Part shown: positions 1-64,000 of the stretch, in pieces
Layout of the letters: each line of letters begins with the position of its first letter
Position numbering within the stretch: position 1 is the first letter of the stretch
Assembly: GCF_964194155.1 (NCBI RefSeq)
Contig: NC_135891.1
Coordinates: 86,986,001 to 87,050,000 of the forward strand
Length of the DNA: 64,000 nt
Origin: Cetorhinus maximus
Lineage: Eukaryota
Reading direction: 5' to 3'
The notes under the pieces: generated by a model
Told to the model about the DNA's origin: nothing
What the model saw: only the letters and a program-made list of their open reading frames with translations
Database searches by the model: none
Made by a program: the position numbers and the translations under genes

Positions 1-387
1 GGTGGCATGGAGGTGCTGCTCTGCTGTCAGAAATAAAAAATGTTGGTGAGCCTGGGGTTTAAGTACTTTAAAATTGGCTGCTTGCCTTCATTCATCTAGC
101 AGGCAGCTGATCTGCATCCCCACTCACCCTTCAGAAACTTCCCTGGTGACAGATCTGCATTAGGGAGCAGCCTTGATACCCAGGCACCCCTCCACCAAAC
201 TAAGGGGGGCTGGAAAATTCAGTCCACATATGTTAGAATGAGTGCAGCCAATTTGGATGAGAGAAAGAAGTGTTCAGGCCAATGACTTTTCATTAGAAAA
301 TATGAAAAAGTCATTGACTTGAAATGTTTACTGTTAAACTCTCTCCAGAAGTTGCTAGACCCCAGGTCCTATTATGTTACACACCAC

Positions 388-1042
388 AGCCAGGATTTTG
401 CCCTTGGCTGGGGTGCTCGACAAGGGTGGTCAGGAAGCTGACCACCACCTGCAATTGGCACCACACTGATTTTACGCAGGCGGGCCAATTAAGGCCTGCC
501 CAGCATGGAACGTGAGTGGCAGTGCTCAGCGTTACCTGTGCAGACAGGTGAGGGCAGTGAGTGGGCCTAGCATGATTTTTGTGCATGTGCGCGAAAGAGG
601 CACAGAGCTGCCTCAGGGGAGATGAAGCGCTTTAAAAAATTAATAACCAAAATAAAAAGGTCATACAACATGTTCCCTCATGTGACTGTCACATGAGCAG
701 GGACATGGTTTTTAAATTCAGGTATAAAATTTTTTTTTATTTCTATTGGCTTTAGAAAAGTTCATCCTGCCCATGGATAAGGTTTACTAAAGCGCAAGGC
801 TGCTTGGCGTTTTTGCCTGTCTGCTAACTGCACGGTTGGATGGGCAGTGTAAATTTGAATTTAATTACTTTAATAGGCCTTTTAATTGGTGGCGGGTGTG
901 CACCGGAGTCGGCAGCACACCTGCAGAACAAAATTTTGCAGTATTAAGTGATAATGTTGGGACGCTCACCTGATGTCATCACGTCATTTTAAGCTTAGCT
1001 GGGTCGGGCTCGTGCCCTTCTGCTGAGCTCAATATTCTGCCC
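388..1042 (-). mobile_element. Non-autonomous PIF/Harbinger derivative (MITE)
   Basis: TIRs agccaggatttt / aatattctgccc; both subterminal regions match the ends of the 31408-35608 element. Confidence 0.75.
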
Positions 1043-1220
1043 TATGAACCTAGTTATTATGATCAGGGACATTCTAGATGGAGGAAGGCACATTCTGCTA
1101 GAGCAGCCAGTGATCTCTTGTATATAAAAATAAACAAGTTTGCTGCAAGTGAAGAGTGCTTCTTGGGATGGAATCATGCCTATTTCATGTAATGATTCAA
1201 AAACGACATAGCATTCTTAC

Positions 1221-1403
1221 CAAATCCATCATGTTGAAGCAGAGACATGCCTTGACTACTTTATCTGGTCTGCTGCATAGTGTATGGAGTGCACTGATAT
1301 GCTCCAAGCCACAGCTCAAAGGATAAATCAGAACCTGGGGTAGTAGCTTTGACTTACAGCTGGAGACATCAAGTGGCAACAGGGCCATCAATTGGAGCAT
1401 TTA
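1221..1403 (-). pseudogene. Degenerate duplicate of perilipin exon 6 (pseudo-exon) in intron 6 of gene A
   Basis: Acceptor tag and donor GATTTG|gtaag are retained. Fragments QSYYPR, AYQ, MQQTR and ATGGATTTG align to exon 6 but contain stops and frameshifts. Confidence 0.7.
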
Positions 1404-1874
1404 CTAATCAAATCAGTGGCCAGTTTGGACGTGGATGCTGATAGTAAGAACCTTAGCTGGCGGAGGAACTAGGTTGGACAATTGCCATGCAAGTAAGTCA
1501 AATTTTAAAGTTGATGTATTGTGTAGAGAAGTGCTATTGACACTCCATTCAGCTGTCTATTGACAAAAACAACACATTGAATCAAAGTTGGCATCAACTT
1601 TGTAAGAGGAGCACATTCCTTCCAGTACTTGGAGATAGGTGAAGGATCCCTTAATAAGTCTAGTCCAGCCATCATTTCTTGGGCATGTAAAAAAGGGGGA
1701 CAATGTCCATGATACAAGAGACTGGTCATACTGAACCTGAAGATATCCATGTAGATTAAAAACTACAGGACACATTTGGACTGATGGCAGATTCTTGCAG
1801 AGGCAAAGAATAGGCTCCAGTCCATGTCAAAACCACCCAGCAGCACAAGGGTCACCAGTAGCATGTATTCTTAC

Positions 1875-2062
1875 CAGATCCATCGTGTTGTGAAGCTGAG
1901 CCATGGTATCTTGGCTGTTTTGTCTGGCCTTCTGCATCTTGGATATGGAGTGTTGATATGCTCTATGACGAAATTTTGAAGATAAAGATCCCAAGCGCAC
2001 ATGGTAACTCTGCTCTTGTGCTGGGGCCACTTCAAAGCCCTCAACAGAAGCAGCCAGTTTTG
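1875..2062 (-). CDS. Gene A exon 6
   Basis: 188 nt, [22 protein letters not shown]. Confidence 0.92.
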
Positions 2063-5000
2063 CTGAAACACAAGAGGATTTCCAATCAAGGCTATTACTC
2101 AAGACAGGTTTTACATTCAAGTTTGATCAACTTCCTTCCACCCTCAATCTGATCTAGGGTTCTCAAATCAAACTGTTTGCATAATGCTTCAGTGCAGAGG
2201 ATCTGGGTGTCCTCGTGCATGAATCGCTGAAAGCTAGTATGCAGGTAATAAAGGAAGGCAAATGGAATTTTGGCATTTATTGCTAAAGAAAGGGAGTATA
2301 AAAATAGGGAAGTGTTATTGCAACTGTACAAGGCATTGGTGAGACCACGCCTGAAGTACTGTGCAGAGTTTTGGTCCCCTTACTGAGGAAGGATGTAGTT
2401 GCACTGGGAGGTGGTCCAGGGGAGGTTCACTAGATTGATTCCAGAGATGTGGGGCTTGTTTTATGAGGAGAGATCGAGCAGTTTAGGCCTATACTCGCTA
2501 GCGTTTAGAAGGTTGAGAGATCTAATTGAGGTATACAAGATGCTAAAGGGGATAGACAAAGTAGACGTGGAGCAGATGTTTCCCCTTCTGGAACATTCTA
2601 GAACGAGAGGCCATAGTTTTAGGCTAATGGGTGGTAGATTTAAAATCAGAGATGAGGAGGAATTACTTTTCTCAAAGAGTCTTGAATCTGTGGAATTCAC
2701 TACCTCAGTGCAGTGGATGCTGGGACGGTGAATAAATTGGAGGAGAGACACAGATTTTTAATTAGTAACGGGCTGAAAGGTTATGGGGAGAGGGCGGGAA
2801 ATTGGAGTTGAGGCTGAAATGAGATCAGCCATGATCGTAATGAATGACAGGGCAGGCTCGAGGGGCTGAATTGCCTACTCCTGCTCCTATTTCGTATGTA
2901 CTTAGTCAAATCTGCATTTACAATGACAACTTCTGAAGCTAGAATTAACCACTGTTGGAACCGTTTAATACTTTTGCAGTCTCAAACCTCCTATACAGGA
3001 GACTGTGCTCCTGGCCATTAAAGGACATTGTGAGGACTAGAGTCACTTATTCCCAAAGTAAGCACTAACTTTCCCAATGCAGAAGTGAATGTAACTGAGC
3101 TTTATAACACCCATTTTCCTTTTGGACAGTTCAGCATTAAACCATTTGACTAGAGCATAGAGTAGGGGGAAAGCAAGAAATGAATAGTTAGTGGGATAAG
3201 TGTTAACAAACGATGTATTGCTTTTTGTTTACAAGTACTGCTTACAAGCCATGTTCTGCACACTAAAGAACTTATTTCTCAAGGGTAGAAGTCTGCAGAA
3301 CATATCTTTAAAATTTCAATGGCATACATGCTCAAGGTTGACAGTATAGAGAATGATCACTGACGTGCAAGATCCAACTTGACCTCTTAAGGTTTATGGC
3401 ATTAAAGCTGATACAAAAACATCCCATTACTAAGGAGGAGGTAGTAAATTAGATCCTCTCTTACCTAGTTCTTCCTCAGTCATTGGAAGATAATGATCAA
3501 CCATCTCTTCAGATTTATTGAGTGCACTGTCCACACCATTGACCACCATCTGCCCTACTCTGGACGCCATGACAGTATTAACTCCTACAACCATCACTGT
3601 CTTGGTTTTTTCAATGCCACCATGCACCACCCCCTTGGCCATGTCCACTACCCCAGTCACTGTATTTTTAGCTCCAGTCACTGTGTTGGAGACTGCATCT
3701 TTGGCTCCTGTTATTGTGGATGAAACCAGTTCTCTGGTATCAGCAACAACCTGTAATTATAAAGGGAAAAGATGACAATTCAGTACATTTTTTTTGTAAT
3801 ACTAGTCAAACCAAACAGTGCAAACATCAGGTTCTGGATGAGCACTTGCATTCTCATTGTCTAGCTCTATAATCCATACAGGAGGCGATTTCAAAAACGT
3901 GCACACAGATGCAGCTGGTGAATCTGTCAAATTGACTTCTACAATTAATTTCCTCCCCACACAAGCCCAGACACTAACAAAATTATGGAATTGTCAGCTA
4001 TTATTTCAATTTGTACAGAATCCAATAGTTACTATTAGGTTGTGTTCAAAAAATTAAGGCAAAGGGAAATTTAAAAGATAGGGCTTTCTAAAAAAAGTAA
4101 TAGTTTGAGACACCATCTAAGCAGGCATTTAAATATGAAGTTACAACTTAGTGGTTTCACTAGCCACTATAGTAAAAGATGGCTTCAGTAGATTGGAAGT
4201 GCAGTGTTCCTATAAACTATTGGTAAATTACAATCCTTTTGAAAGCTAGGTACCATCTGCAGGGTTATTTTATAGATGATTTCCTTACCTGGGGTGTGGA
4301 CTGTTGAAGGATTGGAAGCTTCTCTTCCAGTTTATCCAAGCCTTTACAGGCATATTCATTAGCTGCTGCAACTGAGCACAAAAGAACCTTTGCTTAGAGG
4401 CAAACAATTGTAAATTGTCCACATCGAGCCAATTGGCCCACTCTAGAAGTTTAGCTTTAGACACAAAGTTATTGAAGGGCTGAGAACTTGAGTCTCAGTA
4501 TTTATCTTACACTTTAAATAGTTTAAATAAAAATTGTAGAGATTTTTAACCCTTGTTTGCTTATCAAAAATAGTATTACATGTTCATATTTTACTGTACT
4601 AATCCACAATAGTAAATACCTACAATCACATCAATTACCTCTATTTGCTTTGATAAACATCACACTACTTAAATATGGCTGTAGTGACAAAATGCAAAAG
4701 TAGCCAAATTTGGGAATTAAAATGCAGGCTTCACTCCCAAGTGCATTAGAGCCAAGAGGGCCACAACAACTTCTTGTTGAGCTTAAGTTTTGAGACTATC
4801 CACAGCAAGGGCTGTACTAAGCAAAGCTTAAAGTGCCCAGGATTCTTTTGAATGCTAGCTTTAAATATATAGTACAGGAGTCCCTGCTTATAAACATTCT
4901 CAACTACTAGAAGGGTCTTGTAAAGCAGGAAGGCAGAGCTTCTGAATAAAGCTCAGTTCATTAGTAAGCTACTGGTAATGCACAAGAACTCTGTAGCTTT

Positions 5001-7257
5001 TATTTACCATTTTTGAAACTGAACCTTCAATATGAAAATCTGTCAGTTTGTACCTTCTAGAGATTGAGAAAATAACTTCCCACTTTTCCTTTATGATGCA
5101 ATAATGCCTAGTGTTTAGCAGCAGATATGATATGCTACTTTAGTATTCTTGGCAGAAGAACAAAAATAGTCACTTGTAATATAGGGAAATACAGCAATAA
5201 ACCTGTATAAAGTCCCAAGGTGACTAAATCTGTTTAGCGATGTTAGTTGAGGGATAACTACTGGGCATCTTGCTTTTAAAAAAATCTTTTACAGCCACCC
5301 AATAGGTCTGGGTCCTCAGATTAATGCTTTCATCTGAAAGTTAGGGATGCATACCTGAACATGCCTTCATTTCAATCTTCTGAAGGGCAGGTAGAATACA
5401 ATATAAAACAATTGCTTCAGGGCAGACTTCAGATCAGAGCAGAATTCACACATGAATTCTTAATCCTCTACTTGGGTGGAGCCATGTGACAGTTAGAAAT
5501 TGTAGCTTAATTATACTTGGCAACTAATTGATTCTTTGCCTGATCTCGAAAAACTTTAAAAATGATTTTGCACTTATTTAGGAGAATTCTAGTTCCTTTT
5601 AATTATCACCAGGCACCAAGCTTACATTTCAGAAAAAAGGTTCCTTGTGTCCAGGGGGTCCCAAAGCAAAATATTCAATTATTTTATTCTTAATGAACAG
5701 GCACCATTAAGGCAAATTTTAGCCTTTAAATTTCAGGCAACTAAAATACTGTATGCTCCAATCTTACTTTGAGGCTCCAGCTTGTCTATAATTGGCTTGG
5801 CACCACTGACAGCCACAGCTGAGATGGTCTTCACTCCCTGCTCAGCAACATCACAGACAGTCTTCACATATGGATGGTTCTCCTTGGTGCTGTTGTATGC
5901 AGCTGATACCATGTCATAGGCAGAGCTCACTAGAAGCAGGTTGGTCACCCTGTCCACCACATTCTGAAACAAGTCATGGAATCACCAGATCATTGCACAG
6001 TAATTCATTCCAATGAGGCAAGGGACAAAAGAAACTGCCCAGTACAGTTCTAGAAAGAATAGCTGGACTTTTATAGCAACTTCCCATACCCAGTGTAAGG
6101 AAATGCTTACAAAATAGAAAAGATTGCACAATCATCCTAAAAGATTATGCAAGGATTTTAGTATATCAATTTGTACATTTAGTGAGCATCTCAGATACTT
6201 TGTCTAGTTCAGCATAGTTCTACCTATAATTTACAGCAACCACTTTAGGTACTGTTCAGTATCTCTTGTTAGACCAGACAAGAAATAGAAGTTACAATAT
6301 GGAAACTAGCCATTCAGCCCTACTACTTTGGGTTAGTTCAGGCAGAAAAAGGGTTAATGACCTCAAAACATCAAATTTTTAAAATCTCTCACCACAGGTG
6401 CTGCCAGACATACTGAGCATTTCCAGCAATAAGCTTCGAGATTTCATTATGGGTCAGTATTTGCCAATTATGAGCAAGTCATCATTCCAATCAAATACCC
6501 TTCCTGTTTCACATATCTTATCCTGCCCCTATCCTACCCCCATCTAATTTTGATAGGGTGTAGCTTCTGTCTAGAGCTGCAATCCCAAAATGGAACACTA
6601 GACAACATCAGCTTCTCTCATCCGTCCGTTTTGAATTATTAACAGTTACAACAATAAATAACCTTAATAAAAAAAAATAGTTCTTTTGGCTTCATTGAAG
6701 CGCAAGGAATAAACAAAAAAATGATAAAGAACTGAACAGTTGGGAGAGGGCCAAGTGTTTTGGTGAATCGAGTTTTGGGGGGGGGGGGGGGGTGGAAAGA
6801 GGCCCCTTTTAAATGAACATTAAATTATAAATGCGCTGCTGCTTAGTTTTTAAAAAAATATATTAGTTTGCCTTTTACAATAGAAGCTCTTAGACGAATT
6901 TTGCAGCTATTTCAAGGCAATGAAAGTTAAGTTTGTTGCAAATTAGGCCAAAGGTCACAATACCGAGTGCTTGAGTCGATGAGTAATATTTCCCATCAGA
7001 ACAGAAAGTAACTCCCCGACCGCAGGCCCTAAACTCGTGCTAAACAGGTCATCATCTTACACTGTACAATGGGAGGATTTCTCAATAGATTGCGGTAGTT
7101 AGTAACTATAGAGTATTAGTTATCAAGTTAGAAAGCTAGAAACACACCCATCCACACTTGCTGCCACAGGGAGTAGTTAAAGTACCTGTTGTTCCCCGTT
7201 CTCCTGGTGCTCCGGTGGGTTGGAGACCGCAACATTTTCGGCTACTTCCGACGCCAT
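1875..7257 (-). CDS. PLIN3: Perilipin-2/3-like gene A (partial; exons 7-8 lie left of the window). Coding exons 7186-7257, 5768-5963, 4289-4371, 3465-3750, 1875-2062
   Basis: Spliced translation [24 protein letters not shown]|[32 protein letters not shown]...KLEPQ|[28 protein letters not shown]|[11 protein letters not shown]...[10 protein letters not shown]|[12 protein letters not shown]...[12 protein letters not shown]...NTMDL. Canonical GT-AG sites, consistent phases, exon sizes 72/196/83/286/188. Residues are mixed PLIN2/PLIN3-like, so the symbol is tentative. Confidence 0.92.
2180..2900 (+). mobile_element. CR1 LINE 3' fragment
   Basis: [10 protein letters not shown]...LGLYSL...[15 protein letters not shown], followed by a CR1 3' UTR. 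Confidence 0.88.
3465..3750 (-). CDS. Gene A exon 5 (11-mer amphipathic repeats)
   Basis: 286 nt, [27 protein letters not shown] repeats. Confidence 0.93.
4289..4371 (-). CDS. Gene A exon 4 (PAT domain, second part)
   Basis: 83 nt, [28 protein letters not shown]. Confidence 0.92.
5768..5963 (-). CDS. Gene A exon 3 (PAT domain)
   Basis: 196 nt, NVVDRV...KLEPQ, cag|...|gtaag. Confidence 0.93.
6945..6957 (+). promoter_or_regulatory. DR1 / PPAR response element-like site in gene A intron 2
   Basis: aatt-AGGCCA-A-AGGTCA. Confidence 0.55.
7186..7257 (-). CDS. Gene A exon 2 (start exon)
   Basis: ATG at 7257; donor CAG|gtact; acceptor at 7274-7275. Confidence 0.85.
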
Positions 7258-7613
7258 AACAAATCGACCAAGTCTGGTGGAAAGAAATTAGGAATAAAAA
7301 TCAGCTAGTTTAACTCTCACAGGCTGATATCCAGGGCCGCCGAGGCTGGGATAATGCCCGAGTAAGAGAGACCAAGGACAGATTCTGAACAACTTTTACA
7401 GTAACGAGTTCATTGACCAGCTTATTAAAAGTTGGGCGGAATCCCAGAAACCCTTCAGTAGAAAGTTTAAAAGTCTGCCTGTGCCAAAACACACCAGAGA
7501 AGATCCTTACAACAGTGGAGGTTACTTTGAAACACTTTCGAACAAAAACGCATCAGAAACCTACTAAATAAAATAATCAAAGTTTTGGAAAATAGGCAAA
7601 AAGTTTAATCTTA

Positions 7614-7935
7614 ACTTACCAACTCCGCTCAAAACCTTACACTACTCTTTACACCCTCTACAGTTTAGTTCCTAGTACGGAGTGGTAAATTCTAAAACCC
7701 TTATGACGCTATCCGGGTGGGGCACACTAAATGCTTGTCAAAAGGTCTGAGCAATCAACATGGAAAGAATGAAATTGATTTAGGCATGGACAAATCAAAG
7801 ACTTCAGAGGCGGAGTTTGGTTCATTTCAGTCATGTCAAGGGCTGAACCGAATCTGGATGTGACTGGAGTGCGGGGTGAGGGCGGGGCGGGGCGAGGTTA
7901 CTTCATATGACCTTGGAAGAGTTTGATTGGTGAAA
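7614..7935 (-). promoter_or_regulatory. Gene A non-coding exon 1 and promoter
   Basis: Donor gtaagt at 7614-7619; tandem GC boxes at about 7879-7894; CCAAT on the minus strand at 7926-7930; alignable to the gene C promoter. Confidence 0.6.
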
Positions 7936-10335
7936 TATTGTAGGTACGCAAAATATTAAAGTAATACTAAACAGTAATGTTTTTATCAGCTGACTACAAG
8001 TGAGATCACAAGATAATAATGGACCAAAGAAGACTATTTGACTCAGTTCACTCATTCAGCCTGTCCTTAATCGGCACCATCCAATTGGTTCTTAAAATAT
8101 TCACAGAATCACAGAGTGCTGAAAAGGCCCTTCGGCCCATCGAGTCTGCACCGACACGTGAGAAACACCTGACCTACCTAATCCCATTTACCAGCACTTG
8201 GCCCTTGAATGTTATGACGTGCCAAGTGCTCATCCAGGTACTTTTTAAAGGATGTGAGGCAACCCGCCTCCACCACCCTCCCAGGCAGTGCATTCCAGAC
8301 CGTCACCACCCTCTGGGTAAAAAGGTTTTCCCTCACATCCCCCCTAAACCTCCTGCCCCTCACCTTGAACTTATGTCCCCTTGCGACTGACCCTTCAACT
8401 AAGGGGAACAGCTGCTCCCTATCCACCCTGTCCATGCCCCACGTAATCTTGTACACATCGATCAGGTCACCCCTCAGTCTTCTCTGCTCCAACGAAAACA
8501 ACCTAAGTCTATCCAACCTCTCTTCATAACTTAAATGTTTCATCCCAGGCAACATCCTGGTGAATCTCCTCTGCACCCCCTCCAGTGCAATCACATCCTT
8601 CCTATAATTTGGCGACCAGAACTGCACATTGTATTCCAGCTGTGGCCTCACCAAGGCTCTATACAACTCCAACATGACCTCCCTACTTTTGTAATCAATG
8701 CCTCGATTGATAAAGGCAAGTGTCCCATATGCCTTTTTCACCACCCCACTAACATGCCCCGCCACCTTCAGAGATCTATGGACACACACGCCAAGGTCCC
8801 TTTGTTCCTCAGAACTTCCTAGTGTCATGCCACTCATTGAATACTTCCTTGTCAAATTACTCCTTCCAAAGTCTATCACCTCACACTTTTCAGGGTTAAA
8901 TTCCATCTGCCACTTATCTGCCCATTTGACCATCCCGTCTATATCTTCCTGCAGCCCAAGACACTCAACCTCACTGTTAACCACCCGGCCAATCTTTGTG
9001 TCATCCGCAAACTTACTAATCCTACCACCCACATAGTCATCTATCTTGTTTATATAAATGACAAATAATAGGGGATCGAACACAGATCCCTGTGGTACGC
9101 CACTGGACACTGGCTTCCAGTCACTAAAGCATCCTTCTGTCATCACTATCTGTCTCCTACAACTAAGCCAATTTTGAATCCACCTTATCAAATTACCCTG
9201 TATCCCATGTGCATTTGCCTTCTTTATAGGTCTCCCATGTGGGACCTTGTCAAAGGCTTTGCTGAAATCCATATAAACTACATCAACTACACTACCCTCA
9301 TCTATACACCTGGTCACCTCCTCAAAAGATTCAATCAAATTTGTTAGGTATGACCTCCTTCTGACAAAGCCATGTTGACTATCCCTGATCAAACCTTGCC
9401 TCTCCAAGTGGAGATAGATTCTCTCCTTCAGAACTTTCTCCAATAGTTTCCCTACCACTGACGTGAGACTCACTGGCCTGTAGTTCCCTGGCTTATCTCT
9501 GCAACCCTTCTTAAATAGCAGAACCACATTAGCTATTCTCCATTCTTCTGGCACCTACCCCGTGGCCAGAGAGGAATTAAAAATTTGGGTCAGAGCCCCT
9601 ATGATCTCCTCCCTTGCCTCCCTCAGCAGTCTGGGTCACAAATCATCTGGACCTGGAGATTTGTCCACTTTTAAGCCTGCCAACATCCCCAATACCTTGT
9701 CACTCCCTATATCAATTTGCTCAAGAACTTCGCAGTCTCTCTCCCCGAGTTTGATACCTTCATCCTCATTCTCTTGGGTGAAGACGGATGTGGAGTATTT
9801 GTTCAACGCTCTACTGATGTCCTCTGGCTCCAACCGTAGATTGCTCCCTTGGTCCCTTATGGGCCCTACTCTTTCCCTGGTTATCCTCTTCCCATTGATA
9901 TACCTATAGAATATCTTAGGATTTTCCCTACTTTTACCAGCTAGAGCTTTCTCATATCCCCTCTTTGCTCTCCTAATTGCTTTCTAAAGCTCCACCTTGC
10001 ACTTTCTGTACTCCACTAATTTGCTTCCCTTGTATCTGCTAAAAGCCTCTCTTTTCCTTCTCATCATATCCTGAATATCTCTGGTCATCCATGGTTTTCT
10101 GGGCTTGTTACTCCTTCCTATCACCCTAGAGGGAACATGTTGAGCCTGTACCCTCCCCATTTCCTTTTTGAACGCCCCCCACTGCTCTTCTGTAGATTTC
10201 CCCACAAGTAGCTGTTTCCAGCCTACCTTGGCCAGATCCTGCCTTATTTTACTAAAATCTGCTCTCCCCCAATCCAAAACATTTTTTTGCAACTTGTCTA
10301 TTTCTTTGTCCATAACAAGCTTAAATTGTACCATA

Positions 10336-10626
10336 ATAAAAGCAAAATAATATGGATGCTGGAAATCTAGAACAAAAACAAAAATACCTGGAAAAACTCA
10401 GCAGGTCTGACAGCATCTCCGGAGAGGGATACAGTTGACGTTTTGAGTCTGTATGACCCTTCATCAGAACTAAGAAATATAGAAATGTGATGAAATATAA
10501 GCTGGTAGAAGAGGGTGGGACAGGAGAGCTCAATAGGGGGGGCAGTGATAGGTGGAGGCCAAGAAGAGACTGCCAAAAATGTCATAGACAAAAGCGCAAA
10601 GGGGTGTTGATGGTGGTGATATTCTA
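10336..10626 (-). mobile_element. Penelope-derived terminal-repeat fragment inserted in the CR1
   Basis: Interrupts CR1 ORF2 between SDHN and MVQFK; matches 63075-63365 and 14720-14850. Confidence 0.8.
10433..10471 (-). ncRNA. Minimal hammerhead ribozyme motif (G12 mutated)
   Basis: AGUU-CUGAUGA-A-GGGUC auaca GACUC-AAAA-CG-UC-AACU. Confidence 0.5.
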
Positions 10627-13149
10627 CTATGTTGTGGTCGCTATCACTAAAATGCTCTCCCACCACCACCTCAGCCACCTGTCCGGCTTCATTCCCCAGA
10701 ATTAGGTCCAGCACTGCGCTGTCCTTTGTTGGACCCTCTACATATTGTCCTAAAAAGTCCTCAAGTTTCAAAAGTTTCAAGAAATCCACTCCATCCAAGC
10801 CCTTAACACTATGTCTATCCCAATTAATGTTGGGAAAGTTGAAATCACCTAATATAATTACCCTATTATTATTTTTACACACCTCCGCAAATTATGCACA
10901 TATTTGCTCCTCAATTTCCCGCTGACTGTCAGGGGGTCTATAATAAACACCTAACAATGTGGCTGCCCCTTTTTTAATCCTAAGCTCTACCAACAGAGCT
11001 TCATTCGATGCCCCCTCCAAGATATCATCTCTCCTTACTGCAGTAACTGACTCCTTAACATATTCCAGGGTATTTGGCTGCAGTGGGAGTCTGTTGGTGT
11101 GTTGACCATTCTGTGTGAAGAACTTCCAGATATTAGTCCTAAAATTGCTTTTGAGCTGCCTAAAAACAAAATACTGCAGTTGCTGGAAATCTGAAACAAG
11201 ATCACAAAATGCTGGAAAAACTCAGCAAGTCCAGCAACACCTACAGAGATAACAAACTAGTTCAATGCCCACTTGCACAAGGCTCAAGGCTCTGTATGCT
11301 CTGCTCCTGCATGATGCCCTATCCTACCTCAGCCGGCATTCACCCAGCGGTGAGTGGGAAACACCCAAAAAGTGTGAGGGCACTGGGGTGGGGGTGCTGG
11401 GGAACGGATCCTCACTGTCAAGCACTCAGTGCCTGATCAGCGGATCCAGCATCAGGATGGTGGTGGTAGGGGGTGGGTGGGGGCGGAGCCTGCTGAGAGC
11501 CACCTCCTGCCCTTGCTGCTGACCCTCCTCCCCCTGTGAACCCCAACCTGTGACCTCCATCCTGCAAAACCCCTTCTGCCATCAGTTGCATATTCCTGTG
11601 TCCCTTGGCTATCCAAGGCCTTGGGTGGGCATAGTGCCAGCCTCTGATTGGCTGGCAGCTTTCAGCAGGTGGGACCTCTGCTCCAAGGGTCTGCACTGGG
11701 GGAAGGCTGGCCGCTGTCCAGTTAAGTGCCTCATTGGTACTTCATGAAGCAGGCCTTCCGAAAAGAGACAACGTGGGCTCTTGATGGCTCTCCAGCCAGA
11801 GTATGAGACCTCCCCTCCCATCACTTCAATTAAATACCGCCCACAGTGTGTGAAAAGCTAAAAGTATGGGGAAAATATCAGATATGAGGATAGAGCAGGA
11901 AAGAGGCATTGAGGTAGAAGATCAGCCATGTTCTTATTGAATGGTGACGCAGGCTCAAGTCTCTGTTTGCTCTGTTCCTGCTCTTATTTCCTATGCTCTT
12001 AATAGGCAGGTGAAAGGGAAGCATGACAAACTGACAAAGCAGACCAGGACTCAGCAGTCCAAAAAATATGTCAATCCAGAAAAATGACAAAAGCTGACAG
12101 TCCAAAAACAGTGATTCATGGAAACATGAAGTTAGACTAAAAGTGCAATGGGACACAGGCTTGTGGCTGCAGATATACCAATATTACAATATACCAATAA
12201 ACCAATATTCCATAATTTTATTGAAGAAGGAAACAAATAAAGTACCTGAGAAATTGCTGTTTGTGATATTGACAGATTTAGAATCTGAAATTTGAATGCT
12301 GATGGCATGTTCATGAAATTGTGATTTTCATATTTTATTTGGTGTATTTTCAGACATTTTAGAGCATATGGTGATTTCACCTTTCAAGCCAAATATAATT
12401 TCTCCTGGAATAGATGCAGATATGTTGAAAGTGAAAGGAAATGTAGGGACCTAAAGCACAACTTCACTGGGCCCAGCAAATCTAACCCCAGATATGCCAT
12501 CATAATTTTTATCTTTTGGGATATCTTTTGGGATAGATGTGTAATTATGAACTGTATTGCATTCTTTATACACAAAACAAAACTGCCTCACTTTTGCATG
12601 AGCTCCTGTCGCTGACCTCATGGCAGCCCATAATTGCGATTAGTCAAGTTAGAGAAATGCTGAATTGACTGTTTTAAATAAGTAACTTTAATTTTTCAGT
12701 GGCTTCAGAAGGTATAAGGATGAGTCAATATCACTGAAACAAAACCTTAGAACTGAATTCTCATGAAGGGCCACACCCAAATTTTCACCTGATTTTACTT
12801 CTCAGATGCGAATCAGCATATCAACCATAGTTGATACTGTTAGCAATAGATGATTGCTTAATGCACTGGTATTACCTTTCTCCATCTGTTATTCTAACAG
12901 ACGGGTTAACCTGTTTAAAAAAGTCAACAAAGGAAAGTCAGTAGAAGGTGTAAAGCATTCATTTATTATCACCACAATAATTTCTGGCCTATATTGCGGA
13001 TGTGCACCCAAAGCTGCTGTGTTGGTGTCTGTGGCAATAATGGTTATGAATAGAATCTTCAATAGAAACAATGCCCCCAGTATTAATCAGAAAGCTGTTT
13101 CTGAGAAGAATAGAAATGATTTACTAAATGGTTCTAGGTCTGAACAGGC

Positions 13150-14020
13150 TTGAGTTGAGGAACAGAAAAGGAACACTTACATCGTTGAGAAGTTTTTTTA
13201 TAGAACTCCCAAACAGTGAGAAAGAGATCAATGCGCAAATTTGTCAATAAACTTCAAAGGCATGTGTTAAAAATTAGATTAGTAATATTAGGAAGCTTTA
13301 ATTTCCCTATATGGACTGGGAAAAACATAGCACTAAGATTAAGGAAGGAGAGGAAATTCTGATTTGTGTACAGATGAACTTTCTCTAAATCAATTTACCT
13401 CCAATCCAACAAGGAAGAAAGCAGTAAAATAAAAGCAAAATATTGTGGATGTTGGAAATCTGAAATAAAAACGGAGCTCTGAAGAAGAGTCATATGGACG
13501 CAAAATGTTAACTCTGTTTCTCTCTCTACAGATGCTGCCAGACCTGCTGAGTTTTTCTAGCATTTTCTGTTTTTATTATGAAAGGAAGCAGTGTTGAATC
13601 TGGTTCTGGGAAATGAAGTAGAGAAATTGGAATATGTTGGAAAGTGTACTGTTGTATGTTACAGCAGGAGATCACCTAGCTAACAATAACCATAACATAA
13701 TTCAGGTTAAAGTCAAAACAGAAAGAAGCCAGAAAATATTGAAGGTAAAAATGTTCAAGAGGGGAATAACTAACTTAAAGAAGGCTCCTAATAAGGTAGA
13801 TTAGAAAAGGTGATTGCAGGATAAAGCAATAATGAAGTAAAGGGCTTTCAGGGAAGAGATGGTTTGGGTACAAACTAGGTATACCCCTCAGAAGGGAAAA
13901 GGTAAAGTGTCCCTAGATGTAAAGGAAATTAAAGATAAAACAGAAGAAGGAAATTTAAGACAAAAGTCTGGAGTAAGATTCAATTAATAACCTGGAACAT
14001 TACAGAAAGTACAAGAGGGC
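13150..14020 (+). mobile_element. Highly decayed CR1 endonuclease region (continues 16895-18600), with a Penelope-type repeat at about 13428-13578
   Basis: Remnants of YR.P, G.FNFP..DW, LNLVLGNE and DH.II motifs; the later part has RT-like and 3' CR1 motifs. Confidence 0.6.
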
Positions 14021-14083
14021 ATTTATTTACTTTTATTTAGCATGTGCATATTCACAGAGCCAGACAATAGCCTTGTCAGTGGC

Positions 14084-14855
14084 TATATAGGTCTCCTCTA
14101 CATTGGAGAGACCAAACGCAAACTGGGCGACCGTTTTGCGGAACACCTGCGGTCTGTCCGCAAGAAAGACCCAAACCTCCCTGTCGCTTGCCATTTTAAC
14201 ACTCCACCCTGTTCTCTTGCCCACATGTCTGTCCTTGGCTTGCTGCATTGTTCCAGTGAAGCCCAACGCAAACTGGAGGAACAGCACCTCATCTTCCGAC
14301 TAGGCACTTTACAGCCTTCTGGGCTGAATATTGAATTCAACAACTTTAGATCTTAAACTCCCCCTCCCCCCATCCCCACCCCGTTTCTTCACCCCCCCCC
14401 TTTTTTTTCAATAATTTATATAGATTCTTCTTTCCCCACCTATTTCCATTATTTTTAAATCTAAACTAAAACCTTGTTAGTCTTTCCACCCCACCCCCAC
14501 TAGAGCTGTACTTTGAATATCCTGTCTTCCATTCTTAATTAGCACTTTTCTCAGACAAATGTCACCACCTTCGACGCCTCTTTGACCCTTTTGTCTGTGA
14601 CATCTTTTGATTATCTGCTCATCTCCACAATCATCACACCCTCAATGTGTCTCTCCACACCCCCCCCCCCCACCCACCCCCCCACCTTAAACCAATTATT
14701 ATTTCTCCCTTCTTCTAACTATGCTTCAGTTCTGCCGAAGGGCCATGAAGGCTCGAAACGTTAACTGATTTCTTCTCCGCCGATGCTGCCAGACCTGCTG
14801 AGTTTTTCCAGGTAATTCTGTTTTTGTTTTGGATTTCCAGCATCCGCAGTAGCTT
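14084..14855 (+). mobile_element. Penelope-like element 3' fragment (GIY-YIG endonuclease C-terminus, 3' UTR and terminal repeat)
   Basis: LLYIGETKRKLGDRFAEH...VACHFN...RKLEEQHLIFRLGTLQPSGLNIEF*. Confidence 0.88.
14726..14768 (+). ncRNA. Minimal hammerhead ribozyme motif (variant core)
   Basis: UCAGUU-CUGCCGA-A-GGGCC augaa GGCUC-GAAA-CG-UU-AACUGA; perfect 6-bp stem I. Confidence 0.5.
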
Positions 14856-15245
14856 TTAGCTTTTTGTTTTTAGAATTCTTTAAGCCCACCTTCAAGTTTG
14901 GTCAGTGGACACTCCTTGACAATGTGAGTCATTGTTTGGACTGCACCACAGCTGCAGCTTGGTTGGTCTTGGTGACCCCAGTGATATTAGGTGGCTGCAC
15001 AGAGGCCTTGGCCAGCCTGGTAATGGTTTAAAAGGGCCAATTGTTGACATGGGAGATCAAAGCTGGTTGGATGAGCTGTGGGGTCTATGATGAGAGAATG
15101 GTTTCTGGTGGATGTTTTCTCCTGCCAATCCTCCTGTCATAGGTCCTCAGCTGTTACTCAGCATGGTGGACTTAACCATATTGGGTGCCATGAGGGAAGG
15201 TGTATTGTTGGTGGGTTGAGGAGGTCATTGAATAAGGGCAGGTGT

Positions 15246-15385
15246 TTTTTTTTTATTCGTTTATGGGATGTGGGCATCACTGACCAGGCCAGCATTTATT
15301 GCCCATCCCTAATTGTCCTTGAGAAGATGGTGGTGAGTTGCCTCCTTGAACTGCTGCAGTCCCAGTGGTGTAGGTACACCACAAT
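15246..15385 (-). mobile_element. HER1/HE1-type LINE/SINE 3' tail
   Basis: gggcaataaatgctggcc tail plus poly-A on the minus strand; related copies at about 50900-51720 (+) and 52103-52600 (-). Confidence 0.7.
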
Positions 15386-15635
15386 TACCCTCCTGATGTG
15401 GGTGGGGGGACAATGTTGGTCAGGACTTGGAGCCAGAGGATGTGAGTTGGCTGAAGAGTACCTATGATGGTGCGCATTGTTGAATGAGCTGCACATCAAT
15501 AAATTTGGTCTGGGTGGACTGGTACCACACTGGGGTGTAGCATTCTGTAGTTGAGTTTGTGATGGCAAGAGCAGAGGTCTTTTGGTCTGGGCTTGTGATC
15601 CTCCTGAGATACCAGCTAGTTAATTACCAAGGTGG

Positions 15636-16538
15636 TGTTATGGCACCATGGATGGTAAATGCTGAACTGCTCAAATCCCAGAGGGAAACTTGAAACAATT
15701 GCCACAACTGTTTTTGCAATTTGTATTTTATTTCGAGATGTGTGCCTTTAATTCAGTAGTAATAAGTCCACTTAGTCTTTGAGGTCTTTTTAAAAAAATA
15801 AATTAAACACTTATTAATAGAAGGAAAGATTTTAAGCACATAACATTGGTCTACAAATTACTACTATGATAACTCCTAGCTCCCCTAATTAATCTGACTC
15901 CCAGTTACACCTCTGTTAAGGCAACAGTAAAACAAAATGGATTTCAACAGACCCAGGCAAAGTACACAATACCCTGGACAGTAATAGTCACAGTGAGTTT
16001 TCTTAGCTTTGGTTCTTGTAGACAGCAACTTGATACCTAGAGGCTGGAGCCTTTTCATATTTGTTAGACCTTACAATTCCTTCTTCCCTCACACATAACC
16101 TCATCTTATTTATACATATTTCACCCTTTTTAATGTAAATTTCATTGTTCTAAGATGTCTTTGCAACTTTACTTCTCACATAATATAAAACTTTCTTAGT
16201 ACTTGAATTATCAGTAACCTTTGGGAAAAATAAACACACTTTGGCTTAGCCTCTTATGGTTAGATGCAACATCTCATCATCTCTTTGAAATTCAACCTCC
16301 TCTGGTTTATTGAAAAATGCAAATGTTCCTCACACCTCACATTCTAAAACTCTATGTTTATGTATTTAGCATTTCAAACCTAGCTTCCCTTTTGATAACT
16401 CAAAAGCTCCAGAATAGCTGTCTTCAATTTAATAAAATCCCCCCCACACACACATACACAGAGAAACTAATCCAAACCTCACTATTAACCCACTTTAACA
16501 ATAAATCACATTATTATTAAAATTATATTTTCATGACA
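15636..16538. mobile_element. Solo LTR-like element (about 900 bp)
   Basis: TGTTATG...CATGACA ends; flanks ggtgg/ggagg; homologous to 29308-30251. Confidence 0.7.
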
Positions 16539-17644
16539 GGAGGTTGTTGCAGGTTTTAATTTTTCCTGTAGTCTTGATGAGGTACTGTCTGTATGTGAGG
16601 GTTCCATCAAGGGTGATCTCTGGATAAACAGAGGCCATCCTGGGTGATTTTTCTTAGCACTGTCATCGTGAAGGCAGAATATGCTAGAGGCTGTTTAATG
16701 GTATTTGGTTTTAGGCACCATGTCTCGCAGGAGTCGGCCAGCTTTGCAATGCTGTCATTTAATGTGTATTCTAGCTCAGGGAGAGTGAGTCTGTACGCCA
16801 CTGCAGGTGTCACCTGCATAGATAAACTTCCAGGACTGGGTTGGAGGCATGTCATTAATGTACAAATTGAACAATGTTGAGGCTAAGACAGGGCATTGAA
16901 AAGATTAAAATGGAAGACAAAAAGAGGTTATGAGAAAAGTCTATCAGACAACATTCAATTGAACCCTAAAGAATTTATAAATAGATAACATGCAGTTAAC
17001 TAGGAAAACATTGGGCCAATTAAGGACCCAAAGGAATACTTTCATAATCAAGGAAAGCCAGCAGAGATTTGTTAACAAAAAACTCCGTCTGCCAAACTTG
17101 AATTAATTCTTTGATGTGGTAAAAAGTTGATTAAGGTAGCGTAGTAGATGTTGTATGTATGAATTTTTGGAAAGTGCCACACAGGAGATTCATTAAAGAA
17201 ATGGAAGACAATGGAATTAAGGGGAAGTGGCAGAATGGAAAGGGAGTGGTTCATTGATAGGGAGCAGAGGATGGTGGTTGTGATGACTGTCACTTTAAGA
17301 TCAATTTGACTGAGTAGGAATATGATTTGTTCACCCAATGTGTTACTAGCATTGTGGAATGAATTCTAGGGGAGGAGTTCCTTAGAAAATGGTTGAGGGG
17401 GGCTGGTTAGATAGAAGCAGCCACAGAAGCTCTTGTGTAAATAAAGTTTGTTTCGTTTGACTAACAAGCCTCCCAGAGCATGTTTCTACTATGTTGGATG
17501 GATGCTTTCCAGGCTGGGAGATGTTCTGGAGTGGAGTATCCCAAGAGGCAGCTTTGGTTCCATTATTCTTGAATTTTTATAAATGGCCTATATTTGGGTG
17601 TGGGTAGCTGTATTATAAAGATTGCAGGTGATGAGAGGGTGGAG

Positions 17645-17900
17645 GTCATGTGGCACAATGGTGGTGTCCCTACTTCTGGGCCAGAAGCTCCAGGTTCAAG
17701 TCCCATATCAGGAGTTGATAGCCACAAAAGACATGCTCATAATCAACCTGTTTGGCCACATTATGAGCCATAAATCCTTACAACACACCTGATAGCAGGT
17801 GGTAAGAGTAAGTGTTTCCTGGTTAGCTATACCGCAGAAGGCAACAGTAAACCACAGCAGTATTTTGCTAAGCATAATCATGGACCAAACCAATGGAGTT
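17645..17900 (+). mobile_element. tRNA-derived SINE
   Basis: A box gtggcacaatgg, B box ggttcaagtcc; 3' part resembles an RTE-type aaggcaa...aaaccac...cagtattttgc motif. Confidence 0.55.
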
Positions 17901-19503
17901 CCATGTCACCAACACCCTCTTCGATGATACCTTACAGGAGGAGTTATGAAACTTAGCAATGTGGTTAGAGAATGATGAGGATAATTAGATAGGATGGTGA
18001 AAACAAAGTAGAGACAAAGTCAATGGAAATTGGCGATGTGGGAAATGATGCAGTTTGCATGGACTTAAACACAGCACAACTTAAGGCTAGATGATCAAAG
18101 ATCTTAGTGTCCATATACACATCCTTGAAAAAAGGTGGCATAGTAAGTTTGAGGTGGCTAAAGCTAACATGGACTAAGAGGGATGCATATAAAAGCAGAA
18201 ATCAGAGAACTGATTAAAATCACTGGTTAGGCCTCGGCTATAATATTGAGCGATTCTGGGGCAACACTCCAGAAAAAGATGTAAAGCCTCAAAACAGCAT
18301 AGGGAAATCTGACTAGGGAATGAGAGTCTTCAGTAATGAAAAAGTTAAGAGGGGAACTAATAGATAGTTTAACATTGGTTATCCACTCACTTGTCACAGA
18401 AAATAGAACCCAGAGGTTAGATTTAAAACCCTTAGGTGAAGGAGCTGGAGTGGATGAGGAGAAATCTTTCCAGGATTTGGATGCTGTACCAAGAGTGGAG
18501 GAAACTGATTCCATTATTAATTTTAAAGGGATTGGGTAGATAGTTGAGGAACTTGCAAGGTAACAAAAAAAGCAAGGGTGTTGAACTAAGCAACAGCACA
18601 GGCACAATGGGATGAATGACACTTGTTGCCATTTCCAAGACTGTGGCATGAATTCATCTACATTTGAAAGAGACAGTTAAGTGGAAACAAAAGGGGTTCC
18701 AATATTCTAGGAAATTGTACAAGAGCATAACAAATGGCTGGAGTGAGAAAGGCAGATTGTTTTAAGAGGACATTAGTCATCAGGGTGGCATCCTGATCTC
18801 ACCTTGTTCAATACCAAATGAATCAATAAGCTCAATCAAGGATTACCTGACACTTGGAATATGCTATTGCTGGTATTCCAGATGCACACCAGCAAGCTAG
18901 TTATGGTCATCACTCAAGAGTGATGGTCAGTTCATAAAACCTGACATTGAAAAACTAACATTTAATGTACCTGCAAGAGCTGGGTTGGTTAAACTTAGCT
19001 TAAAAGAACAAAAATATTGAGATCATGCTGATCAGGATATAGAAATTGAGAAACAATTGCTGAAGACTCAGTCCTTGTGAAAGGATAGGTCCAGGATTGA
19101 AGGGAGGGAAAGATTAACACAAGGCAAATGATTTTACTTGCAGCAGCATGTAACCAGGAAAAAAAAAAAGTGTTCAATATCAGCAGTGGATTTAGGGAAA
19201 AATTGACTGATAGAATGGCTTAGCCTAATTTGTTCGGTATGCATTTGTTTATTATAACTGGAAAGTACATAGAAGTATTCAAGTCAAGCAGCATTATAGT
19301 GGTAATAAAAATCATGCTTATGAAGTAGAATTCACATTAGTCTTAAACCATTCCTAATCAGAACTATCCTTACTCAAGACAGCAGATATTGTAAATATAT
19401 TCATACCCAGAGATAATTGGAGAAACAAATATACAATTCAATAAATGCCCATGATAATGGAAGGAAAACCCAAATCTATTGGGACACCTCAGATTGCTTC
19501 ATT

Positions 19504-19851
19504 TCAAGTTGACCCCTGAGCCTCCTGATTTTCAGTCAGCTGTGGGGTAAAGGGCCCCACTAGCCAGTTAAGGGGGGTGTTGTGACACAGATAGTCCATC
19601 ACCCCATCTATTGCCTCTTGGATCTTCTGCATTTGCTCTTTACTCTGGGTCAGGAATGGTGTTGAGAGATCTTGGAAGGAGGTGGCTGATGAAAGTGAGC
19701 TGTAGATCTCCTCTGCTAACTTACAGACATGCTGCACTTGATCCTCAATATTCTGAGGCAGACCACGAACATTTGAAGCCAGGGTTCGGCAAATGGTTTG
19801 GAGCTGGTCAGAGAAATTCTGAGTCATGGCCAGTGACTGAGATTCAAGACG
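19504..19851 (-). CDS. Gene B last exon (four-helix bundle C-terminus)
   Basis: [16 protein letters not shown] motif; stop at 19504-19506; AATAAA on the minus strand at 19248-19253. Confidence 0.92.
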   Translation of the reverse strand, partial: RLESQSLAMTQNFSDQLQTICRTLASNVRGLPQNIEDQVQHVCKLAEEIYSSLSSATSFQDLSTPFLTQSKEQMQKIQEAIDGVMDYLCHNTPLNWLVGPFTPQLTENQEAQGST

Positions 19852-22800
19852 CTGCAATATTTAAAAACAAACAAACATTTAGTTTTAGCCTATAAACTTT
19901 CCTTTGAAGACAGGGAGAAAGTACTTGCAAATTATTTGCGACAGCTAGTTTAATAATGAGAACCAGTTTAGGGAAGACTATTTAGGAATCAAAAAAAAGC
20001 ACACTTCAAATTACACCACAAACCATTCCCTGTTCAACCAAAGACTGAACCAGACAGTTAAAATGACAAAGGTTGCAACAGATGAGCTTCTGAAATCACC
20101 ACATTACCTACTTTAGGTCACATACTGTCAGAATGGTCATCCATGTCCAGAAATTACTTATTAAATTTCTGGATCTGCCTCCCAAGATCATGTACTGAGT
20201 TTTGGAATGAGAGATCAAGTTTACCAACTAGAAAAATCCCACCAACCCATTCCTTTGCCTTCATTTTGAATTTTCATCCTGCTTTTCAAATCCCTCCATC
20301 TTTCCTTCTCCCATCACCTTCTAGGATCTCTGCACATTAATTGACATCATTCCCATTTGTTATGCCTTCACCGCTTATATCCCAAGCTCCTGTAACATCC
20401 AACCAAGCTTTTGCCATCTACCCCAATAGCTAAGGAGCTGTGTCAAATTATGCTAGTCTGATTATGCCTTGGGATGCTTTATTATGTTAAAAGCAAGTTG
20501 TGTAAACATAATAGCCTGTTATAAGAGATTTTGGCATTGACTGAAGGACAAACGGTTGCCTTGACAGCCAAATCCTCTGGGTAAAGATTGGAGGTCATAG
20601 CCACCTTAAAAATGGATTCCTCTGAAAAAAAAAATCTACTAATATTTAAATAGTGTTAAAATTTGCATTTGATAACCACCCTTTGGAAGGATAAGATTTT
20701 GCTGTACCAGGGGTGTTGATGGTAGGGTTAGTGCTAATTAACCAACTCATTAGGGATGATTGACCTGTTTACAATTTCTGTCATAAGCCTTCACCCAGGT
20801 GGTTGCCCTTTTATGCCACTTGGCTAAAGGAGGTTAGAGACTATTATTTAATTTAATTAAGGATCCTGTCATTTGATGTTAAAGTTAAAGTTCTTACTTC
20901 AGTTTTTTCTGACAGCTCTACTTCTGCTTGATCACCCAACTGGTGCTGTCCCCAGTTGAGCAAGATCTGACTTAATTTGGCTTGAATCTCTTGGAGTTTG
21001 CCAGGAGTTGATTCAGCCCCTTTCTTGGTCATTTCAATCTGGAAATACATAAGTTGTTGGGAAGATATTCAGCTTCCAAGCAGGAATAACTTTCAAGCAT
21101 CCCCATTCAGAACACCATTCCAAAATTGAAGAATCAACTACATCATGAATACTTAACTGTACTGAATTAATTCTAAAGAAAGAGTAACTTGAACTATTCA
21201 AAGATCCTATAGTACATATGGAAAAAGGATAACAGCTTACATAGATCTATGGGGTGGTTAGTGTACAGTCTTAATTTTTTAGAATGCATAAATCGTTCAG
21301 CCCAACTAGTCCATTAGCATTATCCTCTATTTACTCCTCTCCCATGATTATCAAAACAAAAAAATTTTACTAGATGCAGTTCTTCAAAATTCTTGTTGGC
21401 CTTGAATGGAGTAGAAAAAATGAGCACAGCTAATATAGCATCCAAAAAAAGCCAGTTTTTCTTACCAGATCTACAAGGCTGCGAAGGCGAGAGAGTGTTT
21501 CCTGGCCATTCTCCTTGGCTTTCTGCATTCTCACTATGGAATACTCATATGCACGATTGTGAGCCTTTGAGGATAAAGATCCTAAGCGTACATAATAACT
21601 CTGCTCTTGTACTGTTGCAGTATCAGAATCTTCAATGGGAGTGGAAACTTTAGCTGAGACAGAAACAAAGTCTTCAGGTTGAATATTGGAGATAATGAAT
21701 GGGAGGACTTAGAAAAGTCTTTCCCCAAAATAAGCTCATATGCTAAGTCAACAGAAAATGCTTGATAAAGCAAACCAGAACCAAAGTCAGACTGGAGGAA
21801 GAATAGCCAGCCAGGTTGTGATTAAGATCTGGTTTAAAAGCTCAAGTAGATCAACAGCCAAGGATAATAAAAATTGATTTACAAGGAAGATAACATGAAT
21901 ACAAAGTTTCAGGTTTCTAGTTACCTAGTTCTTCCTTGGTCATAGGAAGATAGTAATCAACCAGCTCCTCAGTTTTGAGGAGAGAAATATCCACACCAGT
22001 AGCCAGGAGCTGACCCACAGCACTGGCACCTTCAACCACAATTGCTTTAGTTCTTTCCAGTTTGTCTTGTACTGCAGTTTTTACAACCTCAATTGCTGTA
22101 TCTTTTACATCAGCCAGGGTCACTAGATTCCCTGTTTCAACAAAGACCTGCAAGACAATGGATGTGCAGCTCAATTTGATGATTAAAAATGGCTGTTTAA
22201 ATGTTATGTACAGATCCATGAAAATATTTCACCTTTTTAAAAATTCTAGCTAGTTGCCAGATACCATAGATGCGCTCTTTTTTGGAAGCGAAGAGGCCGG
22301 GGGGGGGGGGGGGGGGGGGGGGTGGGTGGGAGAGAAAGAGGAGGAGGAGAAAGAGAGCAGGCACAAAGGAGGAAAGCCCTGCATTAGCAGGGAGAGCTTT
22401 TAAACCCAACATTTACAGCAGCTCCCACTCCAGGGTTCAATAGTAGTATTGGACCAGCAGTTCAAGAGCTTGAATGCTGTCAGTGAAATTAAAGATAATA
22501 TATCTGGGAACTTTGACCTCACAAGAGGGGAGAAAGAGATAAAGATTTGTTTGAAATCTGTTCATCCAATAACCTTCAGGGAACCTACCACACAATTTTA
22601 GTCACTCAGTGCCCTCTTAAGGTAGCCTTGTACATCAAATAACCAAGCCACAATTGTTTTTTTAATTGTTGGATTTAAAAATTGTAAGCAACCAAAAGTT
22701 GTAGCCTTAATTGGCTGCAACACTCCAACCAAGTTGACAATGCAATTTTCTTCAGGAGACTGAAGTCCTCTTGGAAAGAATTAAACACCAAATCTTAGTG

Positions 22801-23050
22801 TTCTGTGTAATAATCATTGCAGTATAGATGTACACTCATGGCTATTTAGGCAAGATACATTTATTTAAAAGGAAACACTAACCTCCATACCCTAAACAAA
22901 AAAAAAATCTTAAATATCAAAAAGTAGATTTAAATAAGCTAACATTTCATTCAAAAAAAAAATCATACTCCTTCCCCAAAAGCAATTAAATACCTGCTGC
23001 TTCCTGCTTTCTGCAGTGCTGGGAACCTGTTTTTCTGTTGTTGATGCCAT
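19504..23050 (-). CDS. Divergent perilipin-like gene B lacking the PAT-domain exons (about 318 aa). Coding exons 22994-23050, 21925-22147, 21466-21653, 20898-21038, 19504-19851
   Basis: MASTTEKQVPSTAESRKQQ|VFVETGNLVTL...DYYLPMTKEEL|AKVSTPIED...[12 protein letters not shown]...LVDL|IEMTKKG...SEKTE|RLESQSL...[14 protein letters not shown]...GST*. All exons open, GT-AG, phases compatible. Confidence 0.85.
20898..21038 (-). CDS. Gene B exon 7 equivalent
   Basis: 141 nt, IEMTKKGAES...KLSQILLNW. Confidence 0.88.
21466..21653 (-). CDS. Gene B exon 6 equivalent
   Basis: 188 nt open frame with [24 protein letters not shown]. Confidence 0.9.
21925..22147 (-). CDS. Gene B exon 5 equivalent (shortened repeat region)
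   Basis: 223 nt, ends LVDYYLPMTKEEL|gtaac. Confidence 0.88.
22507..22519 (-). promoter_or_regulatory. DR1-like site in gene B intron
   Basis: Minus strand AGGTCA-A-AGTTCC. Confidence 0.4.
22994..23050 (-). CDS. Gene B start exon (exon 2 equivalent)
   Basis: Polypyrimidine tract plus cag acceptor, CACAAC-ATG-G context, ends QQ|gtatt like exon 2 of genes A and C. Confidence 0.75.
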
Positions 23051-23347
23051 GTTGTGCCAAAAATCCTGCAGAAGTAAAAAAAAAAAAAAATTGGCTTCAC
23101 TTTAAATGGTCACCACCTAAAAATTAAGAACCATATAGTATGTAATAGGGACAGGCCTCAACAACATAGCAACTTACATCCACCTTCACACACTAATTTG
23201 TAAAGCAATAACTCAAATCACAGACAACTTAAATAGGAGTCTACTAAAATACAAGAGTTCACAAATTTTTCATCATTTGCACAAAATTAAAGCAACTCAA
23301 CCACACAAATGGTATAGGAACAGAAATGATCTTAAAACAATCCATTC

Positions 23348-23510
23348 CTCACCCTCAACAAATTTACTCTTCTCTAACCTCCTCTTTATCAATTGCTTAT
23401 GCAATACATTTATATACCCATCAGATGGATGGGCTTGTTTCAATAATAAAAGAAAATCTAACCAATAGAAACTCACAAAATTAACAAACTTGCTGTCATC
23501 AACCAATGCT
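23348..23510 (-). promoter_or_regulatory. Putative gene B exon 1 and TATA promoter
   Basis: Donor gtgag 23348-23352; TATATAAA (minus) 23409-23416; TTGCATAA C/EBP-like site (minus) 23397-23404; two CCAAT motifs near 23462 and 23503. Confidence 0.55.
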
Positions 23511-24069
23511 GAGAGTGTTAGAGGAGGAATGTTAATACTCCTCAATCACTCACAGCCTATTCCAATCAAAAGCAAGGCTAATAAATTGCAAAGGGGGCTG
23601 GGACAATTGGGAGGGTTCTTAAGGTGCAGTTCAAATAAGTGAAGTATTAAAGAAGAAAAGGGTTATCAAAAAAATGAGAGAGGTGGAAATCTTCTATGGG
23701 TAAAAGTTTTGTCCAGTTCAGGAAGGACCCAGGTTAAATTCCTAGCCTGTGTTGTTAGCAGACCTAAGCTAGGCTGCTATGGTGGGTCTGAATGCTAATG
23801 AGAAAGGCAAGGTGTCACATTTTGAGATCTTTTGATCATCTTTCAACAGAAATATCTCAGAATTAGTTATTTTAAATGATGCATGCTAAAACATAGTGGG
23901 GAAATATTGGGACCTGTCACAACCATCTTGTAAGTGGTAATGTCCTCCTAATGCTTGAAAATGTAGTGTCAGATGCACATGCTCACTTCTATTAGGAAGT
24001 GTTGATGACCACTGGCCACATATAGACCAACAGATTATGACATACATACTAAAATAAAAACAGAAATGT

Positions 24070-25875
24070 AGAAAATAGGATCAGGAGTAGGTCATTTGGC
24101 CCTTCGAGCCTGCTCCACCATTCAATATGATCATGGCTGATCCTCTATCTCAATGCCATACTCCCGTGCTCTTCCCCATACCCTTTGATGCCTTTGAGTC
24201 CAGAAATATACTTATTTCCTTCTTAAATATATTCAGTGACTTGGCCTCCACAGCCTTCTGTGGTAGAGAAATTCCAATGGTTCACCACCCTCCGAGTGAA
24301 GAAGTTTCTCCTCATTTCGGTCCTAAATGGTCTACACCATATTCTGAGACTGTGACCCCTTGTTCTAGAAACATTATCCCTGCATCTAATCTGTTCATCC
24401 CTGTCAGAATTTTATACATTATACATAGATCCCCTCTCATTCTTCTAAACTCCAGTGAATACAGGCCTAGTAGCTCCAATCTCTCCTCATATGACAATCC
24501 TGCTATCCCAGGAATCAGTCTGGTGAACCCTCGCTGTACTCCCTCTATGGCAAGTATATCCTTTCTTAGGTAAGACCAAAACTGCACACACTACCCCAGG
24601 TGTGGCCTCACCAAGGTCCTGTATAGCTGAAGTAAAACATCCTTGCTCCTGTACTAAAATCCTCTCACAATGAAGGCCAACATACCATTTGCCTTCTTAA
24701 CACTTTGCTGCACCTACATGCTTGCTTTCAGTTATTGGTGTACAAGGATACCCAGGTCCCTTTGTACATTAACAATTCCCAATCTATCACCATTTAAATA
24801 ATAACCCACCATTCTGTTTTCCCCACCGAAATGGATAACTTCACCCTTATCCACGTTATACTGCACCTGCCATATATTTTCCCACTCACTCAACCTGCCT
24901 AAATCGCCTTGAAGCCTCTTAACACCCTCCTCATTGCTCATATTCCGACCAAGCTTCGTGTTGTCAGCAAACATGGAAATATTACATTTGGTTCCCTCCT
25001 CCAAATCATTGGTATATATTGTGAATAGCTGGGGCCCAAGCACTGATCCCTGTGGTACCCCACTAGTCACTGCCTGCCACTTTGAAAAAGACCCGTTTAT
25101 TCTTACTCCCTGTTTCCTGTCTGCTGACCAATTCTAAATCCATGCCAATATATTACCCCCCATCACATGTGCTTTAATTTTGCACACTAACCTCTTATTT
25201 GGGACTTTAACAAAAGTTTCCTGAAAATCCAAATACACCACATCCACTGGTTCTCCCTTATCTTGTTACCTGCTGGTTACATTCTCAAAAAACTTCAGTG
25301 GGTTTGTCAAACATGATTTCCCTTTCATAAATCCATGTTGACTTTGTCTAATCCTGTTGATATTTTCTAGTGTACTGTTGTCACATCTTTTATAATAGGC
25401 GTTTTCCCTACTACTGATTTTAGGCTAACGGGTCTGTAATTCCCTGTTTTCTCCCTCCCTCCTTTTTTAAATATTGGGGTTACATTTTCCACCCTCCGAT
25501 CTGCTGGGACTGTCCCCAAATGTACAGAATTTTGGAAGATGACAACCAATACATCCACTATTTCTATGGCCACCTCCATTAGTGCCCCGGGATGTAGTTT
25601 ATCGGGCCCTGGGGATTTATCAGCTTTCTGTCCCATTAATTTCCCCAGCACTATTGTTTTAGTAATACTAATTTCCTTCAATTCCTCCTTCTCACTAGAC
25701 CCTTTGTTTCCTAGTATTTCTGGGAAGTTATTTGTGTCTTCCTCCGTGAAGACACGACTAAAGTAGTTGTTTAATTGCTCTGCCATTTCCTTGTCCTCTA
25801 TTATAAGTTCTCCCATGTCAGACAGTAAGGGACCTACATTTGACTTCACTAATCTTTTTCTTTTCACATACTTGA
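24070..25875 (-). mobile_element. CR1 LINE ORF2 fragment with frameshifts
   Basis: KSPGPD, GNYRPVSL, GVPQGSVLGPQLF, VQRGFTRLIPG. Confidence 0.92.
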
Positions 25876-26182
25876 AAATGCTGGAAAAACTCAACATTAC
25901 CATTCCCTTTGCCTTGCCTTAAATGACATCCTTGTCATTTAATCTTTCCCACCCTCTAACCTATCCCTGACCTCTTTTGCTCCACTTGCCCTTCCCCACT
26001 TTGTCAACAGCATAAAACCCATCATATTCCTCCTTCTCTTCAGTTCTGAAGAAGAGTCATATTGGACTCGAAACTTTAATTCTGCTTCTCTATCCACAGA
26101 TGCTGCCAGACCTGCTGCGTTTTTCCAGCACTTTGTTTTTATTTCAGATCTCCAGCATCTGCAGTATTTTACCTTTATTATA
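25876..26182 (+). mobile_element. Penelope-derived terminal repeat
   Basis: Same family as 14600-14855 and 63075-63400. Confidence 0.75.
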
Positions 26183-26799
26183 TGACAGGTGTACTGCTCA
26201 TTTGATGTCAGATTGCCATTTTAGAACTCTATGCTCCAGCCTACACCCTGTCTTAACCTCACACAACTGAACACCTATTAAACATGATGGAAGACCCCTA
26301 CCAGCGCTAGTTAAAGGGATCATGAACTATTTGCAGGTTTGATGCTGGTTTATTTCTTTAATTGCTGGTGCCAATGTACTGGCTTTAGGAGCTTTCCTAT
26401 ACGTGTCTAATGTTTGGATAGTCTAGGTCTGGCTGGTGCAGTTAAGTACATTTTAGTTAATTTAAAAGTTTGTGCTGAGACACATGAGAGGTCTGGTGGG
26501 GCTTCCTCTGGAAGTTAAGCATGAATGGGGAAACCAAAAGAGGACAAGTTGCAAGAAGAGCGAAGAGGAGACAGGGGAGAGAGGCAGCCAGCAGGAGGCC
26601 ATTTCTGTTGACGGAATTTAGAACCAATTCTCTTACCCCAATTTCAGTGACAACTAATTGACATGCCCTTGCTTCATAAAAGAGGCTGTAACTGAAATCT
26701 GTCAACTACTGCAGCCATAACTGCATCCTTAAAATAGGGCAAGGCTAGTGTTGCTTGTAGCAGCCATAGTGACCATGGTCCTTAACTTTTTATGTGTCT

Positions 26800-28112
26800 G
26801 ACTGTTTCTAGACTACCTTGGCGATATACACAATTGCTTCCCGACCACCCTGGCTCCTGCACACTTGTGCCTGTTGTCTCACCATGTGCAGATCTGTCCT
26901 CTAGCCTATAAAATCTTTTGCCTGAGTGTAAGATCCAGTGATGGTGTCTCTTCATCTTCACTGTCTTCTTCCTCTTCCTCCATCGACTGGGAAGGTTCCA
27001 ATTCTTGGGTACATCAAATGGAAAATTGACAAGGGTCGGATTGGGATGAGGGGGAGAGGAGAAAGTAAGAATTGCATGCTTATTTCATCTGCAACTTGTG
27101 AATCAGAAGAGATTGTGGGATGAGAGGATGATTAGGTATGTAGTTACCATCCTTATTGAGCCTGTCAGTGGCCCATGGCCTCAGTGACACCCATCAGATT
27201 GTCTGCTCATTAGCATATTGCTGCTTGAGAGAGCTTACTGGGTCATTGCTTATTGGCTACCACATTTCCTACATTACAGCTGTGACACCAGTTCAAAATA
27301 TTTCAATTGTTGCAGAACACTTTGGGAGGGCCTGTGGTTATAAATCCAAGTCTTTCTCAGTTCTTTTACCCATGATGGCCAGCACTGCCCTCCATGTGGT
27401 TTAAAACATGCAGGTACCCTTGTTCTAATCCAATTTCTAGTTTTTGCTTGCTGTTATGCATCATTCTCTCCTGAAAGTAAGTGGGAAGTGTGTCAGTGAG
27501 TGTCCTGCAATATGTTTGGGTGATATTGTTAAGGTTGCATAGCCACCAGTGTGAAGATGTAAGTTGTTTGCCTAAGACTTGCAACAGTGCTGAGTATATG
27601 AAGGGGAGATAATTTTTGAATTCCAGGGTTGAGTACTGATTGATAGAGATTGTCGGTAGATGTTGAGGGGTTGTGGTAATTAAACAGTGGATGAGGCTCG
27701 TGGTAGGATATTCCATTTGAAGGTAAACTCACTCACCTTGACAACTTGCGTCAGATTGTTAAACCTCTTCCTGTACTTCATCTGTGTTCGTAATGCAATT
27801 ATCCTGACATTGGCATCCGCTGCAACTTGTACCCAGGTTGTCTTTTGAAAAAATTTGGGCCACTTCTTGTAACCACAATCCACCTCCTCTTTAAGAGTTG
27901 CATGCTGCCTTTAAGTAGGGACAGTCCTCGTGATATCAGAGCCCCTGCTTCTGCTTGCAGTCAATGACTACACAGGGAGTGCTGGTTACATTCAGCAATC
28001 ACTTAAAAGAGTAGGTAGCACCAATGTTCTGCCTGCAATGCTATGAAGGGGTGCAGGTTAATCACATACCATAATCCCCATGCCCATTTTTGGGGTCAGC
28101 CAATATTTCCCC
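26800..28112 (-). mobile_element. Old PIF/Harbinger remnant (Myb/SANT gene fragment)
   Basis: W.QVA...N......RT....RKRFNNL..VVK|gtgagt at 27735-27850; boundaries uncertain. Confidence 0.55.
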
Positions 28113-28814
28113 CACTGTATTCACACAGGATTAATAAAAAGACCTGAGACAATAGTTATCTGAGATGCTAAGGAACTAATTTGGATGTTGTCTCTTCATG
28201 TACTGTAAATAATAAGCAATTTCTTAGCCTGTCTTAGTAATCAATGAATGCCTGCAGCAGGGAGTTATTGGCTCTGGGCACTTGGCAAGCAGCCTGGCTA
28301 TGAACAGCAAAAGATTAAAAAGGGAGAGAAAGAGAGACAAACAGGCAGACAAACAGAAACAACAGGTAACGATTTTTGAGACAGGAAGCTATAAACCAAT
28401 GAGAACCAGAAAAAGGCTATATAACAGATATAATTCAGTGAAATTCAAAATTGGTTTGTTAAAGGCAAACAAGATAATTCATTAATGTGGAGAAGCATAA
28501 AGTGTTGATTATTTTTATATTATAATGCAAATACAGGTTACACCATTGAATTAAGTGAATCTACATCATAACTCTGCTCTATATGGTGTTATGAAATAAA
28601 GCAGTTTAATGATTTGGATCAAGCCTTGTCTCGCCAAATGATTGCTTAGTCTGCCTTCAGACAATTAAAGAAGTATTGTGTGAGAGGGGCAAATACCCAA
28701 TTCAGGTAATAAAGGATACAATTGTTACAGCCCTTCATTATGCTACTGTTTAAGTAGATTTAGGGTAGGGTGAGTTAACCTCTATAAGAATAACAGGGAA
28801 ATCTTAAAAAAACA

Positions 28815-29195
28815 AAGTCTTGCATTAAAATAGCACCAAAGGATGTCCCAAGGTGCTCCACAGCCAATGAAATACTTGTAAAAGTATAGTTACTGTTGTA
28901 ATGTAGGAAACACAACAGCCAACCTGCATACAGCAAGCTCCTACAAACAGCAATGTGATATGTGATAAAAAAAACCTTTTTTGTGATGATTGAGGGATAA
29001 ATATTAATCAGGATACTAGAGATAACTCTCCAGTTCTTTTACAAAATAGTGTCATGAGATCTTTTATGTATACCTGAGAGGCAAGGAGGGACCTTGATTT
29101 AATGTCTCATCCAAAAGATGACACCTCTGACAGTGCAGCACTCCTTCAGTACTGCACTAGAGTGTCAGCCTAAATTTCTGTGTCTAAGTTCTAAT
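28815..29195 (-). mobile_element. Deu-domain SINE (SacSINE1/AmnSINE-like)
   Basis: Deu core cagtactgaaggagtgctgcactgtcagaggtg...ggatgagac...aatatttatccctcaa on the minus strand; further copies near 37670-37870, 53740-53990, 56690-56860 and 5220-5340. Confidence 0.8.
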
Positions 29196-29307
29196 AAGGT
29201 AACTGAGCTTCCATCTTACAAATAAGGTTGATAAGTTGCAGGTACAAGTTCCCACTTGGTTATGATCTAGTGGCTATATCAAAGGCCAGGTTTAAAAATG
29301 GACATAG

Positions 29308-30251
29308 TGCTATGATGTGGCAGGTGATATATACCAGGCGGACCAAATCCACAAGGGAAACTTGGCCACGCTATCACAACGGTTCTGCAACTTGTATTTA
29401 TTACGAGAAGATTTATGCACTGAATTCAGAAGTAATGAGTCCACTAACACCTTTAGTGATTTAAAAAAATAAATTAAAATATTTATTAACAAAAGAAAAG
29501 AATGTAAATACATACATAAGATTACAGTTACTTAATACTATGCCAAATCCCAAAATTCCTAATTTTCCTGATTCCCAAATATACAACCCCTTTAAGGCAA
29601 AAGTTGAAAATAGATTGTGAATTTAAATAATCAACCCAGCAAGATTACCACACGCACCCACTCGACAGTGGAATTCTAAAGGCTTTTTAACACAACTTTA
29701 TTTTCTGGAGCAGCACTTCTTCAGAATGGCTGGAGGCATTTTGCAAGACTGCTTCACCTCTGGTGTTCCTTTCAAGATTTTACACGGCCACACCCCACAT
29801 AGTCTTCCAACCTTCTTTATATATGTCTCTCTCTCTTTAACGTGTAAAATCCCATTGTTTTACATGTCTTTGAAAATTGATTTTTCCCATGATATAAAAA
29901 TCTTTCATGCTGTCAATATGGCCTTTTCCTTTAGGGAAAAATAAACATATTACTTTGCCTCACTTATCTTGTTACTTGTAAAGATTACACCATAAAAATT
30001 ACACCTTTGAAAATCAAACAACCCCTTCACTTATCTAAAAATACAAATTTCATTCACACCCTATCTGTGGAACCCTCATTCTAGCTTAACCATCTCCATT
30101 TCAAAAGTCTGTTTTACACCTACTCTTTTGATAATTCCAATCTTGTAGCCTAAGCATCTCTAGTCTAATTAATTCAGTCACACAAACAGAACCATCCACA
30201 TTCACACCCGTGAGGCTCCAATATTATGAAAAATATGATAGTTTCATGACA
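29308..30251. mobile_element. Solo LTR-like element with 4-bp TSD
   Basis: TG...CA termini, ATAG on both sides (29304-29307 and 30252-30255). Confidence 0.78.
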
Positions 30252-31934
30252 ATAGTGAGTATTAAACATTCCTGGCTACAATGTATTCAGGAGGGATTGG
30301 GAAGGAAAAAGAACACGGCGAGGATGTTTGGGACAGGGGGTGCCGGGGGAGGAGGGGGGGAGGTGGTGAGGATGCGGTGTTGGTTAGCAGTATTGCTTAA
30401 GAATTATATTACAGTTCTTCAAAGATATGGTCAACCAAATAGATTCAATTTTAAACCTCTAGTTTGAGTTAAGGAGCAGAAAAGGAGCTGTTACGTTCCT
30501 GGATGTTTACCGTCAGTGCCCAAATCATGACGAGGATTTAGAAGAGAAAATCTGTAGACAAATTTCCGAAAAATGTAAAAATAATAGAGCAGCAATAGAA
30601 GGGAACTTTAATTACCCTAACATACAATTGGGGGCGAAAACAGGATAAAGAGAAAGGATAACGAAGATTTTCTAAATTGTGGGACAACTTCTTTAATCTG
30701 TATGCTCAATGAGGAAGGAAACAGTGCTGCATGTAGTTCTAAGGAATGAAGTAGGGCAAGTGGAATGTATTGTAGTGGGAGAACACCTCGGTAATAGTGA
30801 TCGTAATATAATTAGGTTTAAATAAAGGTTAAAAGTTATAAGTTGTAAAAAGAAACAAAGAAAAACTAAAGGTAAAATAGTCAGCTGGAAGAGAGATAAT
30901 ATAAGTGATTGGAGGAGGAACCTAGCACAGGTATACTGGAAAAAATATTGTTCTGGAGAAATGACTGAGCAATAGCAGGCCTTCAAGGCTGAGATAGTTC
31001 AAGTAAAAAACAAGAAAATTCTCATGAGCAGGAAGGATCTAAAGCTAGAACTCCCTGAATAACAAAGAAAATAGAGGTTAAAATTAAACCAGTAAAAGGT
31101 TTCTGATAATTAGGTGCAGAATGCAGTAGAAAAGAAGGCAAAAGAGGGCAAGGGAATATTTAAAAAGGGTAAACAAAGTGCAAGAAAATGAGAAAAGGTT
31201 AATGGGTAACACAAAAGGCAACCCAAAAATTTTGTATAAGGATGCAGAATGTCAAAGGATAGTTAAGGAATGGTAGGGCCAATTAGGAACTTAAAAGAAA
31301 ATCTTTTTGTGGAGATACTGAATGAATACTTTGCATTTGTCCTCACAAGAGGATGAAATTAATATTGCAGAAGAGGAGGAGTTTTGGACAGGATAAAAAT
31401 AGACATGGGGCAGAATTTTTAGTTTGGCGGGAGGGAGCATGCCTGACCCATTCGAGTGTTAAATAAAGTGCATTGATGTCAGCTGAGTGTGCCGACATCA
31501 ACGCGCACTCTTGCAATATTTCGCTAGGCGGGTGCACGATGGAGATGGAGGCACAGCCGCCATTAATTAATTGGCCAGTTAAGGCCCTTGAGACACAAAT
31601 TGTTTCAGACTTTACGTAGCCCGTGCGATTTTTAGGCCATCGCAAGGGAAAAACGGGCAGGCGGGGAGGCCACAATTTGCAAAACCTCAAGCACGGGTGG
31701 GATAAGAGGGGCCAGTGGCCTAGTCAAAGCGATTATTGAGGAGTTCAGGATTAGTCAGGATATCACTTGCTGCTGCTTGCTCCTGTGAACAGCACAGCTT
31801 CATCTCGCTTCAGAGCTGCATTCAGAGAATTTAGAGACTTCAGTTCAGGACTCAACTGTTGTCTTCCAGGCCCCTGGAGGATTCACACCGCGTGAGGCCT
31901 TCCAGCTATCAGACAGTCTTCCCTTACACTGGTA

Positions 31935-33160
31935 ATGGGGATTGTGGTCTCCGCTGGAGGCACCTCCTCTGGGGAGGAAGAGAACACCAGAAGTGGGAGG
32001 AGGCCAGGCATCCCTATTCAGCTTCCAGGGGAGCGAGCTGTGGGAGGAGAGGTGCAGGCACAACGGGCGCAGGGCCAACAGGAAGTCCAAGGTGGAAGGG
32101 GCCACAGAAAACGTCACTATCCTGCTGCCAGGGTTTACAGGCAGCGATGCAGCTACCTCAATATGTCTGAGGTTCAGTGCCGAAGGAGGCTCCGTCTCTC
32201 ATAGGAGACAGTGACCTCCATCCGTCAGATGATTGGCCCTGAGATCAACTTCAACTGTGTGGGTGGACACCCCATGCCGATGGCGCTGAAGATCACGGTG
32301 GACCTCAGCTTCTATGTCTCCGGCTCTTTCTAGGGATCAGTGGGTGCTCTTTGTGGAATGTCCCAATCAGCTGTCCGTAGTTGTGTCAAACTGGTAACAG
32401 ATGCTCTGTTCAGGCGTCCATTGACTTTTGTTCTTTACCATATGGATGAGGCCAGCCAGTCTGAGCAAGCCAGAGGCTTCGCAGCGATTACTGGGTTCCC
32501 CTGCGTCCAGGGTGCAAATGACTGCACACATGTGGCCATCAAGGCATCAGCGGGTGAGCCGGGTGTCTTCGTCAACAGGAAGGGCTTCCACTCCATGAAC
32601 GTGCAGATAGTGTGTGATCACAGGATGCTGATTCTACAAGTCTGTGCAAGGTACCCAGGCAGCTCCCATGACGCTTACATCCTGAGGTACTCCCAGGTGC
32701 CGAGGCTCTTCAGTGTTCCAGCCTGACTGGTTGGATGGCTGCTGGGTGACAAGGGCTACCCCTCAAAAGGTGACTCATGATGCCTCTCTGCCATCCAAGA
32801 ACAGAAGCTGAGCAGCTGTACAACAGGAGCCACGCCTCCACAAGGGCTGTGGTTGAGAGAACCATCAGTCTTCTCAAGATACGATTCCGATGCCTGGACC
32901 GTTCAGGGGGCGCACTCCGATACCCCTCAGATTGTGTGTCACTGATAGTGGTTGCATGCTGCGCTCTCCACAATCTGGCAGTGGAAAGAGGGCATACAGT
33001 GGAGGAAGAAGATCTTGACGCAGCTGCACAAGCAACAGTCAGTAGTGGGTTAGAGGATAAGCATGATGAGGAGAACACTGAGGGCATACACGCAGACCTG
33101 GGTAACCTACAGGGAGGCAGGGACACCTGGGAAGCATTGATCCAATGCTCCATTAGATAG
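31935..33160 (+). pseudogene. Harbinger (HARBI1-like) DDE transposase with premature stops
   Basis: GFPCVQGANDCTHVAI, FVNRKGFHSMNVQIVCD, PGSSHDAYIL, WLLGDKGYP, YNRSHASTRAVVERTI, VACCALHNLA. Confidence 0.9.
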
Positions 33161-33488
33161 ACTACCAAATAAGAACCACCACCGCATACCAGGGCTTCAG
33201 GGTCCATACTCGATCCCTGACAGGACCAGTTCCTTGGTTAACAACATACACTACGTGCCTTTGCAATAAAGTTTCAGGAGACACACGTCCGTCATAACAT
33301 CATGGCCTATCCTGCACCTACAGAACAAATGAAACATACAGATGCCAGTTGCACAAAATAACATATCATTTACTTGTGAATGTTAAAAGTCGCAGAAATT
33401 ATCATGAACTGGTGTTTTCCATCACACCATTAAAAAATGAAGAAAAATGGGGGAACCAAATATCATCCGTGATAAGCCCATGTTGTGC

Positions 33489-35330
33489 TTAAGGTGCTTT
33501 AAGTTTTCGCTTGTGGGTGCTACGTCTAGGTGCTCCCCCCTTGCTGGCACTGGCATTGGAGACAGCCTGCTCACCCTGCTGTCTTGTTGGCCTTGATGAC
33601 CTCGGTGGGCATCCTCTGGCCCGTGGAGCCTGTGATGGACCCACTTGGGAGGGAATGGTCAGTTCCACTGCTGGCATCTCCCCAGTCACCACAACCTCAT
33701 CAGATGCCATGGTCATTGGCAGAGGGGTGGAGGAGCTGCTGCCCTCATCCGGAGCGCCATGAGAGGAGCCCACAGAGGCAACAGGCAGCTTGTGCGCCAA
33801 TGTCGCTTTGTACCTCCCTGCTCACCATTGATGGATGGGCACCTAGCTGGGATACTGGGTGCCCAATCCATCTCCCACACTGACACTGACCAGCTGAGGT
33901 TATTGCCGGTGTGAGGGCTTGCAGGTCCGAGCACATCCCCAGGAATCCCTGATTGAGTCCCTGGAGGAGCCTCTCCATGACAGTCGCCACTCTCTCTATG
34001 GAGGAGGCATTGCACTCGGCCATGAGGGTCAACAGAGTGATTATGCTCCGCATGGACTCCTCCACAATGGACACCATGGCACGCATTCCCTCATGTATCT
34101 CTGCCAGATCCTCCCGTACACCCTACTGGACAGCCAGCATCTGCTGCCTCAGGGACGACTCCAGAGGCCCATCATCAGCCACTGACTGAGCATTGTCCTG
34201 TCCCCAGCAGTCCTCAGACTGGGCACTCCCTGCCTCCGCCTGTACCTCAAGTGACTGTAAAGTGCCCTCACCAATGTGCACTGATAGGTTAGACGGCAAT
34301 GTTATGCCCACCGAGATGCTGTATCTGCGCTGGTGCCTGCTCGACAGAGAGGGCGTGATGCTGGTGCGTGGTCAGCATGGTGGTCCTCAGGGGTCAGGGG
34401 TGGGCCTTCAGGCTCCTCATAATGAGCTGCTGGGGAGCCTAACTCGTGAAACTGTCAGTGTGCATGCCTGGCATCCTGATGAGACAGAAATTTGCATCAT
34501 GGTCCTGACCACACCCACCATGGTCTTTTGATTATCAATGGGGATTCCAGGCTCACATCAATATAGAGCCCACACTGGAATGGTAGCAATAACTGACATT
34601 CTCATCTCAGTGCATTGCACTCTTATCTCCCTCTGGCACTCCAACCTCACCACGGCCACTTGACCGAGGTGCATGGCGCCTCTCCAGCTCCAGTACCTCC
34701 TGCTTGTATCGCGAGAGGATGAGGAGATATGGGGATCCTGCCAGTCTGCAACCTTTCAGCATTGTTATGGGATGTTTTCTCCTGAAAGGGCAGAGGAGCA
34801 TTGATTAGTCCGCTCTCTACCTGCAGCGCCATTGCAGCCTGGCCAATCCCACCTGAGGAACACCTCGCAGGTCTCAGCCGATTCGTCACCCTGGGGCCGC
34901 AAGGCACTCAGTCCGAGCAGTCAGGGCTCACCCCCTGGCCAGATCCTGTCTCATTGACATTTGCCACTCACACTCTAACACCTCTGAGGTCCAAGGAGGG
35001 GATGGGCAGCTCTTAACTGCTCTGCAAAGTGACCCATGCCAACACGGTACTCGCCCTTCCTGATCGGAGATCATTGAAGCGCTTATGGCACTGCACTCAT
35101 GTGGGCCTCACAACATCGTGGCTGCTGACCCTGGATGCCAGCTCCTCCCAGGCCTTTTTGGTGAAGAGGGAGAGGTGGGGTGGGGGGGGGGGGGCTGGGG
35201 GGGGGGGGTGGTGGAGGGCCACCTCCTCCCGTCCCTGGTGACAAGGGCAAGGCTGCCACCTTCTCACGAAAAACACCGGGCCAACTGCCCCACCTTCTGC
35301 CCTCCCGCCTGCCGTGTCCACCCGTTACGT
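33489..35330 (-). pseudogene. Harbinger Myb/SANT-like DNA-binding gene (intron-containing, disrupted)
   Basis: KKAWEELASRVSS...RPT*VQCHKRFNDL, next exon EKTSHNNAERLQTG, basic C-terminus RRSTHKRKLK. Confidence 0.78.
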
Positions 35331-36209
35331 TCTTCATTGGCAAACCTTCTGCGTCCCTCGGTGGCAGCCTTCCAGGGCTGCCGAGGCTGCATTTGAATTG
35401 GCTGCCAGTGTTGGACCCAGCGGACTTCGTGCTCCTGCCCCTGCTCGCCCCTTCGCGCACATCCCAGGCTGCATATCATGCCTGGTGGGCCTTAATTGGC
35501 TCGCCTGTGTAAAATCGCGGAGCGCTGCCAATCACAGGCGGGTGTCGGATTCCTGACCATACCCGCCTGCCCCTGCCGATCCTGCACACCAAGGGTAAAA
35601 TTCTGCCCATAGATGCTAAATAGGTTAGTGTCACTCAAAGTTAACAAGTCAGCCAGTTGCGATTGGATGCTGAGGGAAGCTACAATGCAGATAACAGAAA
35701 CTCTGACCATAATCTTGCAGTTATTTTGGAGTGGTGCCGGAGGGCTGGAGGATTGCATATATTGCACCTCTATTAAAAGAAAGGGAGAGGGATAACCCTA
35801 GTAACTGTAGGACAATCAATCTTACGTTAAAATTAATGCTCACTTAAAGAAGCATAGGTTAATAGGAGACAATCAGCATGGATTTGTTTAAAGTAAATCA
35901 TGTCAGATTAACTTTATTGAGTTCTTTAATGAAGTAACAGAGATAGTTGATGACGATAGTGCAATGATCTTATATATATGGATTTTCATAAAAGGTAAAA
36001 AGGTTTATTGTAGACATTTGGAAAATAGAAGCACATGGTATTCGAGGAACTTAGGAATGTAATTGCCTAAGTGAGAGGAGACAGATAATGGTGAATGGCT
36101 GATTTTATTGATGGAGTGAAATATGCATTGGGATTCCCTCAGGGCTTGGTATGAGGAACATTGATTTTCCCGTTATATATAAATGACCTGGACTTGAGTG
36201 TAGGATCAT

Positions 36210-37030
36210 TTTGGCCCATGACCTCTGACCTCTGGGTGTCGTACCCGAGAGGTATCCCGCAGAAGTGCTAGGGGACACAACCCCCACCCCCACCCCCACC
36301 GTAGATCCCCAGGTAAGGATTGCATGGCAGTTGCCCAGGAAGTTCAAACTTCCATGGGCAATTACCCTGCACTGGGAACCACCCAAAACCCTGATTGTCT
36401 TACAGGGATAGTTACCCAGGAAAAGTTAGAAGAGTTAAAATCACTTCTAACTCCTGGGTAACTATAGTACTGACCCCACCCTCGACCTTCCATGGAATCC
36501 CTTCGACTACCCTCCCGACCCCTAGTTGCACTCCTCAAACCCTCAACTACCCTCTCGACACCCCACTGGACCCACCCCCTGACTAACCCCCATCTCCGAC
36601 TACCCTCCTGACTCCCCACAGGACCTATCAATTACCCTCCTGACCCTTCACGGGACCCCTCCCAACCCCCGTACGCAACCTCCTGACTACCCTCCCAATC
36701 CTCCCGATTACCCTTCCGACCACATCCCTGGAGACCACTCAGTATCCCCTCTGACCATCCAACCTCCTCCCACATTGATCAACCCCACTCCGCTGACCAC
36801 CCGAGCATCCCCCAACCACCCGACAAACCTACATACTACATACCCGCCCAATCCTATCCACTTATCTTACACATTTACCTCCTCCCTGGTGTCTTAAAGT
36901 GGCTGGGACCTATAAACATACCTGCTTTACGGCAGCTGGTGCTGTAAAAAATTGGGATGTGGTTTCCTTTGCCCCCTGGCTCTACTGCCCTCGACTGAGA
37001 GAATTCCTGAACAGCTGCACTGCACTATTT
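36210..37030. mobile_element. Unclassified non-autonomous element with internal hairpin and C-rich imperfect repeats
   Basis: Inverted homolog at about 59940-60340; palindrome 36408-36465. Confidence 0.55.
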
Positions 37031-37615
37031 TCGACAGTGGAATTCCAAAGGCTTTCCTCCACCTTTGGTTACTGTGCACAGCAGACTTCTGCAAAAGTGG
37101 CTGGAGGCTTCCACAAGGCTGTTTTACATGGCCCCTTTAGATCTTACATGGCCTCCCCAACATAGCCTTCAATCCTTCTTGATATATGTTTTTCTCTCTC
37201 TTTAATTTGTAAATTCCACTGTTCAATATGTCTTTAGATATTTACTTTTCCCATAATATAAAAGTCTTTCATGTTGCCAATATGGTCAGTACCTTTGGGA
37301 AAAATAAACATACTGCTTGCCCTTGCTTATCTTATTAGTTGTAAACACCCTATCATCCCTTTGAAACCCAAACAACCCCTTCACTTATCTAAATATGCAA
37401 ATTTCCTTTACCACCTACATGCTCAGCCCTCATTCATGTTTACTCATTAACATTTCAAATGCCTTTTGCCCCTAATTTCTTCTGATAATTTCAAGCTTGC
37501 AGTCTATCTGACTCTAATTCAATCACACAGACAGAACCATCTACACTCACACCCATAAACCTATTAATAATAAACCACAATAATATAATGAAAAAAAAAT
37601 GTTAGTTTCATAACA
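37030..37615. mobile_element. Partial third copy of the solo-LTR family
   Basis: Aligns to 29660-30251; ends tttcataaca. Confidence 0.72.
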
Positions 37616-39778
37616 ATTTCAGTGTAAGTAACGAGGAGCGGACTGTGATTGCCACTCCATGCAAGTTCTGGTCTCAATCGGCATGGCTCTTGCCTCTTAG
37701 TCAGAAAGTTGTCGGTTCAAAATCCATTCAGAAAAACTGATCGAAACATTCTAGGCTGACATCCCAATGCTGTTCTGAAGGAATACTGTACTGCTAGGGG
37801 TGGTGTCATTTGAACGAGAGGTTAAACCAAATCCTGTCTGCTCTCTCAGGTGGATGCAAAATATCCAACGATATGCTTTATAATAATTTCCTGTGAGAAA
37901 ATATTATAAAATAGTTGAGATCAGGAGATTATCATGTGGTGGAGACCAAGCGGTCCAGGAGATATTTGGCATCTTTTAACTTCAACTTTTAGGGAGAATT
38001 ATTTTCTTCCTGTTTTACATTGTTTACCACTGAAACTGCTCTGACAGCAAAGAACTGACAGCATGCATTCCTGAAGATCTCATGGTTTATTTGATCCTAG
38101 GTTTGATAAAGGCAGTCAGTCATTCACATGCAGAATGTTTCAGTTGGAATTGGTTAGGTAACAATCTTTAGAACATACTCGGCTGATTCGGAACGTAAAT
38201 GCTGAGCTGGTTTGCTAAAAGCTTTGTAATGGATCAGGTGCCACAGGGGATTGACTGCTTCACTAAATTTGGTCTTAACCATGGTAATCCAAATTTGTTT
38301 GACTCTGGACAGTTTCTTGGGGGAGTGGGAGTGCTGGACGGGAGGGAGAGAGGTGGTTGGAAGGCAGGGTGGGGGGGAAGGTGGGAAGAAGCAGTTGTTA
38401 GAAAATAAATCAGTTTGACCAGATTGTGATTTGCTGAATTTGTGTGTCTTGAAGATTGTCCTGGTCAGAATAGACTTTTCCTAATCCTTCCAACCCATAC
38501 AAAATTGCATAGTGCTACTGTGATAAACTTTCCTTGAAAAATGAAAAAAAAAAGCACCAGTTGTTCTATTTCTCAACTTCAGGAATTCTTTATGGCTGAT
38601 TTAGTGCAGAAGCTATTAGGCAGTGCTAACCTTAAAATGGTCTTCTTGGGGTAGCCATTCCTTGTCAATTCATTATTATTTATGACCTTACTTCCATGCT
38701 ATTGTCCCCATCAACTGATACCAAACTGAGAATAGTCAGGGTTAGATAATTAATATTTGGAATCCAATACAGGAACTAATCAGACCAAGTTATAGGGTAA
38801 ATGGAAAATGCAAAGAACTCAATGCTTAAATATGAAACATCTCCAAAAATGTCACATCTAATGAGCAAAAGCACTCATCAGATGCCCATGTGAATCTTGG
38901 TCACAAGTTTTATATTGGTGGTCAATCTATTTAAAATTAACTGCACGTGCAAATCTGGAATTCAAACAAAATAGCAAATCAAAGTCATTGAACTTTGTGT
39001 TGTATGCTTTATCCAGTCAATGATTGGCTTACTGTGTATTTCCAACATTTTCAAATGTTTGATATTTTAGCTTATGGCTAGCAGCTTGTTAAGTGAAGCA
39101 ACTGCATATGCTTTAGTCATGAGTTTCTGCACACTGATAATTTTTCAATCCAATGTAACAATCCCTGAACCTATGTCACACCATTACAAAAGTAGGAGAG
39201 AGCAACCAGGAAATTATAGGCCCATTTTCTATTGCAGAAGTTAGTAAAATGTGCTATTAGGGAGAATGACTGAGCTTTTAAACAATATGAACTAAGATAG
39301 AAAAGGCCAGCATAGATTTGTAAATGAAAGTCATGTTCAACTAACCAGAGTAGGTCACTAATATAGTAACGTCCATAGCTGTTGCTATAAGGACTGCTGG
39401 AAGGCAAAGGTTCCACAAGCAAAGTTAGCTAAAAAAAAGGAAGCATGTGGAATTATAGGAAATCCACTGGGCATATAATGGGTTAGGAGGTAGGATAAAT
39501 GGATATACACCCAAATGCAGATTATCCGATCTCAAAGTTCAGATGCTGCATTCTCATCATCTCCCACAGTTGAAGGATGCCAATCACTCTAAAATGGCAG
39601 AATATGATTGGTAGCATCATTGAGATATCTGTAAAGGGGCCTCAGCCTTCACTCTTAATGGTTTGAATGGAGAGAAAAGAGCTGTTGTTTATCCAATTTG
39701 CAGGTGACACCAATTTAGGTACCTGTGAGCTAATTAAATTCTGAAGAAGGCTCAAGGAAATGAAAGGAAGATGGTGGT

Positions 39779-42700
39779 TGTGGTAATTATGGTTTTATTT
39801 AGCGTGTAATATACCTTTAAGAACAACGCTTATTAAGGAAGATCACATAATCTTTAGTACCCAGTAGGAGAGCAGCACGGGCTACCTCAGTAGTTAGTAG
39901 TTGGTTGTGTAGAGATAGAGTTCGAGTTGAATGCACACATGTAGTTGCTGAATACCGTACTCCACATCGGGCGGGAAACCCCAGCCAAAAAGGGGACAAA
40001 AATGCAAGGCTCTGCCGAGAAGTGGGAAACAGCCCCCACTAGCCGAGAAACAAGAAGAAATGACTCAGCAGCGAAATCAAAGAATAATTTCAATAGAGGT
40101 GGGAACAGGCAGTCTTTTAACAATTGGCAGTTTAAAAAAAATCACGTTATTATTGTCACAGAAATAGACATATAATGAGACAGCATAAGGAAAGATTCAA
40201 GCAGGCTTGTAAACAGAGGAAGAAATCCCAAACGAGATCTACAATGTAGCAGAGCCTGAAACAACAAATTCAGACATTTACTCGTTATTTAATCTGAAGG
40301 TTGGAAAGACACAACCAATATTTGTCACAGTGAAAGTAAATGGCAAACCTGTTAGAATGGAAGTGGATATGGGAGCTTCCACTACAGTAATTGGGGAACA
40401 TACCTTCAGATATCTGAATAAATGGTGAACATCAATTAAATTTAGAAGAAATAGCTGCCAAACTAAAAACATACACGGGCGAAGACATTCGAGTCAAAGG
40501 CATAAGCAGAGTAACTGTCTGTTATGGAAGCCAGTCAACAAAGCTGAACTCGATGGTAGTAGCAGGCGAGGTGCCAAACATCCTGGGCTGAAACTGGCTA
40601 AAGGAAATTAAGTTAGAATGGGCTGAAATTCTCCAGTTGAGAGCAAGTGGGTTACCAGAGCTACTTCGAAAGTATGCCACAGTTTCAAGGACGATCTTAG
40701 GAAGATCCAGGGCTGCAGACAAAAATTCATATGGATCTGGAAGCAACCCCTCAATTCATGAAGGCAAGACCAGTGCTATAAGCACTGTGAGGAAAAGTCG
40801 ACACCAAACTGGACTAGAGAAACTGGCGTTATTCCACCTGTGCAGTTCTCTGAATGGGCAGCACCCATAGTCCCCATCCTTAAACCAGACCAAAGTGTCT
40901 GAATTTGTGGAGACTACAAATTAACGGTTAATAAAGTAGCTAAGCTAGACAGACACCCCATTCCAAAAATTGAGGACTTGTATGCCAAGCTGGCAGGTGG
41001 TACCACCTACACGAAGCTTGACACGAGTCATGCTTATCAACAAGAGTTAGATATGCCTCCCAGGAATTTGTCACAATTAATATCCACAAAGGGTTGTACC
41101 AATACACGTAATTATCTTTCGGTGTCTCCTCAGCTTGCGCCATTTTCCAGAGAACAATGGAAAGTTTATTGCAGGGACTGCCCCAGGCTGTAGTCTATTT
41201 AGGTGATGTTTTGGTGACAGGATTCACTGAAAAAGAGCTTTTGGCAAATTTAGAAGCAGTCTTAAAATGTTTCTTGCAAGCTGGAGTGCGTTTAAAAAAA
41301 GGAAAGTACACTTTCCAAGTGAGGGAGGTGATCTATTTGTGTAACTGGGTAGATTCACCTGCACCAAAGAACACCTCAGAACTCAAATCATTCCTAGGAA
41401 TGATCAACTATTATTGGTAGTTCTTACCCAATTTGTCTACAGTGTTGCCCCCCTGCATTCTCTGCTCAAAAAGAACAAACATTGGTCTTGGGAGGCACCC
41501 CAGAAAGAAGCTTTCATGAAGGTGAAACAATTGTTGCACTCGTCCAATCTATTAGTGCATTATGACCAAATGAAAGAATTGACGCTGACATGTGAAGCAT
41601 CTCCCTACGGAGTGGGAGTAGTGCTCTCCCATTGGATGGATGATGGCATGGAATGGTCAGCAGGTTGCGTATCAAGAATGCTCACCACAGCGGAAAAGGG
41701 ATACTTGCAGATAGAAAATGGCCTGTCCATCATTGGTGTCAAGAAATTTCAACAATATTCACATGGCCGCCATCTTACAATCCTTTCAGACCACAAACCA
41801 TTGCTTAGTGAGGACAAAGCTATACAGCCTATAGCCTAGGCAAGAAAACAATGATGGGCTTTAATCCTGGCAGCCTACAAATACATAGGCCTGGCAATCA
41901 AATTGCAAACGCTGATGCACTTAGTCATTTGCCTTTACAAGAAAATGAGGAAATCCCAGTTCCACAGGAACTTGTTTTGCTGTTAAATTTCTTAGATTCG
42001 TTGCGGTTATGTGCTTAACAGATTAGATAGGACTGAGTCCAGTCTCTGAAGTACAAAAACAAGTGCTACATGGTTGGTCACGGGAGCTCATATCTGATGA
42101 AATGAAACCGTACTTTGACAGAAGACATGAAATAATAAGATGCCATCCTGGCTGGTTGTGGGGACCATGAGTGATAGTACCTCCAAAGACAAGGGAGCCA
42201 CTTTTAATTGAACTACACAGCACACATCCAGGAATATCCTGAATGAAGACCAAAGCATGCAGCTACCTATGGTAGCCTGGGATGGATGGCGAAATAGAGA
42301 ATTTAGTGAAGAATTGTGTGCAATGTCAGCAACTGCAAAAGTTACTATCAACAGCTCCGTTACATCCTTGTGAGTGGCCAGGAAGATCTTGGGTGTGATT
42401 ACACATTAACTATGTGGGACCTTTCATGGGAACAATGTTTCTGCTCATTGTTGGTGACCACTCAAAATGGATGGACATATAAGAGGTGAAGCCACCAATG
42501 TCGACTGCTACAATTGAGAAACGGACTACCAGAAGTAGTCATTTCTGATGACTGCACAGCATTTACAAGTGCTGAGTTGCAATGGTTTATCACTCATGTA
42601 AAAACATCACCACACCATCCTTCCTCAAATGGACTGGCCAAAAGGGTGGTTCAAATGTCCAAGGCATAAAGCAGTTAACTGGAGATTCCTTAACGACCAC

Positions 42701-43534
42701 ATTGGCATGCTTTCTTTTCCATTACAGGATTACCTGTCATACAACATGTGGAGTTATTGCTGAAACGCTATCTCAGGATAATATTGAGCTTAATAATGCC
42801 AAACTCAGGGAAGCCAGAAAACTAGATGCAGCTGGCATAGCCATGAGGAAATTTACCATGGGAGAGATGATATATATGAAAAACTTGAGGGAGGGACCAA
42901 AGTGGTTACCAGGTGAAATAAGTGGTGACTAGACCTCTATCATAGGGAGATATGTGGATCATTTACAGGAGAGGGAGAAAGACAGATCACCAAGAATCAA
43001 ATTTCATCAGTGATCATGGCCAGGTCAGCATTTCCTGTTGAGTACTCAACCCAGGACACACACGGCTGATGCTCCTATAAAAATTGAGGATACGGAATTG
43101 CAGGTGCCTACCAAAGCACTGGGTGTTCAGGCAACTCCAGAAAATAAGTTGTAGAGCTGAGATGTTCTACACGCATAAGAAAGCCACCAGAAAGGCTGAA
43201 CTTGTAAATTCCTTACCTGGTGTAAATATTTTGTCATCTTGAGATATTTGTACTTATAAGTTCTATATTTGAGTAAAGGGGAGGGATATGCTAATAATGG
43301 TTTAATTTAGTGTGTAATATACCTTTAACATCAATGCTGGTTAAGGAGGATCACATGACCTTTAATACCCACTAGAAGATTAGCACATGCTACCTCAGTA
43401 GTTGGTTGTATGGGGAAAGAGTGAGTTGACAGCACGTGTGTAGTTACTGCTGAGTACCTTGTAAATAAACTCAAAGTTTCCACTTAGAGTTGATCTGCAG
43501 ATACTATCAGTAGTACCAACTTGGCCACCACTCA
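39779..43534 (+). mobile_element. Ty3/Gypsy (Mag-like) LTR retrotransposon, decayed, gag deleted
   Basis: LTRs about 39779-39958 and 43287-43534; PPT aaaggggaggga; protease MEVDMGAS, RT VVYLGDVLVTG, RNase H CEASPYGVGVVL, integrase HSTHPG...CVQCQ. Confidence 0.9.
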
Positions 43535-45156
43535 ATTAAACAATGTTCTTAAATTTGAGAGCACTAACAATGCCTTAGATCAGGATATCAAGTCCTACAC
43601 ATCCTGGTCAGAACTGTAAGCTAAAATACAACTGTGGAGACATGAGTGCAACATTTCAATTGTAATTACTTTAAAGAATGCAATCAGTTCTACTTACTGT
43701 ACCAATTTCAGTTAATCATTTGGAGCTCATGGTGCAGGAAATAAAGTGAAAGGTCAATGGAACAGTCTTTTAAACTAGAGTATGGTGACTTACCCAAAGT
43801 TCCCTTACACAATTATACATGCATCTATTTTGTCAGCTGCCCCTTTTCATTCCACTTTAGATACTTCAGTTATGAGAACAAAACATGATTTTGGGAAAGC
43901 CAATTAAATTATTTTGCTTGATTCTGCTCCAATATAAAATTAAATAGATTTTTTTTAGTCACAAATAATTCTGACCATATTATGTTGTATTCAGGGTATA
44001 GACAATGTTTGTGCTGAATGCCCTCAAGTGCAGTTTACGGCCAGAGTGAGCCAATAGTAAATAAACTGAAGTGTTAATACTTGTGCCAACATGGCCTTGA
44101 CTCTGTCTGCAAGTATCCTTTTTGTAACTTGTCCTAATGTATCAAACTAGATTAGCATTACCATTCTTACCCAGCAAGCACAAGTACGGAGAATGCCAGA
44201 TAGGCTGCACAAACTGACAATACACTCAATCTCTTTATCCCCTCCATTAGCTCTTGGACTTTATTGGTGCAAGAAAAATTTACAGCCCATCTTTAGTGTA
44301 GTGATATTTGACCATATCTCCAGTAGGGAGCATGATTACAAAAATCATTGAATTTTAATACATCTCATTAATGAACAGTATTACATTCTTGTAGTTTTCT
44401 TTAGGTAAAGTAAAAAGGTAAACTGAAGTTGCTGTATGGCACATCAAACCCATCTCTTGACTCAGACATGCTAGGTGAATGTGCTTAACAGCTGGGTGGG
44501 GATGGTGGGATTCCATGTTGGAATAAGAAATACAGACACTAGCAATTCACTTTACACAAAAGGATTGACTGGAACACTCACTTGGTGTTCAGCATTATTG
44601 CAATGCACAGGCAGTTCAAATACAATGATTGTTATCTTTATCTGGGCTGCAAAAGAAAAATACCCAAGATGGTGGGAAATTTCCTGTAGCTGTAACATCA
44701 AAATGGAGGCTCAAATAGAACCCAACTTCTTGTTGCAGTAAATGCTGCAAATAAAAATTCTACAAAAAAGTACTCTTGAACTGGCAGGCATCCAAAATTT
44801 CAACTTCAATGCTCTAAAGCTCCTACTCACTAAACAGGTGTCAGGAGGGCTGATATCCCTTCAAGTTCATGGGTGAATGCAATTAACTGAAGTTAGGCAG
44901 GAGCTTTATCTAATTCAAAAATCAACACTAACACAACATGGCAGCAAGAGTCCACAAAATGATGTCATTATTCAAACAAGGGAAAAAACACGTTACAAGA
45001 TTGTAGGGTAGTACAATTACTCAATATGGAAATAGAGTGAAGGTTAATGCTGTTTATTCATACTTTCAGAAATAGGGCTATTTTCACTATACAAAATCTG
45101 ACAAGTTTAACTTGTAGTTTAACCATATACAGTATATAGCTACAGGCAGGTCACAC

Positions 45157-45552
45157 CTATTCTTGGACTTCATCCATTTCAATCATCTGCTCTGACTGAG
45201 GGTCCTCAATCATCTGCTCTGACTGAGAGTGCTCAATCAGTTCTGGGACAAAGGGACCCACCAACCAGTTGAGAGGAGTGTTGTGAAGCACATAGTCCAT
45301 TACCCCATCCATGGATTCCCGGATCTTCAGCATTTGCTCTCTGCTTTGCACCAGGAGCTGCCCAGAGAGATCACCGAATGAACTGGCAGAGGAGAAAGAG
45401 GTGTGGATGGTCTCTGCTGTTTTGCGGATCTGCTGCACTTTGTCTTGAATGTGCTGAGGGAGGCCGTGTACATTTGAAGCCAAGGTCAGGCAGGTAGTCT
45501 GTAGTTGCTGGGTGAGACTGTGAGTCATGGTTAGGGTTTGGGATTCAAGTTG
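45157..45552 (-). CDS. Gene C exon 8 (last)
   Basis: QLESQTLTM...[11 protein letters not shown]...DEVQE*; AATAAA on the minus strand at 45053-45058. Confidence 0.94.
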   Translation of the reverse strand, partial: QLESQTLTMTHSLTQQLQTTCLTLASNVHGLPQHIQDKVQQIRKTAETIHTSFSSASSFGDLSGQLLVQSREQMLKIRESMDGVMDYVLHNTPLNWLVGPFVPELIEHSQSEQMIEDPQSEQMIEMDEVQE

Positions 45553-48500
45553 CTGCAATGCAAGAAACAATTAGAATTTAATCACCCTTTGGTCTATTTC
45601 AAAGGCACCCTAGGTAATGCCTAATAAAACCTCTAATCCACAATTTCAGCATAATGTTTTTGAATACAGATAAATGGATTATATGGTATGAAACTAAGAA
45701 TCATTGGTAACTCTTGCAGAGTCAGCTGACCAGTCAGACAGCTGAAGAGGCTAAAAATGGTGATTTAACTTGGTGATCACATCCAGGAGATGACTTTCTG
45801 GAATATCCAAGCTTTGGCTGATGACACTCCACTGTTGCTTGCAAGTTACCTAAATGATTACCACCCCCACCACTACATGTAGTTTTATAGACAATAGTTT
45901 GTAGTTCAATAGATCAAGGGATATGGGGATAAAGCAGGAGTATGGCATTGAGGTAGAAAATCAGCCATGATCATATTGAATGTCAGAGCAGGCTTGGAGG
46001 GCTGAATGACCTACTCCTGCTTCTATTTTCCTGTTTCTATGAAATATAGGCTGGCATTTTCCAGCCCTGCTGCAGCAGGACCTGCTGCAGTGGATGTGGC
46101 AAACTAGCCAAAAGTCCATTGGCTTTGGTGGCACCAGCCAATCCCACCAGTTGGTGGTATTGTAAGGTCCCACTTGTGGATGTACAACCCAATTGTACCA
46201 CAGCAGAGGTAAAGATAAAGCCAAATTTTGCCAAACATACCAGGCTCTGGTCTGAACACTAAACTGGTTACATGACAGATGACAGCCATTGCAGGAACAG
46301 AATTACTATTAAATGTGAGTCACTATCTGGCATTTGTCTGTATTGGCACTGAAGCCACCATCAGGACTAGCCTGTTTGATTACAAGGGCTCAATTTTCTA
46401 ATAGCATTGAAGTGAAGGGATTGATCCTTGAGCACATGGGGAACTCAAGGTTTAATGGCATCTGGATTCAAAGACATTCAGCCTGGGGTGCTTCCTCTTA
46501 CTCAATAATAAGTTCTATTTGATAGCTGCAGCAATTTAGCAGAAAGTATAGATGCTTGTTCCCCATAGTAAAAATATGAGTTTGTACCTCTGGTTTCAGA
46601 CACCCTTCTTCCTCCACTTGACCTTTTTGTTTCTTCTGCCAGTCAACGCACATCTGATGCAGCTTTTCCTGAACCCCATGCAGCTTCTGATTTGCTGAAT
46701 CTACTCCTTTCTTTGCCAATTCAATCTGCAAATATAGCAAGTCATAAAATACTGAAAAATTGAACCAACTGGTAGACCAACAGTTCCCAGTGCAATGTTT
46801 CATTACACATTTCAGCTCAAGGAAAAAAAGTGATTTGTTTTTATTGGTCATTTAAATCTGAACTTCCAAGTTAGCAAATGTATTATTTAGGATTTTATAG
46901 TCATCCAGGAAATTTAAAATTGTAACAAGGTCAGGTTTAGTTAAATGTCCACTTAGAGATGCACCTAATTTCTAGAATAAGCTTGAGTTCAGAAGTGGAA
47001 CAACTTGTGAACTTTCAAAATGGTTATAAATGTTAACTCTCAACTAAACCCAAGAAATTTAATTAGAAACACCTTTAACAACAATGCTGGTTAAGGAAGA
47101 TGTCATGATCTTTAGCACCCAATAGGAATAGCAGCACAGGCTACCTCAGTAATTGGTTGTGTAGAGATGTAGTTGCTGCTGAGTACCTTGTTAATTAACT
47201 TAAAAGTTTCCACCTAAGTAGTGTCTTCAGATCAACTTTATAGTACCAACTCAGCCAACAATGGTGCAATGTTCAAATTTGTTAAGCACTAAATGCCTTC
47301 AATGATATCAAGTCCATACACACCCTGGTCAGAATTGTAAGCCAAAATACAATTATACAAGTTAGTACAGCACTTTCAATTGTAATTAAGAATGCAAATC
47401 AGCTCCATTTACTGTACCAATTTCAGCTATAATCATTTGAAGCTCCATGTGCAGGAAATAAGGTGAAAGGCCACTGGAACAGTATTTTAAAATGGAGTAT
47501 GGGTGACTTACCCAAAGTTCCCTTACACAATCATACATGCCATCTATTTTGTCAGCTTCCCCTCTTCATTCCACTTTAGATACTAAATAGTGTACAAATG
47601 AATAATTCCAATGTATTTTGAAATGCAGTTTGCTGCCCCTCCACTTCAGATTAGCTACAGGTTTCTCCAAGTCTCAGATCAAATGAACATGCCTTACCTC
47701 AGGAAAAGGCTTTGACTGACTGCTAGAGTCATGGTGGCAGCAGGGCCAATTATTATTGCACAATAATTCAGTGGCCAGATCCTCTTACTATTCAAGACCA
47801 GGTTCAATCTTGGCTAAAGAGGCTCTAGGCTAGACTAGAGCAATACAAGTGAACCTCAGTTTAAAGTCCACATTGAGATAGAAAGATTCCATATTGTGTA
47901 CAATGGAATGACAACAGCACAAGCCCACTGCCTGTGCCAGCCCTTTGGTAGAACTATTCAATTAGCTCCACTCCCTTGCTCTTTCCCTAGTGCTGCAGGT
48001 TTTTTCCTGCCTCAAATGTTCACCCAATTGTTTTGGTAAATTGAATCTATTTACATAATCCTTTCAGACCATAAAAGCTGGATGTTAAAGTTTAGTTTTT
48101 TTTTTAAAAAATCACCTTAAATTTGCATCTTCTGAATGCAGACTTGGCTGTCACTGGAAACAGTTATTTACTACTTAAAACCATTTGTGTCTTCTGTCCA
48201 AAGGAGAACAATCCCAGCCTCTCTATAATTGAAGTTCCTCATCCCCAGAACAAATATCTTCCATACCCTGCCCAAGGCCTAATTAATGTCCTTTCTGAAA
48301 TGAACAATATTCCTCAGCTGTGTAACTAGTGTTTTATAAATTATCACAACTTCATTTGCTTAGTATGCAATCTGAAAAAAAGGGCATTAGGGAAAACAAG
48401 TATCTTGCCACCTTCTAGGATTTGTGTACATATGCTCCAGGTCTCAGTTCCTGCATCCCTTTGAAATCATGTCATTTAGTTTGTCTTGTTCTTCTATCAA

Positions 48501-51500
48501 GATGCACTTTTGGTATTAAGTTTCAGCTGCCATGTGACTGCTTATTTTACTAATCTCACCCATAAACTTTGAAATTATGCCATATAGACACATCCAGGTC
48601 ATCAATATCTATTTAGAGCACAGGTCCCACTACCAACCCCTTGGGAACACCACTATACTCCCCACTGGAAAACAATTGTTCACTTTGTCATTATCTTGTA
48701 TCCATTTTTAACCCCATGAGCTTTGCATTAACAAATCTATCATTTGGTACTTAAACACCTCAAACATCCATATATTACAACATTCTCAATCTATTACTTC
48801 AAGGAATAGTAGTCAAATATGGTTTTTCCAAAAGTTATGCTGATTAATTTTATAGCCTCCTTTTAACCTATAGCTTTGGATGCCCTTTTCTCCATTATGG
48901 AAATGTGTTTAGTTTAAAAACTGAGTTTATTTGTTCAATGATAGATTCAAACTCCTTGGTAAGAAGCAAATTCACCTGGGTTAGATCTTTTCAACTTGCT
49001 GTCCATCCTCTTGCCAAATTAGATACAACCTTCCTCACTGTGGAGCTAACCTTCTTGGGACCAATGTTGTCAAATCTACTGGAGGCATAACTAGGTCACT
49101 CATGCATTGGAGCTGGAGCTGGTCCCAAAGCACAAGAATCAGATTTTCAACCATGTTACTTTATACCATTCCATTACTCATTAGGATGTGACACTAGGAG
49201 TAATCTAGAGATTACACCTTTAGAAATCCTGCACTTCTAATTTCCCCAAACTCACTGCAGAAATTAATGACTGAAGGACTCCCAACCCTTTTTATTCCTA
49301 TGGCATTGGTTCCCACATGGACCACACTTCTGGCTGTTTACTCCCTCCCCTCATACTTAGCCCTATGACCACCACATTTCTACACTTCTTGCTGTGGCCT
49401 TGTGCAGTCATTTGCCCTATATTGGAAATCTCCATTACTCTAGTGTCAGGGGTTAGTGAGTACAGGAATAGGTGATCATGTCACTGGTGAAGTTGTGCAG
49501 AGGGAGGATTTAAGATTCTTACAGCATTGAGACCAGCACTGTGTATATACATTAGACAAAAAGTCACCTTCATTTGTTTTCAGCACTGGAAACTGGTTAG
49601 TGTCACTCATTTCTGCACTGTGTACCTTTTACACTGTTGGATGGCCATCAACTTTCAATTCTCTTGAACTCTAGCTGCAAGGAGATGTACATGCCAAGAA
49701 ATTCAGCTTCCTTGCAGTGAGTGATTCTCAGCTGAGTGGTCAGTTTGATCAACTGGAGGCACTGCCTGCACATGTGGTAATGCAAGACAGTCCTGGAGAC
49801 CCCGCACAACAGGAGCTGCAGGCAACAGGTCTCTATTGTCCCAGGTGCTTAAAAGTCCATCTACATACAATGAGTTTAATATCCCTTTTGCCAATTTAAA
49901 GGAGATTTTTAATTAATGCAATTTGGGTCCTTTAATGTTGTTCTTAGAAATGAATCTTCTACTTTATTCCTTTGAATTTATCTACATATTTACTGTTGCC
50001 CCTTGGTTTATAGAACTTAGTGTGCCCTTCCCCTCTACAATGAGTTCCCATTGCCACTGTTTTATCTCTGCAGTGTCTATAACTAAAATTACATTGGATT
50101 TGATCAGAACAAGGATCTTTCCATGATTCTCCAAGTCCAACTCTCATTTACCTAGCTACTGGGTATGAAAAGGTGTGCTCCAGATTAGTATGTGGGGGGT
50201 TGGTGGTAGTAAGACAATGTCTGCAGCCAGAAGTGACTAGTCACTTCAGTGTGACCAAATAGTTAGTTGTATAAAAGCCCCCAAGAGGTTGCAGCTCAAT
50301 CTTGGAGCTGTACAATATTTTGATTTGAGAGTCATTCCTTCCAGAGACAATGAACAGGTTGTAGCCCTGTAAAAATCTATCACCAACAGCATGCATTTCT
50401 TACCAGATCCATTGTGTTGTGAAGCTGAACCATAACATCTTGGCTGCCTTGTCTGGCCTTCTGCATCTTGGATGTAGAGTGCTGATATGCTCTATGACGC
50501 ACTTTTGAAGATAAAGATCCTAAGCGCACATAGTAACTCTGCTTCTGTGCTGGGGCCACTTCACTGCCTTCAACAGAAGAGGCCAGTTTTGCTGAAGCAC
50601 AAAAAAAAACAGCTTATGATCAAGGCTGTTATTTGAGGCAATTATTTCTTTGTATACACAATTATCCATCTATGCAACAAAGTTGAAACAACCCAAGTAT
50701 GTGTGGTCCACAAAAATCCAACCACCCTATCAGTTTACTCAATTGTAGGTATGGCTGACAGACAGCAACAAGCACTTAATGTTCAGTTAGTGTTAGTGTC
50801 TTAATTTCTCATTAAAGTTTTGGGCAAAACAAACAGAGCCAAATTCCAGGTGAGAATGCTCCTGATAAGAGTGTGAACTCAATTTAAATTACTGGAAGTT
50901 AGGGGGAGCTTTCCACATCACACCCTAGCTCAAAAGATACTTGTGGTTGTTGGAGGACAATTATCTCAGCTCAGGAACATCACTGCAGGAGTTCCTCAGC
51001 ATCCAATCATCTTCAGCTTTTCCCTCCCAATGACCTTTCCTCCATCACAAGGTCAGAAGTGGAATCAAACAGCACTTTAGAACTTCATAAAGCAGTGTCT
51101 GCATGCAGCAAGACTTGGACAACATTTCAGCTTGAGCTGAAAAGGAACACTTGCATTACACAAGTGCCAGGCAGCAACTAATTTAATATAAGTAATCACC
51201 TCCCAATGTCAAAATCCCCCATAGTCAACCAGGTGTGACACCATTGATTAGAAACTGGACCAGCTACATAGTGGCTAGAGGGTATACTGTGGCATGCAAC
51301 TTTCTCCTGACTCCCAAAGCCTTGCCATCATATCTACAAAGTTGCAGCATGATACACTTGCCTAGAAGCTTGCAGCTCTATCATCCAAGAGAAGACAGCT
51401 TACTTGATTGGTATCCCATCCCCCACTGGGGCACACAATGGCCAAGATATGTATCATCTACTAAACCACAGCCATTTGTAGAGGCTTCTTTGGTAGCACC

Positions 51501-54500
51501 TCCCAAATCTGTGACCTTTAGTGCCTGGAAGCACATGGGACCACCACCTGCGAGTTGCCTCAAAGTAACACCATCCAGACTTAGAAATATTGCTGTTCTA
51601 TTGCCTTGGGGTCAAAAACCTCAAATTCCCAATATTGTGGATATACCTTCATGAACTAATGAAGTAAGAAGGTGGCTCACCTGCATCTATAAGGGCAATA
51701 AATGCAACCTTAATAATGTTTTGATTTTGACATGAGGGCAAAGGGTTTGGTTTTGTTTGGTGCTCATGTCTGTCCAGAGGAAGATTCAGTCATTACAGCC
51801 AACAGTTAATGGGATATATCAAGTCAAACCTTCATTTCAGTGATTCAAAAGTAACTTTTACTCAGGTGAATTATACTAGACAGAGCACACCATTGTAGCT
51901 TTCTCAACCTTCCTATACTATACTTTTGTGCTCCTAGCCACAAGTACAATGCCCTCAAAGTTAGAGCTATGCAAGAGCACCATAAACACAGATGTTGGAC
52001 AAGCAAGAAACAAATTAGGCTGAGCATTTGTGTTGAGTGCATGAATTAGGACTTCAAGATTATATTGCTGTTTTCAGATTGAACAGTTCAGTTACTGAAC
52101 ATTTATTCCTTCACAGGAAGTGGGCTTCACTGGCTGGGCCAACATTTATTGCCCATCCCTAGTTGCCCTTGGTGATGGTGAGTTACCTTCTTGAACCACT
52201 GCAGTCCATGTGGTGTAGGTACATGTACACCCACAGCACTGTTAGGGAGTTCCAGGATTTTGACCTAGCAACAGTGAAGGAACAGCAATATATTTCCAAG
52301 TCAGGATGGCAAGTGACTTGGAGGGGGAACTTCCATATGGTGATGTTCCCATCTCATGCCCTTGTCCTTCTAGATGGTAGTGGTCATGGGTTTGGAAGGT
52401 GCTGTCTAAGGAGCCTTGGTAAATTCCTGCAATGCATCTTGTGGATGGTACACACTGCTGCTAGTGTGTCAGTGGTGGAGGCAGTGAATGTTTGTAGATG
52501 TGGTGCCAATCAAGCAGGCTGCTTTGTCCTGGACAGTATCAAACTGAGTGTTGTGGGAGCTGCACTCCAGGCAAGTGGGCATATTCCACCACACCTGTGA
52601 AGAGTATGGGGCAGGGAACAGCTTATAGGATTAAGCATCAACAGCCTTTTGGATTTGCTGCTTGTGGTTTATAGGTATATAGCAATACCTAGGCACATTG
52701 TTTTACACTTCTGAAGTACTTCATACAAACCTGCAAAACATCTTTAAAATTTATAGAATGTTATGTGTTCAAGGTGGTCATAACTCCATAATGACTGATT
52801 TGCACTTGACAACTTCACTGCTCAGTTAAAGGTCCAAACCCAGCCTCAGCCATTTTTTGTAGGGGAAAAATTGGGGGAGAGTTATAAATTACACAGCCAT
52901 GGTTCCCAGCAGTATGGCACCCTTTGATTGTTAAAAGTAGATATGATTTTGCATAAAAAATGCAAAACTGATCAACAATTGACAATTCCAATGATCTAAC
53001 TTTGCTGGGCTTTGAACTTAAAACAGCATGCAGTTTAAAAGTATAATTAGTGCTTGAATATGTCACTCCTGTCTGCTGACTTAAGCCCCAGGGCCATCAC
53101 CACAGGATTTGTACTGTGACTGATTTTACAACCTAAAATTAATCACATTGGAGAACCTGTTAAGTGAGCAGTTTGACAGCTCCAAGTGGTTATAGAAACA
53201 TTTGTTTTCATAAGAAATTAATTGAAGAAATGGATTTAAAAACTTCACTGCTCAGTTAAAGGTGCAACTCCAGATGTTTGGACCAACTGAAGCAGATACA
53301 AAAGCATCCAAGGGCAAGAAGGAGGTAGTAAAAATAGATCCTCTTACTTACCCAGCTCTTCCTCAGTCATTGGAAGATAATGATCAACCATCTCTTCAGA
53401 TTTATTGAGTGCACTGTCCACACCAGTGACAACCATCTGCCCTACTCTGGATGCCATGACAGTGTTAACTCCTTCAACCATCACTGTCTTGGTCTTTTCA
53501 ATGCCACCATGCACTGCCCCCTTGGCCATGTCCACTACCCCAGTCACTGTATTTTTAGCTCCAGTCACTGTGTTGGAGACTGCATCTTTGGCTCCTGTTA
53601 TTGTGGATGAAACCAGCTCTTTGGTATCAGCAACAACCTGTTTAAAAGGCAAAAATGATAATTCAGTACATTAGTACTGAGTCAACAGGTAAACATTCTG
53701 TATGAAATGAGAATGAGAGATTTTCCACATCTAAAAAAAAAGACTTGCATTTATACAGAATCACTCAGGATTTCCCTAAAGTGCTTACAGCCAAGGTAAC
53801 AAATAGTAGTAAGATAATACCAGATTAAATTTATGATATTGGTTGAGGGATAGATATTAGCTAGGACAGTGGACAGAAATTTGCTGCTTTCAATAATTCT
53901 GGGGGGGTTGTGGGGCAATGTTTTTCCCATAACCACTCAGGGGGACTGACAGGGCCTCAGTTTGGAGATCAACTGAAAGACAGCACAGGACTGTCAGGTC
54001 TGAATTTCTGTGCAAAGGAGCTCAGTCCCTGCCAGCAGGGGCCTGAATCTGGAAGCCCCATCTCCAAACCCAGCCTCAGCCATTTTTGTAGAGGAAAAAT
54101 TGGGGGAGGGTTATAAATTACACAGCCATGGTTCCCAGCAGTATGGCACCCTTTGATTGTTAAAAGTAGATATGATTTTGCATAAAAAATGCAAAACTGA
54201 TCAACAATTTTGACAATTCCAATGATCTAACTTTGCTGGGCTTTGAACTTAAAACAGCATGCAGTTTAAAAGTAAAATTAGTGCTTGAATATGTCACTCC
54301 TGTCTGCTGACTTAAGCCCCAGGGCCATCACCACAGGATTTGTACTGTGACTGATTTTATAACCCAACATTAATCACATTGGAGAATCTGTTAAGTGAGC
54401 AGTTTGACAGCTCCAAGTGGTTATAGAAACATTTGTTTTCATAAGAAATTAATTGAAGAAATTGATTTAAAAACCCATTGAAATGAGGGTGTTTTTATTA

Positions 54501-57500
54501 AAAATAGTGATGTCACCAATAGACAAACTTTTAATGACAGTATGGCTCCTGAGGTTTGCCCATGGTGGATACTAGGTGAGTTGGTAGAGGATGAAGGGCA
54601 AAGGGTGGTGGATGGGGCATGTGTGGCACCAAGTAGCCACAGGGACTATAAAGGACATGGGGGTTCAGTGGGGCATGGTAGAGGGGGATGTATGGGAGGG
54701 CTTTTGTTTAAATCCATTTTTAAAAAAAACCCTGGATATAGTGCTGTGCAGAGAGGCAGGCCTACTGCCTAGCCCACCTCCACACCTGGCAGCCTCTGCT
54801 GTTCTGGGGCAGGGGCCTAGCTTCTAATCCAGCCCACCCTGACCCAGTCCAACCTTCCAGGCCAGGTTTGCAGAGCTGGGAAATGTCCTGTCTCTGCACT
54901 CCTCAGTTGGGAGCACAAATCTGGGTCTCAATCTTTGCATGGGATTTGAACCCACAAACTGACAAGAGGTAAGATGGCTACCAATTGAGTTGCGATGGCT
55001 TCCTAATCCACATAGCAGGATACCTCAGTTTTTGAAGTAAGTATGCATTCACATGAACTGATGAATGGTTGATCTGATCTAGTCACGCCACTTTAGGTTG
55101 TCTGAATTACAACAAGATTTTTAGGCAGATAGTGACCAGTGGACAACTACCATAAGGTGGATATAACAAATTGAAACACTTAAATCAGTTAAGAAAAACT
55201 GAGTCATTAGGGAAAGGACTCAATATATCAAGTTAACTACAAGGAGGAAAGAAGAAATTGAAAGATGGGGCCATAATTTAGTTCAGCACATCCAGAACAG
55301 ATGTTATCCCTGACTGGTAAGACCAATCAAACAGAAATGTAAATATGGAGTTAGAACTTGCAACTTAGTGGCTAAGTGAGACTCCATTGGATTGGAAGTG
55401 CAGTGTCCTTATAGCCATAGTACATTAGATCTGAAGAGAAAAAATATGCAGAGCTATGGGGAATGGGACTGGAGTTCCTCCTGCAGACACTGGCATGGAT
55501 ATGACAGTACTTGGCCATCAATAATTGTTAAAGCACAGAAGGCCTCTCCGATGGTGGCATAGTGGTAATGTCACTGAACTAATAATCCAGAGGCCCAGGC
55601 TAATGCCTTGAGTACATGGGTTCAAATCCTACTACAGCAACCAGTGGAATTTAAATTCAATTAACAATTTCTAGAATATCATTGATTGTAAAAACCCATT
55701 TGTTTCACTAATGCTCTTTAGGGAAGGAAATCAGCCATCCTTACCTGGTTGACTTTTAACCACATTCTAAAATGGCCTAGCAAACCATTCAGTTCAAGGG
55801 CAATTAGGGCTTATTCATTCAAGAATGATGGAAGCAGGATTTGTTTCACCCCCCCCCCCCCCCTCAACCTCCCACCAAGGCCAGGTCATTTTGAATTATT
55901 TCCTTACCTGGGGTGTGGACTGTTGAAGGATTGGAAGCTTCTCTTCCAGTTTATCCAAGCCTTTACAGGCATATTCATTAGCTGCTGCAACTGAGCACAA
56001 AAGAACCTTTGCTTAGAGGCAAGTAAGCATTAAAGTGCCCACATTATCCAATTCTAGAATGAGCCAATAGCTTCTGCCAAAAATAGTTACTGAAGGACTG
56101 AACTTGGCAGAGTGCCTTATTTTATACTTGTGCTCAAGCTTTAGTTTTAAACAAATTGTATTCATGAAGCTTTAGCAGAATATTGAAAAGAGATCTTATA
56201 ATAGTTGCATTTACTCCATATTAAAACATGCAATAGTTAACACCCATATGACAGTAGTAATGACAGTGCTATTTGTTTTGTCTTTCTAGACAGAAAGTCA
56301 GAAGATTGGAAGCTATAGCCTGAATTTTTATATAGGTCAGATATAATCACTACTAATATTTTGGAAATAGTTCACATTTAGTAGGCTGCTGGCCAATATT
56401 GAATTAAATCACATACCAATTTTAGTCACAATGACTAATCTGGACCCAGGCCAGATTATGTTGTAATTAATACTGCAGTTGACAAAGTAATCATGCTTAT
56501 GCATTGTAACATTAAAATGCAAGCAGAACTGATACTCTTTAGAGAGTGGCTCACACCTGATGAGATATGGCAACAACCAAATGCTTTGCATATGGCAAGA
56601 GCTTCCCAAACAATGAGATAATGGGCCACAAGGGATTTAAGAGCAAGAGTAGGCCATGTTCCTAAATGGGCAGATGATTTGTGACATTAGTTGAGGGCTA
56701 GATGTTAACCAAGACATCTCCTGCATTTTCCTCACCCTCAATAGCGAGGAGGAATATCTTTAGCCACACAAACGGGGCAGATAGAGCCTCTCTGCAGCAT
56801 TCCCTCAGTATGGTATTGAAGTTGCAGCCTAGATTATGTGCTCAAATCTCTGGATTTCAACTTCCAACCCTCCTCACCACCCCCCTCACTCGTTGAGTGA
56901 GCTGGATACACTCACCCTCTTAATGGGGTGCTAAAGCTACACTTTAAAAACTCAATGATAGTTGACTATGAAGTGATTTTTAATCTACAAGTCACCAATT
57001 TGAGTGAACCAAGTACTGTATGCTCCAATCTTACTTTGAGGCTCCAGCTGGTCTATAATTGGCTTGGCACCACTGGCAGCCACAGCTGAGATGGTCTTCA
57101 CTCCCTGCTCAGCAACATCACAGACAGTCTTCACATATGGATGGTTCTCCTTGGTGCTGTTGTACATAGCTGATACCATGTCATAGACAGAGCTCACAAG
57201 AGGCAGGCTGGTCACCCTGTCCACCACATTCTGAAACACAAGTCATGGAATCACTAGATCATTGCACAGTAATTCATTCCAATGATGCAAGGGACAAAAA
57301 GAAACATGCTTCTCAGCACTAAGGTTGCCAATTATGGCTGGACAGATTCTGACAGACACTCCACAACCTCCTACCTTCATCTACCCCTTGCCATTAGTTT
57401 CAGCCAGGTCAAGAGCAGAGCCCAGGGATGCCCTACTCCCCCAGGCCCCCTTCCAGGCAGAGCCCCTCTTCCACCTCCCATTCCACTCGGAATTGGCAGC

Positions 57501-60500
57501 CTCCTGTAGAACTAACCCCACAGCACTGTGCTCCCCACCTGTACTTCACCTCAAATGCTGTGGCCAGCAAGGAGACCCACAACAATCCCAAGGTTCTAGA
57601 GAATGCAGTGGCCTCAACCTGGCTGTGGGGGCCACCATCTTTACTAGAAGTAAAACTAGTGCTCTTCAAATGTCCAGGGGCCATCAACAGCCACTCCCAC
57701 CCAACACCAGGCAAAAAAGTTTCAGCTGCCTGCCACCCCCATCCACTATACATAAACAGGTCAAATCTCCTGGATTACTGTCAATGGATGCAGATTCCAG
57801 TAAACTCCCAGCTAATCCAGCAAGATTGGCAATACTCAGTATAGTGCCAGTGGACATCAAGGTACAGTTCTAGAGTACAGTTGGACTTTTATAGCAATCT
57901 CCCATATTGTGCAATGAAATACTTTTGACATTAAAGATTGAGCAACTATCATAAAGATAAGTCAGCCCAGATAGGCAATATGAAACCCACCCCACTAGTT
58001 TTCAGGGGAATAATGTTAGACACCACATCTCAAAAACAGTTATACCCATTTAAATGCTATCAAGAGTGATCATTAGCATCTCTTATGGACCACAAGTTGC
58101 TACTTTTATCCATCTGTTTAAGTAACCCTAGGCCAGCTAGCCCGATAGAAGTGAAATCCCCTCAGAACCCAAAAAGGTACTGCCTGTTCAATCTGATTTC
58201 ACCATGAACTGAAAAGGCAATTGAAAGGATTTTTAAAGGTTTTTAAACCTCAGAAAAAGGCAGCTGACACATTGTGAATGCTTAGGTTTATGTGGACAGA
58301 TGCTGGAAGAACAAGACACCAAAACAGTACACGCAAAGGTAAAGTTTTTGTCTCTACCCAAATAAACTGGCAGCTACAAAGCTGTGAACATTTCATGCAC
58401 TAAAGTACATTTGGGGAAATCTACCTACTTTTCTATTCCTCTAGGTATAAACACCAGTTCTTGCTTTGCACACTTATGATTGTTTTTTTTGGCAATTTCT
58501 CATCTTCCACAACTAATACTTAGTAAGCACCTTAACTTGATGAAACATCAAGGTGCTTCAGAGGAACTTAACACAAAATATGATACCAAATCACACAAGG
58601 TGTGAATGGGCCAGGTGACCAAAAGCTTGGTCAAAGAGGCAAGTATTAAGGAGTGTGTCTTAAGAAGCAACAGACAGAGGTATAGGGAGGGAATGCCAGA
58701 GTCAGGACAGAGACAACTGAAGGTACAGCTACCAATGGTGGAGCAACTAAAATTGGGGATGGGACCAGAATTAGATGAATGCAGATATCTGGGAGGGTTG
58801 TGGTACTGGAAGAGATCACAGAAATAGGGAATAAATCTGCTCCAAACTCATTTATCATCAATGGCCTTTTTATTCCTGCTCCCAAAGGGAGCCTCCACAA
58901 CTTTGCTCCATAATGGCACTTGCTTTTCTCTTTCTACTCAGCTTGGTCTTCCTGTATTTTGGTGTGATCCTTCACATTAGCTACATATCTCAGTTTGGCC
59001 TGAATTGCCATTTGATGCCATACCTCTAAATTAGATAAATAATTTGGAGTATGATATCCCAATAGGACATTTCTCACTTTGCCAATCAACTTCACATCTC
59101 AGCCATGTCATCACTCTCCTTATAATCCATTTGCTCATCAGGCACCTCATAGTTTGACTTTGTCTCCCCTTATCCCCAGCCTTCTAAACTACCTGCCAAA
59201 GCTCCAGACTCAGCAGAGGAAGAGCCTGACTTGCTCATGTGCTCCTCACCACAAGTTCTGGCAACTGTTTACACAGTTACCACTTCATTTCAGAATGAAG
59301 CCTTCAGGTAACTCAGCCCTGCCATAATACCTCCCCAAACCCTTCCTCTCACTTGAAAAGCTCAAGTCATGACAGGACAGGAGGTGACTTGGCCCACAGA
59401 ATCCATGCCAGCTCCGTAGGACAATCCAGTCAGTCCCATTCTCCTGCTTTATCTCCACAGTCCTGCAGGTTTCCCCCCCACCCTTCAGTTTCCTTCTGAG
59501 AATATTGATTGTATCCACTTCCAACATTCTCATAGGCAGAAAGTTTCAGGTCATTGCCATCTGCTGCATGAAAAATTTCTTCCTCATATCCCTCCCCTAC
59601 TACCCCCACCAAACCAGCTCTTGCTCAAACCCTTTAACCTGTGTCCTGTTTTTGCACCATGAACAATGGGACACCTTGGGGTCACTTATCCAAAGTTCCC
59701 ATAATTTTGCACACTCCTAGCAAATCTCCCCAGCTGCTCAAAAATAACTTTGTAGCTAAATTCCAGCTGTAACTTCCTCAGAGTGACAATCAGTGTCAGC
59801 TTGCTACTGTGCCCACTTACCTATACTAATTTCTTCCATGCCTATCTCACCCAACCTTCCAACTCAGGCTGGGCAAGATGTAGGCATCACAGCTGTCTCC
59901 AAATCCAACAAATTGGAGGATATCCCTTTTATAGCACTAAGGTCCCATTGAAATTGGCAGGCCAGGGAGAGGGCAAGTGAAAACGACTTGGGGGGGGGAG
60001 GGGCACAGCAAGCTAGATATCAGGAGGGACTGGAACTTTGGGGCATGTCCAGGGGAGAAAGAGTCCCCTTTGGAGGGGGATAAAGTCAGTCTGGTCTTTA
60101 CAATAGTTACCCAGAAGTTAGCAGTTTAAATTCTAACTTTTCCCAGATAACTATAGATAAAACCCTGGCAGAACCATCCAAAACTTGCAATTTAAACTAC
60201 ATTTGCAGATGGTTCCCAGCACAGCGCAATTGTCCACAGGAAGTGCACATTTCTAGGCAATTGCTATGCAAACCCTTACCTGGGAACTCCCCAGCACATC
60301 TTTGGAGTTACAAAATCCAACACTAGGGAGCTCAGAGGTTAACAACCCTCCATCACCCTGGAGCCATTCTGATTCACATCCTTCCTAAAAGTGTGGTGGC
60401 CAGAACGGGATGCAATTCTCTCATTGTGGCCTGACCAGAACATAATAGGTTCAGTATAGCTTCTCCATTTTGTATTCAATACATCGATTAATGAAGCTCA

Positions 60501-61082
60501 AGATCCCATATACTTTGCTAATTATTCTTTCAATGTTTTGCTAACGTCAGAAATCCACGCACATGAGCCATCAGCGTCCATTTTTCTGAATCACTAGAGA
60601 GGTCCTGCAATACGTGAGAATTGCAACTCCCAATAATGGTGGGGGAGGCTGGGCTATGAAAGAGAAAGTGAGCGGAAGGGCTTATTAATAAAGGACCAAA
60701 AAGACATTAACGGCAAGATTCTAAACTTGCTGCTTAGATCCTTAAAAAAATAGCTTTAACGATGAAGCTGATCGCCGATGTACACAGTGCAAATGTTGCA
60801 ACTTTATATACTTAAGATAATGAATTCGGTCAAAGGTCGCAATAAGTTATTGAATCAGTGACCAACATTTCCCAGTAGGACTGAGTCTAAACTCGTCTCA
60901 GCTGGATTTTTATCTTAATGCGAGTGTTTCCCGCATTAGTAACTAGTCTATAGGTTACCAAGTTAGAAACACCCATCCACACTTGCTGCCACAGGGAGTA
61001 GTTAAAGTACCTGTTGTTCCCCGTTCTCCTGGTGCTCTGGTGGGTTGGAGAACGCAACATTTTCGGCTACTTCCGACGCCAT
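45157..61082 (-). CDS. PLIN3: Perilipin-2/3-like gene C (complete, about 452 aa). Coding exons 61011-61082, 57035-57230, 55908-55990, 53352-53637, 50404-50591, 46588-46725, 45157-45552
   Basis: Seven phase-compatible GT-AG exons (72+196+83+286+188+138+396 = 1359 nt) encoding PAT domain, 11-mer repeats and four-helix bundle ending [31 protein letters not shown] and KPEQLES resemble PLIN3, other motifs resemble PLIN2, so the symbol is tentative. Confidence 0.95.
46588..46725 (-). CDS. Gene C exon 7
   Basis: 138 nt, [25 protein letters not shown]...KPE. Confidence 0.92.
47071..47584 (+). repeat. Local duplicate of 43321-43865 (Gypsy LTR portion plus unique flank)
   Basis: Direct alignment over about 520 bp including non-LTR flank. 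Confidence 0.85.
47900..49900 (-). mobile_element. Highly decayed CR1 including ORF1 remnants
   Basis: VACSSC...HMCRQCLQL zinc finger at about 49750-49830, VVHVGTN esterase motif at about 49300, RT and 3' remnants at 48000-48850. Confidence 0.6.
50404..50591 (-). CDS. Gene C exon 6
   Basis: 188 nt, [22 protein letters not shown]. Confidence 0.93.
52834..53240 (+). repeat. 407-bp copy of 54064-54474 flanked by a 23-bp direct repeat
   Basis: aacttcactgctcagttaaaggt at 52811-52833 and 53241-53263. Confidence 0.9.
53352..53637 (-). CDS. Gene C exon 5
   Basis: 286 nt, 11-mer repeats. Confidence 0.94.
55550..55815 (+). mobile_element. HE1-type elasmobranch tRNA-SINE
   Basis: A box ggtggcatagtggt, B box ggttcaaatcc, body ctttagggaaggaaatc..ccatccttacctgg, tail aagggcaattaggg. 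Confidence 0.75.
55908..55990 (-). CDS. Gene C exon 4
   Basis: 83 nt, identical to gene A exon 4. Confidence 0.93.
57035..57230 (-). CDS. Gene C exon 3 (PAT)
   Basis: 196 nt, [14 protein letters not shown]...LEPQ. Confidence 0.94.
57321..57836. mobile_element. hAT (Blackjack-like) MITE
   Basis: TIR-like aggttgccaa / ttggcaatact; absent at the paralogous position in gene A intron 2 (about 6030-6045). Confidence 0.55.
59360..60570 (-). mobile_element. Decayed CR1 3' end interrupted by an unclassified element
   Basis: CR1 3' motifs at 59360-59750 and 60340-60560. Confidence 0.55.
60827..60839 (+). promoter_or_regulatory. DR1-like site in gene C intron 2 (paralogous to 6945-6957)
   Basis: aatt-CGGTCA-A-AGGTCG at the homologous intronic position. 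Confidence 0.45.
61011..61082 (-). CDS. Gene C exon 2 (start exon)
   Basis: [24 protein letters not shown]|gtact. Confidence 0.87.
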
Positions 61083-61387
61083 AACAAATCGACCAAGTCT
61101 GGTGGAAAGAAATTAGGAATAAAAATCAGCTAGTTTAACTCTCACAGGCTGATATCCAGGGCCACCGAGGCTGGGATAGTGACCGAGTAAAGTCACTTTC
61201 CACTGAATAAAGACAGCAACTGGGGCAGTCAGAGCAACTTTTACACTAACGAGTTTAGGAAATCCCACAATAAAAAGTTTAAATGTATGTCTGTAGAAGG
61301 CAAAATACACCAGAACTGAACAATAAAAGTTCCGTCGAACATTTTAGAAGAAAAATACGACAAACTTACAAAGCAAATAGTTTCTAA

Positions 61388-61640
61388 ACTTACAAAGTTG
61401 CCTTAAAGACGTACGCTGTTCTGAATTCTCTACGCAATTTAGCCACTAGGGCACAGCAATGAATTTAAATAGCTATCCGACATTGTCAGGGCGGGGCACA
61501 ATTTATGAATGACAATGAATATGACCAATCCACACTGAAAGAGTGAAATTTAATGAGGCACCGACCAATCAAAGAGTACAGAGGCGTGTCTTTGATTTGT
61601 GTCAATATGGGCTGAGCGCAAACCAGAAGTGACAGATTGT
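61388..61640 (-). promoter_or_regulatory. Gene C non-coding exon 1 and promoter
   Basis: Donor gtaagt 61388-61393; TATTTAAA-like motif about 61464-61471; GC box about 61489-61496; CCAAT at 61525 and 61565. Confidence 0.65.
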
Positions 61641-61829
61641 GGGGGAATGGCTTCGAGTTACCCTGGAAGACATTGGCAGATACGATGGACACGAAAAAAG
61701 ACTGTAGTGTAACAGAACATCAATCTTTTAGCACCTTCTATAGAACACAAGAAATGGGAGCAAGAGTAGACCATATGGCCTGTCAATCCTGCTCTGTCAT
61801 TCAATGCCAGCATGGCTGATCTTGGGATT

Positions 61830-63072
61830 TGTAGTAATTGTGGGTTTTATTTGGTGTGTAATGTACCATTAGGAATAATACTTGTTAAGGAAGATCACAT
61901 AGTCTGTAGTAACCAATAGTAGAGTAGCGTGGGTGACCTCAGCAGTCAGTGTAGAGTTGGAGTTGAAAGCACACACGTAGTTGCTGCTGAGTACATTGTA
62001 AATAAACGTAATGTTTCCACCCAAGAAGTGGCTGCAGATCAACTCTATCATTAATAGTACAACTCAGCCCCCTACAACAAAGTTGCGATGAGGAGAAAAT
62101 AAGATTGAACAGTAGAAATCAGGTTAAGAAGAAATTGGCACTGCACCTCACCCAGTGATTGTAAGTAACAAGCTCCGTTAAAATTGAAGAAGTTATCCAC
62201 TCTCAAAGTGCCACAATTTGGGAGAATTGATCCTTTTGAACCAGCCACAGACGACTGATCTCAATGCATAGAATGCCTACATTCTTTTTTCAAGTGAATG
62301 AGATTATGGGGAAGGGAAGTGATGAGCGATCCTCTTGAGTACTTGTGGGAGCAAACCCTACAGTCTGATTGGAAGTTTGATGGCACCCAATGCCCCAGAT
62401 TTGAAAAATTTTGATGAATTGGTGGACTTCATGAAGGGTCATTTCCAACCCAAGCCCTCAGTCACGATGCAGGGGTTCAGGTTTAATTCGCAAAATGGAG
62501 CCCTGTGTGAGACAATTGCACACTACATGGCAAATTTGAAGCAGCTAACAGAACATTGCGAGTTCATTACGACTCTGAATGACATGTTCAGAGATCGCTT
62601 AGTGTGTGGTGTGAAAGAGGACTCTATTCAGAAAAGATTATTGTCCGAAATGAATCTGGGTTTCAAGAAGGCGCTAAAGATAATGCTGGCCATGAAAAGC
62701 ACAGTAAAAGATTCACAAGCAATAGAGGGTGCGTAAAATGGTGCTGTCCTCCACATTGGGCGGGAAACCTCAGCAGAAAGTGGCACAAAAAAGTGAAACT
62801 CTGCTGAGAAGCAGGAAACATCCCCCGCTAACCGAAGAATAAAGAAAAATAACTTAGCAGCGAAATCGAAGAATAATTTTAGTAGAGGTGGAAACAATCA
62901 GTCTTTTAGCGATTGGCAGTTTAAAAATCGAATGCTACTGTTGTCATAGAAATGAACATATGATGAGGCAGTACAAGGAAAGATTCAACCAGGCTTGTAA
63001 ACAAAATAAGACGCCCAATGAAATCTACAATGTAGAAGAGCCTGAAACAACAAATTCAGACATTTACTCACT
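61830..63072 (+). mobile_element. Second Ty3/Gypsy (Mag-like) copy: 5' LTR, PBS and gag, cut by a Penelope insertion
   Basis: LTR 61830-62079 (TG...CA); PBS-like gttgcgatgagga; gag LKQLTEHCEF..TLNDMFRDRLVCGV and CYCCHRNEH knuckle. Confidence 0.88.
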
Positions 63073-63074
63073 AA

Positions 63075-64000
63075 GGTAAAAGCAAAATACTGCGGATGCT
63101 GGAAATCTGAAACAAAAACAAAAATTGTTGGAAAAACTCAGCAGGTCTGACAGCATCTGTGGTGAGAAAGACAGAGTTAACGTTTCGAGTCTGTGTGACT
63201 CTTCTTCAGAAGTAAAGAGAAGTAAAAATGTGGTGAAATATATACTGTTTAAGGGGGGTGGGACAGGTGAAGGTGGATAAAAGGCCAGTGATAGGTGGAG
63301 GCAAAGGAGAGATTGCAAAAGATGTCATAAACAAAAGGTCGAAGGGGTGTTGATGGTGGTGATACTGGCTAAAGGAGGTGCTAAAGGTGACATTAAGAGT
63401 AGAAAGCAGGATGAGCAAGTGACAGATGGCCCTTGTGGGGCTGGGGTCGGGGGAGGGGATGGTGCGGGAGAAAAGATCGAAATAGGCTAAAAGGTGGGGA
63501 TAAATTAATGAATTTTTAATAATAATAATAATAGAAATAGGTGGGAAACGTATATATATATAAAATATGTAAAAATTAAAACATAAATATATGAAAAAAG
63601 GGGATCAAAAAGGGGTGAGGATGGAGGAGAGACTTCATGATCTGAAGTTGTTGAACTCAATGTTAAGTCCGGAAGGCTGTAAAGTGCCTAATCGGAAGAT
63701 GAGGTGCTGTTCCTCCAATTTGCGTTGGGCTTCACTGGAACAATGCAGCAGGCCAAGGACAGACATGTGGGCAAGAGAGCAGCGTTCCTTTCAAGTGAAG
63801 CAGCATTTCACTTGCACTTCCTCAATTTGGTCTACTGCGTTCGCTGCTCCCAATGCGGTCTCCTCTACATTGGAGAGACCAAACGCAGACTGGGTAACTG
63901 CTTTGCGGAACACCTTCGGTCTGTCCGCAAGCATGACCCAGGCCTTCTTGTTGCTTGCCATTTCAACACACCACCCTGCTCTCATGCCCACACGTCCGTC
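63075..64000. mobile_element. Penelope-like element with inverted arrangement (minus terminal repeat and GIY-YIG end, then plus GIY-YIG)
   Basis: 63640-63782 is the reverse complement of the GIY-YIG C-terminus; 63786-64000 encodes C.SSNLVYC..CSQCGLLYIGETKRRLG. Confidence 0.88.
63175..63213 (-). ncRNA. Minimal hammerhead ribozyme motif in the Penelope terminal repeat
   Basis: actt-CUGAAGA-A-GAGUC acaca GACUC-GAAA-CG-UU-aact. Confidence 0.6.

Follow-up and report, generated by a model that had tools for sequence, protein, structure and literature searches.

The 64,000-nucleotide stretch of the Cetorhinus maximus genome analysed here (the window, G000:C13:86986001-87050000) carries on its minus strand a perilipin gene, gene B, which lacks the PAT domain. 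Gene B is a real, old paralog and apparently undescribed so far, as no description of this shark gene was found in searches of listings and abstract openings of open-access papers. It is an intact PAT-less perilipin of the PLIN3/4/5 locus, kept in four shark orders, and we think it fairly probable that its product acts as a soluble, exchangeable coat on formed droplets, predicted not to sense DAG.

Gene structure and regulatory signals

Gene B was rebuilt from the sequence as a minus-strand gene of five coding exons (957 nt, 318 aa) with an open frame and GT-AG borders at all four introns. The start exon (22994..23065) consists of 15 nt of UTR and, from the ATG at 23050 (context ACAAC-ATG-G), 19 codons; its coding part (23050-22994, 57 nt) ends in a phase-0 donor. 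The first coding intron (22148..22993, 846 nt), at the position of the PAT exon pair of the paralogs, contains a poly-C tract near 22300 (22289-22358). It is followed by the exon 5 equivalent (21925..22147, 223 nt), with a shortened 11-mer region and the start of the C-terminal domain, the exon 6 equivalent (21466..21653, 188 nt), with a YYVRLGSLS motif and the first bundle helix, the exon 7 equivalent (20898..21038, 141 nt) and the last coding exon, exon 8 (19504..19851, 348 nt), with bundle helices, the cleft motif PLNWLVGPF and the stop. The preliminary description of this locus had likewise placed a phase-0 start exon ending at 22994, an 846-nt intron and an exon 5 beginning at 22147 in a gene of five open exons, and had credited the gene with its own promoter and polyadenylation signal. 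The promoter (23409..23566, minus strand) has three ATTGG (reverse CCAAT) motifs at 23566, 23507 and 23466 and TATATAAA at 23416, and the polyadenylation signal AATAAA, also on the minus strand, lies at 19253 (19248..19253). The promoter can be aligned with that of gene D, the PAT-bearing sister of gene B (0/200 shuffles score as high), which is not the case for the 3' UTR or for intron 1 and the introns around the PAT exons. A putative non-coding exon 1 (23353..23385, minus strand, 5' end approximate) would end in the donor GTGAGG at 23352, and gene D has a GT donor at the same place.

The gene is already annotated by NCBI, but not flagged as PAT-less. The NCBI model P0002 (Cetorhinus maximus, 'perilipin-2-like') is identical to gene B along the full 318 aa, is longer by 20 residues at the N-terminus and uses a 15-codon upstream exon (27737..27781, minus strand). 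This exon, which has no Pfam match, probably reflects repeat-like sequence taken up in gene prediction and was rejected as the likely true start of the gene. An extra base at 19506, absent from the contigs of sequencing runs X5 and X13, closes the frame of the window's copy 9 codons before the stop otherwise reached, at which the orthologs end in ...STEMKQ...PQ, and so removes 9 C-terminal residues.

The perilipin cluster

Gene B belongs to a cluster of four perilipin genes. Gene A (45157..61082, minus strand; 7 coding exons, 452 aa) is a full-length, PAT-bearing PLIN3-like paralog. The 5' part of gene C occupies 1..7257 on the minus strand; the gene runs on to the left of the window and is followed there by gene D (G000:C13 about 86959600-86963840), whose PAT exons are 193 and 74 nt long. 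At the protein level A shows 91% identity to C, and gene B 67% to D versus 50-51% to A and C. Its nearest paralog is therefore D, outside the window, and the initial view of gene B as a strongly diverged copy of A or C had to be abandoned. The gene orders A-B, B-C and C-D recur in the fused catshark models P0001, P0343 and P0346.

The cluster is the PLIN3/4/5 locus. An HDGFL2-type LEDGF-domain match lies ~56 kb to the left of gene D, and matches to TICAM1 (TRIF-NTD) and UHRF (SAD_SRA) lie on the same contig, ~4.8 Mb away; these fit the human gene order, in which we take the PLIN3/4/5 locus to stand beside HDGFL2, TICAM1 and UHRF1. No right-hand neighbour of the locus was found within 120 kb, and neither an LRG1- or SEMA6B-like neighbour nor a further perilipin exon in a flank of about 110-120 kb on each side; a MYDGF synteny search gave no match, and its control was silent too. 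HAUS6, presumably the neighbour of PLIN2, lies ~18 kb from a separate perilipin on contig C2. The label 'perilipin-2-like' is therefore not a statement of orthology, and gene B was rejected as the PLIN2 ortholog. It was also rejected as the PLIN4 ortholog; in place of an expanded 33-mer array it has a repeat region that has shrunk.

Domain composition and proposed role

Judged by profile and bundle, the product of gene B is a perilipin, laid out as a head of 19 aa, an 11-mer region of 48 aa and a C-terminal domain. It matches Pfam PF03036 (Perilipin) with 266 bits against a cut-off of 33, over profile positions 124-402 of 403. The PAT HMM gives 2.2 bits, versus 181 for gene A, and the architecture differs from that of the canonical PLIN1, 2, 3 and 5. 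Residues 89-331 of the gene B model match TIP47 (1SZI) in phmmer (E 2e-54), and Foldseek ranks 1SZI first (E 2.6e-9, TMt 0.69, rmsd 10.0) as the sole match with E <0.001. In the predicted model the pLDDT is mostly >80 over about residues 141-320, the bundle; at the alpha-beta subdomain, which in PLIN3-type bundles must be folded for droplet binding, there are no strands and the pLDDT is low, but the sequence segments of this subdomain are conserved. The cleft motif P(L/V)xWLVGPF (PMC13382019) reads PLNWLVGPF in the window's copy and is exact in 4/7 B-type proteins and one residue off in the other 3. The 11-mer region has a net charge of -2, versus +1 for the 69 aa of gene A; the helix moment is 0.34, versus 0.35 in A, and neither value stands out from shuffled sequence (p 0.30 and p 0.15). 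The short and acidic helix and the missing 9 C-terminal residues of the window's copy are features that count against a coat role.

The PAT domain had been taken as defining the family, which does not strictly hold, since PLIN4 is a member without it (PMC13753571). Among known perilipins, PLIN3/TIP47 (1SZI) shares with gene B a homologous C-terminal domain, the exon phases and the PLIN3/4/5 locus, whereas gene B has no PAT domain and its net acidic 11-mer region is shorter (48 aa, against 69 in its neighbour A). PLIN4 (S3-12) is, like gene B, a natural PAT-less perilipin (PMC13753571) from the same tandem locus (PMC5342826). It combines 29 x 33-mer repeats with a bundle lacking droplet binding (PMC13753571; bioRxiv 10.64898/2026.08.15.745046); gene B, where the repeats have contracted and the bundle resembles that of PLIN3 in sequence, is the reverse of this design. 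The two losses are independent, because the sister gene D and the chimaera outgroup retain the PAT domain. Part or most of the domain is also gone in macrophage Plin2-S, in the delta1-89 form and in the truncated adipophilin of the knockout mouse (PMC12921128). Those forms derive from a single gene by proteolysis or engineering, whereas gene B stands as a gene of its own, has a promoter and is conserved across shark orders. Truncated PLIN2 was reported to be still associated with droplets, which were smaller, and to be stable off droplets (PMC12921128), the latter also for delta1-89 PLIN2 (cited in PMC12921128).

In the role that we propose, the short 11-mer helix and the C-terminal bundle would hold the protein on already-formed lipid droplets. 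By analogy with mammalian work, the protein would, without PAT, miss the DAG-rich nascent budding sites of the ER, and it may be stable off droplets. Its binding would be weaker than that of A, C and D and would set in later, which would tune the composition of the coat. Such a late, exchangeable and DAG-blind coat is suggested because the mammalian PAT domain senses DAG in early ER recruitment (PMC13753571, PMC10238389), in yeast a PLIN3 construct reduced to helix and bundle (AH-4HB) attaches stably to droplets (bioRxiv 10.64898/2026.08.15.745046) and delta1-89 PLIN2 is reported to be stable off droplets. We hold it rather unlikely, although worth serious weighing, that gene B is functional but mainly no droplet coat, and encodes instead a cytosolic apolipoprotein-like bundle or a modulator contacting neighbouring perilipins or lipases. 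The short, acidic 11-mer region would suit such a protein, and so would two findings on PLIN3, namely that the isolated bundle did not bind droplets and was cytosolic (PMC6589688) and that the 11-mers alone are cytosolic in cells, where PAT and 11-mers are both needed (PMC10238389), findings that also count against the proposed coat; the conservation of gene B tells of function, not of location. However, the cleft motif and the segments of the alpha-beta subdomain are conserved in gene B, and the stable droplet binding of the PLIN3 AH-4HB construct also speaks against this reading.

The contribution of PAT to droplet targeting has so far been studied with engineered fragments, with conflicting results (bioRxiv 10.64898/2026.08.15.745046, PMC10238389, PMC6589688). 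In sharks, nature provides a matched pair for comparison: B and D are ~67% identical, lie in one cluster and have PAT as the main difference. Together with the eroded PAT of the lamniform D genes and the degenerate PAT of the ray gene, which complete a graded series, this pair makes the question directly testable. A link of gene B to oil storage in the shark liver is conceivable. The shark genes also add cartilaginous fishes to the history of the perilipins, the main evolutionary paper on which has 0 matches for 'shark' or 'callorhinchus' in its accessible text (PMC5342826).

Orthologs, trees and selection

Orthologs sought in other sharks were found. Protein searches gave seven PAT-less models (P0002, P0007, P0010, P0011, P0012, P0005 and the B half of P0001) in 6 of the 11 shark species with a match in the subfamily: Cetorhinus, Heptranchias, Heterodontus, Mustelus (2 models), Scyliorhinus torazame and S. 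canicula, which we take to fall in four orders. The frame is open in all seven, the PAT HMM stays below 3 bits (146-166 bits in the non-lamniform D-type proteins), and the start exon is joined to exon 5 in six, P0010 using a different upstream exon. Odd starts or a fusion in 4/7 of these RefSeq models suggest thin RNA support. The remaining five species (Carcharodon, Rhincodon, Hemiscyllium, Chiloscyllium punctatum and Pristiophorus) had D but no B among the matches, which may reflect loss or missing annotation.

Trees were built with IQ-TREE on 25 and 23 rows and AU-tested on 25, with most A/C-type and tetrapod rows left out and, for the AU-tested tree, the ray rows as well. In the trees of exons 5-7, the B sequences of galeomorphs, six in number, form a clade (98/98), which the Heptranchias B sequence joins at 82/80 when the rays are left out. 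The AU test on these exons rejects the hypothesis that gene B arose separately in each order (p 0.0002), but not that Heptranchias lost PAT on its own (p 0.145). Ray genes group with B (94/89), but on a very long branch, which makes this placement unsure. A chimaera protein with an intact PAT domain (166 bits) is sister to B+D. The galeomorph B clade and this intact domain place the PAT loss at least as far back as the galeomorph ancestor; a preprint dates most interordinal splits to the Early-Middle Jurassic and sets that of the hexanchiforms near 280-290 Ma (10.64898/2026.02.13.705779). The PAT score is graded within the B/D lineage, from 146-166 bits in most D proteins through 94-104 bits in the lamniform ones to 0-4 bits in two ray proteins, the N-termini of which are still recognisably PAT-derived (0/2000 shuffles). 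The probable history starts with a tandem duplication of a D-type gene once the chimaeras had branched off, from which the order A-B-C-D resulted. Exons 3 and 4 would then have been lost from one of the copies, the present gene B, whose last exon would later have been homogenised with D by gene conversion.

In pairwise comparison with D, which mixes both branches, dN/dS of gene B is 0.48 overall (CI 0.34-0.68); exons 6 and 7 have values of 0.26 and 0.24, respectively, and those for exon 5 (0.71, CI 0.38-1.52) and exon 8 (0.76, CI 0.38-1.72) overlap 1. In exon 8 the tree groups B and D by genus (Scyliorhinus 98.6/96, Mustelus 98/97) and not by paralog, which indicates gene conversion between the two. 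The B-type contigs of run X5 have 14 changes among the matches listed (40 of 280), of which 8 are synonymous and 6 nonsynonymous, with no stop. In run X13, of which ~74% was read with exon 7 uncovered, the piece containing exon 5 differs at 6/333 letters versus 67/1286 upstream (p 0.007). That a PAT-less perilipin of ~318 aa has been maintained, as first proposed from the one sequence, is borne out by the open shark orthologs and by the pairwise B-D dN/dS of ~0.25 in the unconverted exons 6-7. It is quite unlikely that gene B is a redundant copy, expressed at a low level and slowly decaying, which gene conversion from D has partly kept open. The grouping of exon 8 by genus, the dN/dS of exons 5 and 8, the absence of B from the matches in 5/11 species, the late frameshift in the window's copy and the PAT domain of the lamniform D genes, which is eroding as well, would all fit such a history. 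On the other hand, B-specific residues in exons 5-7 are common to several orders, the unconverted exons are constrained, all seven models are open, the promoter is conserved and there are records spanning the predicted exon junction.

Loss of the PAT exons

Exons 3 and 4 of genes A and C (196 and 83 nt, together 279 nt, phase 0 to phase 0) encode a region that matches the PAT boundaries of PLIN3, residues 22-116 (PMC10238389). The pair is symmetric in phase and its loss neutral to the frame, as had been pointed out, and the frame of gene B was therefore kept. Exon 5 has 223 nt in gene B versus 238 in D and 286 in A and C, 63 nt more than in B, and part of the 11-mer region was thus lost too. 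A tblastn search for exons 3-4 in the gene B intron and upstream of it (22148-45100), the check put forward with the original claim, revealed no trace (best E 0.43), and the PAT profile HMM reached at best -3.8 bits there, versus 72.6 bits on gene D as a control. When the gene B intron was compared with exons 3 and 4 of gene D, 19/200 and 125/200 shuffles, respectively, scored as high. As no alignment was obtained between this intron and either exons 3-4 or introns 2-4 of gene D, the deletion breakpoints were not located. A genome-wide exon 3 search gave five matches (A, C, D and the genes on C2 and C27) and no orphan PAT exon.

The own-species contigs stop at the poly-C tract (22289-22358), none of those listed spanning the whole of it, and bridging support was therefore taken from relatives. 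Record 16 of run X5 (a 4971-nt contig) and record 13 of run X13 (a 2122-nt contig) each connect the sequence from 22365 upwards to that from 22257 downwards, with ~55 letters, the poly-C tract, in between, which leaves no space for the missing exons. In the raw run X21, 8/30 bins were covered, mostly by repeat. The PAT loss is not an assembly gap, a doubt raised when it was first described, given these single contigs and the PAT-less state of 6/11 shark species.

A search for shorter relatives gave one match among 21 candidates, P0336, to which its cluster mate P0337 was added. P0336 (70 aa on a 278-nt contig) is identical to the gene B model P0002 at 64/70 positions and crosses the junction between the start exon and exon 5. 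P0337 (102 aa on a 307-nt contig, 95/102 identical to P0002) opens with codon 1 of the start exon and spans the exon 2/5 and exon 5/6 junctions, over a stretch that takes up 1423 nt in genomic DNA. Both records are intron-less, 91-93% identical to gene B and filed under Salmonella, and they are best read as stray spliced cDNA from a close relative or as its retrocopy. In both cases there was once a message spliced at the predicted junction from 22994 to 22147, so that this join, proposed from the genomic sequence, has support in public records. Assembly collapse at the poly-C tract as the cause of the missing PAT exons would account for the own-species contigs ending there, but it is extremely improbable, as single contigs of two other organisms cross the tract, orthologs in other assemblies are likewise without PAT, the intron-less records join the start exon straight to exon 5 and the genome-wide exon 3 search gave no orphan PAT exon.

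PAT-less perilipins outside sharks

Gecko, alligator and kiwi gene models suggest that the PAT-less architecture may recur beyond sharks. In the 'perilipin-3-like' models of a gecko (XP_060101787) and of alligators (XP_014382699 and XP_059580476) the start exon is joined to the exon 5 equivalent, as in gene B. Gene B had been thought possibly elasmobranch-specific; for the architecture this probably does not hold, since the gecko and the two alligator models have the same exon join. The gecko, alligator and kiwi models, which are outside the trees, are only 33-41% identical to the shark B ortholog P0012, and the tetrapod PAT losses are therefore probably independent. One might speculate, although we regard it as unlikely, that PAT-less 'helix plus bundle' perilipins form an unrecognised, repeatedly evolved class of DAG-blind coats of mature droplets, the shark form of which would serve the large oil droplets of the buoyancy liver. 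If so, such a coat would have arisen by two routes: sharks, geckos and alligators would have dropped one symmetric exon pair, and in rays the PAT domain would have eroded. The kiwi models (P0204 cluster) are without most of the PAT domain, and the PAT HMM gives at most 6 bits in the three scored rows of the gecko, alligator and kiwi models.

Erosion of the PAT domain and concerted evolution

Gene D (L002/L003), the PAT-bearing sister of the PAT-less gene B, lies to the left of the window, at about 86959600-86963840 of the same contig. Its PAT domain is eroding in both Cetorhinus maximus and Carcharodon: the PAT profile HMM scores are 94 and 104 bits, whereas those of other sharks range from 146 to 166 bits. 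The low scores are accompanied by small in-frame deletions, and the cleft motif of D is altered to SPNWLVGPF in these two species. Several isoform models are on record for the B/D-type perilipins of rays. Those of Hypanus and Hemitrygon (P0065, P0071 and P0075) retain PAT-derived sequence, yet it is barely recognisable, and both the exon 6 motif YYVRLGSLS and the cleft motif have changed.

Sequence comparison points to concerted evolution of exon 8 (19504-19851 in B) between B and D, as the sequences cluster by genus, and of the exons and flanking introns between the PAT-bearing paralogs A and C, which are near-identical (dS 0.11). The C-terminus of A carries a short tandem duplication (PQSEQMIE twice, 45157-45200) that is absent from C.

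Upstream start of the B model and transposable elements

In the NCBI model, B begins within an ORF at 27737-27910 (-) that resembles a Harbinger Myb/SANT exon; a Pfam search of this ORF gave no match. The Mustelus model P0010 begins with a similar peptide, which means that the sequence is an ancient insertion common to both or else an artefact that gene prediction makes repeatedly. A PIF/Harbinger-type transposon remnant lies between B and A (about 31800-35600), with a DDE_Tnp_4 match at 32774-33157 (E 2.7e-13). CR1-like LINE reverse-transcriptase remnants occupy about 8000-10900 and 24000-26000 and include a 458-aa open frame at 9554-8181 (-). Decayed LTR-retroelement fragments are found at about 39900-41900, with an RT_RNaseH match at 41345-41836, and at about 62300-63100; similar fragments occur in the flanking loci.

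Other perilipin sequences

Elsewhere in the shark genome, perilipin-profile matches comprise a multi-exon gene with PAT (C27:5154019) and two single C-terminal matches (C25:11216858 and C5:78602240), all candidates for PLIN1, PLIN6 or fragments. Thirteen 'perilipin-3-like' models of the kiwi Apteryx mantelli (P0204 cluster), 347-361 aa long in all but one, are spread over many scaffolds and possibly represent a lineage-specific expansion; in the single model inspected, most of PAT is missing. Three intron-less vertebrate sequences deposited as Salmonella enterica, shark B-type (P0336 and P0337) or mammalian PLIN2-like (P0056), are best explained as eukaryotic cDNA that entered public databases through mislabelling or contamination.

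Follow-up and report, generated by a model that had tools for sequence, protein, structure and literature searches.

The window analysed here is a 64,000-nucleotide stretch of the genome of the shark Cetorhinus maximus (assembly GCF_964194155.1, contig NC_135891.1), and its right-hand end is occupied by an inverted insertion of a Penelope-like element (PLE). The first arm, on the minus strand at 63077–63785, is 5′-truncated and contains, in element order, the C-terminus of the endonuclease, the 3′ untranslated region, a hammerhead motif and the start of the next unit. The GIY-YIG endonuclease coding end lies at 63635–63785 (stop codon at 63637–63635), where tblastn with the intact 917-aa family protein gives 85% identity across residues 859–917. 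The second arm starts at 63786 on the plus strand, carries the GIY-YIG motif with one frameshift, and extends ~660 nt beyond the window's last position at 64000; in our locus L037 it occupies positions 1287–2161. It too is 5′-truncated, and since the two arms are only 90.7% identical the insertion appears to be old. The arms can be aligned with each other only from L037:608 (window 63107), and the ~30 nt at 63077–63106 (minus), absent from the inverted arm, constitute a ‘tail’ in the sense used for PLE copies (PMC8557442, PMC11167929). Similarity breaks off close to 63077, to within a few bases, in all 30 best-matching loci. At 62150–63076 (plus) the insertion disrupts a decayed ORF, which we take to be a gag-like frame of an LTR retroelement. 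At the far side, the end of the second arm (L037:2150–2161) matches the reverse complement of window 63040–63051, ~27 nt from the first junction, which hints at microhomology at priming. More decayed copies of the same repeat occur in the window at 6387, 10337–10621, 11161, 13430–13577 and 25959–26177.

The hammerhead motif is read on the minus strand from 63213 to 63175, and 102 nt separate it from the 3′ end of the element. The 5′ strand of stem I (ACUU, 63213–63210) is followed by the core CUGAAGA (C3 to A9, 63209–63203), one extra A (63202), and stem II, whose 5 bp enclose a 5-nt loop (63201–63187, with 63201–63197 paired to 63191–63187); G63201–C63187 is the 10.1–11.1 pair, and A63202 the unpaired base that separates positions 9 and 10.1. 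The segment that begins with G12 (63186–63179) comprises GAAA (63186–63183, ending at A15.1), CG (63182–63181), U16.1 (63180) and U17 (63179), and thus holds the palindrome ACGU at 63183–63180 and a GUU triplet without any stem III loop. The 3′ strand of stem I (AACU) occupies 63178–63175, and the predicted cut falls between 63179 and 63178. On re-reading we recovered every part of the core that the preliminary description had listed, namely the full core, 5-bp stem II, extra A, palindromic ACGU and GUU, and the extra A and GUU triplet, both singled out there, are ordinary among PLE hammerheads. Its report of one mismatch in stem I is accurate for the window copy, in which C63212 faces C63176 and leaves three of four pairs, two of them contiguous, but not as the family state: in a set of 49 window-lineage copies, selected in part because they resemble the window, 41 have G at this position, the window's C at 2.3 is common to seven, and a perfect 4-bp stem I is the majority form.

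How distinctive the motif is depends on how it is described. The loose pattern CTGANGA..GAAA is weak alone, with 11 matches in the window against a shuffle mean of 6.1 and at least 11 matches in 5 of 100 shuffles. A full descriptor consisting of the core, a perfect stem II, the palindrome, UH and at least three of four stem I pairs matched the window once, at 63213–63175, and matched none of 100 shuffles of the window. Over 580 kb it gave 2 strict-core and 7 relaxed-core matches, and none in 10 shuffles, indicating that most family ends have decayed. An Rfam search of 56000–64000 at E≤10 returned eight matches with no hammerhead among them, a silence that would be expected for a motif without loop III. 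The near-chance frequency of the loose pattern and the Rfam result are what a fortuitous resemblance within a repeat would produce, but such a coincidence has a negligible claim on the data, given the empty shuffles, a position and polarity matching those in other PLEs, and the covariation described below.

The motif follows the PLE minimal type I core (C3 U4 G5 A6 N7 G8 A9 ... G12 A13 A14 A15.1–U16.1 H17) and has the bulged nucleotide, the G10.1–C11.1 pair, the palindromic 15.2–16.2 and the short stem I of that class; the stable stem III, loop I/II tertiary contact and Rfam score of a canonical full hammerhead are lacking. The minimal hammerheads of metazoan PLE pLTRs (PMC4209133) likewise have CUGANGA plus an extra nucleotide, G10.1–C11.1, a short stem I, GAAA, NUH and a palindromic 15.2–16.2 without loop III, with C-G-U-U common in the Fig. 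S3 list, and they too occur once per pLTR, mostly in 5′-truncated copies and sometimes in opposite-strand pairs. The PLE-associated variants of Lunse, Weinberg and Breaker, which cleave as dimers, share the diminished stem III (review PMC6765202). Judged by its sequence, the window motif is a genuine copy of the minimal type I hammerhead known from PLE ends. Activity in this class is modest: minimal PLE hammerheads showed no activity as monomers and low activity as dimers (PMC4209133), and of nine Xenopus dimers eight gave no product and one was cleaved (bioRxiv 10.64898/2026.07.22.740005). The earlier proposition that the loopless palindrome pairs only between two copies draws on structural reasoning in this literature; here the second copy lies on the opposite strand.

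The preliminary description had taken the repeat around the motif for a PLE terminal repeat, and the surrounding sequence agrees, with a GIY-YIG C-terminus upstream and full copies encoding reverse transcriptase (RT) and endonuclease between two motifs. Full-length units are ~3.3 kb long and have one motif per end on the coding strand. At locus L126 two motifs on one strand are separated by 3,335 nt and accompanied by an inverted copy, and L195 (5140–8465) holds an uninterrupted 917-aa ORF between two motifs with C at core position 6 (C6) 3,291 nt apart, with an inverted copy upstream; this intact ORF marks the family as recently active. The protein has YIDD at residue 562, a C-x4-C-xx-C linker at 783 and YIGET at 833, and Pfam detects RVT_1 (E 2e-6) and GIY-YIG (E 4.5e-4), both just below the curated cut-offs. 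Its best-ranked match with a source name is an uncharacterised protein of Chiloscyllium punctatum (69% identity), consistent with an elasmobranch host. The single ORF with RT preceding GIY-YIG, the tandem pLTRs, the inverted 5′-truncated copy and the optional tail are all features of endonuclease-positive (EN+) PLEs, and those of the Neptune/Nematis type share with this element the C-terminal position of GIY-YIG behind RT, a CX2-5CxxC linker, tandem pLTRs, an inverted 5′-truncated copy and a tail of 30–40 nt (PMC8557442). Because the C-x4-C-xx-C linker fits CX2-5CxxC, we assign the element to the Neptune/Nematis type and not to Penelope/Poseidon, a placement made by linker motif.

The long ORF of the family begins 153 nt past the cut. 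An ATG 23 nt past the cut was considered as its start and rejected, as an in-frame stop comes next in four translated full-length copies of the window's lineage. Copies terminate at one of two fixed positions, which lie ~70 and ~102 nt beyond the predicted cut. In the Anolis Poseidon element PAc, the motif is also situated at the pLTR–ORF junction, RT starts internally, downstream of the hammerhead, and two such start sites give an optional tail; PAc is, however, a member of the Penelope/Poseidon clade with an ORF that begins at stem II, whereas the shark element has the Neptune/Nematis-type linker and the 153-nt interval (PMC11167929). Animal non-LTR retrozymes contain type I hammerheads related to PLE ends (PMC7229834; bioRxiv 10.64898/2026.07.22.740005) and are reported from one chondrichthyan genome with a mean consensus of 363 bp (bioRxiv 10.64898/2026.07.22.740005). 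A retrozyme is a short non-coding tandem with two same-strand hammerheads; the window copy, an inverted fragment of a coding element, is not one.

The repeat is as common as initially supposed: scaled to the 3.99-Gb genome, our counts correspond to ~3–4 × 10^5 family ends. An anchor placed downstream, clear of the motif, had 45 matches in 58 evenly spread 10-kb stretches, and five lineage references found 92 matches in 98 random 10-kb stretches; about seven of these 92 matches have starts at +28 or beyond and may be artefacts of self-complementarity. Intact motifs form a minority. Nine of the 49 window-lineage copies are fully intact, and exact genome counts gave 2,716 for the window-type motif and 10,188 for any core with A at position 6 (A6) under a degenerate pattern, with 0 for the reversed-pattern control in each case. 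Copy number in the shark family is far above the 4,000–9,000 given for coelacanth and Xenopus (PMC4209133). None of the 56 motifs in the Fig. S3 list of that publication is chondrichthyan, and all have A6, which its descriptor required, whereas intact shark copies mostly have U6 or C6. Of the earlier statement that the class is known and the family perhaps uncharacterised, the first half stands, the class having been described in 2014; for the second, no description of a shark PLE hammerhead or of a U6/C6 PLE core was found in the literature surveyed, where the Lunse set and the supplements of the 2026 preprint may hold some. The motif adds a cartilaginous-fish family to this class.

We examined conservation of the fold in 15 hand-picked examples from five lineages, relatives that are not independent of one another. 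Of 135 cells, 95.6% were paired, compared with 12–44% in slid-register controls on the same copies; structure is conserved across lineages. Two of the five stem II pairs changed on both sides among these examples, a count that taken alone was reached by 195 of 500 shuffles. Read from the alignment, stem II co-varies between lineages, through few independent lineage-level events. At one stem II pair the 36,451 genomic motifs with U6 or C6 have C-G in 10,173 cases and a C-A mismatch in 326. The columns GAAACGT were invariant in 15/15 examples and, position 6 aside, the core, palindrome, UH and stem I were fixed in all 15 from the oldest lineage to the youngest, with only one-sided changes in stem I; copies with stem I disrupted are found repeatedly. 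Divergence in the window lineage was lower in the core than in the flank (14/488 vs 189/3,310 non-CpG cells), a comparison we did not use as evidence because resemblance to the window had guided the choice of 30 source loci and markers of sub-lineages lie in the flank.

At the window locus itself, the circumstances are unfavourable. Folded alone, the motif forms only stem II (−6.3 kcal/mol); the minimum of a two-copy co-fold (−21.1) is a non-hammerhead pairing, and the dimer with stem II and paired ACGU reaches −15.7 with stem I left out. The inverted arms supply one sense motif per transcript, the motif of the second arm (L037:2059–2093) has G for A9 and hence a damaged core, and RNA folding predicts 88% of the whole insertion to be paired, with the motif inside a long helix. 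Because its stem I is weakened by the C-C mismatch and it has no same-strand partner, the opposite-strand partner being damaged, the window copy is likely an inert passenger or relic. Were it instead active here, pairing in trans with another copy so as to cut transcripts of the host or of repeats, one could point to its being the sole strict-core descriptor match in the window and to the abundance of family sequence in assembled contigs of runs presumed to be RNA, contigs that show neither ends nor strand. We find such activity highly improbable: two contiguous stem I pairs remain, the trans helix would be only 4 bp, the inverted arm is predicted to sequester the motif, and the site sits in an apparently old insertion inside a decayed ORF of presumed LTR-element origin.

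The window copy has A6, and the most abundant intact motifs of the genome do not. With comparable exact patterns, intact-stem motifs with U6 or C6 number 36,451 against 10,188 with A6, an excess that in part reflects youth, exact patterns favouring young copies. To our knowledge, more than 36,000 intact copies would make these the most abundant natural core-variant hammerheads. U6 and C6 mark the youngest lineages, and L195, the copy with the intact ORF, is C6. The window also contains a young sister-lineage copy at 14090–14864 (plus), with a CUGCCGA (A6C) core at about 14732–14738; its protein is 100% identical to that of the intact ORF over 88 aa, and window 14690–14864 has 32 further full or partial matches, mostly 95–100% identical. 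In a midpoint-rooted tree of 25 endonuclease ends (180 columns; good support for 3 of 22 branches), C6 copies are nested within a U6/C6 clade (99/96), A6 copies fall outside it on longer end branches, and one U6 copy also lies outside. When the U6/C6 copy L105 served as query, a DNA search returned nothing, a silence that is not to be read as absence.

Changes at position 6 are accompanied by a difference in the flank. The four bases ending at 2.4 match loop II with four pairs in 48 of 77 U6/C6 copies and in 2 of 39 A6 copies, the 116 copies with a stem II representing few lineages. We hypothesize that flank and loop II may pair in U6/C6 copies. Several U6 loops break the match, and in C6 copies the same flank bases could instead lengthen stem I to 6 bp. 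Examples are found at L061:2715–2757 (minus) and L161:1537–1579 (plus), and there is one apparent double change between lineages. In two other hammerheads, A6C strongly lowers cleavage in Mg2+ and spares cleavage in Mn2+ (PMC7151607, PMC3088659). The hammerhead of phage Bcep176 has the same A6C change as the youngest sister lineages; it is a rare single case in a full hammerhead, whereas the shark motif is minimal, mass-amplified and includes A6U as well (PMC3088659, PMC7151607). A tentative reading, which we hold to be possible though the less probable one, is that core position 6 passed from A through U to C in the most recently active lineages, while stem II was repaired by compensatory change, stem I lengthened from its 4 bp to 6 and the flank–loop II match was gained, giving slow ribozymes dependent on this brace or on protein that would let RT read uncut RNA. 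If so, a graded A6/U6/C6 series within one genome makes the role of PLE hammerheads directly testable. That the youngest lineages have lost A6 could mean that catalysis has ceased to matter.

A genomic trace of cutting was sought in the positions at which copies start. In the youngest (C6) lineage, with the test restricted to copies that depart from the element at each of the three letters upstream, we counted 23 starts at the cut (+1), 17 at +4, 1 at −4, 36 at −8 and 107 at −35, with pools and letter filters that differ between patterns and a larger pool for −35. Nine of the 23 cut-site starts are explained equally by stem I microhomology, one is an internal deletion and three are a single duplicated insertion, leaving ten. 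A genomic footprint of cleavage was consequently rejected for this lineage, there being no peak of copy starts at the cut. In the random sample, with fuzzy alignment ends and old lineages that may be mis-referenced, 33 of 92 copies have starts 26–40 nt upstream of the cut, as against 2 of 92 with starts within −5 to +4; 8 of 12 copies of one young lineage likewise start 26–40 nt upstream. Since few copies start at the cut and many upstream of it, templates were mostly uncut and likely began at the edge of stem I. The triplicated insertion that starts at the predicted cut (L216, L217 and L218, on contig C24) has a flank that we presume to be 18S rDNA from its resemblance. The PAc hammerhead of Anolis needs protein for cleavage, insertion in vitro can do without it, and no RNA-seq ends are reported at its site (PMC11167929).

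Taken together, these data make it probable, in our judgement, that the motif belongs to an abundant Neptune/Nematis-type PLE terminal repeat and would cut tandem transcripts only slowly, with the help of a second copy and probably of the element's protein, and that the window copy is likely inert. Transcription would start ~35 nt upstream of the cut, at the edge of stem I. In a full-length element the second copy would close stem III, probably assisted by the element's own protein. RT would start inside the RNA downstream of the motif and read through it, in which case RNA that was uncut (or circular after re-ligation) gave rise to ORF-bearing copies such as that in the window. Trimming or circularisation of multimeric RNA by cutting would then happen late or occasionally, after reverse transcription or apart from it. 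A different account, in which the fold is kept for a non-catalytic job (a binding site for the PLE protein, a promoter or an RNA 5′-end signal) and the chemistry is vestigial, draws strength from the replacement of A6, a letter whose change sharply reduces Mg2+ cleavage elsewhere (PMC7151607, PMC3088659), in most intact copies and in L195, from the lack of excess starts at the cut in the C6 lineage, from the recurrence of broken stem I, and from Naiad PLEs, which thrive without canonical hammerheads (PMC8557442). It is nevertheless unlikely in our view, in that every other core position, the palindrome, UH and stem I are fixed across the 15 lineage examples, natural A6C hammerheads keep low or Mn2+-dependent activity (PMC7151607, PMC3088659), and the related Anolis motif cleaves with protein (PMC11167929). 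Slow catalysis on tandem transcripts remains the preferred interpretation. Dated copies in the hundreds of thousands preserve a record of where the RNA template and RT started, and the natural A6/U6/C6 series, with its intact-ORF member, offers matched substrates for asking whether PLE hammerheads need cutting; the value lies in this series, and less in the window copy.

Several further observations concern sequences around family ends. Several pyrimidine tracts with AG motifs occur at window 63077–63230 (minus), one of which, in majority copies, has its end at the edge of stem I, and another of which has a branch-point-like word across the cut site; no clear splice joints that would support a splice-acceptor role for these tracts were found in assembled contigs. 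A 550-aa open frame directly follows a PLE end at L194:5350–7002, and presumably encodes a NACHT/NLR-type protein. Short fold-back insertions with two inverted ends starting at or near the 5′ edge of the motif are present at L111, L112, L124, L165, L183, L189, L239 and L250. Finally, same-strand C6 motifs lie 69 nt apart at G000:C1:8366838–8366941 and 88 nt apart at C1:19877359–19877481, pairs that by their arrangement are candidate retrozyme-like short tandems and putative natural dimer substrates.
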